From: Gemmatimonadales bacterium
GTDB lineage: Bacteria > Gemmatimonadota > Gemmatimonadetes > Gemmatimonadales > GWC2-71-9
Assembly: GCA_037916975.1 (NCBI GenBank)
Contig: JBAIWX010000150.1
Span: 3,643 to 67,642, forward strand
Reading direction: 5' to 3'
Length of the DNA stretch: 64,000 bases
The translations under genes and the position numbers were made by a program. The notes below the pieces were generated by a model. The model was given only the letters and a program-made list of their open reading frames with translations. It was not told where the DNA came from and searched no databases. Within the stretch, counting starts at the first letter, position 1. Every line of letters starts with the position of its first letter. This document shows positions 1 through 64,000 of the stretch, in pieces.

Positions 1-1
1 G

Positions 2-307
2 GACCTCAAGGAACACGTCGAGAGCCTCCACTTCTACGCCGACGAGCTCACCGACTACGCCACCAACCTCACGAGCCTCCAGCTCGGCATCGCCTCGCAG
101 AAGACCAACCAGGTGATGCGGGTGCTGACCGTCTTCTCCGCCTTCTTCCTGCCGCTCACCTTCATCGTGGGCGTGTACGGGATGAACTTCGAGTTCATGC
201 CGGAGCTGCACACGCGCTGGGGCTATCCCGCGATCCTCGCCGCGATGCTGCTCGTGACGGTGGGGATCGGGCTCTGGTTCCGCCGGCGCGGCTGGCTCCG
301 GCCCTAG
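2..307 (+). CDS. corA: Magnesium/cobalt transporter CorA, C-terminal part (5' end outside window)
   Basis: The frame is open from the window edge to TAG at 305-307. The translation ...QKTNQVMRVLTVFSAFFLPLTFIVGVYGMNFEFMPEL... carries the CorA YGMNF (GMN) signature between two C-terminal TM helices. Confidence 0.85.
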   Translation, partial: DLKEHVESLHFYADELTDYATNLTSLQLGIASQKTNQVMRVLTVFSAFFLPLTFIVGVYGMNFEFMPELHTRWGYPAILAAMLLVTVGIGLWFRRRGWLRP

Positions 308-308
308 C

Positions 309-1715
309 GTGACCCGCCTCCTCCTCGGCGCGCTCCTTGGCGCCGTCGCCGGACTCCTCGCGGCCCGCGCCTGGCGGCGTGCGCCCCGGTTCGAGCGCGG
401 CGCCGACCCCGCGCTCCTTCCGGAGCCGGCGCTGGGATGGCTTCGGCGCGCCCACGGCGCGCTCGGTGCCTTCGCGTCCGATCCGCGCCGCGACGGCTCC
501 GAGGCGGTGCTCGCGCGGGACCTCGACCGCTCGGCCCGGCACCTCGCCGAGCTGCCGGCCATCGAGGACCGCGTGATCCGGGCCCAGCGCGCCGAGCGGG
601 GCGGGGTGGAGCGGCTGGACGCGGGCACGCTCGTGGTCGTCGCGGAGGATGGGCTCGCCGCGGCCGTCCTGCTGCGTCCCGACGCCGACCCGGACCTGGG
701 ACTGCTGGAGCGGGACCTCCGGCAGCTTCTGGAGGGCGTGCGCCGGCGCCCGCGCCTCACGCCGCTGGCGGAGGCGGAGCGGTCGCCGGGGCGGCTCGAG
801 ACCGTGGAGAGCGTCGGCTACCGGCTCGCCATGCACGTCGAGCAGGTGACCCGCGGCGAGGTGATCGTGGCGGCGCGCCTCATGACGGGCGTGACCGTCG
901 TCGGCCTGGGCGGGACCACCGACCCCAGGCTCTCGGGCCTCACGGCGGAACCGGGCACGCCGCTGGCGCTCATGGCGGAGCAGGGCGGCGAACCGCGCGA
1001 ACTCGCGGATCATCCCCTCGGCGAGGTGGCGGGCGACCGGCGCCGGCCGCGCGGTCCCGCGATGCTCTTCGGCATCGAGTCCGAGGGGCAGCCCGTCGGG
1101 GCGGTGGCACTCTGGGCCCCTCCAGGCGGCGAGATACCCGCCTCGGCGCTGGCGCAGGCCGAGGTGGCGATCCACGCCGCCGGGCCCCGGCTCGCGCGCG
1201 CCATCGAAGCCCACCGGCGCAAGGTGGAGGCGACGCTCGACCCGCTCACCGGACTCCTCAACCGCCGCGGCTTCGAGGAAGCGACCCGGCGCGTGGGGCT
1301 CCGGCGCGCCGCCTACATCGCCTGCGACCTCGACCGGTTCAAGCGGCTCAACGACACCTACGGCCATCCGGCCGGCGACGCCGCCCTGGTGCACTTCGCG
1401 CGCGTGCTGCAGGAGCAGGTCCGGAACATCGACCACGCCGCGCGCGTCGGCGGCGAGGAATTCGCCGTGCTCCTGCCCGAGACGGCACTGGAGGAGGCCC
1501 GCGCCGTCGCCGAGCGCATCCGCCTCGCGATCGAGACGGAAAGCTTCCTCTGGGAGGGCCAGCGGATCCCCCTCACGGCGTCCTTCGGTGTCTCCGCCTG
1601 CCCGGAATCCACTCGCCACCTCGAGAACCTCGCGGCCCAGGCCGACGGGGCGCTCTACACCGCCAAGCAGGGCGGCCGGAATCGCGTGGTGCTGGCCGTC
1701 CCCTTGCTCGACTGA
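309..1715 (+). CDS. Diguanylate cyclase (GGDEF domain) with unassigned N-terminal sensor region
   Basis: 468-aa ORF with a GTG start 1 nt after the corA stop. The C-terminal GGDEF domain shows LDPLTGLLNRRGF, DLDRFKRLNDTYGHPAGD, active-site RVGGEEFAVLLPET and ADGALYTAKQGGRNRV. No RxxD I-site is seen 5 residues upstream of GGEEF. Confidence 0.85.
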   Translation: MTRLLLGALLGAVAGLLAARAWRRAPRFERGADPALLPEPALGWLRRAHGALGAFASDPRRDGSEAVLARDLDRSARHLAELPAIEDRVIRAQRAERGGVERLDAGTLVVVAEDGLAAAVLLRPDADPDLGLLERDLRQLLEGVRRRPRLTPLAEAERSPGRLETVESVGYRLAMHVEQVTRGEVIVAARLMTGVTVVGLGGTTDPRLSGLTAEPGTPLALMAEQGGEPRELADHPLGEVAGDRRRPRGPAMLFGIESEGQPVGAVALWAPPGGEIPASALAQAEVAIHAAGPRLARAIEAHRRKVEATLDPLTGLLNRRGFEEATRRVGLRRAAYIACDLDRFKRLNDTYGHPAGDAALVHFARVLQEQVRNIDHAARVGGEEFAVLLPETALEEARAVAERIRLAIETESFLWEGQRIPLTASFGVSACPESTRHLENLAAQADGALYTAKQGGRNRVVLAVPLLD

Positions 1716-1770
1716 GGCGATACCCCCGTCCCATCCCGGGCGCGGCGCGGCCGGAGCGCTCTCGCGCCGT

Positions 1771-1790
1771 ACAGCCTGTCGCGGTATAAT
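1771..1790 (+). promoter_or_regulatory. Candidate -10 box (TATAAT) with adjacent small inverted repeat upstream of the TetR gene
   Basis: A perfect TATAAT lies at 1785-1790, about 44 nt upstream of the GTG at 1834. It is preceded by ACAG-C-CTGT (1771-1779), a possible TetR operator half. No convincing -35 box. Confidence 0.3.
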
Positions 1791-1833
1791 GGAACGCTAA
1801 GTCTCGTAGCAGTGCCGACCTGCCTCGCTGGCG

Positions 1834-2580
1834 GTGGCGATGAGCGTGCCCGGAGAGAGCCTGGAACCGCAGCAGCCCGCCGGAGGGGACGCGCCCCGGC
1901 GGCGCGGTCGGCCGCGCAGCGAAGGGCTCCGGCGCACGATCCTGGAGGCCGCCGCCGAGCTGCTGGACCAGCGCGGAGTGGAGGGCACGACCGTCGAGGC
2001 CGTGGCCGAGCGGGCCGGGGTGGGGAAGCAGACGATCTACCGCCGGTGGCCGACGCGCGCCGCGGTACTGGTCGAGGCGTTCCTCGCGGCACATGGCCCG
2101 GACGTCGTGCGCCCGGATTCCGGGTCGCTCCGGCGGGACCTCCGCGACCTGATCTGCGCGGTCAGCGACTCGGCAGACAACGCCACCCTGCGGCGCACGG
2201 TGGCGGGCCTGGTGGCCGCCGGGAACGCCGACCCGGAGGTCGGCCGACTCTTCCAGGAACGGTTCGTGGCCGCGACCCGCGCCAGCCTCCGCACCGTGCT
2301 GGAGCGCGCGGCGGAGCGCGGCGAGCTCGATGCCGAGACCTCGCTGGAGCTCGTCATCGACCAGCTGCTCGGCCCGGTCTGGTACCGGGCGCTGCTGTGC
2401 GGAGGCCGGCTCGACCACGCCTATGCCGATGCCCTGATCGCGCAGGTGCTGAAGGGCGTCACCCCGAGGGAGCCGAAGGTCGGCGAATCCAGGGCCCGGA
2501 AGTACCGGCCCGGCGAGGCGATCCCGACCGAGGCGACGATCGACCTCTTCGGCGAGCCACCCGGTTCGCCGGGTGCCTGA
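1834..2580 (+). CDS. TetR/AcrR family transcriptional regulator
   Basis: N-terminal TetR HTH: RRTILEAAAELLDQRGVEGTTVEAVAERAGVGKQTIYRRWPTRAAVL. The start is GTG 1834 or ATG 1840. Confidence 0.85.
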   Translation: MAMSVPGESLEPQQPAGGDAPRRRGRPRSEGLRRTILEAAAELLDQRGVEGTTVEAVAERAGVGKQTIYRRWPTRAAVLVEAFLAAHGPDVVRPDSGSLRRDLRDLICAVSDSADNATLRRTVAGLVAAGNADPEVGRLFQERFVAATRASLRTVLERAAERGELDAETSLELVIDQLLGPVWYRALLCGGRLDHAYADALIAQVLKGVTPREPKVGESRARKYRPGEAIPTEATIDLFGEPPGSPGA

Positions 2581-2637
2581 CTGAGCCACCGGGAGTCCCC
2601 GTCGGTGCTTCGGGCTTCTTTCGGCTGCCGGCCATGC

Positions 2638-2643
2638 TATATT
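2638..2643 (+). promoter_or_regulatory. Candidate -10 box (TATATT) for the tmRNA precursor
   Basis: TATATT lies 17 nt upstream of the mature tmRNA 5' end. The -35 region is weak (TTCTTT/CTTCTT). Confidence 0.3.
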
Positions 2644-2659
2644 TGGAAACGTCTTCAAC

Positions 2660-3019
2660 GGGGGCGACTGGCTTCGACGGGTTGGTAGAAGGGATGGCAG
2701 CGTGCCCAGGTCCAGGTTCCTGGCTAAACCGCTTGGAAACACACAAACGCCAACACTGATCTGGCGCTGGCTGCGTAAGCTGAGCTGAGCTCGCTTCACG
2801 CACCTCCGCCGACGTAGCCCGCCCGGGGCGCCGTCGTCGGATCGCAAAGCTGGGCTGGCCTCGGGCGGCGCTCCGCCGTCAGGGGTGAGACTTCAGGAGC
2901 TAGATCCCGGGAAGGTCGGTGAGCCACCGGCTCGGGGCGACGGCACGAAGGCCCACCTACGCACGTAGACGCTGTCGCGGACGCCAATTCGGACCAGGGT
3001 TCGATTCCCTGCGCCTCCA
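2660..3019 (+). ncRNA. ssrA: tmRNA (SsrA), about 360 nt, tag reading frame ANTDLALAA-stop
   Basis: The 5' end GGGGGCGACTGGCTTCGACGGG is the canonical tmRNA start. The 3' end GGTTCGATTCCCTGCGCCTCCA is a T-arm plus acceptor strand. A 7-bp acceptor stem GGGGGCG/CGCCTCC includes the G3:U pair used by AlaRS, with discriminator A at 3019; CCA is not encoded. An internal frame at 2749-2778 (GCC AAC ACT GAT CTG GCG CTG GCT GCG TAA) gives a typical ...LAA degradation tag. Confidence 0.92.
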
Positions 3020-3026
3020 CTCGCCG

Positions 3027-3069
3027 AGCGGCCGGCGGTCCTTCAGGACCGTCGGTCGCTTGGCTTTCG
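3027..3069 (+). terminator. Hairpin terminator after tmRNA
   Basis: AGCGGCCGGCGGTCC-TTCA-GGACCGTCGGTCGCT forms a 15-bp stem with two G:U pairs, followed by TGGCTTTCG. Confidence 0.5.
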
Positions 3070-3357
3070 TGGACCGTCCCGTCGAATCGGGGCCATCGCG
3101 GACGGGTTTTCCACGCACCTCAAGTGGTTTCTGCGGGCATTCTCAGTGATGGGATTCGCGTCGGTTGGCGTGAGCGCCGGAGGGTTCGGCGTTCTCATCT
3201 TGTGTGCAAGTGTATTTCTTGAATGATTTTGCGTTGGCTCATATCAAGTAGTTTGTCGATCCGTGGTCCCTGCCGTCCGCTCCACCGGCGAGCGCCGTGG
3301 CGCTCTCCCCATTCATCACACTATTCTCCTCCATCGCCCCCGCCCAGGAGCCATTCC

Positions 3358-4596
3358 ATGACCGCCCCACGCGAGCGCCCGGCCTCGCTGGACGAGATTC
3401 GCGCCCAATTCCCGGCGCTCGAACGGAAGATTACGGATACGGCGGTTTCGTATTTCGATGGCCCCGGCGGGACGCAGGTGCCGCGCTCGGTCATCGTCGC
3501 CATGGCGGACTACCTGGCGCACCACAACGCGAACACCCACTGGGCCTTCCCCACCAGCGTCGAGACCGACGCCGTCATCGCCGACGCGCGGGCGGCCTTC
3601 GCCGACTTCCTCAACGGGCGCCCGGACGAGGTCTCCTTCGGGGCCAACATGACCACGATCGCCTTCCACCTCTCCCGGGCGCTCGGCCGGGCCTGGGGGC
3701 CGGGCGACGAGGTGGTCGTGACCGAGCTGGACCACCACGCGAACGTCGCCCCGTGGGTCCACATGGCTCGGGACCGGGGGATGACGGTCCGGACGGTCCC
3801 GCTCGATCCGGAACGGGGGGAGCTCGACTGGGGCGCCCTGGAGCGGGCGATCGGCCCCCGGACCAGGCTCCTCGCGATCGGGGCTGCCTCCAATGCGCTG
3901 GGCACGGTCACCGACGTCGCCCGGGCGGCAGCCATGGCCCGGGCCGCGGGGGCGCTCGTCTTCGTGGACGCGGTCCACTACGCGCCCCACCGGCTGGTGG
4001 ACGTTCAGGCGCTTGGCTGTGACTTCCTGGCCTGCTCGGCTTACAAGTTCTACGGCCCGCACGTCGGGGTGCTCTGGGGACGCCGGGAGCTCATCGTGGG
4101 GCTCGACGTCCCGAAGCTCGCCCCCGCTCCGGAGTCCGCCCCGGAGCGGCTCGAGACGGGCACCCAGAACCACGAGGGGATCGCCGGCGCGAAGGCGGCG
4201 GTGGAGTTCCTGGCCTCGCTCGGGGCCGGGGCCACTCGCCGGGCGCGGCTCGCGTCGGCGTACGAGGCGGCGCACGAGCGGGAGGCGCCGCTGGTCGCGC
4301 GGCTGTGGGAGGGGCTGGGCCGGGTTCCCGGGGTCACCCGGTACGGGCCCCCGCCCGGGCGGCCCCGGACCTCGACGGTCTCCTTCACGATGGCGGGCCT
4401 CCCTGCCGGCACCGTGGCGGCGTCGCTCGCGTCGCAGGGGCTCTTCGTCTCGCACGGCGACTTCTACGCGACCACCGTGGTGGCCCGGTACGGGCAGTCG
4501 GCGGAGGGGCTGGTGCGGCTCGGCCTGGCGGTCTATTCGAGCCCGGAGGACGTGGAGCGGGTGCTCGCGGCGGTGGACGCGCTGGCGCGGGATTGA
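3358..4596 (+). CDS. Aminotransferase class V / cysteine desulfurase-like protein
   Basis: The ATG at 3358 is preceded by AGGAG 7 nt upstream. MTAPRERPASLDEIRAQFPALE..., YFDGPGGTQVPRSV..., HHANVAPW and CSAYKFYGPHVG (PLP-Lys context) resemble the cysteine-desulfurase-like VC1184-type subfamily. The upstream 45 codons of the track ORF lie in an AT-rich promoter region and are not counted. Confidence 0.8.
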   Translation: MTAPRERPASLDEIRAQFPALERKITDTAVSYFDGPGGTQVPRSVIVAMADYLAHHNANTHWAFPTSVETDAVIADARAAFADFLNGRPDEVSFGANMTTIAFHLSRALGRAWGPGDEVVVTELDHHANVAPWVHMARDRGMTVRTVPLDPERGELDWGALERAIGPRTRLLAIGAASNALGTVTDVARAAAMARAAGALVFVDAVHYAPHRLVDVQALGCDFLACSAYKFYGPHVGVLWGRRELIVGLDVPKLAPAPESAPERLETGTQNHEGIAGAKAAVEFLASLGAGATRRARLASAYEAAHEREAPLVARLWEGLGRVPGVTRYGPPPGRPRTSTVSFTMAGLPAGTVAASLASQGLFVSHGDFYATTVVARYGQSAEGLVRLGLAVYSSPEDVERVLAAVDALARD

Positions 4597-4619
4597 CCGG
4601 GACCGGCGACACGAACGAC

Positions 4620-4647
4620 GAAGGGCACGCCCGCGGGCGTGCCCTTC
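4620..4647. terminator. Bidirectional GC hairpin between convergent genes
   Basis: GAAGGGCACGCC-CGCG-GGCGTGCCCTTC is a perfect 12-bp stem. It lies between the aminotransferase stop (4596) and the DUF2911 stop (4673). Confidence 0.6.
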
Positions 4648-4672
4648 GCGCATCCGGGGAGTGCGCCGGCGC

Positions 4673-5245
4673 TCAGTGCGCCATGAGCGGGATGCTCACC
4701 TTCGTGTTCTCCCAGCTGAGGACGAGCGCCTTGGCGGCCTTCGCATCATCCGGGGCGATGGTGAAGCGCTCCACGAGGGTCCCGGCGGCCTCCGGCTTCG
4801 CCTTCCCCCGGCCGACCTCCTGCTTCTGGACCTCGGGGGTGTACTGGCTCTCGTGCCCCCACTGCGTGATCGACCGGTTCACGATCACCTCCCAGTCCTT
4901 CTCCCCCGGCACCGTATAGAGCGAGTAGCTGCCGGGGCCGACCATCACGCCGGCGATCATGATCATGCCGGTGGTGTGGATCATCGTCGGCTCGTTGGCG
5001 CCGGTGCGCCAGAGCTTGCCGAAGGGCACGACCTCGCCACCGAAGATCTTCCTTCCGCGCACCGCGGGGCGGCCGTAGCAGACCTTCACCTCGGCCGTGC
5101 CAACCGTGAACACGGTCGAGTCGAGGGGGCTCACGCGGCGGTTCAGGGGGAGCTTGTCGGTCATCATCGTGATGCAGGCCGGGGGCGCGGCGGCGGGCGC
5201 GGGGGCGCCGGCGAGTGCCGCGAGGAGGGCGAGGGTCGTGACCAT
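4673..5245 (-). CDS. Secreted DUF2911-like protein
   Basis: Signal peptide MVTTLALLAALAGAPAPAAA. The core YGRPAVRGRKIFGGEVVPFGKLWRTGANEPT matches my recollection of the DUF2911 family. Confidence 0.7.
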   Translation of the reverse strand: MVTTLALLAALAGAPAPAAAPPACITMMTDKLPLNRRVSPLDSTVFTVGTAEVKVCYGRPAVRGRKIFGGEVVPFGKLWRTGANEPTMIHTTGMIMIAGVMVGPGSYSLYTVPGEKDWEVIVNRSITQWGHESQYTPEVQKQEVGRGKAKPEAAGTLVERFTIAPDDAKAAKALVLSWENTKVSIPLMAH

Positions 5246-5269
5246 CGGTGGTGCTCCGTGCTGTGGGGG

Positions 5270-6400
5270 TCAGTCGTGGTGCAGCGCGGCGTGCGCCCGG
5301 TGGGCGAGCGCGAGCGCCGCATCCGCGGTGTCGGCGAGGCAGGTCAGGTGCCCCATCTTCCGGCCCGGGCGGGCGTCGGCCTTGCCGTACAGGTGGAGCC
5401 GCACGCCGGGGAGCGCGAGGGCGCGTTCCCAGCGGGGCTCGCCGCCCTGCCAGACGTCGCCGAGGACGTTCACCATGCAGCAGGGCGAGAGGAGGCGCGG
5501 CGCGCCGAGGGTGAGGCCGCAGAGCGTGCGCACCTGCTGCTCGAACTGGTCGGTGCCGCAGGCGTCGAGGGTCCAGTGGCCGCTGTTGTGCGGCCGGGGC
5601 GCAAGCTCGTTCACGAAGAGCCGGCCGCCCTCGGCGACGAACATCTCCACGGCCAGCACGCCCACGTAGTCGAGGGCCTGGGCGACGTTCGCCGCCATCT
5701 CCTGCGCCTCGCGGGCCAGCGCGTCGGGGATCCGCGCCGGGACCGTCGAGGTGTGCAGGATGCCGTTGCGGTGCTCGTTCTCCGCCACCGGGAAGGGTGC
5801 GATGGCGCCGTCCGCGCCGCGCGCCAGGACGACGGACGCCTCGCGCTCGAGGTGGAGCTTCCGCTCGAGGACGCAGGGCACCCGGCCGAGCGCCTCGAAG
5901 GCGGCCTCGGCGTCGGCGCGGCTCGCCACGACCGCCTGCCCCTTGCCGTCGTACCCGAGGCGGCTCGTCTTGAGGATGGCCGGGAAGCCGACCGCATCGG
6001 GTGCCAGCGCGAGGTCGCTCGGCGCGCGCACGGCGATGAAGGGCGCGGTGGCGAAGCCCGCCTCCCGCAGGAAGCGCTTCTCGGCGATCCGGTCCTGCGT
6101 CACGGCGACGGCGCGCGCCGAGGGGCGCACGGGCCGCCGGCCGGCCAGGCGTTCCAGCGACGGGGCGGGGACGTTCTCGAACTCGGTCGTGATCGCGGCA
6201 CAGCGCTCGGCGAGCTGGTCGAGCGCCACGGGGTCGTCGTACGGTGCGACGATCTGGGCGTCGGCGACCTGGCCGGCAGGGCTCCGCGGGTCCGGCTCGA
6301 GGACGACCACCTTGTACCCCATGACGCGCGCGCGCAGCGCGAACATGCGGCCGAGCTGGCCGCCCCCCATCACGCCCAGGGTGGCGCCGGGGCGGATCAC
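5270..6400 (-). CDS. purK: N5-carboxyaminoimidazole ribonucleotide synthase
   Basis: ATP-grasp protein with [12 protein letters not shown] and [14 protein letters not shown]. The GTG start overlaps the purE stop (GTGA at 6397-6400). Confidence 0.9.
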
Positions 6401-6891
6401 GCGAGGGGCGGGAGCGAGAGGCCGAGCACGCGCTCCGTCTGCGCGGCGCGGAACGCGGCGAGCTTCGTGGCGAGGGCCGGGTCGTGGGCGGCGAGGAGGG
6501 CCACGGCGAAGAGCCCGGCGTTGGCCGCGCCGGCCTCGCCGATGGCGAAGGTCGCGACCGGCACGCCGGCGGGCATCTGGACGATGGAGAGGAGCGAGTC
6601 GAGCCCCTTGAGCTGCCGGCTCGCGACGGGCACGCCGAGGACGGGGAGGGTGGTCTTCGCGGCGAGCATGCCGGGCAGGTGGGCGGCGCCGCCGGCGCCG
6701 GCGATGATCACCTTGAGCCCGCGGCCGGCCGCCTCCTCGGCGTAGCGGAAGAGCAGGTCCGGGGTCCGGTGCGCGGACACCACCCGAGCCTCGTACGGCA
6801 CGCCGAAGTCCGCGAGGCGGCGAGCGGCGGCCTGCATCGTCTCCCAGTCCGAGTCGCTTCCCATCACGACGCCGACGAGCGCCTGGCTCAT
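6397..6891 (-). CDS. purE: N5-carboxyaminoimidazole ribonucleotide mutase
   Basis: [27 protein letters not shown] and [14 protein letters not shown]. The ATG at 6891 is preceded by GGGGAGA. The longer track ORF (to 6930) is not needed. Confidence 0.9.
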
Positions 6892-6959
6892 GGTCTCCCC
6901 TGCGGCCGCGGTTAAGTTAGCAGGCGGCATGAATTAAGGCCCCGGGAGGACGTCACGCA

Positions 6960-7838
6960 ATGCCGATCACCGTGCGATGCCTGTGCGGCCACGCCCACGA
7001 CGTGCCGGACGACGAGGCGGGCGCGACCGTCACCTGCCCGCGCTGCCGGGCACCGGTCCGGGTTCCGGGCGTGCCCGGGCAGGACCAGGAGCCCGTGCTC
7101 GCCCACGATGTGTTCCTGCTGGCGCAGCGGCACCTCGCGATCGATGCCAAGTACGTCGTCGCGTCGCCCGACGGGGAGCCGCTCCTCTTCGTGCGCCGGC
7201 CGGCGCACTTGGGCCGCAACGTGCCGGCGACGCTGGCCGGGGTCCTCGCCGGGTTCGTGACCTTCGGCTTCATCCGCGGGGTCGGGAACAGCCTGGGGGG
7301 GCCGGCGGTGGAGGCGGCGTTCGCGCTGGTGGGGCTCCTCGCGGGCGCGGTGCTGGGTGTCGCGGTGTACGCGCAGCTCTGTGCCAAGCGGCACGTCACC
7401 GCCTTCCGGCGGGACGAGCGGGGGCCCAAGGTGTTCGAGGTGCTGCAGCTCGAGCGGGTGGCCTTCCTGCAGTCCAACTTCACGGTCACGAGCGCCACGG
7501 GTCGGCTGCTCGCGACGCTGCGGGTGAATCACCTCACGCGGCTCTTCCGCACCGAGTGGAACGCCTACGGCCCGGACGGGAAGCCGATCGCGCGGGCGAT
7601 CGAGGACGCGCTCTGGCGCGCGCTGCTCCGCCGGCTGGTCGGCCCGCTCCTCGGGGCGCTGCGCACGAACTACCTCATCGAGGACCCGCGCTCCGGGACC
7701 CCGATCGGCACCTTCGAGCGCCGGCTCACGATCCTCGACCGCTACGTGCTCGACATGCGGGGGGATCCCGAGCGGAAGCTCGACCGGCGGGTGGCGGTGG
7801 CGCTCGGGGTGATGCTGGACACGGGGGAGCGGCGCTGA
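6960..7838 (+). CDS. Hypothetical membrane protein: N-terminal zinc ribbon plus TM hairpin plus scramblase/LURP-one-like (tubby-like) region
   Basis: CLCGH...CPRC gives four Zn-ligand positions in the first 30 aa. Two hydrophobic helices follow (LAGVLAGFVTFGFI, AFALVGLLAGAVLGVAVYA). The flanking segments (FLLAQRHLAIDAKYVVASPDGEPLLFVRRP and NFTVTSATGRLLATLRVN...YLIEDPRSGTPIGTFERRLTILDRYVLDM) resemble the LOR/scramblase beta-barrel pattern. Confidence 0.6.
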   Translation: MPITVRCLCGHAHDVPDDEAGATVTCPRCRAPVRVPGVPGQDQEPVLAHDVFLLAQRHLAIDAKYVVASPDGEPLLFVRRPAHLGRNVPATLAGVLAGFVTFGFIRGVGNSLGGPAVEAAFALVGLLAGAVLGVAVYAQLCAKRHVTAFRRDERGPKVFEVLQLERVAFLQSNFTVTSATGRLLATLRVNHLTRLFRTEWNAYGPDGKPIARAIEDALWRALLRRLVGPLLGALRTNYLIEDPRSGTPIGTFERRLTILDRYVLDMRGDPERKLDRRVAVALGVMLDTGERR

Positions 7839-7869
7839 GGGTGGCGGCGACTTCCCGGACGAACCGACG

Positions 7870-7895
7870 GCGGGCGCCCCTCTCGGGGCGCCCGC
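7870..7895. terminator. Bidirectional GC hairpin between convergent genes
   Basis: GCGGGCGCCCC-TCTC-GGGGCGCCCGC is a perfect 11-bp stem between the stops at 7838 (+) and 7917 (-). Confidence 0.55.
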
Positions 7896-7916
7896 GGCGC
7901 TTCAGGAACCTGCGTG

Positions 7917-10576
<2,660 letters not shown>

Positions 10577-10580
<4 letters not shown>

Positions 10581-11971
10581 GCGGGGGTCGCCACCAAGGG
10601 GGTCGCGTGCCGGAGCTGGACGAGCTCGTCGGGCACGGGGGTCGGGTACTGGTTCGAGAAGCAGGCGTGACAGAACTGCAGGTGCGCGCCGGCGGCGCGC
10701 AGCATCCCCTCGAGCGAGAGGTAGCCGAGGGTGTCCACGCCGAGGTACTGGCGGATCTCCTCGTGCGAGTGCGTGGAGGCGATGAGCTCCTCGCGCGTCG
10801 GGGTGTCGATGCCGTAGTGGCACGGCCCCGTGATCGGGGGCGAGCCCAGGCGGAGGTGCACCTCGCGGGCACCGGCGGCACGGACCATCTGGACGAGGCC
10901 CTTGCTCGTCGTCCCGCGCACGAGGGAGTCGTCCACCATCACCACCGACTTCCCGGCGATCACCTCGCGCACCGGGTTGAACTTGATCTTGACCTTGGCC
11001 ACGCGGAGCGCCTGCGTCGGGTTGATGAACGTGCGGCCGACGTAGTGGTTCCGGATGAGGCCGTACTCGAGCTTGGAGCCCGAGACCTCGCTGAAGCCGA
11101 GGGCCATGGCGTTCGAGCTGTCGGGCACCGAGAAGACGACCTGCGCCCCCGGGGCGGGGTGCTCGCGCGCCAGCTGGCGGCCGAGCTCGCGGCGGACGCG
11201 GTCCACCGACTGGCCGAAGAGCGTGCTGTCGGGGCGGCCGAAGTACACGAGCTCGAAGACGCACCGGCTCACCGGCTTGGGCGGGAGCGGGGCGAGGTGC
11301 TCGACCCGGCCGTCCACGATGCGGACGAAGTCGCCGGGCTCGAACTCGCAGACGAAGCTCGCGCCCACGAGGTCGAGGGCGCAGCTCTCGGAGGCGACGA
11401 TGGCCCCCTCGCCCACGCGCCCGAGGACGAGCGGGCGGAAGCCGCGCGGGTCCACGACGGCGTAGAGCTCGCGGCCGACCCCGATGACGAGGCTGAACGC
11501 CCCTTCGGCCCGGGTGAGGGCGTCGCGGATCATGCCCTCGACCGTGGGCGCGTGGGAGCGGGCGATGAGGTGCACGAGCACCTCGGTGTCCGACGAGGAG
11601 GTGAAGATCGCGCCGTCGGCGACGAGCTGGGCCTTGAGCTCGGCGAAGTTGGTCAGGTTGCCGTTGTGCGCGATGGCGAGCGGGCCGACGCGCGTGTTCG
11701 CGAAGCAGGGCTGCGCGTTCGCCAGCACGGTGCTGCCGGCGGTGGAGTAGCGCGTGTGGCCGACGGCGATGTCGCCGGGCAGGTGCGACACGGCCGGCTC
11801 GTCGAACGTCTCGGAGACGAGGCCCATGCCGCGGTGGACCCGGGCCTGGCCGTCGCGGTCCACCGCCACGATGCCCGCGCTCTCCTGCCCGCGGTGCTGG
11901 AGCGCGTAGAGCCCGAGGTACGCGAGGCGCGCCGCCTCGGGCAGGTTCGAGATGCCGATGACGCCGCACAT
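10577..11971 (-). CDS. purF: Amidophosphoribosyltransferase
   Basis: MCGVIGI has the N-terminal Cys nucleophile. The PRTase loop is VVMVDDSLVRGTT. C-terminal Cys residues are consistent with an Fe-S cluster. Confidence 0.92.
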
Positions 11972-11974
11972 CGC

Positions 11975-14284
11975 TCAGGCTCCCGCGCGGTCCGCGAGCG
12001 CCTCGGCCATCCGCCGGGGGATCGCGTCGTGATAGATGCGGCGCAGGGTGTCCACCTGCCAGCCGTAGATCGTCTCGCCGAGGCGCACCTCGACGGGGCC
12101 CCGCCGGGGGCCGACCTGGCCCGCGACGAACGCGGGCACGCCGTGCTCGACCGCGAGCGCGAGCAGCGCCTCCCGGTTCGAGGCCAGGCAACTCGTGACC
12201 GCACGCGCGCCGTCCTCGCCGAAGAGCAGCGCCTCGACGGTGGCGGCGGGGGCGTAGCCGGTGAGGTCCACGCGGACGCCCAGCCCGCCCGGGGCGTACG
12301 GCCCGCCGATCGCCGACTCGGCGAGCGCCACGAGGAGGCCGCCCTCGCTGCAGTCGTGCGCGGAGCGCAGGAGCCGGGCGCGCGCCGCGGCGACCAGCAG
12401 CTGCTGGAGCCGCCGCTCGGCGTCGAGGTCCACCGGCGCCGGCCGGCCGCCGATGCACTTCCGCACCTCCGCCCAGTAGGCGGAGCCGCCCAGGTGCCCG
12501 CGGGTGGCGCCGAGGAGGACGATCTCGTCGCCGTGGTGCATGAAGTGGCTCGGCACCCGGTCCTGGACGTTGTCGAGCAGGCCCACCATCCCGATCGTCG
12601 GGGTGGGATAGACCGCCCCGGTGGGGCTCTCGTTGTAGAACGAGACGTTCCCGCCCGTGACCGGGGTCCCGAAGGCCTCGCACGCCTCCGCGATGCCGCG
12701 GCAGGCCTCGCGGAACTGGAAGAAGACCTCGGGCTTCTCGGGATTGCCGAAGTTCAGGTTGTCGGTGATCCCGAGCGGCCGGGCCCCGGTGCAGGCGAGG
12801 TTCCGCGCCGCCTCGGCGACCGCGGCCTTCCCGCCGACGTACGGGTCGAGGTATACGAGCCGCGCGTTGCAGTCCACGGTGACGGCGACGCCCATCGTCG
12901 TGCCCGGCACCTGGAAGACGCCGGCCTCGGAGCCCGGGCCCATCGCCGTCGCGGCCTGCACGGTGGAGTCGTACTGCTCGAACACCCACTTCTTGCTGGC
13001 GATGTTCGGGCTGTCGAGCAGGATCTCGAGTGCCCGGTGCACGTCGTGCGGCGCCGGCTCGGCGGGGACCAGCTCGCGCCGTGCGGCGGCGGCCTCGGCC
13101 TCCCGGGCCTCGGGGTGGTAGACCGGCGCGTCGTCCACGAGGCGCTGGCCCGGGATGGCGCAGACGAGGAGGCCGTCGTGCAGCACGCGGAAGAGCCCGT
13201 CGTCCGTCACGTGCCCGATCGGGGCCGCGATGAGCTCCCACTTCTCGCACACCGCGCGCACCTCGTCCACCCGGTGCGGCTCCGCGACGACGAGCATCCG
13301 TTCCTGCGACTCGCTGAGGAGGATCTCGTACGGGGTCATCCCCGGCTCGCGGACGGGCACCTTCGCGGTGTCGATCTCGACGCCCACGCCGCCGCGCGCC
13401 GCCATCTCGGCCGAGGAGCTCGTGAGGCCGGCGGCGCCCATGTCCTGGATCGCGACGATGTAGCCGCCGTGGATCAGCTCGAGGCTCGCCTCGAGGAGGA
13501 GCTTCTCGGTGAACGGGTCGCCGACCTGCACCTGGGGGCGCCGGGCCTCGCTCGCCTCGGAGAGCTCCTCGGAGGCGAAGCTCGCGCCGTGGATGCCGTC
13601 GCGCCCGGTGCGGGCCCCGACGGCGATCAGCACGTTGCCGACGCCGTGCGCCCGTGCGCGGATGAGCTGCTCCTCGCGCAGGAGGCCGACGCACATCGCG
13701 TTCACGAGGGGGTTCCCGCTGTAGCCGTCGGCGAAGCCCACCTCGCCGCCCAGCGTGGGGACGCCGACGCAGTTGCCGTAGTCGCCGATCCCCTTCACGA
13801 CGCCCGCGAAGAGCCAGCGGTTGCGGGGCTGGTCGAGCGGGCCGAACCGCAGGCTGTTGAGCACCGCGACGGGCCGCGCGCCCATGGTGAAGACGTCGCG
13901 CAGGATGCCGCCCACGCCGGTCGCGGCGCCCTGGTAGGGCTCGACGGCGGAGGGATGGTTGTGGGACTCGATCTTGAAGGCCACCGCCCAGCCGTCGCGG
14001 AGCGCCAGCACGCCGGCGTTCTCGCCGGGGCCCTGCAGCACGTGCGGGCCCGTGGTCGGGAAGGTGCGCAGCACCGGCTTGGAGTGCTTGTAGGAGCAGT
14101 GCTCCGACCAGAGCGCGGAGAAGACGCCGAGCTCGGTGAGGGTCGGCGCGCGGCCGAGCAGGTCGAGGATGCGGGCGTACTCGCCCTCGGTGAGGTTGTG
14201 CTCGCGCACCACCTCGGGCGTGACGGGCCGCTCGCCGGGGAAGGCGGAGGCGGCGGGGGCGCGCGGCGGGGCGGCCTGCGACAT
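11975..14284 (-). CDS. purL: Phosphoribosylformylglycinamidine synthase subunit PurL
   Basis: The start MSQAAPP... at 14284 shares 1 nt with the upstream stop. It carries [15 protein letters not shown] and the AIR-synthase-like repeats of small-type PurL. Confidence 0.9.
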
Positions 14285-14609
14285 CACTTCGCCTTTCCGG
14301 CCCCGGCGGGGCCCGAGTTGGCCGGCGCGCGCCCGAGGCTGCCGCCCTCGAAGTGCCGGTTGGAGGAGCGCGCGATCCCGTCCACCACCTTGCCGTCGTG
14401 CAGGATCACCACGTCCTGGGTGCCGCACTTGGGCATGCAGTCGCTCCGGTAGATCAGGTACGTGTAGCCGCTGCGTTCGCGCGTGGCGAGCGGCTCGCCC
14501 CAGGCGGCCTTCACCTCGGCGAGCGACATCCCGGGCTTCACGGTCGGTTGCTGCGCCGCCGCCGGGCGGGCGGCGAGGAGCAGCGCAGCGAGGGGCAGCA
14601 GGCGGCGGA

Positions 14610-14613
<4 letters not shown>
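14284..14613 (-). CDS. Small secreted protein with BamE/SmpA_OmlA-like motif
   Basis: 109 aa. The signal peptide [22 protein letters not shown] has no lipobox Cys. [18 protein letters not shown]...[11 protein letters not shown] resembles the BamE/SmpA_OmlA core. Both ends overlap pur genes (ATGA with the purQ stop, TGATG with the purL start). Confidence 0.6.
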
Positions 14614-15310
<697 letters not shown>

Positions 15311-15311
<1 letters not shown>

Positions 15312-15562
15312 CAGGCCTCCTCGACCTCGACCAGGTAGTCCTCGGTGACCGGGTTCGCGAGGAGCCGGTCGCACATCTTCCGGGCCCGCGCCTCCGCCTC
15401 GTCGCGCGAGCCGGCGGCGACGGTGAGCTCGATCGCGCGGCCGACGCGCACGCCGGACGCCTCCGCGAACCCCAGCACGCCGAGGGCGTGCTCGACCGCC
15501 TGGCCCTGCGGGTCGAGGATGCCCGCGCGGGGCACCACGCGGACGTGGACGCGATAGCTCAT
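15311..15562 (-). CDS. purS: Phosphoribosylformylglycinamidine synthase subunit PurS
   Basis: 83 aa, MSYRVHVRVVPRAGILDPQGQAVEHAL... The ATG overlaps the pssA stop (ATGA). Confidence 0.85.
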
Positions 15563-16407
15563 TCGGACGGCTCCTGGCGCCGGTCGCGGCGCTCGCGGTG
15601 GAGGGGGGTCACCTCGGGCGCGCCGGGGCCGCCCGCGTCGGGCGCCTCGCGGCGCTCGACGAGGCCGAGGATGGTGGCGCGCACGAGGCCGAAGGCCATG
15701 TAGGCGAGGCCCAGCGGGAAGAGCACGGCGTCGGGGCGCCACAGCAGCGCGCCCACCATCGCGAGCACCAGCAGCGTCCCCGCCGCCTGCCGCGCCGAGC
15801 GCACGCCGAAGCCCGGCATCTTGGGGTAGGGCACGGTGCTCACCATCAGCACCCCCAGCAGCAGGATCAGGACGACGAGCCCCTGATGCTGCAGGTCGAG
15901 GTACGCGAGCGACGCCTGGTACCAGGGGGTCTGGCTGAACGGATAGTACGCCGCGAGCGTCATCCCCGCGGCGGGGGAGGGCATCCCGGTGAACCAGCTC
16001 GACGGCTTGCCGGCCGAGACGACGTTGTAGCGCGCGAGGCGCACGGCCACGGCGACCACGTAGATGAAGCAGAGGATCCACGCGAAGCGGCCGGCCGTCG
16101 AGAACTCGAGGAAGAACATGATCAGCGCCGGCGCCATGCCGAAGGAGATCACGTCGATGAGCGAGTCGAGCTCCTCGCCGAAGCGGGTCGTCGTGCGGGT
16201 GCGCCGCGCCACCCGGCCGTCGAGCATGTCGAGGACGCCCGCGAAGACGACGAACCACCCGGCCCAGCGGAAGTTGCCGTTGTAGGCCGAGACGATCGCC
16301 CAGAAGCCGAAGAACAGGTTGCCGAGGGTGAAGGCGCTCGGCAGCACGACCACGACCCGCCGCATGTCGGGCGGGCGCAGGGGACCCACGCGGCGCCTCA
16401 GTTCCAT
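15559..16407 (-). CDS. pssA: CDP-diacylglycerol--serine O-phosphatidyltransferase
   Basis: CDP-alcohol phosphatidyltransferase motif DMLDGRVARRTRTTTRFGEELDSLIDVISFG, and a multi-TM protein. The start is ATG 16407 (10-nt overlap with psd) or ATG 16365. Confidence 0.85.
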   Translation of the reverse strand: MELRRRVGPLRPPDMRRVVVVLPSAFTLGNLFFGFWAIVSAYNGNFRWAGWFVVFAGVLDMLDGRVARRTRTTTRFGEELDSLIDVISFGMAPALIMFFLEFSTAGRFAWILCFIYVVAVAVRLARYNVVSAGKPSSWFTGMPSPAAGMTLAAYYPFSQTPWYQASLAYLDLQHQGLVVLILLLGVLMVSTVPYPKMPGFGVRSARQAAGTLLVLAMVGALLWRPDAVLFPLGLAYMAFGLVRATILGLVERREAPDAGGPGAPEVTPLHRERRDRRQEPSE

Positions 16408-17030
16408 CGTGCCACCACCGTGGTGCCGGCCACGGTCCGGTCGCCGGTGCGGACGGTGGCCGTCGCGTCCGTCGGGAGGAAGAGGTCCACGCGCGAGCCG
16501 AAGCGGATGAGGCCGAGCCGGTCGCCCTGCGCCACGGCGGTGCCGACCGCGTGGTCGGTCACGATGCGGCGCGCCACGAGCCCGGCGATCTGGCGCACGA
16601 GCACCCGGCCGTGGGCGGTCTCGAGCCCGAGCGAGCTCTGCTCGTTCTCGAGGCTCGCCTTCTCGTCGGCGGCGTTGAGGAACTTCCCGGGGTTGTAGTG
16701 CCGGTACGCGACGCGGCCCGCGAGCGGGTAGCGGTTCACGTGGCAGTCGAAGACGTTCATGAAGATGCAGATGCGGAGCGCGCGCCCGCCGATGAAGGCC
16801 GGCTCCTCCACCTCGCGCACGTCCACCACCTTGCCGTCGGCGGGCGCGATCGCGAGGTCGGGGCCGCGCTCGCCGGTGCGCGGCGGGTCGCGGAAGAAGG
16901 CGACCACCCAGACCGCGATCGGGAGCCACAGCAGCGCCGCGGGGACGAGCCCGGTGAACCAGAGCGCCGCGGCGATGACCCACGCGCCGATGATGAACGG
17001 GCGCCCCTCGGGCGCGGTGCGGAACGTCAT
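16398..17030 (-). CDS. psd: Phosphatidylserine decarboxylase (short form)
   Basis: 210 aa with two N-terminal TM helices, [13 protein letters not shown] and a self-processing-type site [11 protein letters not shown]. The ATG overlaps the purC stop (ATGA). Confidence 0.85.
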
Positions 17031-17950
17031 GCGCCGGCCTCCTCGAGCCGGTGGCCGGTGAGGAGGTGGTACGCCTCGAGGTACCGCGCCGTGGTCGCGG
17101 CCACCACCTCGGCCGGGAGCGGGGGCGGCGGCGCCTCGCCGTTCCACTTCCCGTCCCGCCGGAGGCCGGCGAGGTAGTCGCGGAGCGGCTGCTTGTCGAA
17201 ACTCGGCTGGCCGCGGCCGGCCTGGTAGCGGTCGGCCGGCCAGAAGCGCGAGGAGTCGGGCGTGAGCACCTCGTCGATGAGCAGGAGCGACCCGTCGGGG
17301 AGCCGGCCGAACTCGAACTTGGTGTCGGCGATGATGATCCCGCGCCCCGCCGCCCAGTCGCGCCCGGCGCGGTAGACGGCGAAGCTGAGGTCGCGCAGGC
17401 GCCCGGCGAGCGCCGCGCCCAGTGCCGAGGCGACCTCGCCGAACGGCACGTTCACGTCGTGGCCCGACTCCGCCTTGGTGGCCGGCGAGAAGAGCGGCGG
17501 CTCGAGGCGGGCGCTCTCGACCAGCCCGGCGGGGAGCCGCTCGCCCGCGAGCGTGCCGTGCGCGTGGTACTCCTGCCACGCCGAGCCGCTCAGGTAGCCG
17601 CGCACCACGCACTCGAACGGCACCGGCTCGGTCCGCCGCACGAGCATCGCGCGGCCGAGGAGCGATTCCCGGTGGGGCCCGAGGGCCGGCACCTGCCCGA
17701 CGATCTCGTCCGTGTCGGCGGTGAGGAAGTGCGACGGCGCCACCCCGGCGAGCGTCCGGAACCAGAAGGCGGAGAGCTGGGTGAGGACGGCGCCCTTCCA
17801 TGGCACCGCCTCGCGCATCACCACGTCGAAGGCGCTCACGCGGTCGCTCGCCACGAGCAGCAGCGTGTCGGGCCCGGCCGCGTAGACCTCGCGGACCTTG
17901 CCGCGCCGCACGAGCGGGAGGGGCAGGGCGCTCTCGAGCAGGACGGTCAT
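17027..17950 (-). CDS. purC: Phosphoribosylaminoimidazole-succinocarboxamide synthase
   Basis: MTVLLES...[18 protein letters not shown] and [11 protein letters not shown]. The ATG overlaps the purB stop (ATGA). Confidence 0.9.
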
Positions 17951-19386
17951 ACGCGGACCTCCGCCGAGCCGGGCTCGGCCGCGAGCGGGCGGGCCCGCGC
18001 GAGCAGGGGGTGCAGGTACTCCGCGAGGAACTCGCCCACCTGCCGCTCCGCCCGGCCGGTGTAGCGGGCGGGCGCGAGCTCCGCCTGGAGCGCGGCGGCC
18101 GGCACGCCCGCGAAGGCGGGGTCGGCCCCGAGTCGCTCGAGCAGGTCGTTGGCGGCGCCGCGGCTCGTCGCCTCGGCGACGGCGAGGCTGTGCACGCGGA
18201 TCACCTCGTGCAGCGCCTGCCGGTCGCCGCCGGCCGCGACGCCCAGCATCAGCCAGCGCTCGGTGGCCATGAACGGCATCTGCGCCGCCACGTGGCGCGC
18301 CACGACTTCCTCGCGCACCTCGAGCCCCGCCGCCACGTTGGTCGCCAGCACGAGCACCGCGTCCACGCCGAGGAAGGCCTCGGCGAGCGCGAGGCGGCGG
18401 TTGGCGCTGTCGTCGAGCGTGCGCTCGAGCCACTGGGTGGCGGCGGTGTGGGCCCCGTTCGCCTGGAGGCTGATCACGAAGCGCGCGAGGGAGCAGATCC
18501 GCTCGGCGCGCATCGGGTTCCGCTTGTAGGCCATGGCGCTCGAGCCGATCTGCTCGCTCTCGAAGGGCTCGAGCAGCTCGCCCTCGTGCTGCAGGAGCCG
18601 GAGGTCGGTCGCCATCTTGGCCGCCGACTGCGCGACGCCGCTCAGGAGGTCGAGCACCTGTGCGTCCACCTTGCGGGGGTAGGTCTGGCCCGAGACGGCG
18701 ACGGTCTCGCGGAAGCCCATCTTCGCCGCGACGAGGCGGTCGAGCTCGCGCACGCGCCGGTCGTCGCCGCCGAAGAGCTCGAGGAAGCTCGCCTGCGTGC
18801 CGGTGGTGCCCTTGCAGCCGTGGAAGCGGAGCGCCTCGAGGGCGTGGCAGAGCGCCTCCACGTCGAGCGCGAAGTCCTGCATCCAGAGCGTGGCGCGCTT
18901 GCCCACGGTGGTGAGCTGCGCCGGCTGGAAGTGCGTGTAGGCGAGGCAGGGGAGCGCCGCCCAGCGCGCCGCGAAGCCCTCCAGGGCGCGCAGCACCGCC
19001 AGCACACGCCCGAGCACGAGGCGCAGGCCGTCCCGGATCACGAGGAGGTCGGCGTTGTCGGTGACGAACGCGCTCGTGGCACCCAGGTGGACCACGGCGC
19101 GCGCCGCGGGGGCCTGGTCGCCGAAGTGGTGCACGTGCGCCATCACGTCGTGCCGGAAGCGCCGCTCGTAGCGGGCGGCGGCCTCGAGGTCGGCGTCGTC
19201 GAGGTGGGCGCGCATCGCCGCGAGCGCCTCCGCCGGCAGGTCGAGGCCGAGCTCGGCCTGGGCCTCCGCCAGCGCGAGCCAGAGGCGGCGCCAGAGGCCG
19301 ACGCGGTGCCGCTCGCCCCACAGCGCCTGCATGGCGGGGGAGGCGTAGCGCGTGCCGAGCGGGGAGCGGTAGCGGTCGTCGGTCAT
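17947..19386 (-). CDS. purB: Adenylosuccinate lyase
   Basis: [23 protein letters not shown]... and the fumarate-lyase signature [11 protein letters not shown]. The start shares 1 nt with the htrA stop. Confidence 0.9.
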
Positions 19387-20771
19387 CAGAAGTAGAGGTC
19401 GGTGTAGAGGATGCGCCGCTGCCGCTCGAAGTAGAGGCGGAACCCGCGCGTGCGGCCGAGGCGCTCGATCGCCTCCCGCACCTCGGCGGCGGACTCGACG
19501 CGCGCGTTGTTGATGGCGAGGATCACGTCGCCGTCGCGGAGCCCGGTGGACTGCTGCACCTCGTCGCTCGCGCGGAAGATGAGCGCCCCGCGGTCGGTCG
19601 CGAGCTGGCGCTCCTCGCGGATCGCCTGGGTCACCGTCACGAGCTGGAGGTCGCGGAAGAGCGTCACCTTCTGCGCCGCCACGCTCGGCAGGTCCCGCAC
19701 GGTGAGCCGGCGCGCCAGCGGGGCGCCGGCCCGCTGGACGGTCACGCCGACGGTGTCGCCCACCGCGAGGTCGAGCTTCACCGCTTCCCAGTCGAGCCAC
19801 GTCGCGAGCCGCCGCCCGTTCGCCGCCACGAGGCGGTCGCCCACCCGGAGGCCCGCCGCGTCGGCGGGGCCGCCCGGCGTCACCGAGCCGACCCGGAGCC
19901 CGCCGTCGGCCCGGGCGCCGGTGCGGCCGGTCACCTCGAGCCCGGTCCACGCGCGGTGCATCTCGCCCCGGCGCACGATCTCGTCGGCCACCTTGAGCGC
20001 GCGCTCGATCGGGATCGAGAACCCGATGCCGACCGACCCCCCGCTGCTCGAGAAGATGGAGGAGTTGACGCCGATGACCTCGCCGAGCGCGTTGGCGAGC
20101 GGCCCGCCCGAGTTGCCCGGGTTGATCGCCGCGTCGGTCTGGACCATGTCGAGGTAGAGGCCCGGCTGGTCCCCGGTGGGGAGGATGTGCCGGTGCAGGC
20201 CGCTCACCACGCCCACCGTCACTGTCGGCTCCGCGTTGCCGAGGAGGTAGCGGTACGGGTTGCCGAGCGCCACGACCCACTCGCCCACCATCAGGTCGCT
20301 CGTGCGGCCGAGCGGCGCGGCGGTGAGGTCCGACCGGTCCACCTTGAGCACCGCGATGTCGGTCGTGGCGTCCTCGCCCACGAGCGTGGCGGGCAGGTCG
20401 GTCCCGTCGGGCAGCGTCACGACGATCCGGTCCGCCGCGTCCACCACGTGCTGGTTGGTGAGGATGATCCCGTCGCGCCGGACCACGAAGCCGGTGCCGA
20501 AGCTCTGGAACTGCCCGTCGTCCTGCGGCGGGCCCATGAAGAAGTCGAAGGGCGAGCGCTGCTCGACCTGGCGGTGGCCCTGCACGCTCACCGAGACGAC
20601 CGACGGCCCGAGCCGGGCGGCGGCCTGCACCAGCGCCGTCCGGCGGGAGGCGTCCACCTCGCGGGTGACGGCCTGCCGCGCCTGGAGCGCGCCGAACGTG
20701 GCCAGGGTGGGCGCGTCGCCCCCGCGGCAGGCGGCGGCGAGCAGGGCGGCGAGCGCGGCCGCGCGCCTCAT
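19386..20771 (-). CDS. htrA: HtrA/DegP-family serine protease with two PDZ-like regions (putative lipoprotein)
   Basis: Lipobox-like signal [15 protein letters not shown]. Triad contexts are [14 protein letters not shown] and [10 protein letters not shown]-terminal PDZ segments are present. The ATG overlaps the truA stop (ATGA). Confidence 0.85.
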
Positions 20772-21559
20772 GCCCCGGCCTCCGCCAGCGGCGCCCCGGC
20801 GTAGCACTCGGCGGGGTAGGTGGCAGCGACGAAGTAGAGCCCCTGCGGCGGCGCCGGCGGGCTCGTCGCCTGGTTGTCGCGCGCGGCGAGCAGCGTCGCC
20901 ATGTCCGCGAGCGGCCGGCGGCCGAGGCCGATGTCCACCATCGTGCCGACGAGCATGCGCACCATGTGCTGCAGGAAGCGGTCGGCCTCGACGTGGAAGC
21001 TCCAGCCGGTGCCGCCGGGGCGGGGCTCCCAGCGCGCCTCGTGCAGCGTGCACTCGTAGTGGGGCTTGGGCTCCCCGCGCGCCGCGAAGGCGCTGAAGTC
21101 GTGCCGGCCGGCGACCACGGCCGCGGCCGCCGCGAGCCGCCCCCCGTCCAGCGCGCGGCCGAGGGGCCACTCGAAGCGCCGGCGGAACGGCGAGAGCGCG
21201 GCGTCGTCGCAGCCCACGTCGTAGCGATAGCGGCGGGAGTCGGCGTGCTTGCGCGCGTGGAAGCCGGGGCGCATCTCGTGCACGCCGGTGACCCAGCAGT
21301 CGCGGGGAAGGAGGGCGTTCATGGCACGGCGGAGCGTGGGTGGCGTCCAGGTCGCGGGCATCGGGAAACTCACCGCCAGGCCGAGGGCGTGTACGCCCGC
21401 ATCGGTCCGGCCGGCCGCGTGAGCGGCGACCCGCCGGCCGGTCAGGCGCTCCAGCACGCGCTCGACCTCGCCCTGCACCGTGCGGCCGGAGGCCTGCCGC
21501 TGCCACCCCAGGAAGTCCGTCCCGTCGAACTGGAGCAGCGCGAGAAAGGCCCGGCTCAT
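20768..21559 (-). CDS. truA: tRNA pseudouridine(38-40) synthase
   Basis: MSRAFLALLQFDGTDFLGWQRQ and the catalytic Asp context AAGRTDAGVHA. It is the first gene of the minus-strand run. Confidence 0.9.
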   Translation of the reverse strand: MSRAFLALLQFDGTDFLGWQRQASGRTVQGEVERVLERLTGRRVAAHAAGRTDAGVHALGLAVSFPMPATWTPPTLRRAMNALLPRDCWVTGVHEMRPGFHARKHADSRRYRYDVGCDDAALSPFRRRFEWPLGRALDGGRLAAAAAVVAGRHDFSAFAARGEPKPHYECTLHEARWEPRPGGTGWSFHVEADRFLQHMVRMLVGTMVDIGLGRRPLADMATLLAARDNQATSPPAPPQGLYFVAATYPAECYAGAPLAEAGA

Positions 21560-21620
21560 CGTGGCCGCAAATCTAGCCGGGCCGGCGGCCCCCGGCAAGC
21601 ATCGCAACTCTTTGTCGTGA

Positions 21621-21650
21621 TTGACAAAACGCCGCTTCGCCGGGTAGCCT
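21621..21650 (+). promoter_or_regulatory. Candidate sigma70-type promoter for trpD (TTGACA-N18-TAGCCT)
   Basis: A perfect TTGACA at 21621-21626 lies in the 108-bp truA/trpD divergent spacer and is embedded in the small inverted repeat TTGTC-gtgat-TGACAA. The -10 box is weak. Confidence 0.35.
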
Positions 21651-21667
21651 TTCCCGGCCTCCGCCGA

Positions 21668-22723
21668 ATGGTGCAAGCACCCCCCGTGACCACCCTCGCC
21701 GACCCGCTCCGGCGCGCCCTGCAGCGCCTGGCCGAGCGCCGTGACCTCGACGCCGAGCTCGCCGCGGAGGCGTTCGGCGTCGTGATGCGGGGCGAGGCGA
21801 CGACCGCCCAGGTCGCCGCACTCCTCATGGGGCTCCGCGTGAAGGGGGAGACCGCGGCGGAGGTGGCCGGTGCCGTGCGCGCGCTCCGCGCCGCGATGGT
21901 GCGCCTCGACGTGGCGGACCGCTCGCGCCTCGTGGACACCTGCGGCACGGGTGGTGGCGCCGTCGGGACCCTCAACATCTCGACCGGCGCCGCGTTCATC
22001 GCCGCCGGCGCGGGCGTGCCGGTCGCGAAGCACGGCAACCGGAGCTTCACGTCGCGCTCGGGCTCCGCCGACGTGATCGAGGCGCTGGGCGTCCGGCTCG
22101 CGCTCCAGCCCGCACGCGCCGCCGAGGTGCTGGCCCGGGCCGGGATCGTGTTCCTCTTCGCGCCCGACTACCACCCCGCGATGCGCCACGCGGGGCCGGC
22201 ACGCCGCGAGCTGGGCCTCGGCACGATCATGAACCTCGTCGGGCCGCTCGCGAACCCGGCCGGCGTCGAACGGCAGGTGGTGGGGGTGGCGGATCCGGGG
22301 CGCGCCGCGCTCATGGCGCACGCGCTGGCGGCGCTCGGCTCCCGGCACGCGCTCGTGGTCCACGCGCAGGTCGGCATGGACGAGATCAGCCCCGTGGGCG
22401 CGACCGACGTGCTCGAGGTGCTCGACGGGGCCGTGCGCGCCTGGACGATCGACCCGCGGGAGCACGGGCTCGCGATGGACTCCGTGGCCGACCTGGCGGG
22501 GGGGGGCCCGGAGGAGAATGCGCGGCGGCTGGAGCGGCTGTTGGCGGGCGAGGAACGGGGGGCCGCGCGGAACGCGCTCCTCCTCAATGCCGCCGCGGCG
22601 CTCTTCGTGGCGGGGGAGGGGTACACCTTCGGCGAGGCGCTCGAGCGGGCGATGCACGCGCTGGCCGGCGGCGCGGCGCTGGCCGCGCTCGAGCGGTTGC
22701 GGGCCGAGAGCGGCGCCGCCTAG
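21668..22723 (+). CDS. trpD: Anthranilate phosphoribosyltransferase
   Basis: CGTGGGAVGTLNISTGAAFIAAGAGVPVAKHGNRSFTSRSGSADV. The start ATG 21668 is taken within the longer track ORF. Confidence 0.9.
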   Translation: MVQAPPVTTLADPLRRALQRLAERRDLDAELAAEAFGVVMRGEATTAQVAALLMGLRVKGETAAEVAGAVRALRAAMVRLDVADRSRLVDTCGTGGGAVGTLNISTGAAFIAAGAGVPVAKHGNRSFTSRSGSADVIEALGVRLALQPARAAEVLARAGIVFLFAPDYHPAMRHAGPARRELGLGTIMNLVGPLANPAGVERQVVGVADPGRAALMAHALAALGSRHALVVHAQVGMDEISPVGATDVLEVLDGAVRAWTIDPREHGLAMDSVADLAGGGPEENARRLERLLAGEERGAARNALLLNAAAALFVAGEGYTFGEALERAMHALAGGAALAALERLRAESGAA

Positions 22724-22733
22724 ACGCGCGCGT

Positions 22734-22763
22734 GGGGGGAGTGGGGAGCGCCCCCCTCCCCCC
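22734..22763. terminator. GC hairpin between convergent trpD and lexA
   Basis: GGGGGGAGTGGGG-AGCG-CCCCCCTCCCCCC forms a 13-bp stem with 1 mismatch and no U-tract. A second 7-bp hairpin lies at 22777-22794. Confidence 0.4.
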
Positions 22764-22793
22764 TCGCGCGGGTCCGGCCGCCCCGGAGGGCGG

Positions 22794-23402
22794 TCAGTAC
22801 TTGCGGATGACGCCGACGACGACGCCCTGGATGAGCACGTCGCGTTCCTGGTAGCGGAGCGGCTGCATGGTGGTGTTCGCGGGCTGGAGGCGGATCCACC
22901 CGCCCGGCTCGCGATAGAACTTCTTGACCGTGGCCTCGGCGCCGTTGACGAGCGCGATCACCATCTCGCCGTTCTCCGCCTCCTGGCGCCCGTGCACCAC
23001 GACGTAGTCGCCGTCGCAGATGTGCTCCTCGATCATGGAGTGCCCGGACACCCGGAGCGCGAAGTTGGGCCCCCGCCGGGGCAGCATGCCATCCGGGACC
23101 GCGATCGTCTCGTCGTGCATGAGCGACTCGATGGGAAGCCCGGCCGCGACGCGCCCGAGCAGGGGCACCTCGGTGGCCTTCGCGGTGCCCCGCGGCGGCA
23201 GCACCTCGATGGACCGGCTTTCGTTGTATGAGCGGCGGATGTAGCCCTTCCGCTCGAGGTTCGTGAGGTGCTCGTGCACGGTGGCGAGCGACTGGAAGCC
23301 GAACCGTTCCGCGATTTCCTCGAAGCTCGGCGCGTACCCCTGCGCCTCGATGTGGTCGCGGAGGTAGTCGAGGATCTCGCTCTGGCGCTTGGTGAGGGGC
23401 AT
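22794..23402 (-). CDS. lexA: LexA repressor
   Basis: 202 aa. It has a wHTH N-terminus (FEEIAERFGFQSLATVHEHLTNLERKGYI), the cleavage site RVAAGLP (Ala-Gly), the Ser nucleophile RVSGHSM and the Lys in ATVKKF. Confidence 0.9.
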   Translation of the reverse strand: MPLTKRQSEILDYLRDHIEAQGYAPSFEEIAERFGFQSLATVHEHLTNLERKGYIRRSYNESRSIEVLPPRGTAKATEVPLLGRVAAGLPIESLMHDETIAVPDGMLPRRGPNFALRVSGHSMIEEHICDGDYVVVHGRQEAENGEMVIALVNGAEATVKKFYREPGGWIRLQPANTTMQPLRYQERDVLIQGVVVGVIRKY

Positions 23403-23427
23403 GGGGCCCTCCCGCAGGGGTACCTGA

Positions 23428-23468
23428 CCGAATAGACTCCGAATTACGATACCCGAAGACGCCCCGAA
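23428..23468 (-). promoter_or_regulatory. Four TTCGG direct repeats (two TTCGG-N6-TTCGG pairs): candidate LexA operator overlapping a candidate lexA promoter
   Basis: Plus-strand CCGAA occurs at 23428, 23439, 23453 and 23464 (spacings 11, 14 and 11 nt) within the 73-bp lexA/trpC spacer. On the lexA strand a TTGTCG-N17-TATCGT promoter candidate spans the first pair. The format recalls the direct-repeat GTTC-N7-GTTC LexA boxes of Alphaproteobacteria. Confidence 0.3.
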
Positions 23469-23475
23469 CGACAAG

Positions 23476-24264
23476 ATGCCCACCACCCTCGACCAGATCC
23501 TCGCCACCACCCGTGCCGGGCTGCCGGCCCTGGCGGAGCGGCGCCGCGCCCTCGAGGCGGCGGCCCTCGCGGCGCCCGCGCCCGGGCCCTTCGCCGCGGC
23601 GCTCCGCCGCCCGACCGTGGCGCTGATCGCGGAGGTGAAGCGCCGCTCGCCGTCCGCGGGGGCGATCAACGAGGGGCTCGACCCGGTCGCCCGGGCGCGC
23701 GGGTACGCCGCGGCGGGGGCGGCCGCGATCTCGGTGCTCACCGACGGACCGTACTTCGGCGGCTCGCTCGCGGACCTCGCCGCCGTCGCGCGCGCCGTGC
23801 CGGTCCCCTGCATCCGCAAGGACTTCATCCTCGCCGAGGAGCAGGTGCTCGAGGCGCGGGCGGCCGGCGCGGCGGCGATCCTCCTCATCGTGCGGGCGCT
23901 CGAGGCCGCGCGGCTCGCCGCGCTGCTCCGCTTCGCCGCCGGCCTCGGGCTGGGGGCGCTCGTGGAGGTGCACGACGCGGCGGAACTCGACGTGGCGCTC
24001 GCCTCGGGCGCCGAGGTCGTCGGGGTCAACAGTCGCGACCTGGCCACCTTCCGGATCGACGTCGCCGCCGCGTGGGCGCTCCTCGGCCGGGTCCCGGCGG
24101 ACCGGGTCGCGGTGGCCGAGAGCGGGATGGCCAGCGCCGCGGACGTCGCGCGCGCCGCGGAGGCGGGGGCCGACGCGGTGCTCGTCGGCACTGCGCTCTC
24201 CGCGGCGCCGGACCCCGATGCCCTCGCCGCGGCGCTGGCCGCGCTCCCGCGCCGTGGCCGTTGA
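23476..24264 (+). CDS. trpC: Indole-3-glycerol phosphate synthase
   Basis: IAEVKRRSPSAG, ISVLTDGPYFGG and IRKDFI. Confidence 0.9.
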   Translation: MPTTLDQILATTRAGLPALAERRRALEAAALAAPAPGPFAAALRRPTVALIAEVKRRSPSAGAINEGLDPVARARGYAAAGAAAISVLTDGPYFGGSLADLAAVARAVPVPCIRKDFILAEEQVLEARAAGAAAILLIVRALEAARLAALLRFAAGLGLGALVEVHDAAELDVALASGAEVVGVNSRDLATFRIDVAAAWALLGRVPADRVAVAESGMASAADVARAAEAGADAVLVGTALSAAPDPDALAAALAALPRRGR

Positions 24265-24898
24265 GGCGAAGATCTGCGGGCTCACCCGGCCGGAGGACGC
24301 CGCCCTCGCCGTCCGCCTGGGGGCCGACTACCTGGGGGCCGTCTTCGCCCCGAGTCCCCGCCAGGTGGACTGGCGCGTCGCCCGCGAGCTGGCCGCGGCG
24401 GGCGAGGGGGTGCCGCTCCTCGGCGTCTTCGTGCGCGAGCCGGCCGACGACATCCTGCGGCTGCGCGACCGCGCCCGGCTCGCCGGGGCGCAGCTGCACG
24501 GCGACTACGACGTGGCCACGCGGGAGCGGCTGGGCCGGGAGGGGCTGCGGGTCTGGAGCGTCGTGCGCCTCGCCGCCGAGGCGGACCTGGACGCGCTCGC
24601 GGGAGCGGTGGCGGCGGCCGAGCTGGTGCTGGTCGAGCCGAGGGTGCCCGGGGCGGAGGGGGGGACGGGGACCACGCTCCCGCTCGAGCTGGCCCAGGCG
24701 GCGCGGGGGCGGCTCGGCGGGGCGCGCATGGCCCTCGCCGGCGGGCTCGGGCCGGCGACGGTCGGCCGGGCGATCGCCCTCGTACGACCCGACGTCGTGG
24801 ATGTAAGTTCAGGCGTGGAAATGGCTCCGGGCCGCAAGGACCCGGCGCTGGTCGAGCAATTCCTGGAGGTGGTGCGTGACGGTCGGCCTCGCCCCTGA
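24254..24898 (+). CDS. trpF: Phosphoribosylanthranilate isomerase
   Basis: [28 protein letters not shown]... The GTG at 24254 was chosen (11-nt overlap with trpC). The ATG at 24218 is an alternative. Confidence 0.85.
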
Positions 24899-26078
24899 AC
24901 GGAGCGTCGGCGGGCGCTTCGGCCCGTACGGCGGTCGCTACGTTCCCGAGACGCTCATGGCGGCGCTCGACGAGCTCGCGGCGCTCTACGACGGCGTGCG
25001 GCAGGACCCGGCGTTCTGGCGCGAGTACGGGGAGCTCCTCGCGGACGTGGTGGGACGGCCGAGCCGCCTCACGCCGGCGCCCCGCCTCTCGGCGGAGGTG
25101 GGGGCGCCGGTCTGGCTCAAGCGCGAGGACCTGAACCACACCGGCGCGCACAAGATCAACAACACCATCGGCCAGGCGCTGCTCGCGCGGCGGATGGGGA
25201 AGCGCCGGATCATCGCCGAGACCGGGGCGGGGCAGCACGGCGTGGCGACCGCGACCGTCTGCGCACGCTTCGGGCTCGAGTGCGTCGTGTACATGGGGGC
25301 GGAGGACGTGGCGCGCCAGGCGCTCAACGTCTACCGGATGCGGCTCCTCGGCGCCACCGTCGTGCCGGTGGAATCGGGGACGCGCACGCTCAAGGACGCC
25401 ACGAACGAGGCACTCCGCGACTGGGTCACCAACGTGCCCTCGACGCACTACATCATCGGCTCGGTGGTGGGTCCGGACCCGTTCCCGCGGATGGTGCGCG
25501 ACTTCCAGGCGGTGATCGGCCGCGAGGCGCGGGCGCAGATTCTCGAGCGCGCCGGCCGGCTGCCGCGGTCGGTCGTCGCGTGCGTGGGCGGCGGGTCGAA
25601 CGCGATCGGGATGTTCGCCGGCTTCCTCGACGACGCGGAGGTGGAGCTGGTCGGGGTGGAGGCGGCGGGCGAGGGCGTCGCGAGCGGGCGGCACAGCGCC
25701 ACGCTCACCGCCGGCGCCCCCGGCGTGCTGCACGGCTGCCTGAGCTACCTGCTGCAGGACGAGGACGGGCAGGTGGCGCCGGCCCACTCGGTGTCGGCGG
25801 GGCTCGACTACCCGGGCGTCGGGCCGGAGCACAGCTGGCTCCGCGACACCGGCCGCGTGCGCTACGCGACGGCGACCGACGCGGAGGCGCTCGCCGCCTT
25901 CCAGGCGGTCTGCCGGCTCGAGGGCATCATCCCGGCGCTCGAGACCGCCCACGCCTTCGCCTGCGTGCTGCGCGAGCGGGGCCGCTGGGCGGCGGACGAG
26001 CCGGTGCTCGTCTGCCTGAGCGGCCGCGGCGACAAGGACGTGGCGCACGTGGCGTCGCTCCTCGGGGCGCAGGGATGA
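24876..26078 (+). CDS. trpB: Tryptophan synthase beta chain
   Basis: [16 protein letters not shown], the PLP-Lys context HTGAHKINN, and GGGSNAIG. The GTG start overlaps the trpF end. Confidence 0.92.
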
Positions 26079-27760
26079 CCGCACCCCAGCACGAGGCGGT
26101 GCTGCCCGCGGCGCAGGTCGCCGAGGTCATCAACAGCCTCGTGAAGGCGCTGCGCGCCTTCCAGATGTACCTCCCCAACAACCCCATCTACCAGCGCGCC
26201 GCGCAGAACGCGCGGGCGGCGTTCGCGCCCATCTGGGCGGTGCTCGACGAGCTCGTGCTCACGGTGCAGGAGACCGACTTCACCTGGGAGGGGGAGACGG
26301 TCTACCACCAGCTCCAGAAGAACGAGAGCCTCGCCTGGATGCTGTTCAAGGACGGGATGCGCGTCCTCACGCTCCGGCGGGGCGTGGAGGAGGGGGAGCT
26401 CCAGCGCTTCCTCGAGACCGTGAACCGCGCCCGGTTCCTCGCGCCCAACGCGGGCGACGACCTCCTCACGCTCCTCTGGGAGCAGGAGTTCGCCCACATC
26501 CAGTACCACTTCGTCGAGGGCTTCGGCGACGAGGCGGTCCCCGAGGCGGACACCACGGCGTACGGCGGGAGCACCGAGGCGACGGCGACGCAGGTGCAGC
26601 AGCAGGTGCGGGAGGAGGCGCCGCCGCGGCCGCCGGGCATCGTGGACCTCGAGGAGTTCGACTCGACGCTCTACTTCCTCGACGACCGCGAGATCCAGTA
26701 CATCCAGGACGAGGTCGCGAAGGAGTACGCCCGCGACGTGCGCGGCGCGGCACTGGCCACGCTCTACGACGTCTTCGAGTTCGAGCCGCGCCGGGAGTAC
26801 CGGGAGGAGATCCTCGGTGTCCTCGAGCTCCTCTTCCCGAACCTCCTCAACGCCGGCGAGTTCCGCACGGTGGCGGCGATGCTGCGCGAGCTGCGCCAGC
26901 TGGCGCAGCGGGCGCCGCAGCTCGCGCCCGAGCACCGGGAGCGCCTCGCGGGGTTCGAGGCGAAGCTCGGCGAGCCGGAGATCGTGCGCCAGCTCATCCA
27001 GTCGCTCGACGAGGCGGCGGCGCTCCCGGGGGACGAGGACGTCACCGAGGTGCTCCGCGAGCTGCGCCCGGCGGCGCTCGGCGCGATCGTGGGGGCGATC
27101 CCGACCGTCGCGACGCCGCACGTGCGCACCCTGCTCGAGCAGGCGGCGGACCGGCTCGCCGCGGGCCACCCGGGCGAGGTGCTCCGGCTCCTCAAGGAGC
27201 CCGAGCACCCGGCGCTCGGCGAGATCGTCGGGATGTGCGGCCGCCTCAAGCTGCAGGGCGCGGTCCCGGGCCTGGGCGAGACGATCGCGCACGCGGACGC
27301 GGCGGTCCGGCTCGCCTCGGTCCAGGCGCTCGCGGAGATCGCGACGGCGGGCGCCCTCACCGCGATGGAGCGCGCCGTGGACGACGCCGACCGCGCCGTC
27401 CGCCTCGCCGCGGTGCGCTTCCTCGGCTCGCGCGGCTACAAGAACGCGCTCCGGCGGATCGAGCCGGTCGTCGCCGGGAAGGCCGGCCGCGACGTGGACC
27501 TGACCGAGAAGATGGCCTTCTTCGAGGCCTACGGGGCGATCGCCGGCGGCACGGCCGTCGCCACGCTGCAGAGCATGCTCCTCTCGCGCGGGCTCCTCGG
27601 CTACCGGGCGAGCCCCGAGACGCGCGCCTGCGCCGCGATGGCGCTGGGCCGGATCCGCACCCCGGAGGCGCGGGCGGTGCTCGAGCGGGCCGCCGACGAC
27701 AAGGAGCTCGTGGTCCGCAACGCCGTGAGCCGGGCCCTGCGGGGCGGGGGGAGCGAGTGA
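26075..27760 (+). CDS. Hypothetical protein: unknown N-terminal domain plus C-terminal HEAT/PBS-lyase-type repeats
   Basis: 561 aa. The ATG overlaps the trpB stop (ATGA at 26075-26078). C-terminal repeats are [38 protein letters not shown] and [14 protein letters not shown]. The N-terminal ~100 aa ([21 protein letters not shown]...) are paralogous to the N-terminus of the next gene. Confidence 0.7.
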
Positions 27761-29220
27761 GCCAGGGCCCGGCGACGACCCGCTCCGACGTCTCGGCCGA
27801 CGCGGCGCTCCGCGCCGGCGGCCGCGGCCTCCTCCTCGCGCTCTACGCCGCGCTCCGCAGCCTCAAGCTCTACCCGGTCGAGAACGCGACGGTCCAGAAG
27901 GCGCTCGACGACCTGCAGGCCGCCGCGCACGTCCTCCTCGGCGCGGAGCGGCACATCGAGGTGCGGCTCGCCGGCGACTTCATCTTCGTCAACCAGACGC
28001 GCCTGCGCCTCGAGCTCGACAACTACGCCTCGTTCAGCTACCTGCTCCAGCTCTTCCGGGCGCTCGAGGTGGGCGTGCTGCGCGTCGGGCTCGAGGTGGA
28101 GCGCCGGGAGTGGCAGGCGTTCCTGAGCGTGCTGCTCAGCCTGCAGGCGCGCGCCGGGCAGGAGCACGTGTTCGCGGAGGTGATGGAGCGGCTCCAGGGG
28201 GCGGGGGTGCGGCACCTCGAGCTCGAGGAGGCGCAGCCGAGCGAGGAGGCGCTGCAGGACCAGGAGAAGCAGCGCGAGATCGCCAAGCGGACCTACGCGC
28301 AGGGCGTGGCGGTGACGCGCGAGGTGATGACGAGCCTCCGCTTCGGGCGCGCGACGAGCGTGAAGCGGGTGAAGCGGGCCGTCCAGCTCATCGTGGACCA
28401 GGTGCTCAACAACGAGACCTCGATCGTCGGCCTCACGACCATCCGCGACTACGACGAGTACACCTTCGCCCACTCGGTGAACGTGTGCATCTTCGCCGTG
28501 GCGCTGGGCAAGAAGATCGGCCTCTCCCGCCTGCAGCTCTACGACCTGGGCATGACCGCGCTCATGCACGACATCGGCAAGGCGCGCATCCCCGTGGACG
28601 TGCTCAACAAGACCACGAGCCTGGACGACGCCGAGTGGCGGCTGATGCAGGCCCACCCGTGGCTCGGGGCGCTCACGCTCTTCGGGCTCCGGGGCTACGA
28701 GGAGATCCCGTACCGCTCGGTCCTCGTCGCGTTCGAGCACCACATGAAGGTGGACAAGACGGGCTACCCGCGGCCGATCCGGCCGAGGGACCTCGGGATC
28801 TACTCGCGCATCGTCTCGGTGGCGGACGGGTTCGACGCGGCGACGACGCGCCGCAGCTACCAGACGATCCCGATCGAGCCCGACCAGGTGCTGCGCGAGA
28901 TGTGGGAGAACCCGCGGCGCGGCCTCGACCCGGTGCTCGTCAAGGCCCTCATCAACCTGCTGGGCATCTACCCGGTCGGCACCTGCGTCATCCTCGACAC
29001 CTTCGAGGTGGCGATCGTGACGGGGCCGAACCCCGACACGAACCTGCTCAACCGGCCGCTCGTGCGGATCGCGATCGACGTCAACGGCGGCATGCTCCCC
29101 GCCCCGGGGGTCGCCGCGAACCTGGGCGACCAGGACGGGAGCGGGCACTACCTCCGCTCGATCGTGAAGGTCACCAACCCCGTCCGCTACGGCCTCGTGC
29201 CGGGGAACTACTTTGTCTGA
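27757..29220 (+). CDS. HD-GYP domain protein (putative cyclic-di-GMP phosphodiesterase)
   Basis: 487 aa. The GTG overlaps the upstream stop (GTGA at 27757-27760). HD-GYP motifs are FAHSVNVCIFAVALG, LMHDIGKARIP and EHHMKVDKTGYPRP. Confidence 0.8.
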   Translation: MSQGPATTRSDVSADAALRAGGRGLLLALYAALRSLKLYPVENATVQKALDDLQAAAHVLLGAERHIEVRLAGDFIFVNQTRLRLELDNYASFSYLLQLFRALEVGVLRVGLEVERREWQAFLSVLLSLQARAGQEHVFAEVMERLQGAGVRHLELEEAQPSEEALQDQEKQREIAKRTYAQGVAVTREVMTSLRFGRATSVKRVKRAVQLIVDQVLNNETSIVGLTTIRDYDEYTFAHSVNVCIFAVALGKKIGLSRLQLYDLGMTALMHDIGKARIPVDVLNKTTSLDDAEWRLMQAHPWLGALTLFGLRGYEEIPYRSVLVAFEHHMKVDKTGYPRPIRPRDLGIYSRIVSVADGFDAATTRRSYQTIPIEPDQVLREMWENPRRGLDPVLVKALINLLGIYPVGTCVILDTFEVAIVTGPNPDTNLLNRPLVRIAIDVNGGMLPAPGVAANLGDQDGSGHYLRSIVKVTNPVRYGLVPGNYFV

Positions 29221-30007
29221 GTCGCGCCTCGCCGCGACCTTCGCGCGCCTGCGGGCGGCGCGGCGGCCGGCGCTCGTCACCTACCTCACGGCGGGGTTCC
29301 CCGACCGCGCCACGAGCCTGGCCGCGCTCCGGGCCGCCGACGAGGTGGCCGACGTGCTCGAGGTGGGCGTCCCCTTCAGCGATCCCCTCGCCGACGGCCC
29401 CACGATCCAGCGCTCGACCTTCCGGGCCCTCGAGCAGGGGATGACCCTCGCCGGCACGCTCGAGCTCGTGCGCGAGCTGCGGGCCCGGGCGCCGGTCGTC
29501 CTCTTCAGTTACGTCAACCCGATCCTGCGCTACGGGACCGAGCGCTTCCTGCGCGACGCGGCGGCCCTCGGCGTGGCGGGCCTCCTCCTCACCGACGTCC
29601 CCGCCGGGAGCGACCCCGCGCTCGAGGCGGCGGTGGCGCGGAGCGGCCTCGACCTGATCCGGCTCCTCGCCCCCACGACGCGGCCGGAGCGGCTCGCGGA
29701 GGCGGTGCAGGGGGCCTCCGGCTTCCTCTACCTCGTCTCGCGCCTGGGCGTGACCGGCGCGAGCCAGTCGCTCGCCGCCGACCTCGAGGCGTCGGTCGCG
29801 CGGGTGCGCGCTGCCTCGCCGCTTCCGGTCGCCGTCGGCTTCGGCATCTCCACCCCGGAGCAGGCGGCGCGCGTGGGCCACCTCGCCGACGGCGTCGTGG
29901 TGGGCAGCGCCCTCGTGGATCGGCTGGGGACCGAGGGCGTCGCGGGGGTGCGGGCCCTCCTTGCGGGGCTCCGCGCCGCGCTCGACGCCCCGGGAGTGGC
30001 CGCATGA
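29213..30007 (+). CDS. trpA: Tryptophan synthase alpha chain
   Basis: [12 protein letters not shown] and [18 protein letters not shown]. The TTG start at 29213 overlaps the last 8 nt of the HD-GYP gene. Confidence 0.9.
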
Positions 30008-32088
30008 CGACCGTGCGCACGGCGCTCCTCGTGGAGGGCTACGCCCGGGTGATTGCCTGGGGCGGGGTCGCGCTCGGCGTGGCCGCCCTCGCGCTCGACC
30101 CCCGGTTCCTCGCCGCCCCCGGCGCCACCCTCCTCATCGCGGTGGCGATCCTGCTGCTCCGCGCCTTCCCCGTGCGGCTCAGCAAGTACTCCTACCTGAC
30201 GCAGGCGGCGGTCCCCGTGCTGGTGGGCGCGGTCGCGGTCGGCCCGGGCCCGGTGGTGGCGGCGCTGCTCGTGGGGGTCTTCGGCGCCGACGTGCTCTGG
30301 CTCCGGAAGGCGACCCGCGTGGGCCTCATCAACGCCGGGCGGGAGGTGGTCGCGTTCACGGCGGCCTACGGGCTCTATGCCGCCGTGCTGGCGGCGACCG
30401 GCACCCCGGGCCTCGCGCTCGACTGGCTCCCGGCGGCATTCACGCTCGTCGCCGCGCACTTCTTCTTCACGCGAAGCCTCTTCTACTTCACCCTCCTGAT
30501 CCGCGACAAGCTCGAGCACGTCGAGCAGCTCCTCATCGTCCGCTGGGAGGTGGTGTCGTACCTCCTCACGCTCGGCGCCTGCGTGATCGTGGGTGCCGCG
30601 CTCGCGACCCTCTCGCCCGCGGGGTGGCTCGCGGTGCTCGGGGTCCTCGCCGCGATCGGGCTCCTCACGAAGCGGATCCTCGAGGAGGCGATCGCCGCCG
30701 AGGACCTCAACAAGATCCACCTCGTGGAGTCGGCGGTGGCGAGCAGCACCGGCCTCGTCGGCGCCTTCGAGCAGATCGAGCGCCTCGGCTACCGGCTCCT
30801 CGACTGGGGCGACTTCCGCATCTGCCGCGCCGAGGGGGAGCGCGTCGTCGTCGCGTACCGGGGCCGGATCGGGCGCCCCGAGCGCGAGCGGCTCCCCGCG
30901 GACCTGCCGACGCTGCGCCGGCAGGTGGCCGCCACCGGCCAGCCCCTCCTCGTGCGCGACGCCGAGCGCGACCCGCGCATCACCGCGCCGGAGCCCGGGG
31001 TGCGCAGCATGATCGTGTACCCCATCCGGTTCGGCGACGAGTTCCTCGGCACCCTCGAGATCGACCACTTCAAGCGCCACGTCTACGGCACCAAGGACCT
31101 CTCGGCCCTCGGCACCATCGCCGCGCAGGTGGCCACGGCGATCCACATCGCCGAGCTGCGCCGCCCGCTCGCCACGACCGTGCAGCAGATCGGCGACCAG
31201 GTCACCGCGCTCGCACGCGTCACGGAGTCGCTCCGGGCGTCGGCGGCGGCGCTCACGCAGGCCTCCGCCGCCGTGCAGCGCACCGTGACGGAACAGGACG
31301 CGTTCGTGCGCGGGGGCCTCGAGACGACCACCGCGCTGACCGCCGATGCCGACACGGTGGCGGAGCAGGGGGCCCGCGTCGCCTCGGCGAGCCGCGCCAC
31401 CACCGAGGTGGCTGCGCAGAAGCGCATCGTGATCGGCGACGCGATCCAGCGGCTCGTGCACCTGCAGGAGTTCGTGCGCGACACCTCGGGGCAGGTGGCC
31501 GCCCTCGGCGGGGTGACCCGGCGCATCACCGGCTTCATCGGGACGATCCGCGAGATCGCCGACACCACGAACCTCATCGCCCTCAACGCCGCCATCGAGG
31601 CGGCGCGCGCGGGGCGCGAGGGCCGCGGCTTCGCCATCGTCGCCGAGGAGGTCCGCACCCTGGCGAGCCAGAGCCTCCACGCCGCGCGCGAGGCGGGCGC
31701 CCTCGTGACGGAGATCGCCGACCAGGTGGAGCGCGTGACCGCCCAGATGGCCCGCGGCCAGGAGACGGTCGCCGGCGTGGAGCGGCTCAGCACCGAGGCG
31801 GCCCTCGCCCTCGACGCCATCGGCAGCGCGGCGGGCGAGGCGGGGGAGCACGCCGCGCAGATCGCGGAAACCGCCGCGGCGCAGCGCCGGCAGGCCGCCT
31901 CCCTCTCGGCGCAGATCGAGCGCGTGGCGCAGGTGGCCCGCCGGGCCCGGGGCGAGTCCGACGCCCTGGCGCAGCAGGCGAGCGCAGCCGCCCGCGGCCA
32001 GGTGGAACTCGAGGGGGCCATCCGCGAGCTGGGCGACGTGGCGTCCGAGCTGCAGCGGATCGCCCGGCACTTCGCGGTGGACGCGTGA
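30004..32088 (+). CDS. Polytopic membrane protein with GAF domain and methyl-accepting chemotaxis (MCP) signalling domain
   Basis: 694 aa. The ATG overlaps the trpA stop (ATGA at 30004-30007). The first ~240 aa have 6-8 hydrophobic helices. A GAF-like segment follows ([17 protein letters not shown]...[21 protein letters not shown]). The canonical MCP hairpin tip is [40 protein letters not shown]. No HAMP domain is evident. Confidence 0.8.
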
Positions 32089-32510
32089 GCGCCCCCCGCC
32101 CGGTGCGCGCCTACGTGGCGCTCGGCAGCAACCTCGGCGACCGTGCGGCGCACCTCGCCGCGGCGCGCGCGGGGCTCGCGGCGCTCCCGGGCACCCGGCT
32201 CGTCGCGGCGAGCCGCGTCGAGGAAACGGCCCCCCTCGGCGGCCTGGACCAGCCGGCCTACCTGAACCAGATGGTCCTCCTCGAGACGACCCTCGCGCCC
32301 CGCGAGCTCCTCGCGCACGCCCACGCCCTGGAGGCCGCCGCCGGGCGCGTCCGCGGCGAGCGCTGGGGCTCGCGCACCCTCGACGTGGACCTCGTGCGCT
32401 ACGGCGAGGCCGAGGTGTCGGAGCCGGACCTGCGCCTCCCCCATCCCGGGCTCCGCGACCGGGACTTCTGGCAGCGCGAGCTCGCCGAACTGGCTCCCCA
32501 TGACGCCTGA
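32085..32510 (+). CDS. folK: 2-amino-4-hydroxy-6-hydroxymethyldihydropteridine diphosphokinase
   Basis: [23 protein letters not shown] and LRLPHPGL. The GTG overlaps the MCP stop (GTGA). Confidence 0.85.
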
Positions 32511-33312
32511 CGCCCGGCCGCAGCACCTCACCGACCTCGTCGCGCTCAAGCGCGCGGGGCGGCCCATCGTGATGCTCACCTGCTACGACGCCGCGTTCGC
32601 GCGGCTCCTCGAGGCCGCCGGCGTGGACGTGCTCCTCGTGGGCGACTCGCTCAACCAGGTCGTCGCGGGGCAGGAGACGACTCTCAGCGCCACCCTCGAC
32701 CAGATGATCTACCACGCCGCCGCCGTGCGGCGCGGGGCGCCCCGCGTCCCGCTCGTGGTGGACCTGCCGTTCCTCACCTATCAGGTGAGCGTCGAGGAGG
32801 CGATCCGGAACGCGGGCCGCGTGCTGCAGGAGACCGGCGGGAACGCGGTCAAGCTCGAGGGCGGCGCCGCCATGGTGCCGACCGTCCGGGCCCTGGTCGA
32901 GCGCGGGATCCCGGTCGTCGGGCACCTCGGGCTCCAGCCGCAGTCCGTCAACGCGACCGGCGGCTACCGCGTGCAGGGCCGCGACCCCGCCGCCGCGGAG
33001 CGGCTCCTCGCCGACGCGCAGGCGCTCGAGGCGGCGGGTGCGTCGCTCCTCGTCCTCGAGCTCGTGCCCGCCGCGCTGGCCCGGCGCGTGAGCGAGGCGC
33101 TCGCGATCCCCACCATCGGCATCGGGGCGGGGCCCGGCTGCGATGGCCAGGTCCTCGTCCTGCACGACATGCTCGGCCTCACCGAGTCCTTCACCCCGAA
33201 GTTCCTGCGCCGCTTCGCCGAGCTGGGCCCCGCGGTGCGCGCGGCCGCGGCCGCCTACGGCGCGGCTGTCCGGGACCGGGCGTATCCGGGACCCGAGCAC
33301 AGCTTCGACTGA
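32500..33312 (+). CDS. panB: 3-methyl-2-oxobutanoate hydroxymethyltransferase
   Basis: IVMLTCYDAAFARLL, VLLVGDSL, and AVKLEGG. Confidence 0.9.
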   Translation: MTPDARPQHLTDLVALKRAGRPIVMLTCYDAAFARLLEAAGVDVLLVGDSLNQVVAGQETTLSATLDQMIYHAAAVRRGAPRVPLVVDLPFLTYQVSVEEAIRNAGRVLQETGGNAVKLEGGAAMVPTVRALVERGIPVVGHLGLQPQSVNATGGYRVQGRDPAAAERLLADAQALEAAGASLLVLELVPAALARRVSEALAIPTIGIGAGPGCDGQVLVLHDMLGLTESFTPKFLRRFAELGPAVRAAAAAYGAAVRDRAYPGPEHSFD

Positions 33313-33319
33313 GGCGGCC

Positions 33320-34171
33320 GTGGAGGAGCGGAGCGGGATCGCCGAGGTGCGCGCCTGGGTGGCGGCGCGCCGTGCCCGGGGGGGGCGTGTCGGTTTCGTG
33401 CCGACCATGGGCTACCTCCACGAGGGCCACTTGCGCCTCGTGGACGCCGCGCGCGGCACCGCCGGCGCGGTGGTGATGAGCATCTTCGTCAACCCGCTCC
33501 AGTTCGGCCCGTCGGAGGACCTCGCGCGCTACCCGCGCGACCTGCCGCGCGACCGGGCACTCGCGGCCGGCCGGGGTGTGGACCTGCTCTTCACGCCGGC
33601 GGTCGAGGCGATGTACCCCCCCGGCAGCGCGACGCGCGTGGAACCCGGACCGCTCGCCACTCGTTGGGAGGGAGCGGTCCGTCCCGGGCACTTCGGCGGC
33701 GTGCTCACCGTGGTGCTCAAGCTGTTCGGGATCGTGCAGCCGGACGTGGCCATCTTCGGGCGGAAGGACTTCCAGCAGGCGGCGCTGGTGCGGCAGATGG
33801 TGCGGGATTTCGATCTGCCGGTCGAGGTCCGGGTCGCCCCGACGGTGCGTGAATCCGACGGCCTGGCGCTGTCCAGCCGCAACACCTACCTGAGTCCCGC
33901 GGAGCGCGCGCAGGGCCTCGGGCTCTCGCGGGCCCTCCGCACCGCCTGCGAGGCATGGGCCGCCGGCGAGCGGGATGCCGGGCGGCTGGCGCGGATGATG
34001 CACGAGGTCGTGGCGCGGCACCCCGGCCTCGAGCCCGACTATATTGCCGTCGTTTCGCCGGATACGCTCGAGCCGGTCACGGAGGCCGGGCCCGACACGG
34101 TGGCGCTCGTGGCGGCCCGCGCGGGCCGGACGCGCCTGCTCGACAACGCGATCCTCGCCGAGGGACTGTGA
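33320..34171 (+). CDS. panC: Pantoate--beta-alanine ligase
   Basis: [17 protein letters not shown] and [13 protein letters not shown]. The GTG at 33320 was chosen within the longer track ORF. Confidence 0.88.
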
Positions 34172-34542
34172 TGCAGCGGCACCTGATGAAGTCGAAGATC
34201 CACCGCGCGACGGTGACGTCCGCCGACCTCCACTACGAGGGGTCGCTGACGGTGGACGAGGACCTCCTGGATGCGGCCGACCTGGTCGAGTACGAGGAGA
34301 TCCAGGTCGTCAACGTGAACAACGGGGCGCGCTTCAGCACGTACGTGATCCCCGGGCCGCGCGGCTCGGGCGTCATCCAGCTCAACGGTGCCGCCGCGCG
34401 CCTGGGCATGCCCGGCGACCTGGTCATCCTGATCTCGTACGGGGTCTTCGAGGAGGCGGAGGCGCGGCGCCACGTCCCCCGGGTGGTCTTCGTGGACAGC
34501 GCCAACCGCATCGTGCGCCCGCCCCTCCGCGCGGAGCGCTGA
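34171..34542 (+). CDS. panD: Aspartate 1-decarboxylase
   Basis: [29 protein letters not shown] carries the Gly-Ser self-processing site. The ATG shares 1 nt with the panC stop. Confidence 0.9.
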
Positions 34543-34549
34543 GCCCGCG

Positions 34550-35137
34550 GTGCCTGCCCCGCGCCCGACGCCCCCCTCGCTCCGGCCCACGATCCCCACG
34601 TGGGCGGTCATGACCCCCGAGCGCCTCGAGCACACCATCCGCGTCGCGGAACTCGTCGCGCAGTGGGCCGAGGCGCTGCTGGTGCCGGATTCCGAGCGGA
34701 ACCGGTGGCTCCGCGCCGTCTGGCTGCACGACGCCCTGCGCGACGCCCCGGCGGAGCAGCTCGCCCAGGTCGCGCCGTCCACGCCGGGGCCGCCCGAGCT
34801 CAAGCACGGGCCGGCCAGCGCCGCGCTCGCCAAGGCCGAGGGCGAGATCGACCGCGGCGTGCTTGATGCCGTGCGCTACCACTCCGTCGGCCTCGCCGAG
34901 TGGGACATGGTGGGCCGCATCCTCTACTGCGCCGACTACCTCGAGCCCGGCCGGGACTTCGAGCGGGAGCGTCGCGCCGAGCTCGCGGCGAGGCTCCCCC
35001 GCGACCCGCGCGGCGTGCTGCGCGAGGTGGCGCGCGCGCGTATGCTTCACCTCATCGGCTCGGGATGGCCCATCCCGGAGCCCGCCTACCGCTTCTGGAA
35101 CAGCCTCGTCGCCCCGCGCTCGTCCGCCTCGGCCTGA
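34550..35137 (+). CDS. HD-domain protein, YqeK-like phosphohydrolase
   Basis: LEHTIRVAELV, WLHDALRD, VRYHSVGL and ILYCADYLEPGRDF match the YqeK-type HD pattern. The start is ATG 34550 or ATG 34610. Confidence 0.7.
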   Translation: MPAPRPTPPSLRPTIPTWAVMTPERLEHTIRVAELVAQWAEALLVPDSERNRWLRAVWLHDALRDAPAEQLAQVAPSTPGPPELKHGPASAALAKAEGEIDRGVLDAVRYHSVGLAEWDMVGRILYCADYLEPGRDFERERRAELAARLPRDPRGVLREVARARMLHLIGSGWPIPEPAYRFWNSLVAPRSSASA

Positions 35138-35526
35138 TCGCCGCGCTCGCGGCGGCGGCCGGCGGCGGCCTCTGGTACCTGACGCACCGACGCGAGCGCC
35201 TCGAGGGCCACGCCTTCGCGGTGCCGTCGGCGGACGGTCGCCTCGTCGTCGAGGTGCTCAACGGCACCGATCGCCAGGGGCTCGCGCGCGTCGCGACGCG
35301 GGTGCTCCGTCGCCAGGGCATCGACGTCGTCTTCCTCGCGAGCGCCGACGCGCCGGCCGACTCGACGCGCCTGCTGGTGCGGCGCGGCGATCCGGCCCTC
35401 GCCGACCGGGTGCGCTCGGCGCTGGGGCAGGGGGCCGTCGCGGTGCGGGCCGATTCGACGCGCCACGTGGACGTCACCGTCATCCTCGGCCGCGACTACC
35501 GGCCGCCCGACGAGTTGCATCCGTAG
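35065..35526 (+). CDS. LytR_C (cell-envelope-related attenuator C-terminal) domain membrane protein
   Basis: An N-terminal TM helix (LGLIAALAAAAGGGLWYL) is followed by VVEVLNGTDRQGLARVATRVLRRQG...VTVILGRDY. The start is uncertain; ATG 35065 gives a 73-nt overlap with the upstream gene. Confidence 0.55.
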   Translation: MAHPGARLPLLEQPRRPALVRLGLIAALAAAAGGGLWYLTHRRERLEGHAFAVPSADGRLVVEVLNGTDRQGLARVATRVLRRQGIDVVFLASADAPADSTRLLVRRGDPALADRVRSALGQGAVAVRADSTRHVDVTVILGRDYRPPDELHP

Positions 35527-35544
35527 CCTGCCACGCCAGAAACG

Positions 35545-35582
35545 ATGCGGCGGGCGATTCCCGAGGGAGTCGCCCGCCGCAT
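35545..35582. terminator. Bidirectional long hairpin between convergent genes
   Basis: ATGCGGCGGGCGA-ttcccgagggag-TCGCCCGCCGCAT is a perfect 13-bp stem with inner CCC/GGG pairing. It lies between the stops at 35526 (+) and 35625 (-). Confidence 0.55.
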
Positions 35583-35624
35583 TGTATCCGCCCCGGGGCG
35601 CGCCGCGCCGCCCCGTTCCGGCGC

Positions 35625-36959
35625 TCACTCCACGAGGCCGATGACCACATCCATGACGTTGGTGCCGGTGAGCCCCGGCGCGAGCAGCGCGCCCGCCGCG
35701 GCGAGGGCGGGATTCGCGTCGTGCCGGGCGAGGTCGCGCGCGGGATCCCGCCCCGCGGCCGAGATCGCCTGCCACGTGCTCCCGTCCACGATCGCGCCGG
35801 CGGCGTCGGTGGGGCCGTCGCGCCCGTCGGTGCCGGCGGCGAGGAGGGTGATTCCCGCGGTGCCGGCGAGCGTCGCGGCCGCCGCGAGCGCCAGTTCCTG
35901 GCACCGTCCGCCCAGCCCGGGGTCCTCCCCAAGGGTGACGGTGGTCTCCCCGCCCCAGATGACGCAACGCCTTGCGCCCCCTTGCGTTCCGGGAGCTTGT
36001 GAATTATTTCGCAAAGTCGCGGCTACACTCGCTCCAGCCGTCCGCGCCTCCCCGAGGAGGGGGGCCCGTACGATCTCGACCGCGAGGCCCAACCCTGCCG
36101 CATGCCTGGCCGCCGCTTCCAGCGCCAGGGCGTTGCTCGCCACGATCTCGGTCTCGACGGTCCGGAACACCGGGTCGCCCGCCTTCGGCGTCTCGGGTGC
36201 GGTGCCGTTTTCCACCGCGGCGAGGTGGGTGCGCAGCGCGACGGGAAGCCGGTCCCAGAGTCCCGCGGCCGCGAGCTCGGCGTGGATCTCCCGGGCGGTC
36301 GCGGGGTCGGGGACGCAGGGACCGGAGCCGATGGCGGGGAGGTCGTCGCCGATCACGTCGGACACGACGAGCTGGCGGATGCGGGCGGCGCCGGCGAGCG
36401 CGGCGGCCAGCTTGCCGCCGCCCCAGCGGGTGAAGCGCTTCCGGACGCGGTTCATCGCGCCGATGTCGAGGCCGGAGCCGAGCAGCAGGCCGTAGAGCGC
36501 GTGGAGTTCCGCCGGCGCGATGCCGGGGAGCGGGGCGCCGACGAGGCTGGTGGTGCCGCCCGAGAGCAGGACCCACACCTCGGCGCCCGGCGGGATGCGG
36601 GCCACGACGTCGCCGAGGAGCGTGGCGGCGGCGAGCGAGGCGGCGCCGGGCTGCGGGTGGTCGCCCGCGACGACCGGCAGGGCCGCGTCGGGCGCGGGGG
36701 CGAGCGCCGGGGCCACGACGAGCCCGCCCGCGAGGTCGAGGCCCTGCGCGCGCGCGTGGCGCGCCGCGGCGGCCGCCATCGGGACGGCGGCCTTGCCGAG
36801 GGCGAGGATCCAGAGCGGGACGCCGCGCGCGGGGCGCGGGCCGCGCGCCAGCGCGGCCGCGACGGCGGGGCCGGGATCCACCGCGCGGACGGCCGCGCCG
36901 TAGAGCGATTCGAGCGTGGCGCGCGCGCCGCGCGGGGCGGGGTCGGTGTGAGGATTCAT
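35625..36959 (-). CDS. gckA: Glycerate 2-kinase (MOFRL/TtuD family)
   Basis: 444 aa with VLLSGGTTSL, WGGETTVTLG, GLGGRCQELALAAA and AAGTDGRDGPTDAAGA, the pattern of the MOFRL glycerate kinase family. It is divergent from the sgaA operon. Confidence 0.78.
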   Translation of the reverse strand: MNPHTDPAPRGARATLESLYGAAVRAVDPGPAVAAALARGPRPARGVPLWILALGKAAVPMAAAAARHARAQGLDLAGGLVVAPALAPAPDAALPVVAGDHPQPGAASLAAATLLGDVVARIPPGAEVWVLLSGGTTSLVGAPLPGIAPAELHALYGLLLGSGLDIGAMNRVRKRFTRWGGGKLAAALAGAARIRQLVVSDVIGDDLPAIGSGPCVPDPATAREIHAELAAAGLWDRLPVALRTHLAAVENGTAPETPKAGDPVFRTVETEIVASNALALEAAARHAAGLGLAVEIVRAPLLGEARTAGASVAATLRNNSQAPGTQGGARRCVIWGGETTVTLGEDPGLGGRCQELALAAAATLAGTAGITLLAAGTDGRDGPTDAAGAIVDGSTWQAISAAGRDPARDLARHDANPALAAAGALLAPGLTGTNVMDVVIGLVE

Positions 36960-36979
36960 TCAGCCTGGTGGGGCGGAGG

Positions 36980-37008
36980 TTTCGTCCAGCGGGCCGCATG
37001 AATATATC
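36980..37008 (+). promoter_or_regulatory. Candidate promoter for the sgaA operon (TTTCGT-N17-TATATC)
   Basis: This is the only AT-rich patch in the 132-bp gckA/sgaA divergent spacer. It is followed by the hairpin GAGACGG...CCGTCTC (37010-37032) and a GAGG Shine-Dalgarno 6 nt before the ATG at 37092. Confidence 0.25.
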
Positions 37009-37091
37009 AGAGACGGGCGGGGCCGCCGTCTCGGAAATGGCCGTGGTCCGGTGAGGCCGCGGACGCGTTTTCCTTTCTCAGCGAGGTCGCA

Positions 37092-38330
37092 ATGCCGGGT
37101 CGCAACTTCCTCTTCGTGCCGGGACCGACGAACACGCCGGACCGGATCCTCCGGGCGATGCACGTGCCGATGGAGGACCACCGCTCGTCCTCGTTCCCGG
37201 AGCTCACGCTCCCGATCTTCCGCGACCTCCGCACCGTCTTCCAGACCACGAGCGGGACGCCCTTCGTCTTCCCCGGCACGGGGACGGGCGGCTGGGAGTC
37301 GGCCCTCGTCAACACGCTCTCGCCGGGCGACAAGGTGCTCTCGTTCCGCTACGGCCAGTTCAGCCACCTCTGGATCGACATGATGCAGCGGCTCGGCCTC
37401 GACGTGACGGCGATCGACGTCGAGTGGGGCGAGGGGGCGCCGCCGGAGCAGGTCGAGGAGATCCTGCGCAAGGACACGGCGCACGCCTACAAGGCCGTGT
37501 GCGTGGTGCACAACGAGACGGCGACGGGCGTGACGAGCGACATCGGCGCCGTGCGGAAGGCGATCGACGCGGCGAAGCACCCGGCGCTCCTCATGGTGGA
37601 CAGCGTCTCGGGCTTCGCCAGCATCGACTTCCGCATGGACGAGTGGAAGGTGGACATCGCGGTCACCGGGTCGCAGAAGGGCTTCATGCTGCCGGCGGGC
37701 GCGGGGATCGTCTGCGTGAGCCCGAAGGCGCTCGAGCACGGCAAGACGGCGAAGCTCCCGCGCTGCTACTGGAGCTACGAGGACATGATCAAGGCGAACG
37801 CGACGGGGTACTTCCCGTACACGCCGTCGATCCCGATGCTCTACGGGCTGCGCGAGGCCCTGACGATGCTGCTCGAGGAGGGGCTGCCGAACGTCTTCGC
37901 GCGGCACCACCGGCTCGCCGAGGGGTGCCGGCGCGCGGTGGCGGCGTGGGGGCTCTCGCTCTGCGCGAAGGCGCCGAAGTGGCACTCCGACACGGTGAGC
38001 GCCATCATGGTGCCGCCGGGCTTCAACGGCGCCGACGTGATCGACGTCGCGTACCGGCGCTACAACTTCGCCCTCGGCGCGGGGCTCAACAAGGTCGCGG
38101 GCAAGCTCTTCCGCATCGGCCACCTGGGCGACCTGAACGAGATCACCCTCCTCGCGGGGATCGCCGGCGCGGAGATGGCGATGAAGGACGTCGGCATCAA
38201 GGTCACGCTCGGCTCGGGCGTGGCGGCGGCCCAGCAGTACTGGATCGACACCCAGGCGCCGCTCCCGCCGAAGTCGGTGGCGGGCCCGGCGGAGGCGGCG
38301 GTGGCCCGCAAGCCGGCGGGGGTCGCGTGA
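37092..38330 (+). CDS. sgaA: Serine--glyoxylate aminotransferase
   Basis: Near-colinear with Methylobacterium extorquens SgaA as I recall it: GRNFLFVPGPTNTPDRILRAM, FGQFSHLWIDM(M/A)QRLGLDV, VVHNETATGVTSDIGAVRKAIDAAKHPALL, GSQKGFMLPAG, GYFPYTP and KLFRIGHLGDLNE. Confidence 0.9.
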   Translation: MPGRNFLFVPGPTNTPDRILRAMHVPMEDHRSSSFPELTLPIFRDLRTVFQTTSGTPFVFPGTGTGGWESALVNTLSPGDKVLSFRYGQFSHLWIDMMQRLGLDVTAIDVEWGEGAPPEQVEEILRKDTAHAYKAVCVVHNETATGVTSDIGAVRKAIDAAKHPALLMVDSVSGFASIDFRMDEWKVDIAVTGSQKGFMLPAGAGIVCVSPKALEHGKTAKLPRCYWSYEDMIKANATGYFPYTPSIPMLYGLREALTMLLEEGLPNVFARHHRLAEGCRRAVAAWGLSLCAKAPKWHSDTVSAIMVPPGFNGADVIDVAYRRYNFALGAGLNKVAGKLFRIGHLGDLNEITLLAGIAGAEMAMKDVGIKVTLGSGVAAAQQYWIDTQAPLPPKSVAGPAEAAVARKPAGVA

Positions 38331-39268
38331 GCCACACGCGCTTCGAGCCGGTCCGCCCGCGGCTGCAGCGCAGCACGCTCGCGGTGCCGGGCTCCCAGCC
38401 GCAGATGTTCCAGAAGGCGCTCGAGAGCGCGGCCGACGTCGTGTTCCTCGACCTCGAGGACGCGGTGGCGCCGGCCGACAAGGAGCAGGCCCGGGTGAAC
38501 GTCATCCAGGGCCTGCGCGAGCTCGACTGGCGCGGGCGCGGGAAGACCGTCATGGTCCGGCTCAACGGCATCGACACCCACTACTTCTACCGCGACGTGG
38601 TGGACGTGGTGGAGCAGGCGGGCGACCGGCTCGACCTGGTGCTCGTCCCGAAGGTCGGCGTCCCGGCGGACGTGTACCTCACCGACGCCCTGCTCACCCA
38701 GATCGAGGCGGCGAAGGGGATCCCGCACCGGATCGGGATCGAGGTGCTGATCGAGACTGCGCTCGGGATGGCGAACGTCGAGGCGATCGCGCAGAGTTCG
38801 CGGCGGCTCGAGGCGATGCACTTCGGGGTGGCGGACTACGCGGCGAGCTGCCGCGCGCGCACGGTGAGCATCGGGGGGCTCAACCCCGACTACCCGGGCG
38901 ACCAGTGGCACTTCGCGCTCTCGCGCATGACCGTCGCGTGCCGCGCCTACGGGCTCCGCGCGATCGACGGCCCCTTCGGCGACTTCAAGGACCCCGACGG
39001 CTTCCTCGCGGCGGCCCGGCGGGACGCGGCGCTCGGCATCGAGGGCAAGTGGGCGATCCACCCCTCGCAGGTCGCGCTGGCGAACGAGGTCTTCACCCCG
39101 CCGCCGGCGGAGGTGGAGCGCGCCCGGCGGATCCTCGTGGCCCTCGACGAGGCGGCGAAGGCGGGGAAGGGCGCCGCCCAGCTCGACGGCAAGATGATCG
39201 ACGCGGCCTCGGCCCGGATGGCCGAGAACATCGTCCGCATGGCGGAAGCCATCGCGGCCAGGACCTGA
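38327..39268 (+). CDS. mclA: Malyl-CoA lyase
   Basis: PRLQRSTLAVPGSQP, ADVVFLDLEDAVAPADKEQAR, LVPKVGVPADVY, LIETALGMANVEAIA, ACRAYGLRAIDGPFGDF and GIEGKWAIHPSQ. The GTG overlaps the sgaA stop (GTGA). Confidence 0.9.
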   Translation: MSHTRFEPVRPRLQRSTLAVPGSQPQMFQKALESAADVVFLDLEDAVAPADKEQARVNVIQGLRELDWRGRGKTVMVRLNGIDTHYFYRDVVDVVEQAGDRLDLVLVPKVGVPADVYLTDALLTQIEAAKGIPHRIGIEVLIETALGMANVEAIAQSSRRLEAMHFGVADYAASCRARTVSIGGLNPDYPGDQWHFALSRMTVACRAYGLRAIDGPFGDFKDPDGFLAAARRDAALGIEGKWAIHPSQVALANEVFTPPPAEVERARRILVALDEAAKAGKGAAQLDGKMIDAASARMAENIVRMAEAIAART

Positions 39269-39295
39269 CCAGGCGAGCCAACGGGAGAGACGTCC

Positions 39296-40492
39296 GTGGA
39301 CATCCACGAATACCAGGCCAAGGAACTCCTCGCCGGCTTCGGCGTCGGGATCCCCCGCGGCGGGGTGGCGTACAGCCCCGAGCAGGCGGTGTACCGCGCG
39401 TCGGAGATCGGCGGGAACCGCTGGGCGGTGAAGGCCCAGATCCACTCGGGGGCCCGCGGCAAGGCGGGCGGCATCAAGGTCTGCACGACCGAGGACGAGG
39501 TCCGGCAGGCGGCGAAGACGCTCCTCGGGAGCCGGCTGGTGACGCACCAGACGGGGCCCGAGGGGAAGGTGGTGCACCGGCTCTACGTCGAGCAGGCGGT
39601 GCCGATCGAGCGCGAGATCTACCTCGGGCTCGTGCTGGACCGGAAGAGCCAGCGCATCATGGTGGTCGCCGCCCCGCAGGGCGGCATGGAGATCGAGGAG
39701 ATCGCGAAGACGCACCCCGACGCCATCATCCGCGAGGTGGTGGAGCCGGCGGTCGGGATGACGGCGTTCCAGGCGCGCGAGGTCGCCTTCGCGCTCGGGC
39801 TCTCGCCGCAGCTGGTGACGCGGATGGTGAACACCCTCCTCGGCTGCCACCGCGCCTTCCGCGACCTCGACGCCACGATGGTGGAGATCAACCCGCTCGT
39901 GGTCACGAAGGACGGCCAGCTCCTCGCGCTCGACGCGAAGATGACCTTCGACGACAACGCCCTCTTCCGGCGGCCGAACGTCGCGGAGCTCCGCGACTAC
40001 GCCGAGGAGGACCCGCGCGAGGCGATGGCGTCGGAGCACGGGCTCAACTACGTGGCGCTCGACGGGAACATCGGCTGCATCATCAACGGCGCCGGCCTCG
40101 CCATGGCCACGATGGACATGATCAAGCACGCCGGCGGCTCGCCGGCGAACTTCCTCGACGTGGGCGGCGGCGCCTCGCCGGAGCGCGTGGCGACGGCGTT
40201 CAAGCTCGTGCTCGCCGACCCGAAGATCGAGGCGATGCTCGTCAACATCTTCGCCGGCATCAACCGCTGCGACTGGGTGGCGCAGGGCGTGGTGCAGGCG
40301 GTGCGGGAGATCGACCTCAAGATCCCGCTCGTCGTGCGCCTCGCCGGCACGAACGTCGAGGCGGGCCGCAAGATCCTCACCGACAGCGGGCTCCCCATCA
40401 TCACCGCCGAGTCGCTCGCCGACGCCGCGGACAAGGTGGTGGCCGCCCTCAACGGCGCGCGGGCCGGGGCCGGCCGCGCCGCAGGAGCGTGA
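39296..40492 (+). CDS. mtkA: Malate--CoA ligase (malate thiokinase) beta subunit; SucC paralogue
   Basis: [17 protein letters not shown] and [20 protein letters not shown]. The GARGKAGG variant and genomic context favour MtkA over SucC. GGGAGAG lies upstream of the GTG start. Confidence 0.78.
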
Positions 40493-40496
40493 CGCG

Positions 40497-41411
40497 ATGA
40501 GCATCCTGATCGACCAGACCACGCGGGTCATCGTCCAGGGCTTCACCGGCGACAAGGCGACCTTCCACGCGAAGGAGATGATCGCCTACGGCACGAACGT
40601 GGTCGGCGGCGTCACCCCGGGGAAGGGCGGCACCCGCCACCTCGACCGCCCCGTGTTCAACACGGTGAAGGAGGCGGTGCAGGAGACCGGCGCCACGGCG
40701 AGCATCGTGTTCGTCCCGGCCGCCTTCTGCGCCGACTCCATCATGGAGGCGGCCGCCGCCGGCATCCGCCTCGTCTGCGCCATCACCGACGGGATCCCGG
40801 CGCAGGACATGATGATGGTGAAGCGCTACCTCCTCCGGTTCCCGAAGGAGCGGCGCACCATGCTCGTCGGCCCCAACTGCGCGGGGCTCATCTCCCCCGG
40901 CAAGGCGATGCTCGGCATCATGCCGGGGCACATCTACATGCAGGGGAACGTGGGCGTGGTGACCCGCTCGGGCACCCTCGGCTACGAGGCCGCCTCGCAG
41001 ATGAAGGCGCTCGGCATCGGCATCTCGACGAGCGTCGGCATCGGCGGCGACCCGATCAACGGCTGCTCGTTCATGGACGTCCTCCAGCTCTTCGAGGAGG
41101 ACCCGGAGACCGACGCGGTCATGATGATCGGCGAGATCGGCGGCCCGCAGGAGGCCGAGGCGGCGCAGTGGGCCCGCGAGAACATGACGAAGCCGGTCAT
41201 CGGCTACGTCGCCGGCCTCACCGCGCCCAAGGGCCGCCGGATGGGCCACGCCGGCGCCATCATCTCCGCCTTCGGCGACACGGCGGCGGAGAAGGCCGAA
41301 ATCATGCGGTCGCTGGGCCTGGCCGTGGCGCCGAGCCCGGCGGAGCTGGGCGACACCGTGGCGAAGGTGCTCGCCTCGCGGAAGGGCCGGACCACGGTGG
41401 GCGCCGCATGA
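40497..41411 (+). CDS. mtkB: Malate--CoA ligase alpha subunit; SucD paralogue
   Basis: MSILIDQTTRVIVQGFTGDKATFHAKEMIAYGTNVVGGVTPGKGG, GPNCAGLISPGKAMLGIMPGHIY and AGLTAPKGRRMGHAGAIIS match M. extorquens MtkB as I recall it. Confidence 0.78.
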   Translation: MSILIDQTTRVIVQGFTGDKATFHAKEMIAYGTNVVGGVTPGKGGTRHLDRPVFNTVKEAVQETGATASIVFVPAAFCADSIMEAAAAGIRLVCAITDGIPAQDMMMVKRYLLRFPKERRTMLVGPNCAGLISPGKAMLGIMPGHIYMQGNVGVVTRSGTLGYEAASQMKALGIGISTSVGIGGDPINGCSFMDVLQLFEEDPETDAVMMIGEIGGPQEAEAAQWARENMTKPVIGYVAGLTAPKGRRMGHAGAIISAFGDTAAEKAEIMRSLGLAVAPSPAELGDTVAKVLASRKGRTTVGAA

Positions 41412-42382
41412 GCGCCCGCCCGGTCGTGGTCGTCACGCGCCGCCTCCCCGGGGAGGTGGAGGCGGAGCTCGGGAAGGACTTCGACGTCCGGCTGAACGCT
41501 GACGACGTCCCCCTCACCGCCGAGCAGCTCAAGGAGGCGCTCCGGACGGCGGATGCGCTCCTGCCGACGGTGACCGACCGCCTCACCGCCGAGGTGCTGG
41601 GCGTGGAGCCGCTCCGGGCGCGGATCCTCGCCAACTTCGGCGTCGGCTTCAACCACATCGACGTGGCGACGGCGAAGGCCCGCGGGCTCGCCGTCTCCAA
41701 CACCCCCGACGTCCTGACCGACGCCACCGCCGACACCGCCGTGACGCTGCTCCTCATGGTGGCGCGCCGCGCGGGCGAGGGGGAACGCCACGTCCGCGCC
41801 GGGCAGTGGACGGGCTGGCGGCCCACGCACATGCTCGGGACCCACGTGACCGGCAAGACGCTCGGCCTCGTCGGCATGGGCCGCATCGCGCGCGCGGTCG
41901 CGCGGCGGGCGCACCACGGCTTCGGGATGAAGGTCATCTTCCACGACCCGTACCCCCCGACGCCGCAGGAGGCGGCGGCCCTCGGGGCCGAGCCCTGCGG
42001 GTCGCTCGACGAGGTGTTCGAGCGGAGCGACTTCGTCTCGCTCCACTGCCCGGCCACCCCGGAGACGCGGCACCTGGTGAACGCGGAGCGGCTCGCGCGG
42101 ATGAAGCGCGGCGCCTACCTCGTGAACACCGCGCGCGGCGACGTCGTGGACGAGGCGGCGCTGGTCGCGGCGCTCCGGGCCGGCACCATCGCCGGGGCCG
42201 GCCTCGACGTCTTCGAGAAGGAGCCGGCCGTCACCCCGGCGCTCCTCGGCATGGAGAACGTGGTGCTCCTGCCGCACCTCGGGAGCGCGACCCGCGAGAC
42301 CCGCGTGGCGATGGGGATGCGCGCCCTCGAGAACCTGCGCCTCTTCTTCGCCGGCAAGCCCCTGCGCGACAAGGTGGCGTGA
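41408..42382 (+). CDS. hprA: Hydroxypyruvate/glyoxylate reductase (D-2-hydroxyacid dehydrogenase family)
   Basis: NAD-binding GKTLGLVGMGRIARAVARR, and the catalytic region LVNTARGDVVDE...LLPHLGSAT. The ATG overlaps the mtkB stop (ATGA). Confidence 0.78.
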   Translation: MSARPVVVVTRRLPGEVEAELGKDFDVRLNADDVPLTAEQLKEALRTADALLPTVTDRLTAEVLGVEPLRARILANFGVGFNHIDVATAKARGLAVSNTPDVLTDATADTAVTLLLMVARRAGEGERHVRAGQWTGWRPTHMLGTHVTGKTLGLVGMGRIARAVARRAHHGFGMKVIFHDPYPPTPQEAAALGAEPCGSLDEVFERSDFVSLHCPATPETRHLVNAERLARMKRGAYLVNTARGDVVDEAALVAALRAGTIAGAGLDVFEKEPAVTPALLGMENVVLLPHLGSATRETRVAMGMRALENLRLFFAGKPLRDKVA

Positions 42383-45147
42383 GCCAGGACGCGCAGCTCC
42401 CGTACGACCCCGCCGCGCTCCCGGCCTCCCGGGAGCCGGCGGCGGTGGTCGCCGCCGCCTACGCGGAGGAGGTCGCCGACCTCCTCTACGGCCAGCTCGT
42501 CGAGGTCGTCCGCGAGCGCGAGCCCGCCCTCGAGCGGGTCCTCCAGGGCGAGGCGGACGACCTGCCCGCCGCGCTCCGGCCCCGGGCGCTCCAGGTCCTC
42601 GGGATCTGGCTCCACCTCCTCGGCATCGCCGAGCAGAACGCGGCGATGCGCCGGCGCCGCCAGCTCGAGACGGAGAAGGGCCCGGAGGTCCTGCGCGGGA
42701 GCTTCCTCCTCGCGCTCGAGGACGCCCGGGCCGCCGGCGTCGGTCCCGACGTGGTGCGGGACCTCCTCCGGAACCTCCGCGTCCGTCCCACCGTCACGGC
42801 CCATCCCACCGAGGCCAAGCGCGTCACCGTCCTCGAGCGGCACCGCCGGATCTACCGGCTCCTCGTGGACCTCGAGTCGCCCCGGTGGACCCCGCGCGAG
42901 CGCCAGGCCCTCCAGCAGGGCGTCCGCAACGAGATCGCGCTCCTCTGGATGACCGGCGAGCTCCGGCTCGAGAAGCCGACGGTGGAGCAGGAGGTGTACT
43001 GGGCGCTCCACTTCTTCAACGAGACGCTCTTCGAGCAGGTCCCGCTCCTGCACGAGCGGCTCGAGCGCGCGCTCCAGCAGGTGTGGCCGGGGGAGGACTT
43101 CGAGGTCCCCTCGGTGCTGCAGTTCGGCTGCTGGGTGGGCGGCGACCGCGACGGCAACCCGTACGTCACGAACGACGTGACGCGCTGGACCCTCAACCAG
43201 AACCGCCTCAACGCCCTGGGCCGCTACCAGCGCCGCCTCGCGGACCTCGTGCGGACCCTGAGCGTGAGCGAGCGCAGCGTCCCCGTGCCCGCGGAGTTCC
43301 GGCGGGCGCTCGAGCGGCGGCTCGCCGAGTCGGGGGTGGCGGAGCAGATCACGCAGCGCAACCCCGGCGAGGTGTTCCGCCAGTTCCTGAGCTGCGCCCT
43401 GCGCAAGCTCGACGCCGCGATCGCGTCGGCGCAGGCGGGGGTCACGGAGCCCCCGGCCGGGGCGTTCCGGGGCGCCGACGAGCTGCTGGCCGACCTCCGG
43501 CTGCTCGAGCAGGCGGTCGCCTCGGCGTGCGGCGCGGCGATCGCGCAGGCGTACGTGCGGCCGGTGCGCCGCGAGGTGGAACTGTTCCGCTTCAGCACCG
43601 TGCGGCTCGACGTCCGCGAGAACACCACGCGCCTCGGCGAGGCGCTCGGCGCGCTCTGGCGGCTGCGCACGGGGCGGCTGGACGCCGACCCGCCCGACCC
43701 GAAGTCCGACGAGTGGCTCGCCTGGCTCCAGGGGGAGCTCGCCCGGCCGCGCTTCGAGGAACTGCGGCTCCAGGCGCTGCCGGCGGGGGCGCAGGAGACG
43801 GTGGGCCTCTTCCGGCTCGTGGCCGAGATGCGCGAGCAGGTGGACCGGGAGGCGTTCGGCGCGTTCATCCTCTCCATGACGCACTCCGCCGCCGACGTGC
43901 TCGGCGCGTACCTCCTCGCGAAGGAGGGCGGCCTCTTCCCGGACCAGCACGGCACCGAGCGCTGCGTCCTGCCGATCGTCCCGCTCTTCGAGACGATCGA
44001 CGACCTCCGCCGCGCGCCCGCGATCATGCGCGAACTGCTCGCCGTGCCGCTCGTGCGGCGCAGCCTCCGTGACCAGGGCGGCGTGCAGGAGGTGATGATC
44101 GGCTACTCCGACTCCAACAAGGACGGCGGCTTCTTCACCGCCAACTGGGAGCTCTACACCGCCCAGATGCGCCTCACCCGCCTCGGGCGCGAGCTCGGCG
44201 TGCCGATCGGCTTCTTCCACGGGCGCGGCGGCTCGGTGAGCCGGGGCGGAGCGCCGACGGGGCGCGCGATCGCCGCCCAGCCCGCCGGCTCCATCAACGG
44301 CTGGTTCCGCCTCACCGAGCAGGGCGAGGTCGTGTCGTACAAGTACGCCAACCGCGGCACCGCCGGGTACCAGCTCGAGCTGCTCGCCTCGGCGGTGCTG
44401 CAGCACGCGCTCGTCTCCGAGCGCGAGGCGGCGCTCAAGCCGGTCGGCGAGTACGACGAGGCGCTGGAGGCCATCTCCGGCGCGTCCTTCGCGGCCTATC
44501 GCCGGTTCGTGGAGCACCCCGACCTGCTCGCGTACGTCCAGCAGGCGAGCCCCCTCGAGGAGATCGCGCTCCTCAACCTCGGCTCCCGGCCCGCGCGGCG
44601 GTTCGGCGCGCGCTCGCTCGGCGACCTGCGGGCCATCCCGTGGGTCTTCGCGTGGAGCCAGAACGGGCACAACGTGCCGGGATGGTTCGGGGTGGGCGCC
44701 GGGCTCGAGACCTTCCTGCAGGTGCGTGGCGAGCGCGGGGAGCGGCTGCTCCGGCGGATGTTCCAGGACTCGCGGCTCTTCCGCCTCATCATCGACGAGG
44801 TGGAGAAGACCCTCGTGAAGGTGGACCTCGACATCGCGCGCGAGTTCGCCGCGCTGGTGCCGGATGCGCGGGCCCGGGACGAGGTCTTCGGGATGGTGGA
44901 GGAGGAATACCACCGGACCGTCCGCGCGGTCCTGCGCGTCACCGGGGCGTCGTCGGTCGCCGAGCGGTTCCCCCGCTACGTCCGCCAGTACATGCGGCGC
45001 CAGCCGACGGTACGCGAGGCGAGCCGGCTCCAGGTCGCCTACCTGCGCGAGTATCGCGGCGCCTCCGGCGAGGCCGCACGGGAGGCGCTGCAGGGCCTCC
45101 TGCTCTCGTTCAACTGCGTGGCGACGGGCCTGGGCTGGACGGGCTGA
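42379..45147 (+). CDS. ppc: Phosphoenolpyruvate carboxylase
   Basis: 922 aa with VTAHPTEAKR, FGCWVGGDRDGNP, MIGYSDSNKDGG, FHGRGGSVSRGGAP and C-terminal ...NCVATGLGWTG. The GTG overlaps the hprA stop (GTGA). Confidence 0.9.
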   Translation: MSQDAQLPYDPAALPASREPAAVVAAAYAEEVADLLYGQLVEVVREREPALERVLQGEADDLPAALRPRALQVLGIWLHLLGIAEQNAAMRRRRQLETEKGPEVLRGSFLLALEDARAAGVGPDVVRDLLRNLRVRPTVTAHPTEAKRVTVLERHRRIYRLLVDLESPRWTPRERQALQQGVRNEIALLWMTGELRLEKPTVEQEVYWALHFFNETLFEQVPLLHERLERALQQVWPGEDFEVPSVLQFGCWVGGDRDGNPYVTNDVTRWTLNQNRLNALGRYQRRLADLVRTLSVSERSVPVPAEFRRALERRLAESGVAEQITQRNPGEVFRQFLSCALRKLDAAIASAQAGVTEPPAGAFRGADELLADLRLLEQAVASACGAAIAQAYVRPVRREVELFRFSTVRLDVRENTTRLGEALGALWRLRTGRLDADPPDPKSDEWLAWLQGELARPRFEELRLQALPAGAQETVGLFRLVAEMREQVDREAFGAFILSMTHSAADVLGAYLLAKEGGLFPDQHGTERCVLPIVPLFETIDDLRRAPAIMRELLAVPLVRRSLRDQGGVQEVMIGYSDSNKDGGFFTANWELYTAQMRLTRLGRELGVPIGFFHGRGGSVSRGGAPTGRAIAAQPAGSINGWFRLTEQGEVVSYKYANRGTAGYQLELLASAVLQHALVSEREAALKPVGEYDEALEAISGASFAAYRRFVEHPDLLAYVQQASPLEEIALLNLGSRPARRFGARSLGDLRAIPWVFAWSQNGHNVPGWFGVGAGLETFLQVRGERGERLLRRMFQDSRLFRLIIDEVEKTLVKVDLDIAREFAALVPDARARDEVFGMVEEEYHRTVRAVLRVTGASSVAERFPRYVRQYMRRQPTVREASRLQVAYLREYRGASGEAAREALQGLLLSFNCVATGLGWTG

Positions 45148-45174
45148 GGGCGCCGCCTGCCCGCCGACACGATC

Positions 45175-45205
45175 ACGGCGCGCCGGTCCCCGACCGGCGC
45201 GCCGT
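45175..45205. terminator. Bidirectional perfect hairpin between convergent ppc and rlmN
   Basis: ACGGCGCGCCGGTC-CCC-GACCGGCGCGCCGT is a perfect 14-bp stem. Confidence 0.6.
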
Positions 45206-45231
45206 CGTTCGTCCGGGGGCCCCGCCGGCGC

Positions 45232-46317
45232 TCAGGCGGCGGGATCGCCCGCGGCGGCGCGACGCCGCTTCCGCTCCACCTCGACGCGGAGCTGGCCGCA
45301 CGCGGCGTTGATGTCGAGGCCCCGGCTCCGGCGCACCGAGGCCTCGACGCCGTGCGCCCGGAGGCGCTCGGCGAACGCGCGGATGCGGCCGGCCGGCGTG
45401 GGCGCGAGCCCCGCCTCCCCGCCCGGGTGGAGCGGGAGCAGGTTCACGAGCGCGCCGAGCTTCTTCGCGTGCGCGGCCAGGCGGTCGGCATCGGCATCGG
45501 TGTCGTTCCGGCCGCTGATCAGGACGTACTCGAAGGTCACGCGCTTCCGGAACGCTTTCGCCGCCTCGAGCACGGCCGCTAGGTCGTACTTCTTCTCCAC
45601 GGGCATGATCGCGCGCCGCCGCTCCGCCGTCGGCGCGTGCAGCGAGATCGCGAGCCGGAACTGCTCCGGCCGCTTCGCGAACTCGGCCATCCCGGGCAGG
45701 ATGCCGACCGTGGAGACCGTGATGTGCCGCGCCCCGATGCCGAGGCCCTCGGGGTCGTTGAGGATCGTGAGCGTCACGTCCACCGCCGGCCAGTTGAGGA
45801 GCGGCTCGCCCATCCCCATGAACACGATGTTGGTCGGCTTGTCGGCCGGGTCGCGGAGCACCACCTCCCGCACCTGCCCCGCGATCTCCGCGGGGGAGAG
45901 GTTCCGCCGGAAGCCCATCGTGCCGGTGGCGCAGAAGACGCAGCCCAGCGCGCACCCCGCCTGAGAGGAGATGCACAGCGTGCGGCGCGTCCCGGAGGGG
46001 ATCAGGACCGACTCGACCAGCTCGCCGTCGTGCAGGCGCCAGAGGAACTTCTGCGTCCCGTCCTGCGACTGCTGGATCGTCACCGCCTCGAGCCGGGGGA
46101 GGGGCAGCTCCCGGTCGAGTTGCTCCCGGAGCGCCTTCGGCAGGTCGGTCGCATCGGCCCATGCCGCCACCGGCTGCAGCCACAGGCGCCGGTGCAGCTG
46201 CGTCGCACGGTACGCGGGGAGGCCGGCCGCCTGCACCCAGGCGGCGAGACGCTCCCGCGCGGCGGCGGGTGTCAGGTCGAGCAGGGAGGCGGGGGCCTCG
46301 GCGCGGCGGCTCGTCAT
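45232..46317 (-). CDS. rlmN: 23S rRNA/tRNA (adenine-C2)-methyltransferase RlmN (radical SAM)
   Basis: Radical-SAM cluster motif GCALGCVFCATG, plus GMGEPLLN and INAACGQL. The start ATG 46317 (MTSRRAE...) is taken within the longer track ORF. Confidence 0.9.
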   Translation of the reverse strand: MTSRRAEAPASLLDLTPAAARERLAAWVQAAGLPAYRATQLHRRLWLQPVAAWADATDLPKALREQLDRELPLPRLEAVTIQQSQDGTQKFLWRLHDGELVESVLIPSGTRRTLCISSQAGCALGCVFCATGTMGFRRNLSPAEIAGQVREVVLRDPADKPTNIVFMGMGEPLLNWPAVDVTLTILNDPEGLGIGARHITVSTVGILPGMAEFAKRPEQFRLAISLHAPTAERRRAIMPVEKKYDLAAVLEAAKAFRKRVTFEYVLISGRNDTDADADRLAAHAKKLGALVNLLPLHPGGEAGLAPTPAGRIRAFAERLRAHGVEASVRRSRGLDINAACGQLRVEVERKRRRAAAGDPAA

Positions 46318-46389
46318 GGCCGAAAGATAAGCCCCGCGCGGGCTTCCGGGGCCCGGAGCGGGCCCGCGGACGGCTGTGTGCCGCGCCCG

Positions 46390-46464
46390 TTGCAAGATCA
46401 CGTGAAAGTGGTCTAAATCTAGGCAAAACAATCGCTTGCATCGCTTCGGCGCGCGGGTTACCTT
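46390..46464 (+). promoter_or_regulatory. AT-rich divergent promoter region (two candidate sigma70 promoters towards aspS)
   Basis: TTGCAA-N18-TAAATC (46390-46419) and TTGCAT-N17-TACCTT (46436-46464) lie in the 250-bp rlmN/aspS spacer. This is the only low-GC patch in that spacer. Confidence 0.3.
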
Positions 46465-46567
46465 GTCCAAGGAAGCCCTTCATCAAGCCAGCGCAGCGCC
46501 GGGTGCCGGCGCGCCAGACGAGGAACGGGATGACGACGATCGAGGTTCGGCAGGCGGGAGCGCACGC

Positions 46568-48355
46568 ATGACGGGTGCGGTCACGGCGAGCGCCACGTCC
46601 CTGCGCACACACCGGTGCGGGGCGCTGTCGCGGGCGGAGGTGGGGCAAGTGGTCCGGCTCGGCGGGTGGGTGCACCGCAAGCGCGACCTGGGCGGCCTCG
46701 TGTTCATCGACCTGCGCGACCGCGCGGGGATCGTGCAGCTCTCGTGCGACCCCCGCTGGACGCCGCCGGAGGTCATGGCGCGCGCCGCGGAGGCGGGGAC
46801 CGAGTCCGTCCTGCTGGTGACGGGCACGGTGGACCTGCGTCCCGAGAGCGCGCGCGACAGCGCGCTCGCGACGCGCGATATCGAGGTGCACGTCACCGCG
46901 CTCGAGGTGGCGGGGCCGGCCGCCACGCCGGCGATCCCGGTCGCGCGCAAGGAGGGCGAGGAACTGCCCGCGGAGGAGCTCCGCCTCAAGCACCGCATCC
47001 TCGACCTCCGCCGCCCCGAGCTGCAGGCGAACCTCGTGCTGCGCCACCGCCTGCTGCAGCGGGCGCGGCGGACGCTCACCGAGCTCGACTTCCTCGAGGT
47101 CGAGACGCCGATCCTGACGAAGCCCACCCCCGAGGGCGCCCGGGACTACCTGGTGCCGAGCCGGATCCACCCGGGCGAGTTCTACGCGCTGCCGCAGTCG
47201 CCGCAGATCTACAAGCAGCTGCTCATGGTGGCGGGCTACGACCGCTACTTCCAGATCGCGCGCTGCTTCCGCGACGAGGACCTGCGGGCCGACCGGCAGC
47301 CGGAGTTCACCCAGATCGACCTCGAGGCGTCCTTCGTCACCGCGGAGGACGTGCAGGGGTGCATCGAGCGGGTGCTCGTGGACCTCTGGGCCGAGGCGGG
47401 GCACGCGGTCGCGACGCCGTTCCCGCGCCTCGCGTGGCGCGATGCGATGGAGCGCTACGGCATCGACAAGCCGGACCTTCGCTTCGGCTTCGAACTGCGG
47501 GACCTCTCGGCGCACGTCGGCCCCGACGCCGCCCCGTTCGTGCACGAGGCGCTCGCCGCGAAGGGGCGGCTCCGGGGCATCGTGGCGCCGGGGCTCGGGA
47601 GCGTGAGCCGCAAGGAGCTCGACCAGTTCACGGCCGCGGCGAAGGATGGCGGCGCGGGCGGGCTCATCTGGGCGCGGCGCACCGCGGCCGGGTGGGAGGG
47701 CCAGGGGGTGAAGGCGGTCGGGGCCGCCTTCCTCGAGCGCCTCGGCGGCGCCGAGGGGGACCTGCTGCTGGCGGTGACGGGCCCGGACACGGTCACGTCG
47801 CCCGCGCTGCACAACGTCCGTACGCACCTCTGCCGGCGCCCGGGCGTCACGCCGTCCACGGCGCACGCCTTCTGCTGGGTGGTGGACTTCCCGCTCTTCG
47901 AGCTGGACCCGGCCACCGGGGCGCACGTGCCGGCGCACCATCCGTTCACGGCCCCGCACGCCGACGACGTGCACAAGCTCGAGTCGCACCCGTGGGAGTG
48001 CCGCGCGCTCCATTACGACGCGGTGTACAACGGCAACGAGCTCGGGAGCGGCTCCATCCGGATCACGAACCCCGCGGTGCAGCAGGTGATCTTCCGGCTG
48101 CTCGGGATTCCCGAGGCCGAGATCCGCCGGCGCTTCGGCTTCCTGCTCGACGGGCTCGCGGCGGGCGCCCCGCCGCACGGCGGCTTCGCGCTGGGCTTCG
48201 ACCGGATCGCGATGCTGCTGGCGGGCGCGCCGTCGCTCCGCGACGTGATCGCGTTCCCCAAGACGACCGCGGCGCGCGCGCTCTTCGAGGGTGCGCCGAC
48301 GCCGGTCAACGACGACGACCTCCAGGTGCTGCACCTCCGGGTGCGGACGGACTGA
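46568..48355 (+). CDS. aspS: Aspartate--tRNA ligase
   Basis: VFIDLRDRAGIVQ, motif 2 FRDEDLRADRQPEFTQID and motif 3 GGFALGFDRIAMLL. ATG 46568 is preceded by GGGAG. Confidence 0.9.
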   Translation: MTGAVTASATSLRTHRCGALSRAEVGQVVRLGGWVHRKRDLGGLVFIDLRDRAGIVQLSCDPRWTPPEVMARAAEAGTESVLLVTGTVDLRPESARDSALATRDIEVHVTALEVAGPAATPAIPVARKEGEELPAEELRLKHRILDLRRPELQANLVLRHRLLQRARRTLTELDFLEVETPILTKPTPEGARDYLVPSRIHPGEFYALPQSPQIYKQLLMVAGYDRYFQIARCFRDEDLRADRQPEFTQIDLEASFVTAEDVQGCIERVLVDLWAEAGHAVATPFPRLAWRDAMERYGIDKPDLRFGFELRDLSAHVGPDAAPFVHEALAAKGRLRGIVAPGLGSVSRKELDQFTAAAKDGGAGGLIWARRTAAGWEGQGVKAVGAAFLERLGGAEGDLLLAVTGPDTVTSPALHNVRTHLCRRPGVTPSTAHAFCWVVDFPLFELDPATGAHVPAHHPFTAPHADDVHKLESHPWECRALHYDAVYNGNELGSGSIRITNPAVQQVIFRLLGIPEAEIRRRFGFLLDGLAAGAPPHGGFALGFDRIAMLLAGAPSLRDVIAFPKTTAARALFEGAPTPVNDDDLQVLHLRVRTD

Positions 48356-48359
48356 CCGC

Positions 48360-49313
48360 GTGGCCGACGACGTCTCCCATCGCCTCTCCACGGAGGGCGC
48401 CGACCCGCTGCTCCTCGCCGGGGTGGCCGACGCGAACCTCCTCGAGCTGCAGCGCTCCCTCGGCGTGCGCGTCGGCTTCCGCGGCGACGCCCTCACCGTG
48501 GCGGGCCCGCTCGAGCTCGTCGAGCGCGCCACGCCGGTGATCCAGGGGATGATCGACCTCGCCCGCATGGGCGAGGCGGTGACCCCGGAGGACGTGCAGC
48601 GCCTCGCCGCCGACGGCCAGGTGACGGAGCTCCCGGCGCAGGCCGCCGACGGGCGCATCGTGCTGCCCGGGCTCCGGCGCGCGATCGTCGCGAAGACCCA
48701 GGGGCAGCGCGAGTACCTGCAGGCGATCGCCCAGAACGACATCGTGGTGGGCATCGGGCCGGCGGGCACGGGCAAGACGTACCTCGCGGTGGCGAAGGCG
48801 GTCGAGGCACTCGCGCGCAAGCGCGTCCGGCGCATCGTCCTCGCGCGCCCCGCGGTCGAGGCGGGCGAGTCCCTCGGCTTCCTGCCGGGCGACCTGCAGG
48901 CGAAGGTGGACCCCTACCTGCGGCCGCTCTACGACGCGCTCGAGGACATGATGCCGCACGACCGCGTGCAGCGCGCCCTCGAGACCCGCACGATCGAGAT
49001 CGCCCCGCTCGCCTACATGCGCGGGCGGACGCTCAACGACGCGTTCATCATCCTCGATGAGGCCCAGAACGCGACCGGCGCGCAGATGAAGATGTTCCTG
49101 ACGCGGCTCGGCGCGAACAGCAAGACCGTCGTGACGGGCGACAAGACGCAGATCGACCTCCCGCGCCGAGAGGACTCCGGCCTCGTGCAGGTGGAGCGGG
49201 TCCTGCCCGGCATCGACGGCATCGCCTTCTGCTACCTGGGGGAGGGTGACGTCGTCCGCCACCGGCTGGTGAAGGAGATCATCCGCGCGTACGCCGAGGA
49301 CCAGAACGGCTAG
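48360..49313 (+). CDS. phoH: PhoH-like ATPase
   Basis: Walker A GPAGTGKTYLAV, plus ILDEAQN. The GTG lies 4 nt after the aspS stop. Confidence 0.9.
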   Translation: MADDVSHRLSTEGADPLLLAGVADANLLELQRSLGVRVGFRGDALTVAGPLELVERATPVIQGMIDLARMGEAVTPEDVQRLAADGQVTELPAQAADGRIVLPGLRRAIVAKTQGQREYLQAIAQNDIVVGIGPAGTGKTYLAVAKAVEALARKRVRRIVLARPAVEAGESLGFLPGDLQAKVDPYLRPLYDALEDMMPHDRVQRALETRTIEIAPLAYMRGRTLNDAFIILDEAQNATGAQMKMFLTRLGANSKTVVTGDKTQIDLPRREDSGLVQVERVLPGIDGIAFCYLGEGDVVRHRLVKEIIRAYAEDQNG

Positions 49314-49315
49314 CG

Positions 49316-49756
49316 ATGACGCGGGGCGCGGCGGGCGCACCGGGCGAGGTGCGGGTGGCGGGGCGGCGGCCGGCGCTCCCGGCGGCGACGGTGCGACGGG
49401 TGGTGGCCGCCGTGCTGGCCGGGGAGCGCCGCCGCGCGCAGGTCTCCGTCACCTTCCTCGGCCGTGACGCCATGCGCGCCCTCAACGCCCGCTGGCTCGG
49501 CCACGACCGCCCCACCGACGTGATCGCCTTCGGGCTCCCGCAGCCCGGCGGCGGGCTCGCCGGCGACGTGTACGTCTGCCGCTGGGCGGCCGAGCGGGAG
49601 GCGCGCCGCCGGCGGATCCCGCTCCGCCGCGAGCTGGTGCGCCTCGTCGTCCACGGCACCCTCCACGTCCTCGGGCACGACCACCCCGAGGGGCCCGAGC
49701 GGGAGCGCTCGCCGATGTGGCGGCGGCAGGAACGCTACGTCGAGGCGCTCGCCTGA
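49316..49756 (+). CDS. ybeY: rRNA maturation endoribonuclease YbeY
   Basis: Zn-binding motif HGTLHVLGHDH. Confidence 0.9.
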   Translation: MTRGAAGAPGEVRVAGRRPALPAATVRRVVAAVLAGERRRAQVSVTFLGRDAMRALNARWLGHDRPTDVIAFGLPQPGGGLAGDVYVCRWAAEREARRRRIPLRRELVRLVVHGTLHVLGHDHPEGPERERSPMWRRQERYVEALA

Positions 49757-50940
49757 TGGCGGCCCTCCAGCTCTTCCTCGCGCCGCTCGTCGCGATCGCG
49801 CTCACGTTCTGGGCGGCCTGGCTCGCCCTCGCCGCGGAGGCGGACCCCGACCGCCCCCGCGCGCTCGCGGGGCAGCTCCGCCTGCGCTCGCCGCTCGCCG
49901 AGGCGCGCAGCCTCCACCTCTGCCACCTGCTGCTCCTCGTGCTCGCCGGCGTCGCCGCGGGCGGCGCGATGGCGTGGTGGACCTGGCCGGGGCTCGCGGG
50001 CGTCGCGCGGCTCGTCGCCGCCGTCGCGCTCGTCTGGGTCGTGGGCGACCTGCTGCCGCGGCTCCTCGGGACCCTCGCCCCCGAGCTGGCGCGCCCCGCG
50101 CGCGCCGCGGCGCTCGGCACGCTCGTGCCGTTCGGGCCGGTCCTGCGGGCCTTCGCCCGGCTCGAGGCCCGCGCCGGTGCCGCGCCGACGCCGGCCCGTG
50201 CGGCTCAGGCGGGGGAGCGCGACATGCTCACCGGCGTCTTCGCCCTCCGCGAGACGACCGTCGCCGAGGTGATGACGCCGCGCATCGACATCGCCGCGGT
50301 GGACGTGATGATGGACCGGGACGAGGTCGTCGCGATGCTGCGCGCGTCGGAGCACGCGCGGCTCCTCGTCTACGACGGCCACCCCGACAACGTGGCGGGC
50401 GTCCTGTACGCCAAGGACGTCCTCGCGCGGCTCTCCGGGCCCGAGGCGGACGCGCCGTGGCCCGAGCTGATCCGGCCCGCGGCGTTCGTCCCCGAGGGGA
50501 AGACGCTCGACCGCCAGCTCCGGGACTTCAAGCGCGGCCCGGGCCACTTGGCCGTGGTGGTGGACGAGTTCGGCGGGACGGCCGGCATCGTGACGCTCGA
50601 GGACATCCTCGAGCAGATCGTCGGCGAGATCCGCGACGAGCACGACATCGACGAGGTGGCCCCCGTGACGGCGCTCGGCGGGGACGCGTGGCGGGTGCAG
50701 GGCGGCGTCGGGCTCACCGAGCTGGAGGGGCTGCTGGGCCACCGGTTCGCCCGGGAGGACGTGAGCACCGTGGGCGGGCTCGTCCTCGCGGAGCTCGGCC
50801 GCGTCCCGCGCGCGGGGGAGCAGCTCACCCTCGACGGCTTCACCCTGACCGTCGAGCAGGTGGCGCGCCGCCGGGTGCGCCGCGTGACGGTGAAGCGCCT
50901 CCCCGCCGAGGCGCCCGCGCCCGAGGAGGCGGCCCGGTGA
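49756..50940 (+). CDS. CNNM/DUF21-CBS-CorC_HlyC family transporter-associated protein (copy 1)
   Basis: N-terminal TM (DUF21-like) region, a CBS pair (VAEVMTPRIDI..., AVVVDEFGGTAGIVTLEDILEQIVGEI) and a CorC_HlyC C-terminus. The ATG shares 1 nt with the ybeY stop. Confidence 0.85.
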   Translation: MAALQLFLAPLVAIALTFWAAWLALAAEADPDRPRALAGQLRLRSPLAEARSLHLCHLLLLVLAGVAAGGAMAWWTWPGLAGVARLVAAVALVWVVGDLLPRLLGTLAPELARPARAAALGTLVPFGPVLRAFARLEARAGAAPTPARAAQAGERDMLTGVFALRETTVAEVMTPRIDIAAVDVMMDRDEVVAMLRASEHARLLVYDGHPDNVAGVLYAKDVLARLSGPEADAPWPELIRPAAFVPEGKTLDRQLRDFKRGPGHLAVVVDEFGGTAGIVTLEDILEQIVGEIRDEHDIDEVAPVTALGGDAWRVQGGVGLTELEGLLGHRFAREDVSTVGGLVLAELGRVPRAGEQLTLDGFTLTVEQVARRRVRRVTVKRLPAEAPAPEEAAR

Positions 50941-52112
50941 TCTGGACCGTGTTCCTCTTGGGGCTCGTCGTCGCGGCCTTCGGCGCCACCGCGGGCGGCG
51001 CGCTGGTGGCCACGAGCCGTGCGGAGCTCGCGCGCTACGTCGCCGCGCGGCTCCGGGGCGTCCCGGCCGAGACGGGGCGCCTCGGCGAGGTCGAGACGCT
51101 CCTCGTCGCGGCGTCGTCCACGACGGCGCTCGGCGTGCTCGTCCTGGGTGCGTCGCTGCCGGCGCTCGTCGTCGGCGAGGGGGTGCTCCCGTCCCTCGGC
51201 GGCCTCGTCTTCGTCGGCGTGCCCGTGGTGCTCGCGGCCGGGTACTTCCTTCCGCGCTGGCTCACGGAGCGGCGGGCGGAGGCGGTGGCGCGCGCGGTGC
51301 TGCCGGCGCTCCGGCCGTGGGCCCGCTTCGTCGGGCTCCTCCTGCCGGCGGCCGGGCCGCAGCAGCGCTTCCGCGCGATCCAGCGCGAGGGCGGTTCGCT
51401 CGACGCGGACGCCGAGGGGGAGCTGTCGCTGATGGGGGGCGTGCTCACCTTCGCCCAGCGGCCGGTGCGCGAGGTCATGACGCCGCGCACGGACATCGTC
51501 GCGATCAGCGAGTACGCGCCGGTCGAGGAGATCACGGCGGTGTTCGCCCAGAGCGGCTACAGCCGGATCCCGGTCTTCCGCGGCACGCTCGACGAGATCG
51601 TCGGCATGCTGCACGCCTTCGACCTCTTCCGCCTCCGGCCCGGCGCGCCCCTCCCGGTGCGGCCGGTGACGGCCGCGCCGGCGAGCCGCGGGTGCGCCGA
51701 CCTGCTGGTGGACATGCAGCGGGAGCGGCGGCACATGGCGGTCGTGCTCGACGAGTACGGCGGCACCCTGGGGGTCGTGACGCTCGACGACCTCCTCGAG
51801 GCGATGGTGGGCGAGATCGCCGAGGACGAGCCGGTGGCGCCGGGCGCCGGGGCGCCGCTGCTCGAGGCCGACGGCGGCCTTGCGCGCGACGCCGTGGAGG
51901 AGCGCTTCGACGTGCGCCTCCCGCCGGCGCGCGCCGCCACGATCGGCGGGCTCGTGGCGGAGCTCGCGGGCCGGATCCCGAACGCCGGGGAGCGCTTCGT
52001 CGCCGCCGGGCTCGAGTTCGACGTGCTGCAGGCCTCCCCGACGCGCATCGAGCGCGTCGTCATCCGGCCGGTCCCGCCGGCCCCCGTCCCCCTCCCGGAG
52101 GGTGCCGCGTGA
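50937..52112 (+). CDS. CNNM/DUF21-CBS-CorC_HlyC family protein (copy 2, tandem paralogue)
   Basis: Same architecture as copy 1 (VREVMTPRTDI..., AVVLDEYGGTLGVVTLDDLLEAMVGEI). The GTG overlaps the upstream stop (GTGA). Confidence 0.85.
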   Translation: MIWTVFLLGLVVAAFGATAGGALVATSRAELARYVAARLRGVPAETGRLGEVETLLVAASSTTALGVLVLGASLPALVVGEGVLPSLGGLVFVGVPVVLAAGYFLPRWLTERRAEAVARAVLPALRPWARFVGLLLPAAGPQQRFRAIQREGGSLDADAEGELSLMGGVLTFAQRPVREVMTPRTDIVAISEYAPVEEITAVFAQSGYSRIPVFRGTLDEIVGMLHAFDLFRLRPGAPLPVRPVTAAPASRGCADLLVDMQRERRHMAVVLDEYGGTLGVVTLDDLLEAMVGEIAEDEPVAPGAGAPLLEADGGLARDAVEERFDVRLPPARAATIGGLVAELAGRIPNAGERFVAAGLEFDVLQASPTRIERVVIRPVPPAPVPLPEGAA

Positions 52113-53461
52113 GCGACATCGCCGAGCGCGAGCAGCTGGTCGGGGAGCACGTCGCGCTGGTCCGCGCGGGCCGGCTCGACGAGTTCGCGCGGCGCGCCGC
52201 CGAGCTCGCCCCGGTGGACCTCGCGGACGTCCTGGCCGCGCTCGAGGACGACGAGCGCGTCACCGCCGTGCAGGCGCTCCCGCCGGAAGTCTCGAGCCAG
52301 GCGCTGGTCGAGATGCCGGAGGAGGAGCACCCCGAGGAGACCCTCGCCGCGCTCGACCCGGGCCAGGCGGCGGAGATCGTCGAGGAGCTCGCCGACGACG
52401 ACGCGGCCGACATCCTCGGCGAGCTCGAGCCGGCGGAGCAGGAGCGGATCCTCTCCGAGGTGGAGGACGAGGATCGCGCCGAGGTGGAGAAGCTGCTCGT
52501 CTACGACGAAGAGTCGGCGGGCGGCCTGATGACCACCCGCATGGTGACCGTGCCCGACACGGCCACGGTGGGGGCGGCGCTCGACGAGGTCCGGCGGCAG
52601 GCGGAGGAGCTCGAGGACTTCTACGAGGTGTACGTCGTGGACGCCCGGCGCCACCTCATGGGGACGATCTCGTTCCGGGCGCTCGCGACCAACGCGCCGG
52701 CGCGGCCGGTGCGGGAGCTGATGGAGGAGCCGGCGGAGACGGTGGGGCCGGAGACCGACCAGGAGGAGGTGGCGCGGGTCATGGCCCGCCACAACCTCGC
52801 CGCCGTGCCGGTCGTGGACGAGGACCGCCGGCTCCTGGGCTGCGTCACCTTCGACGACGTGACCGACGTGGTCGAGGCGGAGGCGACGGAGGACATCCTC
52901 AAGTTCGGCGGCACCTCGCCGGACGAGGAGCTCGGCGGCAGCTGGCTCGCCGCGGTGCGGAGCCGGCTCCCCTGGCTCTACGTGAACCTCGTCACCGCGT
53001 TCCTCGCGGGCGCCGTGGTCTACGCCTTCAAGGACGTCGTGGCCCGGATCGTGGTGCTCGCCGCCTGGCAGCCGATCATCGCGGGGATGGGCGGCAACGC
53101 CGGCACGCAGGCGCTCGCCGTCACGGTGCGCCGGCTGGCCCTCGGGCTCATCTCCCCGAGCGAGTTCAGCCGCGTGGTGGGGAAGGAGATGGTCGTGGGG
53201 CTCATCAACGGCCTCGCCAACGGCCTCGTCGTCGCGCTGGTGGCGGTGCTGCTCCACCAGGGGCCGATGCTCGGGCTGGTCGTCTTCCTCGCGATGGCCG
53301 GCAACCTCCTCGTCGCGGGGTTCGCCGGCGGCTTCATCCCGATCCTGCTCGAGCGGTTCCGGGTGGACCCGGCGATCGCCTCGTCCATCTTCGTCACGAC
53401 CTTCACCGACGTCTGCGGCTTCTGGCTGCTGCTCGGGCTCGCGAGCACGCTGCTGCTCTGA
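52109..53461 (+). CDS. mgtE: Magnesium transporter MgtE
   Basis: Acidic MgtE N-domain, a CBS pair and a TM domain with IIAGMGGNAGTQ. The GTG overlaps the upstream stop (GTGA). Confidence 0.9.
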   Translation: MSDIAEREQLVGEHVALVRAGRLDEFARRAAELAPVDLADVLAALEDDERVTAVQALPPEVSSQALVEMPEEEHPEETLAALDPGQAAEIVEELADDDAADILGELEPAEQERILSEVEDEDRAEVEKLLVYDEESAGGLMTTRMVTVPDTATVGAALDEVRRQAEELEDFYEVYVVDARRHLMGTISFRALATNAPARPVRELMEEPAETVGPETDQEEVARVMARHNLAAVPVVDEDRRLLGCVTFDDVTDVVEAEATEDILKFGGTSPDEELGGSWLAAVRSRLPWLYVNLVTAFLAGAVVYAFKDVVARIVVLAAWQPIIAGMGGNAGTQALAVTVRRLALGLISPSEFSRVVGKEMVVGLINGLANGLVVALVAVLLHQGPMLGLVVFLAMAGNLLVAGFAGGFIPILLERFRVDPAIASSIFVTTFTDVCGFWLLLGLASTLLL

Positions 53462-53486
53462 GCCCGCGACCGAGGACCGTCCCGCG

Positions 53487-55163
53487 ATGCTGGTGCCCAA
53501 GCTGGCCACGACCCTCCGGGGCTACACCCGCGCGCAGTTCGCGGCGGACGTCGGCGCGGGCGTCATCGTCGGGATCGTCGCCCTCCCCCTCGCCATCGCG
53601 TTCGCGATCGCGAGCGGCGTCCCGCCCGAGCGCGGGCTCTTCACGAGCATCGTCGCCGGCTTCCTCGTCTCCGCGCTTGGCGGCTCGCGCGTGCAGATCG
53701 GCGGGCCGACCGGCGCGTTCGTCGTCATCGTGTACGGCATCGTCCAGAAGTACGGCTACGACGGCCTCGCGGTGGCCACGATCATGGCCGGCGTGCTCCT
53801 CGTGGCACTGGGCGTGGCCCGGCTCGGCGGCGCGATCAAGTTCATCCCGCACCCGGTCATCACCGGGTTCACCTCCGGGATCGCCGTCATCATCTTCAGC
53901 GGGCAAGTGAAGGACCTCCTCGGGCTCCGCCTCGCGGCGCTTCCCGCGGACTTCGTCGGCAAGTGGCGCACCTACCTCGGCAACGTCGGGGCGGTCTCGC
54001 CTGCCGCGCTCGGCGTGGGCCTCGGGACGATCGCGATCCTGCTCCTGTGGCCCCGGATCCGCACGCGGGTCCCGGGGCCCTTCGTCGCGCTCGTCGCGAC
54101 GACCGTCGTGGTGCACCTCGCGGGCCTCCCGGTCGAGACGATCGGCAGCCGGTTCGGCGAGATCCACGCCGCGCTCCCGGCGCCGCGGCTCCCCGCGATC
54201 GGGTGGGACGACCTCGCCCGGCTCGTCCAGCCCGCCTTCACCATCGCGATGCTGGGCGGGATCGAGTCGCTCCTCTCCGCCGTCGTCGCGGACGGGATGA
54301 TCGCGAGCCGGCACCGGTCCAACATGGAACTCGTGGCGCAGGGCGTGGCGAACATCGCGTCGCCGCTCTTCGGCGGTATCCCGGCCACCGGGGCGATCGC
54401 CCGCACGGCGACCAACGTCCGCAACGGCGGGCGCACCCCCGTGGCGGGCATGGTCCACGCCCTCTTCGTCCTGCTGGTGGCGCTCTTCTTCGGCCGCTGG
54501 GCGGCGCTCATCCCGATGGCGACGCTCGCCGGCATCCTCGTCGTCGTCGCCTACCACATGAGCGAGTGGCGCACCTTCCGCGCGCACCTGCGTGCCCCGC
54601 GGAGCGACGTGCTGGTGCTGCTCGTGAGCTTCGTCCTGACCGTGCTCGTGGACCTCACCGTGGCGGTCGAGGTCGGGCTCGTGCTCTCGGCCTTCATCTT
54701 CATGAAGCGCATGAGCGACGTGACCGACGTGCAGGCCATCAGCGCGGAGTTCAGCGACGACGAGGACGTGGAGGCCGAGGCGGCCCGGGCGCGCGGGCGG
54801 GCGCTTCGCGTGCCGGCCGGCGCCGCGGTGTACGACATCAACGGCCCGTTCTTCTTCGGGGCCGCCGAGACGTTCAAGGACGCGATGCTCGGCACGGGCT
54901 CGCGGCCGCGGATGCTGATCCTGCGCATGCGCCGGGTGCCGGTGGTGGACGCGACCGGCATCAGCGTGCTGCGCGACGTGCTCCGGCGCACCCGCGCCGA
55001 GGGGACCGGCGTGATCCTGGCCGGGGTGCAGCCCCGCGTGCGCGAGGCGCTGGCGCGCGCGGGCGTCGAGGGGGAGGTGGGCGCCGAGCGGTTCGTGGAG
55101 ACCTACGCGGAGGCGCTGGCGCTGGCGGAGCGGCTCCTCGCCGCGCCCGCGCACGCCGCGTGA
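53487..55163 (+). CDS. SulP family anion transporter with C-terminal STAS domain
   Basis: 558 aa with GVIVGIVALPLAIAFAIASG, GGSRVQIGGPTGAF, ITGFTSGIAVIIF and C-terminal STAS (VYDINGPFFFGAA...VILAGVQPRV). Confidence 0.88.
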   Translation: MLVPKLATTLRGYTRAQFAADVGAGVIVGIVALPLAIAFAIASGVPPERGLFTSIVAGFLVSALGGSRVQIGGPTGAFVVIVYGIVQKYGYDGLAVATIMAGVLLVALGVARLGGAIKFIPHPVITGFTSGIAVIIFSGQVKDLLGLRLAALPADFVGKWRTYLGNVGAVSPAALGVGLGTIAILLLWPRIRTRVPGPFVALVATTVVVHLAGLPVETIGSRFGEIHAALPAPRLPAIGWDDLARLVQPAFTIAMLGGIESLLSAVVADGMIASRHRSNMELVAQGVANIASPLFGGIPATGAIARTATNVRNGGRTPVAGMVHALFVLLVALFFGRWAALIPMATLAGILVVVAYHMSEWRTFRAHLRAPRSDVLVLLVSFVLTVLVDLTVAVEVGLVLSAFIFMKRMSDVTDVQAISAEFSDDEDVEAEAARARGRALRVPAGAAVYDINGPFFFGAAETFKDAMLGTGSRPRMLILRMRRVPVVDATGISVLRDVLRRTRAEGTGVILAGVQPRVREALARAGVEGEVGAERFVETYAEALALAERLLAAPAHAA

Positions 55164-55248
55164 CCGCCGCCTTGCTCCCGTCGGGGAGTGGCGGCAGCTT
55201 TCCGCTCCCGTGCCGGCCCGGCGCGGGACGCGACGCAAGGAGGACGAC

Positions 55249-56433
55249 ATGGCGACGATGACGCTGGCGCGCGGGCGCGCGAAGGGGACGGGAACGGTGG
55301 ATGCGGCGCTCCGGCGCCTCACGGCGTTCGAGGCCGGCACCCACCGGGTCGTCAGCTGCTACCTCAAGCTCGAGCCGCGCGACCGCGTGCGTGGCAAGTA
55401 CCTGATCAAGCTCAAGAACCGCGTGCGCGACCTGGAGGCGGTCCTCCCGCGACTCGGGCTCGAGCGCACGGTGCAGGAGGAGGTGTCGAGGGACCTGGCG
55501 CGCATCCTCGCCTACCTCGGGTCGCCCGGGAACCTCCCATCGGCCAACGGCATCGCGCTCTTCGCCTGCGGGCCGAGGAAGCTCTTCGAGGCGGTGCCGC
55601 TGCCCTCGGTGCACCGCTCGCGCCTCGCCGTGGACCGGACGCCGCTCGTCCGCGAGCTGGTGGCCGTGCAGGAGGAGTTCGGCCGGCTCTACACCGTCGT
55701 GATGGACCGGACGTCCGCGCGGATCTTCGCGGTCACGGCGGACGCCGCGCGCGAAGTGTCCTCGCTCGTCTCGGCCAGCACCCGCGGCGGCCGCTACCGG
55801 GGCGACCAGGACGGCCCAGGCTGGGGCGAGCACAGCTACAACAACCGCATCCGGGAGGAGCGCCAGCGCCACGCCGATTCGGTGGCCCGGGAGCTCTACA
55901 CGCTGGACCGCCGGGAGGCGGCGCACGGCATCGTCCTTGCCGGCCCCGGGGCCGACGCCGGCGTGCTCGCGCCGTTCCTGCACCCCGACCTGCGGGGCCG
56001 GCTGTTCGGGACGGTGAAGCTCAACCCGAAGGAGCTGAGCCCGGCCGCGGTGCACGCGGCGACGCTCGAGGTGCGCGCCGCCGCCAAGCGCGAGGAGGAG
56101 CGCGCGCTCGTCGCCGAGGTGCGATCCAAGGTCGGCGAGCGCTGGGCGGTGAACGGCATCGCGGAGACGCTCAGGGCGCTCGCCCGCGGCCAGGTCCGTA
56201 CGCTGCTGGTGGACGCCGACGCGGCGGAGCCCGGCTACCGCTGCAGCGCGACCGGGCGGCTGGTCCTCGACCCCGCCGACGCGCGGGGCGAGGGCGAGGC
56301 GCTGCCGGTCGTGGACGTGGTGGACGAGGCGATCGAGGACGCGCTCCGCCAGCACGTGCCGATCAACGTCGTCTTCGAGCCGGAGGCGGCGAAGAAGCTC
56401 CGCGGGCTCGCCGGGTTGCTGCGCTTCCGGTGA
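55249..56433 (+). CDS. eRF1/Pelota-fold protein (bacterial aeRF1-like, baeRF / Vms1-type family), no GGQ
   Basis: A strong AAGGAGG lies 5 nt before ATG 55249. There are three eRF1/Pelota-like blocks. The central block is YTVVMDRTSARIF followed by the loop STRGGRYRGDQDGPGWGEHSYNNRIREE at the GGQ position. The second is IVLAGPGADAGVL (GPG motif as in Pelota/eRF1). The C-domain block is NGIAETLRALARGQVRTLLVDAD, ending GLAGLLRFR. This resembles Rv2629-type proteins as I recall them. Confidence 0.55.
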   Translation: MATMTLARGRAKGTGTVDAALRRLTAFEAGTHRVVSCYLKLEPRDRVRGKYLIKLKNRVRDLEAVLPRLGLERTVQEEVSRDLARILAYLGSPGNLPSANGIALFACGPRKLFEAVPLPSVHRSRLAVDRTPLVRELVAVQEEFGRLYTVVMDRTSARIFAVTADAAREVSSLVSASTRGGRYRGDQDGPGWGEHSYNNRIREERQRHADSVARELYTLDRREAAHGIVLAGPGADAGVLAPFLHPDLRGRLFGTVKLNPKELSPAAVHAATLEVRAAAKREEERALVAEVRSKVGERWAVNGIAETLRALARGQVRTLLVDADAAEPGYRCSATGRLVLDPADARGEGEALPVVDVVDEAIEDALRQHVPINVVFEPEAAKKLRGLAGLLRFR

Positions 56434-57113
56434 TCCCGCGCGCGGTCCTCTTCGACGCGGGGAACACCCTCATCTTCCTCGACTACGGGCGGCTTGCCGC
56501 CCGGGTCGGGGAGGCGCTGGCCCTGCCGCTCTCCGAGGCGGCGCTCCGGGCCGCGGCCCCGGCCGCGGCGCGCGCAATGGAGCAGGGAGCGCTCACCGAC
56601 CGCGAGCGGGGGCGGCGGTTCCTCCTCGCCCTCTTCGCGGGCGCCGGCGTGCCCGCCGAGCGCGAGGAGGAACTCGCGGCGGTGCTCCTGGCGCTGCACC
56701 ACGAACGGCACCTCTGGGGCAGCGTGGAGGCCGGCACCGCCGAGGCGCTCGAGCGCCTCCGGGCGGCGGGGCTCCGCCTCGCCGTCGTGTCCAACAGCGA
56801 CGGGCGTGCCGCCGCCGCGCTCGCCGCCGCGGGGCTCGACGGTCACTTCGAGTTCGTCGTGGACTCGGGCGAGGTGGGGATCGAGAAGCCCGACGCCCGG
56901 ATCTTCCATCACGCCCTCGACCGCCTCGGCGTCGGCGCCGGCGAGGCGCTCTACGTCGGTGACCTCTACGAGGTGGACGTCGTCGGGGCGCGCGCCGCCG
57001 GGATGCGCGCCGTGCTGGTGGACCCCGCCGGCGGCGCCGGCGTGCGGGACGTGCCGGTGATCCGCGCGGTCCGCGAGTTGCCCGACCTCCTGCTCGCCGG
57101 CCGCGCCGCGTGA
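56430..57113 (+). CDS. HAD-superfamily hydrolase (subfamily IA-like)
   Basis: Motif I AVLFDAGNTL, motif II LAVVSNSDG and motif IV LYVGDLYEVDVVGA. The GTG overlaps the upstream stop (GTGA). Confidence 0.8.
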   Translation: MIPRAVLFDAGNTLIFLDYGRLAARVGEALALPLSEAALRAAAPAAARAMEQGALTDRERGRRFLLALFAGAGVPAEREEELAAVLLALHHERHLWGSVEAGTAEALERLRAAGLRLAVVSNSDGRAAAALAAAGLDGHFEFVVDSGEVGIEKPDARIFHHALDRLGVGAGEALYVGDLYEVDVVGARAAGMRAVLVDPAGGAGVRDVPVIRAVRELPDLLLAGRAA

Positions 57114-58840
57114 GCCGCCGCCCCGACCCCGCCGCCCGGGAACCCATGCCCCGCGCCGACTCGACGCCCGCCCCGAAGACGGGGCGCCTCCGCGCCCTGA
57201 CCGACCAGTACCTCGCCCTCGCGGCCACGCTGCGGGAGGGCGGGGGCGCCGCCCGCGTGCGGAAGATGCACCAGCAGGGGAAGCTCGGGCCGCGCGAGCG
57301 CGTCGAGCGGCTGCTCGACCCCGGGGCCCCCTGGCTCGAGGTGGGGCTCCTCGTGGCGCACGACCGCTACGAGGGGCAGGCGCCCGGCGCCGGCGTGATC
57401 ACCGGCGTCGGGGTCGTGGAGGGGCGCGAGGTGGTGGTCGTCGCCAACGACGCCACGGTGAAGGCGGGCAGCTGGTGGCCGGAGACGATCACCAAGATCC
57501 TCCGCGCGCAGGAGATCGCGATGCGCCAGCGCATCCCGATCATCTACCTCGTGGACAGCGCCGGCGTGAACCTGCCGTACCAGGGCGGCGTCTTCCCCGG
57601 CCAGTACGGCGCGGCGCGGATCTTCTACTACAACTCGCTCATGCGCCGCTACCTGCGCGTCCCCCAGGTGAGCGCCGTCATGGGCAGCTGCATCGCCGGC
57701 GGCGCGTACCTGCCCGCGCTCTCCGACGTGATCTTCATGGTGGACGGGACGAGCTTCATGGGCCTCGGCGGGCCGAACCTCGTGAAGGGTGCCACCGGCC
57801 AGACGGTGGACGCCGAGTCGCTCGGGGGGGCGCGTACCCACACCGAGCGGAGTGCCGTCGCGCACTATCGCGCCGCCAACGACGCGGAGTGCCTCGCGCA
57901 GCTCCGCGCCTACGTCGGCCGGCTCCCGCGCGTCGGGGGCGTCCGGCACGCCGTGACCGAGCCGCAGCCCGCCGCGCGGCCCGCCGCCGACCTCTACGAC
58001 CTCCTCCCGCACGACCACCGCCTCTCCTACGACGTGCACCAGGTGCTCGCCTGCCTCCTCGACGGCGGGCGCCTGGAGGAGTTCCAGCCGGAGGTGGCCA
58101 GGGAGATGCTCTGCGGCCACGCGCGGATCGGCGGGTGGCCGGTGGCGGTGATCGCCAACGCGCGCGGGGTGATCAAGGGGCGTGCGGGCGAGCGCCCCCG
58201 CTTCGGGGGGATCGTCTACACGGAGAGCGCGGAGAAGGTCGCGTACTTCATCGAGACGGCGAACCGCGAGCGGCTCCCGCTCCTCTTCGTGCAGGACGTG
58301 AGCGGCTTCATGGTGGGGCCCGACGCCGAGGAGTCGGGGATCATCCGCGCGGGCGCGCACTTCGTCGAGGCGATGGCGACCGCGACCGTGCCGAAGCTGG
58401 TCCTCACCACGAACCACGCCTCGGGCGCCGGGTACTACGCCATGGCGGGCCAGGGCTTCGACCCCGACTTCATCCTCTCGTGGCCCACGGGCCGGATGGC
58501 GGTGATGGAGGGCGAGTCGGCCGTGATGGCGGTGCACGGCCCCGCGATCGAGGAGGCGCAGCGCGCGCGCGCGACGCTCGCCCCCGAGGTGCAGGCCGCG
58601 CAGAGGTCCGGCGCCCCGGTCCCCGAGGAGCTCCGGCAGGCGGTGGATGAGATGCGCGCCGACTACGAGCACCAGCTCGACGCCCGCTACGCCGCGGCCC
58701 GCGGCTTCGTGGACGCCATCGTCACCCCGGAGGAGACGCGGGACGCGCTCGCCTTCCTCCTCCGCGTCACCGCCAACTGGGCCGGGCCGCACCTCGGCCC
58801 GTTCGTCCTCCCTTCGCTCGACGTGCCAGGAGCTCCCTGA
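57110..58840 (+). CDS. Acyl-CoA carboxylase carboxyltransferase (beta) subunit, methylcrotonyl/propionyl-CoA carboxylase type
   Basis: VVVVANDATVKAGSWWP, MGSCIAGGAYLPALSD and GGIVYTESAEKVAYFIE. The GTG overlaps the HAD stop. ATG 57146 is an alternative start. Confidence 0.85.
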   Translation: MSRRPDPAAREPMPRADSTPAPKTGRLRALTDQYLALAATLREGGGAARVRKMHQQGKLGPRERVERLLDPGAPWLEVGLLVAHDRYEGQAPGAGVITGVGVVEGREVVVVANDATVKAGSWWPETITKILRAQEIAMRQRIPIIYLVDSAGVNLPYQGGVFPGQYGAARIFYYNSLMRRYLRVPQVSAVMGSCIAGGAYLPALSDVIFMVDGTSFMGLGGPNLVKGATGQTVDAESLGGARTHTERSAVAHYRAANDAECLAQLRAYVGRLPRVGGVRHAVTEPQPAARPAADLYDLLPHDHRLSYDVHQVLACLLDGGRLEEFQPEVAREMLCGHARIGGWPVAVIANARGVIKGRAGERPRFGGIVYTESAEKVAYFIETANRERLPLLFVQDVSGFMVGPDAEESGIIRAGAHFVEAMATATVPKLVLTTNHASGAGYYAMAGQGFDPDFILSWPTGRMAVMEGESAVMAVHGPAIEEAQRARATLAPEVQAAQRSGAPVPEELRQAVDEMRADYEHQLDARYAAARGFVDAIVTPEETRDALAFLLRVTANWAGPHLGPFVLPSLDVPGAP

Positions 58841-61671
58841 TGTCGCGTGTCGCGCGCACCGCGCTCCCCGCGGTCGCCCTCCTCGCCGCCTGCGCCGGTG
58901 GCGCGGGCGGACCCGCGCCGACCCCGGCCCCGGCGCCGGCTCCCGTGGCGGCCGCGCCCGTGGCGGGCGGGACGGCGGTCACGACGCCCGCCGCGCCAGC
59001 GCCGCCGCCGGTGCCCGCGCGGCCCGAGCCGCGACCGGTGGCGCCGCCCGACGTGGCCTTCCGGGCGGGGTGGATGCCGCTCGCGACGACGGGCGTGGAC
59101 GAGTTCCGGCGCGCGCACCCGACCTGGGACGGGCGCGGGGTGCTCATCGCCATCCTCGACAGCGGCCTCGATCCCGGCGTCGCGGGCCTCGAGAGCACGA
59201 GCACCGGCGACCGGAAGGTCCTCGACCTGCGCGACTTCTCCCGCGAGGGGCGGATCGCGCTCGCGCGCGTGCGCCCGGTGGGTGACTCCCTCCCGGTCGG
59301 CGGCCGCTGGCTCCGCGGCGCGAGCCGCGTCGCCGCCCTGGACGCCGCCGGGCCCTGGTACGCCGGCACCCTCGACGAGCTCCCGCTCGGCGATCCCGCC
59401 GCCGCCGACCTCGACGGCGACGGCCGCGCCGACGGCCGCCTGCCGCTCGTCGTCGCGCACGCGAGCGACGGCTGGGTCCTCCTCGCCGACACCGACGGCG
59501 ACGGCTCGCTCGCCGGCGAGCGGCCGGTGCACGACTTCCTCGTGGCCCGCGAGACGCTCGCCTGGTCGCTCGGCGGACGGCCGCCGCGGCTCAACCTCGC
59601 CGTCAACCTCGCGGATTCCGCCGGCACCCCGGTCCTCGACCTCTTCTTCGACACGAGCGGCCACGGCACCCACGTGGCCGGCATCGCCGCGGGGCACGAC
59701 ATCTACGGCGTGCGGGGCTTCGACGGCGTCGCGCCCGGGGCGCAGCTCCTCGGCCTCAAGATCGCCGACGATGCGCAGGGCGGCATCTCGACCGACGGCA
59801 GCATGCTGGCCGCGATGGACTACGCGATCCGCTTCGCCGAGGCCCGCCGGCTCCCGCTCGTCATGAACATGAGCTTCGGCGTGGGGAACGAGCGGGAGGG
59901 GACCGCGCGGATCGACCGGCTCGTGGACTCGGTGCTCGCCGCGCACCCGGACGTCGTCTTCACCATCAGCGCGGGCAACGACGGTCCCGGCCTCTCGACC
60001 CTCGGCTTCCCGGGCTCGGCGACGCGCGCCATCGGCGTCTCCGCCGTCTTCCCGGGCGTGTTCGCGCAGGAGGGGCCCGGCACGCCGGACGTGATCGCCG
60101 ACTTCAGCTCGCGCGGCGGCGAGTTCGCGATGAGCCTCGCCACCCCGGGCGTGGCCTACTCGACCGTCCCGCGCTGGGACACCGGTGGCGAGCGCGAGGG
60201 GGGCACGAGCATGGCCTCGCCCCACGCCGCCGGCCTCGCGGCGCTCCTGCGCTCCGCGCTCGCGCAGGCGAAGGTCGCGGCGGACGCGTGGACGATCCGG
60301 CAGGCGCTCATGGTCACCGCCCAGCCGCTCCCCGGCGCCACGCCGCTCGACCAGGGCACCGGCGTCCCCGACGTGCGTCGGGCGTGGGCGTGGCTCGCGC
60401 CCGGCAGGACCGTGCCGCACGTGTCGGTGCGCGCCCTCGGCGGCACCGGGGTCACGGCCGCCTTCCGGCCCGCCGGCCTCCGCGCGCCGGGGGACACGCT
60501 GCAGGCGTTCGTGCTCCGCCGCTCGGCGACCGGGCCCCTGCCGCTCCGGCTCCGGAGCGACGCCACCTGGCTCGTGGCGCCGGCGACGGTCACCTGGGCC
60601 GGGGATTCGGCGGTCGTGACGTTCCGCTACCGCCGCAGCGCGCTCGCGAAGCCCGGGGTGTACACGGCGACCGTCAGCGCGTGGCCCGCCGATTCGACCC
60701 TCGGGCCGGTCGCCCGGCTGGTGAACACGATCGTCGTGCCGCACCCGGCTGCGCCGGTGACGCTCGCGGACGTGACCGTTCCCGCTGCGGGCGTCGTGCG
60801 GATCCCGTTCCGCACCGAGCGCGGCCGTCCCGTCAACGTGGCCGTGCATGCCGGCGGCGACGTGGGCGTCACGGCGTTCCTGCACGAGCCCGGCGGCATG
60901 CCCTATCGCGACGGGCACAGCCAGCCGGCGATGGGCGAGCAGGCCGCCGAGTTCCTGCTCACGGCGGACGAGGTGCCCGACGGCACCTGGGAACTGGTCC
61001 TGCAGGGCTCGGCGATCGCCGAGGCGCATGCGCGCGTGCGCCTCGATCCCGCTCCCGTGCGTGCGGCGGTGGCCGTGCGCGACGGCGCGGCGGACGCGAT
61101 CCTCAGCGGACAGCCCGGGGCGAGCGGGATGGCGGTGCTCGCCCTCGTGGGCGCCACGCGCACGCTGCGGGTGGAGGCGAGGCCGGGGGAGCGGCCCCGC
61201 GTGCCGCTCGAGATCCCTGCGTGGGCGCGCGGCGTGCAGGTGGACGTCGCGATGGACCCGGCGCAGTGGAGCCGGTTCACGGACTTCGGGGTCACGCTCT
61301 TCGACAGCGCGGGCCGGCAGCTCGAGAAGTCGGCGCTCAACTACGCCTTCGGGCGCCTCGACTACCAGCGCGGCCCCGTGCGTGCGGTGACGCACGCCGA
61401 ACTGGTCCTGTTCCCCGGGCTCGCCGACGCGACCGAGCGGGCGCCCTGGCGCGCCGACCTGACCGTCCGCTTCCTCGCCGACTCGATGGTGCGCGCCGCG
61501 CCGGCGCAGGGCGAGGGAGAGTGGCGCACCGACGAGGGCGGGCATGCCACGCTCCGGTTCGAGCGCCCCGCCGCCCCGTGGCCGATGCCGGAGGGGGCGC
61601 GCGGCTTCGCCCTGCTGTTCCTGCCGCGCGAGGAGGGGATCCCCTGGATCACCGAGGTCGTCCTGCCGTGA
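58840..61671 (+). CDS. Subtilisin-family (S8) serine protease lipoprotein, tripeptidyl-peptidase-II-like
   Basis: Lipobox ALLAAC followed by a Pro/Ala linker. The triad is AILDSG (Asp), TSGHGTHVAG (His) and GGTSMASPHAAG (Ser). The insert between Asp and His carries two DxDxDG loops (DLDGDGRAD, DTDGDGSLA). A ~480-aa C-terminal extension follows. Confidence 0.85.
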   Translation: MSRVARTALPAVALLAACAGGAGGPAPTPAPAPAPVAAAPVAGGTAVTTPAAPAPPPVPARPEPRPVAPPDVAFRAGWMPLATTGVDEFRRAHPTWDGRGVLIAILDSGLDPGVAGLESTSTGDRKVLDLRDFSREGRIALARVRPVGDSLPVGGRWLRGASRVAALDAAGPWYAGTLDELPLGDPAAADLDGDGRADGRLPLVVAHASDGWVLLADTDGDGSLAGERPVHDFLVARETLAWSLGGRPPRLNLAVNLADSAGTPVLDLFFDTSGHGTHVAGIAAGHDIYGVRGFDGVAPGAQLLGLKIADDAQGGISTDGSMLAAMDYAIRFAEARRLPLVMNMSFGVGNEREGTARIDRLVDSVLAAHPDVVFTISAGNDGPGLSTLGFPGSATRAIGVSAVFPGVFAQEGPGTPDVIADFSSRGGEFAMSLATPGVAYSTVPRWDTGGEREGGTSMASPHAAGLAALLRSALAQAKVAADAWTIRQALMVTAQPLPGATPLDQGTGVPDVRRAWAWLAPGRTVPHVSVRALGGTGVTAAFRPAGLRAPGDTLQAFVLRRSATGPLPLRLRSDATWLVAPATVTWAGDSAVVTFRYRRSALAKPGVYTATVSAWPADSTLGPVARLVNTIVVPHPAAPVTLADVTVPAAGVVRIPFRTERGRPVNVAVHAGGDVGVTAFLHEPGGMPYRDGHSQPAMGEQAAEFLLTADEVPDGTWELVLQGSAIAEAHARVRLDPAPVRAAVAVRDGAADAILSGQPGASGMAVLALVGATRTLRVEARPGERPRVPLEIPAWARGVQVDVAMDPAQWSRFTDFGVTLFDSAGRQLEKSALNYAFGRLDYQRGPVRAVTHAELVLFPGLADATERAPWRADLTVRFLADSMVRAAPAQGEGEWRTDEGGHATLRFERPAAPWPMPEGARGFALLFLPREEGIPWITEVVLP

Positions 61672-62426
61672 CCGGCCTCCTCGGCATCGCGGTCGAGGAT
61701 GGCGTCCTCGGCCTCACGCTCGACCGGCCGGCCAAGCGCAATGCGCTGTCGCTCCCGCTCGTCGAGGCGCTCCACGAGGCGCTCGAGCGGGCGGAGCTCG
61801 ACCCGGCGGTGCGCGTGGTGCTGCTCCGCGGGGCGGGGAAGGACTTCTGCGCCGGCGCGGACCTCGAGGAACTGCTCGCCTCCGCCGACCGTGACCCCGC
61901 CGAGAACGAGCGCGATGCCCTCCGCCTCGGCGCCCTCTTCCAGCGCCTCCGCCGCCTCCCACGGCCGGTCGTGGCACTGGTGCACGGCCGGGCCCTCGCG
62001 GGGGGCGCGGGCCTCGCCACGGCGTGCGACCTGGTCGTGCTCGCGGAGGACGCGACGCTGGGCTGGCCCGAGATCCAGCGCGGCTTCGTGCCGGCGATGG
62101 TGATGACCATGCTCCGCCGGCTGGTCGGCGAGCGCGTCGCCTTCGACCTCGTCGCCACCGGGCGCCTGCTCGGCGCCGCGGAGGCCGCGGCCCTGGGCCT
62201 CGCCACGCGCGTGGTCCCGGCCGCCGAGCTCGAGCGTGCCGGGCGCACCCTCGCCCTCCAGCTCGCCGCCGCCGGCCCCTCGGCGATGGCACTCACCAAG
62301 CAGCTCCTCTACGAGCTCGACGGCCGCAGCTTCGACGACGCCATCGCCCTCGGCGCCCGCATCAACGCCCTCGCGCGGACGACGCCCGAGTTCCGCGAGG
62401 CGATCGGCCGGTTCCTCCGACCGTGA
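61668..62426 (+). CDS. Enoyl-CoA hydratase/isomerase (crotonase) family protein
   Basis: LLRGAGKDFCAGADL and ALVHGRALAGGAGLATACD. The GTG overlaps the protease stop (GTGA). Confidence 0.85.
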   Translation: MTGLLGIAVEDGVLGLTLDRPAKRNALSLPLVEALHEALERAELDPAVRVVLLRGAGKDFCAGADLEELLASADRDPAENERDALRLGALFQRLRRLPRPVVALVHGRALAGGAGLATACDLVVLAEDATLGWPEIQRGFVPAMVMTMLRRLVGERVAFDLVATGRLLGAAEAAALGLATRVVPAAELERAGRTLALQLAAAGPSAMALTKQLLYELDGRSFDDAIALGARINALARTTPEFREAIGRFLRP

Positions 62427-62581
62427 CGATCGCGCGCTGGCGCCTCGCGCTCTGGGTGGCCGGACTCGTGGTCGCCGGGGCGGGTGTCATGACGCAGGAC
62501 AGGGTGACCGTCTGGCTGGCCATCGTCCTGCTGATCGCGGCAGCGGGCACGCGGCTGGCGGAGCGGAGGCGTCAGCCGTAA
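62423..62581 (+). CDS. Possible small two-TM membrane protein (52 aa)
   Basis: The GTG overlaps the crotonase stop (GTGA), matching the coupling pattern of the run. It has two hydrophobic helices (WRLALWVAGLVVAGAGVM, VTVWLAIVLLIAAAG). No homology was recognised. Confidence 0.35.
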   Translation: MTIARWRLALWVAGLVVAGAGVMTQDRVTVWLAIVLLIAAAGTRLAERRRQP

Positions 62582-62587
62582 AACGTT

Positions 62588-62616
62588 TTGCTGTAACAAC
62601 TTGTCTGTCGCATAAG
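62588..62616 (+). promoter_or_regulatory. Candidate promoter for the OMP gene (TTGCTG-N17-CATAAG)
   Basis: It lies in an AT-rich patch right after the palindrome AAAACGTTTT (62580-62589). A leader of about 110 nt follows. Confidence 0.25.
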
Positions 62617-62734
62617 CCAATCCTCCTACGCTGGTTCGAGACTTGCTGAGGCCGCCGGCACCCGGCGCGACAGCTTCCGTCGCGCCCCGCCGGCCGCCGC
62701 GCAGCGCGGCCATCAACGTGTTGAGGAGGAAGGC

Positions 62735-63286
62735 ATGAAGGGTCTGGTGAAGGGTCTCGCCGTCGCTGGGCTGGTGCTCGCCTTTGGGGCCGGGTCCGCG
62801 CAGGCGCAGTCGTCCATCGGCGGCTTCGGTGGCCTCACGATTCCCACCGGCACGCTGAGCGACGGCCTCAAGACCGGCTGGCACCTGGGCGCCCTCTATC
62901 GTTTCAAGCCCGCCGCCTCGCCGGTGGGCTTCCAGATCGACGGCATGTACCAGCGCAACAGCTTCAAGGCGCCGGGCGACGGCAACCAGCAGATCTACAA
63001 CGGCACGGCGAACGTCGTCTTCGCCTTCCCGACGGCCGCGTCCAGCGCGTTCAAGCCGTACCTGATCGGCGGCGTGGGCGTCTACAACATCAAGGTCACC
63101 GACAACACGCTGAACGCCTCGGGCAGCGTGACCAAGTTCGGCGTGAACGCGGGCGCCGGCTTCGATATCAAGTTCGGCCCCTCGCCGGCCGTCCTCTTCG
63201 TCGAGGGCCGGTTCCACAACGTCTTCACCGAGGGCACGAACGCGCGCCTCATCCCGATCTCCGCGGGCGTCCGCCTCGGCTTCTGA
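62735..63286 (+). CDS. Outer-membrane beta-barrel protein (OmpW/OmpA-barrel-like, 8-strand class)
   Basis: GAGGAGGAAGGC precedes the ATG. The signal peptide is MKGLVKGLAVAGLVLAFGAGSAQA. Alternating amphipathic strands (FQIDGMY, ANVVFAF, YLIGGVGVY, GVNAGAGFDIKF, LFVEGRFH) are present, and the C-terminus ends in an aromatic residue (...GVRLGF). Confidence 0.75.
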   Translation: MKGLVKGLAVAGLVLAFGAGSAQAQSSIGGFGGLTIPTGTLSDGLKTGWHLGALYRFKPAASPVGFQIDGMYQRNSFKAPGDGNQQIYNGTANVVFAFPTAASSAFKPYLIGGVGVYNIKVTDNTLNASGSVTKFGVNAGAGFDIKFGPSPAVLFVEGRFHNVFTEGTNARLIPISAGVRLGF

Positions 63287-63310
63287 GCCGGCCGCATCCC
63301 GGAACGCGAA

Positions 63311-63343
63311 CGGCCCCGCCATCCGGCGGGGCCGCTTCGTTTT
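63311..63343 (+). terminator. Rho-independent terminator of the OMP gene
   Basis: CGGCCCCGCC-ATCC-GGCGGGGCCG is a 10-bp stem followed by CTTCGTTTT. Confidence 0.65.
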
Positions 63344-63360
63344 CCGGACCGGCGCGGCGG

Positions 63361-64000
63361 CTACATGTTGCGGCGGTACTGCCCGCCCACCTCGTAGAGC
63401 GCCCGCGACAACTCGCCCAGCGTGCACGACTTCACCGCCTCCATCAGCGTCGCGAAGACGTTGCCGCCGGCGAGTGCCGTGCGCCGGAGTTCGCCGAGCG
63501 CCCCCGGGCTGCGCTCCGCGTTCCGGCGCTGGAACGCCTCCCGGCTCGCGATCGCGTACGCCCGCTCCTCGGGCGTCGAGCGGATCACCTCGGCGGGAAC
63601 CATCGTCGGCGAGCCCTTGGGGTCGAGGAAGGTGTTGACCCCGACGATGGGCAGCGTCCCGTCGTGCTTCCGGGACTCGTAGAGGAGCGATTCGTCCTGG
63701 ATCCGGCTCCGCTGGTACATCCGCTCCATGGCGCCCAGCACGCCGCCGCGCTCGGCGAGCCGCCGGAACTCGAGCAGGACCGCTTCCTCGACCAGGTCCG
63801 TCAGCTCCTCGATGATGAACGCACCCTGCAGCGGGTTCTCGTTCCGCGCCAGGCCGAGCTCCCGGTTGATGATGAGCTGGATGGCGAGCGCCCGGCGGAC
63901 GCTCTCCTCGGTCGGCGTGGTGATCGCCTCGTCGTAGGCGTTCGTGTGCAGCGAGTTGCAGTTGTCGTAGATCGCGTAGAGCGCCTGCAGCGTCGTCCGG
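63361..64000 (-). CDS. Methylmalonyl-CoA mutase family protein, IcmF/isobutyryl-CoA mutase-like, C-terminal part (5' end outside window)
   Basis: The frame is open from the window edge (codons from 63999 downward) to the stop at 63361. It reads ...[36 protein letters not shown]...LPIVGVNTF...[21 protein letters not shown]. The B12-mutase catalytic-domain motifs and the GQYRRNM terminus are as I recall for IcmF/IcmA. Confidence 0.8.

Follow-up and report, generated by a model that had tools for sequence, protein, structure and literature searches.

LexA-binding motifs are phylum-specific, and the Gemmatimonadota, which are abundant in soil, are a phylum known chiefly through metagenomes. Full-text searches, whose coverage left most subscription journals outside, gave no description of the TTCGG motif treated here or of any LexA motif for Gemmatimonadetes, Gemmatimonadota or Gemmatimonas. 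In other bacteria, both the autoregulation of lexA and the control of the imuABC cassette by LexA have been described (PMC9578287). LexA boxes in the form of direct repeats are on record from Caulobacter and other Alphaproteobacteria as GTTC-N7-GTTC (PMC9578287), and the recognition of direct repeats is said to have arisen in LexA on several independent occasions (PMC7739468). The alphaproteobacterial box (Caulobacter, Rhodobacter/Cereibacter, Rhizobium) has a TTC core and an 11-bp phasing, is found at lexA and at imuA-imuB-dnaE2, and stands in several phased copies in the lexA promoter (PMC9578287 Table 1). The box of the Gram-positive LexA (DinR), CGAAC-N4-GTTCG, is on the other hand an inverted repeat (PMC9578287 Table 1). 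A further direct repeat, TTACACATATTTTWTACATA, is recognized by the LexA of Balneolaeota; it is likewise phylum-specific, was found by motif discovery on lexA promoters and comparative genomics, has been validated by EMSA and governs a regulon centred on lexA and translesion polymerases (PMC7739468).

The locus compared here with these systems lies in a window, that is, the whole 64-kb stretch of DNA that was analysed, which comes from a member of the Gemmatimonadales and has a G + C content of 74%. Four copies of the pentamer TTCGG fill the spacer between the divergent genes lexA and trpC, and they very probably represent two LexA operators (SOS boxes) of a previously undescribed type, namely a direct repeat TTCGG-N6-TTCGG with half-sites 11 bp apart. 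The features of the locus are as follows.

22794..23402, minus strand: lexA, 202 aa, a canonical LexA repressor and the presumed binder of the units
23402-23400, minus strand: ATG of lexA
23403-23475: lexA-trpC spacer, 73 bp, between lexA (minus) and trpC (plus)
23407..23413, minus strand: Shine-Dalgarno-like GGGAGGG ahead of the lexA ATG
23428..23443, minus strand: operator unit 2, TTCGG-AGTCTA-TTCGG, beginning 2 nt past the -10 hexamer
23446..23451, minus strand: candidate -10 hexamer TATCGT, TAnnnT in all relatives
23453..23468, minus strand: operator unit 1, TTCGG-GGCGTC-TTCGG, which fills the interval between -35 and -10 of the candidate lexA promoter
23469..23474, minus strand: candidate -35 hexamer TTGTCG, inferred from its conserved position, TTG[TC]CC in relatives
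23428, 23439, 23453 and 23464, plus strand: the pentamers read as CCGAA
23476, plus strand: ATG of trpC
23476..24264, plus strand: trpC (NF001377, 261 bits), a divergent neighbour that does not belong to the operator

On the lexA strand (the reverse complement of 23403-23475) the spacer and the start codon read CTTGTCG-TTCGG-GGCGTC-TTCGG-GTATCGTAA-TTCGG-AGTCTA-TTCGG-TCAGGTACCCCTGCGGGAGGGCCCC-ATG. The earlier note's account of four TTCGG direct repeats, which begin at intervals of 11, 14 and 11 nt, is borne out by this sequence, and so is their division into two TTCGG-N6-TTCGG units, which run from 23468 to 23453 and from 23443 to 23428. TTGTCG and TATCGT, separated by 17 nt around unit 1, and the position of unit 2 just downstream were also described rightly. 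In addition, the palindromes CTGT-N8-ACAG and GAAC-N4-GTTC, which had been said to be absent from the spacer, do not occur between 23380 and 23500 even with up to one mismatch, and at the same tolerance this stretch holds no LexA box of the E. coli, Gram-positive, cyanobacterial, Verrucomicrobia, Bdellovibrio or Xanthomonas type. The alphaproteobacterial GTTC-N7-GTTC fits only unit 1 in this stretch, and with one mismatch.

The pentamer as such is found 123 times in the 64-kb window when TTCGG and CCGAA are counted on both strands. The exact unit TTCGG-N6-TTCGG, however, is seen three times against about 0.1 expected, and in 300 first-order Markov simulations of the window at least four same-strand pentamers never fell within 73 bp (0/300). 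A chance origin of the pentamer cluster is thus excluded.

The presumed binder is a canonical LexA protein: it scores 218.8 bits with TIGR00498 against a cut-off of 110.95, comprises the winged-helix DNA-binding domain PF01726 and the S24 peptidase domain PF00717, and aligns end to end with LexA structures in the PDB (3k2z, 4e-37; E. coli 1jhh/3jso). The Ala-Gly cleavage site, A87-G88, and the Ser/Lys dyad, S122 and K160, are invariant. The recognition helices compare as follows.

Window LexA: SLATVHEHL
Bacillus LexA: SSSTVHGHL
Cereibacter (alphaproteobacterial) LexA: SKSGIHRLI
E. coli LexA: SPNAAEEHL

Judged by these residues, the recognition helix is of the Gram-positive type and not of the alphaproteobacterial one; TVHEHL of the window resembles TVHGHL of the Bacillus LexA, which at 43-44% identity is among the best matches. 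The half-site GTTCG of the Gram-positive box shares TTCG with TTCGG, although the Gram-positive half-sites are inverted whereas those of the Gemmatimonadales stand head-to-tail with a 6-nt gap. It would seem that each monomer reads a half-site close to the Gram-positive one, but that the half-sites are arranged head-to-tail, 11 bp apart. With the alphaproteobacterial box, the TTCGG unit has in common the direct repeat, the 11-bp phasing and the TTC core, and TTCGG-N6-TTCGG can indeed be written as nTTC-N7-nTTC, with the same 11-bp period; as a control, the lexA promoter of Cereibacter azotoformans shows the known GAAC-N7-GAAC-N7-GAAC. The word, however, is TTCGG, in which the G of GTTC is not conserved and the two 3' G are invariant, and the LexA of the window is only about 40-44% identical to alphaproteobacterial LexA, has another recognition helix and belongs to another phylum. 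On these comparisons the Gemmatimonadales unit is not a box of the alphaproteobacterial type, since it has neither the GTTC half-site nor a LexA of that lineage. The Balneolaeota motif, which has been validated by EMSA, is unrelated in sequence to the TTCGG unit, a predicted operator.

Conservation among relatives was followed in 80 species-level genomes labelled Gemmatimonadales or Gemmatimonadaceae, in which LexA is 84-88% identical to that of the window. The best 120 matches listed in a protein homologue search with the window LexA likewise have identities of 84% or more, so that the lexA sample covers close relatives. Informative are 79 lexA loci, namely 78 related species and the window (the sequence of one locus, L065, ends 15 nt before the gene), and all four pentamers are unchanged and both units kept in every one of them (79/79). 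The same architecture is present within 100 nt of the lexA start in 77 of the 80 related loci; in L003 the units are farther upstream of lexA, at -157 and -124. The consensus is CTTG[TC]CC-TTCGG-N6-TTCGG-GTAnnnT-n[AG]-TTCGG-GCTCT[AG]-TTCGG-TC, and it summarizes 64 distinct 41-nt cores, in which little or no variation affects the pentamers, the -35 TTG and the -10 TA...T; the N6 of unit 1 is variable. Past unit 2 all conservation is lost and the 5'UTRs are unalignable, except that stretches like GGAG or GAGG are found at an equal distance within the otherwise unconserved leaders. This pattern excludes neutral drift as the source of the pentamer conservation.

The spacing within a unit is always 6, while the gap between the units is 9 nt in 75 loci, 10 in two, 8 in one and 14 or 17 in the others. 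Because the gap varies and the internal spacing is fixed, the module is one TTCGG-N6-TTCGG unit that is present twice, and not a fixed array of four repeats. TTC is preceded by C in unit 1 (78/79) and by A or G in unit 2 (47 and 30 of 79, respectively).

The hexamers around unit 1 are candidate promoter elements, assigned here by their sequence: the -35 position is kept in all loci as CTTGyCC, 17 nt from the -10, and wherever the units are separated by the usual 9 nt (75 loci) the -10 always or almost always has its T, A and final T. A simple sigma-70 scan gave no promoter in the window spacer, where TTGTCG/TATCGT matches 8 of 12 positions and 9 are required, and neither a promoter nor a terminator was called when 22600-23700 was scanned in a simple way. 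Unit 2 would cover the expected transcription start, as judged from the -10, and the early 5'UTR of lexA. The pentamers might be taken for a part of the core promoter itself (for example, the site of an alternative sigma factor), for an element acting at the RNA level (5'UTR hairpins of the UUCG type) or for a chance or low-complexity cluster, because TTCGG contains UUCG and unit 2 is probably transcribed. This is very unlikely. Chance is excluded by the counts and simulations and neutral drift by the conservation; unit 1 of lexA, like all imuA units described below, lies upstream of the -10 and so is untranscribed; and a 6-nt gap between pentamers does not suit a -35/-10 pair. Moreover, separate TTGnnn and TAnnnT hexamers flank the unit with a normal spacing of 16-18 nt, and the position of the unit relative to the -10 differs among unit 1, unit 2 and the tmRNA site (see below).

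The other gene bordering the spacer belongs to a trp run, lexA being placed in antisense between trpD (ends at 22723) and trpC-trpF-trpB (region 21690-26078). The ATG of trpC is 1 nt from the lexA -35 hexamer, and the first pentamer is 7 nt from the same ATG, not 8 nt as had been stated. On account of this proximity and of the position of lexA between trpD and trpC, the repeats could be thought of as a trp regulatory element, that is, a site for a Trp-responsive repressor or a trpC leader, whose overlap with the lexA promoter is incidental. In nearly all relatives (L001-L080) the lexA -35 is touched by the start codon of the divergent neighbour, which is trpC in most of them; in L002 and L041, however, it is a homologue of the HEAT-repeat gene of the window (26075-27760), in L063 it is yet another gene with no trpC upstream, and both units are kept in all three. 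Furthermore, no unit was found upstream of trpD, also when one mismatch was allowed, and the units recur in the promoters of imuA genes that have no trp genes in their vicinity. It is lexA rather than trpC that the element accompanies, and a trp function of this kind is the least probable of the explanations weighed here. Nevertheless, trpC may be affected by the operator: since its start abuts the lexA -35, any trpC promoter inside the 73-bp spacer would overlap the operators. No trpC promoter was identified within the spacer.

The earlier note had made its proposal depend on the motif not occurring at background frequency in the genome; away from lexA it turned out to be very rare. The exact unit has a background of about 1-2 copies per Mb on each strand. 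With the lexA promoters set aside, one further exact unit was found in 461 kb of DNA flanking lexA, both strands counted, and in 1.16 Mb of plasmid DNA of Gemmatirosa kalamazoonensis (plasmid 1 and 50 kb of plasmid 2, unannotated PLSDB records) there are four, three of them unique, where about two are expected from the pentamer frequency. The unique exact units on the Gemmatirosa plasmid are all intergenic.

One of these units leads to a second target. At 503918 the Gemmatirosa sequence reads TTGAT-TTCGG-TTTTCG-TTCGG-GTG-TACTCT, about 115 nt upstream of a three-gene operon that encodes a RecA-like ImuA homologue (NF033429, 5e-11), a Y-family-like ImuB and DnaE2 (NF004225 "error-prone DNA polymerase", 991.6 bits, cut-off 939). 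An operon of the imuA-imuB-dnaE2 type is an SOS mutagenesis cassette (PMC9578287). Eight further ImuA homologues were chosen by identity (49-64%) and by the size of the contig, never by the motif, and seven of their loci have the exact unit and one has TTCGG-N6-TTCGC; in total, eight of nine Gemmatimonadota imuA promoters carry the exact unit and the ninth differs by a single mismatch. The unit had been predicted for the promoters of other SOS genes, and at imuA this prediction held. In the eight further loci the units are 55-126 nt upstream of imuA, between TTG(C/T)(T/C) and TAnnnT with 16-18 nt spacing, which is the placement of lexA unit 1. The N6, the -10 and the 5'UTR differ from one imuA locus to another, and the base before TTC is T, C or G. 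The contigs have a G + C content of 64-81% and include the isolate "Gemmatimonadetes bacterium T265", and imuB and dnaE2 follow imuA in most of the nine loci. In addition, a metagenome search with the Gemmatirosa ImuA gave one near-identical locus, in which the unit is present. If the background is taken as about 1.7e-6 for each position on each strand, the chance of a unit in a 200-nt upstream stretch should be about 3e-4 per locus, so that eight of nine imuA promoters are far beyond chance.

Some other features of the imuA loci are recorded here. One locus has, besides the unit at -55, a second promoter-like one (L114:2680-2695, TTGCATC-TTCGG-CGAATG-TTCGG-TATGGT) 321 nt upstream of imuA. Exact units inside the 5' end of dnaE2 (L109:4975-4990 and L110:4869-4884) encode FSFGTSSA and were set aside as probably a coding coincidence; that they act as roadblocks is conceivable. 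In L112:2430-3912 (= L113) the promoter of an imuA homologue contains a perfect unit, but the genes next in line are a 78-aa ORF and a PIN-domain gene, which look like a toxin-antitoxin pair, in place of imuB and dnaE2.

The units at lexA and imuA thus being described, there is within the window only one exact unit outside the lexA spacer, and it stands before the tmRNA gene.

2609..2624, plus strand: third exact unit of the window, TTCGG-GCTTCT-TTCGG, preceding the mature tmRNA 5' end by 36 nt
2660-3020, plus strand: tmRNA gene, tag ANTDLALAA

This unit lies over the -35 region of a TATATT promoter. The figure of about 0.1 exact units expected applies to the whole window, of which intergenic DNA is a small share. 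The site hints that ssrA (tmRNA) could be an extra member of the regulon. A search of viral contigs with the composite pattern of the tmRNA site gave 0 matches, and one with the unit plus the RecA FGKG motif gave two chance matches, neither of them recA. The window contains no other SOS gene; its genes include pur, PPDK, trp, chemotaxis, transport, PEP carboxylase, aspS, phoH, mgtE and others. Among them is a gene of baeRF family 10 (55210-56433, plus strand, 5.5e-13; bacterial archaeo-eukaryotic release-factor domains), situated between the genes of a sulfate-permease-family transporter and a HAD hydrolase. Tblastn with E. coli RecA, UvrA, DinB and RuvB gave no match in the analysed contigs and the 1.1 Mb of Gemmatirosa plasmid 1, and a contig search with the window LexA itself returned only two short contigs.

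The remaining units of Gemmatirosa plasmid 1 (NZ_CP007129.1) are at phage-like loci. At 764576 (minus strand) the unit is upstream of a Sak4-like phage recombination ATPase (phrog_124, 6e-9), and at 11106 and 64166 (plus strand) an identical pair of units belongs to a duplicated element, each with a small HTH gene of phage type on one side and a membrane/zinc-ribbon ORF on the other. Prophages and mobile elements often carry LexA boxes (PMC9578287). The Gemmatirosa loci may be SOS-controlled mobile elements and are weakly compatible with binding by LexA. The regulon as predicted from sequence would comprise two operons and these phage-like loci.

LexA-independent systems of the damage response, such as PafBC, DdrO and DriD, offer an analogy for another possibility, namely that a different DNA-damage or stress regulator binds the direct repeat and controls lexA and imuA-imuB-dnaE2. 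Direct repeats suit many regulators other than LexA, and tmRNA is atypical, not being a classical SOS gene, so that its unit counts against LexA. Such a regulator is nevertheless unlikely, if less so than the promoter, RNA or trp explanations. The site is in the promoter of lexA itself in 79 of 79 loci, which is the classical signature of autoregulation, and a position that covers the -35/-10 spacer and the transcription start suits a repressor. The second target, moreover, is the archetypal LexA-controlled cassette (PMC9578287), and the half-site has TTCG in common with the Gram-positive GTTCG, just as the window LexA has a helix of the Gram-positive type (PMC9578287 Table 1). A lineage-specific, non-palindromic LexA box, as the earlier note had suggested, is accordingly the reading favoured by the 79 lexA loci, the rarity of the unit elsewhere and the eight exact imuA promoters. 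It is LexA that we infer to be the binder, and repression would be the outcome of its binding.

If the units are LexA operators, regulation could proceed as follows. A LexA dimer would bind each TTCGG-N6-TTCGG unit. At lexA, the dimer on unit 1 would fill the -35/-10 spacer and a second dimer, on unit 2, would cover the transcription start; the bound LexA would exclude RNA polymerase, with tight autorepression of lexA as the result. At imuA, one dimer in the -35/-10 spacer would suffice, and a single unit would control imuA-imuB-dnaE2 in the Gemmatimonadota. Upon DNA damage, activated RecA would cause LexA to cleave itself at the Ala-Gly bond, and the promoters would be freed. Since LexA dimers are two-fold symmetric, a direct repeat would need an asymmetric arrangement, for which there is precedent.

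A similar lay-out was met in the next-closest LexA clade, the Vicinamibacterales (Acidobacteriota; one member is so named), with about 60% identity. In three lineages of this clade the lexA promoter reads TTGAT[TC]-TTCGC-[CT]TTTTG-TTTG[CT]-[AG]TAnAGT (L118:1960-2000, L119:1735-1775 and L129-L131:1440-1480), so that, as in the Gemmatimonadales, two TTYGY pentamers 11 bp apart fill the lexA -35/-10 spacer. The pentamers, however, are TTCGC and TTTGY, and the whole block is conserved, which means that operator positions are not separable from the rest; the recognition helix, SLATVHKHL, differs from that of the window by E to K. No description of this lay-out was found in the literature searched. 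It is a speculative but possible extension that a LexA with a Gram-positive-type helix switched from inverted to head-to-tail half-sites independently of the Alphaproteobacteria, that the TTYGY-N6-TTYGY architecture is common to the Gemmatimonadales and the Vicinamibacteria clade, and that the regulon also reaches tmRNA (2609-2624) and, by way of an overlapping divergent promoter, the gene abutting lexA (here trpC-trpF-trpB). If this is true, Vicinamibacteria and Gemmatimonadales define a large undescribed family of direct-repeat SOS boxes in soil bacteria.

The TTCGG box would add a case of direct-repeat recognition by a symmetric repressor, here on a DNA-binding domain of the Gram-positive type, and with two operators at lexA and one at imuA it would provide a simple, testable system for the change in orientation of LexA half-sites. 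LexA motifs let the SOS regulon, with its repair, mutagenesis and induction of prophages and mobile elements, be read from genome sequence, and the TTCGG-N6-TTCGG box, if well supported, would make the SOS network of the Gemmatimonadota predictable in silico.

Follow-up and report, generated by a model that had tools for sequence, protein, structure and literature searches.

Environmental sequence and labelling data have pointed to methylotrophy in the Gemmatimonadetes. Soil MAGs of this group (Butterfield et al. 2016) contain XoxF methanol dehydrogenase, which is abundant in the proteome, together with a full H4MPT pathway, H4F and a malate-mediated serine pathway (PMC5103831); the whole serine pathway is present in most XoxF-containing MAGs from weathered granite (PMC10875860), and the class Gemmatimonadetes was labelled by 13C-methanol RNA-SIP in the rhizosphere (PMC9258066). 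We found no report in the literature of a cultured methylotrophic member of the Gemmatimonadota.

Here we describe seven genes that an uncultured, soil-type member of the Gemmatimonadales carries in its core chromosome, within a 64-kb stretch of a 72-kb contig; we refer to this stretch as the window. Together the genes encode a complete set of predicted, pathway-specific serine-cycle enzymes. The set shares with the soil Gemmatimonadetes MAGs both phylum and a malate-mediated serine pathway with glycerate kinase and PEP carboxylase (PMC5103831, PMC10875860), although those reports are whole-MAG pathway inventories. The locus is probably the pathway-specific half of a serine cycle, one that may itself serve C1 assimilation. 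An earlier note on this DNA had offered, as one of two readings, an "unrecognised" capacity for C1 assimilation, a description that must be dropped for the Gemmatimonadales, as a full serine pathway, XoxF and H4MPT/H4F have been described in soil Gemmatimonadetes since 2016 (PMC5103831, PMC10875860), in addition to the RNA-SIP label (PMC9258066). Because growth on methanol has already been predicted for the group from metagenomic data, the locus is best regarded as a clean new example of a known thing.

Organization and inheritance of the locus

The genes sga-mcl-mtkA-mtkB-hpr-ppc constitute one translationally coupled operon, with gck divergent from it (Table 1). This is the arrangement that the earlier note had reported, with all seven open reading frames and the three overlaps as it described them: these 4-nt overlaps lie at sga/mcl (GTGA at 38327, where the mcl start codon lies over the sga stop), at mtkB/hpr (ATGA at 41408) and at hpr/ppc (GTGA at 42379). 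At the other junctions, mcl and mtkA are 27 nt apart, with GGGAGAG preceding the gap, and mtkA and mtkB are separated by 4 nt. At the far end ppc is convergent with rlmN (45232-46317), and the G+C content of the cluster (0.72-0.75) is in line with that of the window. An imperfect 13-nt inverted repeat (37004-37016 and 37026-37038) is present between gck and sga; we found no match to a sigma-70 consensus in this 132-bp region, and no conserved motif beyond the sga start among the relatives compared.

Table 1. Features of the seven-gene locus, in window coordinates
Feature	Position	Strand	Length	Remark
gck	35625-36959	-	444 aa	divergent from operon
gck/sga intergenic	36960-37091		132 bp	divergent; presumed promoter region for gck and operon
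sga	37092-38330	+	412 aa
mcl	38327-39268	+	313 aa
mtkA	39296-40492	+	398 aa
mtkB	40497-41411	+	304 aa
hpr	41408-42382	+	324 aa
ppc	42379-45147	+	922 aa	last in operon

The nearest named homologues of MtkA (79-88% identity) are almost all from Gemmatimonadales MAGs, and the same seven genes are found at the same chromosomal site in relatives L001 and L081-L087, in one case on a contig of 3.48 Mb. The site is bounded by trpA...panBCD-HD on one side of the cluster and by rlmN-aspS-phoH on the other, and syntenic relatives include GCA_033764615.1, GCA_016713435.1, GCA_036279355.1 and ERZ25039554 contig_17371; gck adjoins sga in all of L001, L003 and L081-L087. Identities to the Gemmatimonadales relatives fall in the same range for the cluster proteins (55-91%) and for the flanking housekeeping proteins (52-84%). 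The cluster is conserved and vertically inherited within one Gemmatimonadales group, and since the same gene set and order recur in at least 10 independent genomes it is not a chance association.

Predicted enzymes of the cluster

The best solved structure for Sga is the serine-glyoxylate aminotransferase 6PK1 (494 bits, the runner-up scoring 157), which we take to be the plant photorespiratory enzyme, and Sga is 63-64% identical to the SgaA of Methylobacterium sp. 10 (L013), supporting its prediction as a class V serine-glyoxylate aminotransferase. Mcl matches the M. extorquens malyl-CoA lyase 5UGR over its full length with 428 bits, followed by the Rhodobacter Mcl 4L9Y with 330 bits, whereas CitE-type lyases reach at most 123 bits; it belongs to the Pfam family HpcH_HpaI, is 64% identical to its counterpart in Methylobacterium sp. 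10, and its predicted function as an L-malyl-CoA/beta-methylmalyl-CoA lyase is likewise supported. The earlier note had named clustering of SgaA or Mcl with functionally different subfamilies as grounds for refuting its reading; the matches here are to a serine-glyoxylate aminotransferase and to the M. extorquens malyl-CoA lyase, and not to such subfamilies.

MtkA scores 710.6 bits on the NCBIfam model for malate-CoA ligase beta (NF010647, cut-off 604) and a lower 555 bits on the SucC model, and its identity to proteobacterial MtkA proteins (67-74%, with 69% to that of Methylobacterium sp. 10) exceeds that to E. coli SucC (51%). These comparisons support its assignment as the putative beta subunit of malate-CoA ligase (malate thiokinase). 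MtkB matches SucD-family models, NCBIfam having returned no separate MtkB model, but is 76% identical to Methylobacterium MtkB (L013), which supports its identification as the likely alpha subunit.

It is extremely unlikely either that the aminotransferase is a BhcA-type aspartate-glyoxylate enzyme feeding a route like the beta-hydroxyaspartate cycle, or that MtkAB are the succinyl-CoA synthetase of the host. BhcA is a homologous class V aminotransferase with glyoxylate as acceptor, and Sga, at 602.6 bits on the BhcA model, is closer to the 650-bit cut-off than is Methylobacterium SgaA (541.5 bits); it nonetheless falls under that cut-off, and the partner genes bhcB, bhcC and bhcD are absent from the 64-kb window. 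Similarly, MtkA and MtkB do exceed the SucC and SucD cut-offs respectively, but a SucCD identity, which the earlier note had listed among the findings that would refute its reading, is not borne out by the scores and identities of MtkA given above, and in all relatives mtkA has mcl to one side and hpr to the other.

Hpr has the Pfam domains 2-Hacid_dh and 2-Hacid_dh_C, and its top NCBIfam models, glyoxylate reductase and GhrB, are both under their cut-offs; among PDB entries, glyoxylate reductases (255 bits) score ahead of the D-glycerate dehydrogenase 1GDH (232 bits). At only 34% identity to Methylobacterium HprA it is not the orthologue that the label "hprA" in the earlier note would imply, and it is a D-2-hydroxyacid dehydrogenase of the GhrB/GRHPR type, presumed to be the hydroxypyruvate reductase of the pathway. 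Gck, with DUF4147 and MOFRL domains, matches glycerate 2-kinase NCBIfam models under their cut-offs, and among solved structures it is closest to 1X3L and 2B8N (putative glycerate kinase), supporting a MOFRL-type glycerate kinase predicted to form 2-phosphoglycerate. Ppc is clearly a predicted phosphoenolpyruvate carboxylase (Pfam PEPcase, 767.8 bits; NCBIfam PRK00009, 738.9 bits, under the 815 cut-off; 60% identity to the Ppc of Methylobacterium sp. 10). With the exception of the hprA subtype, the serine-cycle assignments made previously agree with the family and structure-database matches, and the near-colinearity of SgaA, MclA and MtkB with M. extorquens given in that note is reflected in the identities to Methylobacterium sp. 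10.

Together these enzymes could operate a cycle in which GlyA, presumably encoded elsewhere, would form serine from glycine and methylene-H4F. Sga would then convert serine and glyoxylate to hydroxypyruvate and glycine, Hpr would reduce hydroxypyruvate to glycerate, Gck would yield 2-phosphoglycerate, and a housekeeping enolase would give PEP, which Ppc would carboxylate to oxaloacetate. A housekeeping malate dehydrogenase would supply malate, MtkAB would convert it to malyl-CoA, and Mcl would release acetyl-CoA and glyoxylate, the latter returning to the cycle.

Malate thiokinase depends on ATP and pushes toward malyl-CoA, not toward its hydrolysis; in the ethylmalonyl-CoA route its place is taken by a thioesterase (Mcl2). 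That direction is opposed to a reading in which Mcl and MtkAB act mainly in condensation or acetyl-CoA assimilation, from glyoxylate and acetyl-CoA through malyl-CoA to malate, like Mcl1 in the ethylmalonyl-CoA pathway, with the remaining cluster genes supplying glyoxylate acceptors; moreover, no Mcl2 thioesterase is linked to the cluster. The score of Mcl against the Rhodobacter lyase, which PMC3832036 places in the ethylmalonyl-CoA pathway, would agree with such a role, as would the genes downstream of the operon for an IcmF-type mutase, a carboxyltransferase and an enoyl-CoA hydratase. IcmF is, however, an isobutyryl-CoA mutase and not an ethylmalonyl-CoA mutase, and ccr and ecm are absent from the window; we regard this role as very improbable.

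Gene order, and possible use of C1 or C2 substrates

The Methylobacterium clusters (L013, L023, L034 and L037) contain the same pathway-specific enzymes in the order sga-hprA-mtdA-fch-mtkA-mtkB-ppc-mcl. The locus in the window differs from them in lacking internal mtdA and fch, in its adjacent gck, in its order, and in having a reductase from a different 2-hydroxyacid dehydrogenase subfamily. While the earlier note was correct that the order departs from that of M. extorquens, this is not unusual but a common alternative arrangement found in many Proteobacteria. Of 80 related loci, 10 have precisely this arrangement of the six genes; they come from Gemmatimonadales, gammaproteobacterial MAGs and Mesorhizobium. 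The gammaproteobacterial operons (L005, L012, L026, L047 and L076) and that of Mesorhizobium kowhaii (L067) also share the GhrB-type reductase, 58-64% identical to Hpr, but they belong to a different phylum, have no adjacent gck, and their MtkA proteins are only 67-74% identical. In L012, genes for 5-formyl-H4F cyclo-ligase, fhcD and folD precede the six-gene run and an mtdA homologue follows it. The operon core is also present in many bacteria not known as methylotrophs, including Mesorhizobium, roseobacters and Pelagibacteraceae. In neighbor-joining trees the Gemmatimonadales MtkA is sister to a Methylobacterium/Methylocystis/Methylibium clade in 31 of 40 bootstraps.

A scan of every gene called in the window (56 in total) returned no glyA, mtdA, fch or ftfL, no methanol, methylamine or formate dehydrogenase, no ccr/ecm or isocitrate lyase, and no other H4F/H4MPT or glyoxylate-regeneration genes, so that the absences listed in the earlier note hold; nor, in the Gemmatimonadales relatives examined, does any C1-entry or glyoxylate-regeneration gene lie 10 kb or less from the operon. 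This lack of linked C1-entry genes, the spread of the operon core among non-methylotrophs, the glyoxylate/hydroxypyruvate reductase type of Hpr and the presumed photorespiratory role of the closest solved aminotransferase all fit a C1-independent glyoxylate, glycolate or C2 route, similar to photorespiration, that would use the same enzymes with no external C1 substrate. Sga would convert two glyoxylate to two glycine, glycine cleavage and GlyA would produce serine, and hydroxypyruvate, glycerate and PEP would follow, with Ppc, MtkAB and Mcl interconverting C4 acids with acetyl-CoA and glyoxylate. We consider this unlikely, though deserving of some weight: the operon has no glycolate oxidase, glcDEF, gcv or glyoxylate carboligase gene linked to it, either in the window or in the Gemmatimonadales relatives, the sharing of an operon by ppc, mtkAB and mcl with sga and hpr is a signature of the full cycle and not of simple glyoxylate assimilation, and the published Gemmatimonadetes MAGs pair the pathway with XoxF and H4MPT (PMC5103831).

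By analogy with those soil MAGs, the serine-cycle module would assimilate C1 units supplied by the oxidation of methanol or formate, the genes for which would lie in other parts of the genome. Its physiological use, external C1 as against glyoxylate or C2, is one that we infer, having counted in favor of C1 the genes around the L012 operon, the position of MtkA beside the methylotroph clade and the Gemmatimonadetes literature, and against it the lack of linked C1 genes, the operon core in non-methylotrophs and the broad specificity of a GhrB/GRHPR reductase.

Elsewhere in the window, ppdK, which the earlier note had listed, is confirmed by a score of 1310 bits (cut-off 843), and the IcmF-like mutase of that note is present as a fragment matching positions 863-1076 of the 1076-position IcmF profile. 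The IcmF-type mutase, carboxyltransferase and enoyl-CoA hydratase lie 12-18 kb downstream of the operon.

The seven genes and their predicted products

Six of the seven genes (sga, mcl, mtkA, mtkB, hpr and ppc) form a single translationally coupled operon, and the divergent gck gene lies 132 bp upstream. All seven open reading frames are located where the earlier note had placed them, and its labels, that of hpr aside, agree with the family matches. The three 4-nt overlaps that it described were likewise found (GTGA at 38327, ATGA at 41408 and GTGA at 42379), and mcl and mtkA are separated by 27 nt, mtkA and mtkB by 4 nt. The gck-sga intergenic region contains an imperfect 13-nt inverted repeat (ATATCAGAGACGG / CCGTCTCGGAAAT, 9 nt apart); this repeat is unshared and no conserved operator is evident in the aligned gck-sga intergenic regions of relatives, and a promoter and terminator consensus scan was uninformative.

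Positions and assignments of the seven-gene cluster and of other window features discussed in the text
Feature	Position in window	Strand	Assignment
CorA gene end	2-307		Mg2+/divalent-cation gene
purL	11975-14287
109-aa ORF	14284-14613		strong coding signal, no Pfam match
purQ	14610-15311
trpB	24876-26078
HEAT-repeat and HD/HD_5 genes	26075-29220		proteins of 561 aa and 487 aa
trpA	29213-30007
GAF-domain chemoreceptor gene	30004-32088		MCPsignal + GAF, 694 aa
gck	35625-36959	-	DUF4147 + MOFRL domains (Pfam); PDB search matches MOFRL protein 1X3L (deposited as hypothetical protein) and 2B8N (putative glycerate kinase)
inverted repeat	37004-37038		gck-sga intergenic
sga	37092-38330	+	best PDB match 6PK1, serine-glyoxylate aminotransferase, 494 bits
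mcl	38327-39268	+	best PDB match 5UGR, malyl-CoA/beta-methylmalyl-CoA lyase, 428 bits, full length
mtkA	39296-40492	+	malate-CoA ligase beta model NF010647, 710.6 bits (cut-off 604)
mtkB	40497-41411	+	SucD-family; 76% identity with Methylobacterium MtkB
hpr	41408-42382	+	D-2-hydroxyacid dehydrogenase
ppc	42379-45147	+	PEPcase (Pfam), 767.8 bits
tandem CBS-CorC_HlyC genes (two) + MgtE gene	49756-53461		Mg2+/divalent-cation genes
baeRF-family gene	55210-56433		407 aa; matches baeRF family 10 and family 2 (archaeo-eukaryotic release-factor-like)
acyl-CoA carboxyltransferase gene	57146-58840
enoyl-CoA hydratase gene	61668-62426
IcmF-type mutase gene end	63361-63999		C-terminal 212 aa, profile positions 863-1076 of 1076

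The interpretation of these products as serine-cycle enzymes is borne out by both family and structure matches, and this one locus appears to hold all of the pathway-specific enzymes of the cycle. The predicted set comprises Sga, MtkAB, Mcl, a glycerate kinase and a PEP carboxylase, although both Gck and Ppc score below the NCBIfam equivalog cut-offs. Sga is 63% identical to Methylobacterium SgaA, and its second-best PDB match reaches 157 bits as against 494 for 6PK1. Among the further PDB matches of Mcl, Rhodobacter Mcl scores 330 bits and CitE-type lyases score 123 bits or less, so that a serine-glyoxylate aminotransferase and a malyl-CoA lyase are the best matches of the two proteins and other subfamilies are far weaker.

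The reductase is the exception among the labels. It had been called HprA, but it is not orthologous to Methylobacterium HprA, sharing 34% identity with that of Methylobacterium sp. 10 (L013). Its NCBIfam matches are to glyoxylate reductase and GhrB, whereas Methylobacterium HprA matches PRK06487, and among solved structures it comes closest to archaeal glyoxylate reductases and to the D-glycerate dehydrogenase 1GDH. We infer from gene context that it acts as a hydroxypyruvate reductase.

Assignment of MtkAB as SucCD, of Sga as BhcA, or of Mcl as a condensing enzyme of the ethylmalonyl-CoA type is poorly supported. MtkA scores 555 bits on the SucC model, less than on the malate-CoA ligase model, whose cut-off it exceeds, and its identity is 51% with E. 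coli SucC as against 67-74% with the MtkA of Proteobacteria and 75-85% with that of Gemmatimonadales; we therefore reject a mislabelled SucCD. With E. coli SucC as the root, neighbor-joining recovers the Gemmatimonadales MtkA proteins as monophyletic in 33 of 40 bootstraps. They are sister to a Methylobacterium/Methylocystis/Methylibium-type clade in 31 of 40, a placement that is tentative because the sequences were picked for their likeness to the query and there is a single outgroup. The BhcA reading is rejected on score, Sga reaching 602.6 bits on a model with a cut-off of 650, and a Methylobacterium SgaA likewise falls under this cut-off. None of the 56 window genes resembles bhcB, bhcC or bhcD, and the window thus has neither the BhcA above cut-off nor the bhcBCD genes that the beta-hydroxyaspartate cycle requires.

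Gene order and inheritance

The order of the genes had been described as differing from that of Methylobacterium, which is correct, but the order is not an unusual one. Among 80 related loci the exact order sga-mcl-mtkA-mtkB-hpr-ppc occurs in ten (five Gemmatimonadales, four gammaproteobacterial MAGs and Mesorhizobium kowhaii) and a Methylobacterium-type order in 20 (e.g. L013, L023, L034 and L037). A further 29 loci, e.g. those of Hyphomicrobium, rhizobia, roseobacters, Methylobacter and Pelagibacteraceae, have only the mcl-mtkA-mtkB core, and the other 21 (e.g. L003, L008, L044 and L080) have other arrangements or are too short to classify.

When one genome per species is scanned with MtkA, Gemmatimonadales MAGs give the best matches (75-85% identity), followed by Proteobacteria (65-74%). 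In the protein collection the MtkA of the window is a singleton, and its 119 next-best matches are at 78-88% identity; the named ones among them are all "Gemmatimonadales bacterium" or "Gemmatimonadetes bacterium" except for one labelled Deltaproteobacteria. The chromosomal neighborhood is also kept in Gemmatimonadales relatives, namely L081-L084 (four copies of one population, including the 3.48-Mb contig_17371 of ERZ25039554), L001, GCA_033764615.1, GCA_016713435.1 and GCA_036279355.1. In these, trpA, the GAF-domain chemoreceptor (GAF-MCP) gene, folK, panBC(D) and genes for HD and LytR_C proteins precede the cluster, which runs gck (reverse strand), sga, mcl, mtkA, mtkB, hpr, ppc and is followed by rlmN (reverse strand), aspS and phoH. 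Identity to these syntenic relatives is 55-91% for the cluster proteins and 52-84% for the flanking housekeeping proteins, and G+C content is uniformly high across the window (0.70-0.77 per 2-kb bin). We read the cluster as probably inherited vertically within a family-level group, and not as a recent island; recent horizontal transfer into this group is rejected given a G+C content like that of the flanks, a shared site and a housekeeping-like divergence. An older transfer between phyla is likely, because MtkA remains 67-74% identical to its proteobacterial counterparts. In two more distant Gemmatimonadales loci (L004 and L007) the six-gene operon lies elsewhere, with no adjoining gck and with an acyl-CoA dehydrogenase gene downstream.

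Predicted pathway and the source of C1 units

The locus most likely serves the serine cycle. In the established order of its steps, Sga would transfer the amino group of serine to glyoxylate, yielding hydroxypyruvate and glycine, and Hpr and Gck would carry hydroxypyruvate to 2-phosphoglycerate. Enolase would then form PEP and Ppc oxaloacetate, from which malate dehydrogenase would yield malate and MtkAB malyl-CoA; cleavage by Mcl would return glyoxylate and release acetyl-CoA. The sequence shows the enzyme families and the operon; this direction of flux and the origin of the C1 units are matters that we infer.

The earlier note reported that genes for C1 entry and for glyoxylate regeneration are absent, and this holds for the 64-kb window: among its 56 genes, which were called with a codon-usage model and all scanned against families, there is no glyA, ftfL, folD, mtdA or fch, no gene of the H4MPT pathway, no C1 dehydrogenase gene (XoxF/MxaF or formate dehydrogenase included) and, for glyoxylate regeneration, neither ccr/ecm nor a gene for isocitrate lyase. 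In eight Gemmatimonadales loci the 10-kb flanks of the operon likewise lack glyA, the H4F-linked genes and any other C1 genes. The main alternative to C1 assimilation is that the enzymes serve glyoxylate, glycolate or C2 metabolism with no external C1 source, methylene-H4F being supplied by glycine cleavage. We regard this as unlikely; the lack of operon-linked C1 genes is compatible with it, as is the widespread occurrence of the operon among non-methylotrophs. An identical operon in a gammaproteobacterial MAG of 42% G+C (L012) is preceded by genes for 5-formyl-H4F cyclo-ligase, fhcD (above cut-off) and folD (4752-7310 of that locus) and followed, at 16000-16857, by an mtdA homologue whose product shares 52% identity with Methylobacterium MtdA. 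At least one lineage therefore has this type of operon in physical linkage with genes for C1 transfer. A more specific proposal, to which we give still less credence, is that this very G+C-rich, uncultured, family-level group of Gemmatimonadales inherited the operon vertically and runs it without dedicated external C1 oxidation, using C1 units from glycine cleavage and either assimilating glyoxylate or glycolate or turning C3 and C4 acids into acetyl-CoA without loss of carbon. The locus would then parallel, in nature, the synthetic malyl-CoA-glycerate pathway, and would not be a sign of methylotrophy.

Gemmatimonadota are an abundant soil phylum. For XoxF/MxaF, H4MPT, formate dehydrogenase and glyoxylate regeneration we draw on published reports of other Gemmatimonadetes MAGs. 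Those from soil encode an XoxF-type methanol dehydrogenase, abundant in the soil proteome, together with a complete H4MPT pathway, an H4F route and a "canonical malate-intermediated" serine pathway (PMC5103831). In weathered granite a full serine pathway is present in most XoxF-containing MAGs, Gemmatimonadetes among the set (PMC10875860); Gemmatimonadetes were labelled in rhizosphere 13C-methanol RNA-SIP (PMC9258066), and 13C-methanol-enriched soil yielded a Gemmatimonadales GWC2-71-9 MAG (PMC10994693). One proposed Gemmatimonadota methanotroph MAG has been argued, in a 2026 preprint, to be without sga and hprA, so the trait differs between lineages. Methanol use in the phylum is argued from inventories of MAGs, from one proteome and from SIP labelling, and we found no report in the literature of a cultured methylotrophic Gemmatimonadota.

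The suggestion of an unrecognised capacity does not stand, since published MAG work had already attributed this gene set to the phylum. The locus is a well-preserved further example, with an order already common in Proteobacteria, and it leaves knowledge of the serine cycle itself unchanged. What it adds is a clean, contiguous seven-gene module of conserved synteny, a marker for Gemmatimonadales lineages in which the assimilation half of the pathway is present, and a compact source of genes for enzyme assays and for targeted transcript or SIP studies of predicted methylotrophy.

Other genes of the window

The neighbors of the cluster are, by their family matches, apparently housekeeping genes. 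Ahead of the cluster are purEK, ppdK (borne out at 1310 bits), purF-like/purLQS/purC/purB, psd and a CDP-alcohol phosphatidyltransferase gene, followed by trpD, lexA, trpCFB, the HEAT-repeat and HD-domain genes and trpA; the chemoreceptor gene, folK, panBCD and the HD and LytR_C genes come directly before the cluster. After it are rlmN (opposite strand), aspS, phoH, ybeY, two corC-like genes, mgtE and a SulP transporter gene, then genes for a baeRF-family protein, a HAD hydrolase, a carboxyltransferase, an S8 peptidase and an enoyl-CoA hydratase, and finally an outer-membrane protein and the C-terminal part of an IcmF-type mutase, the latter as had been claimed.

Several of these deserve comment. 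The 109-aa open reading frame in the purSQL run is wedged between purL and purQ. The trp operon is interrupted between trpB and trpA by the HEAT-repeat and HD/HD_5 genes, and an HD/HD_5 gene is also immediately upstream of trpA in the related locus L085. The chemoreceptor gene lies between trpA and folK, a position that is conserved in L081-L085 and L087. The carboxyltransferase, hydratase and IcmF-type genes fall within 7 kb and look like a group for short or branched acyl-CoA metabolism, and not for the ethylmalonyl-CoA pathway. The baeRF-family gene is flanked by those for the SulP transporter and the HAD hydrolase, and Mg2+/divalent-cation genes occur both at the start of the window (CorA) and beyond the cluster (the tandem CBS-CorC_HlyC genes and MgtE).
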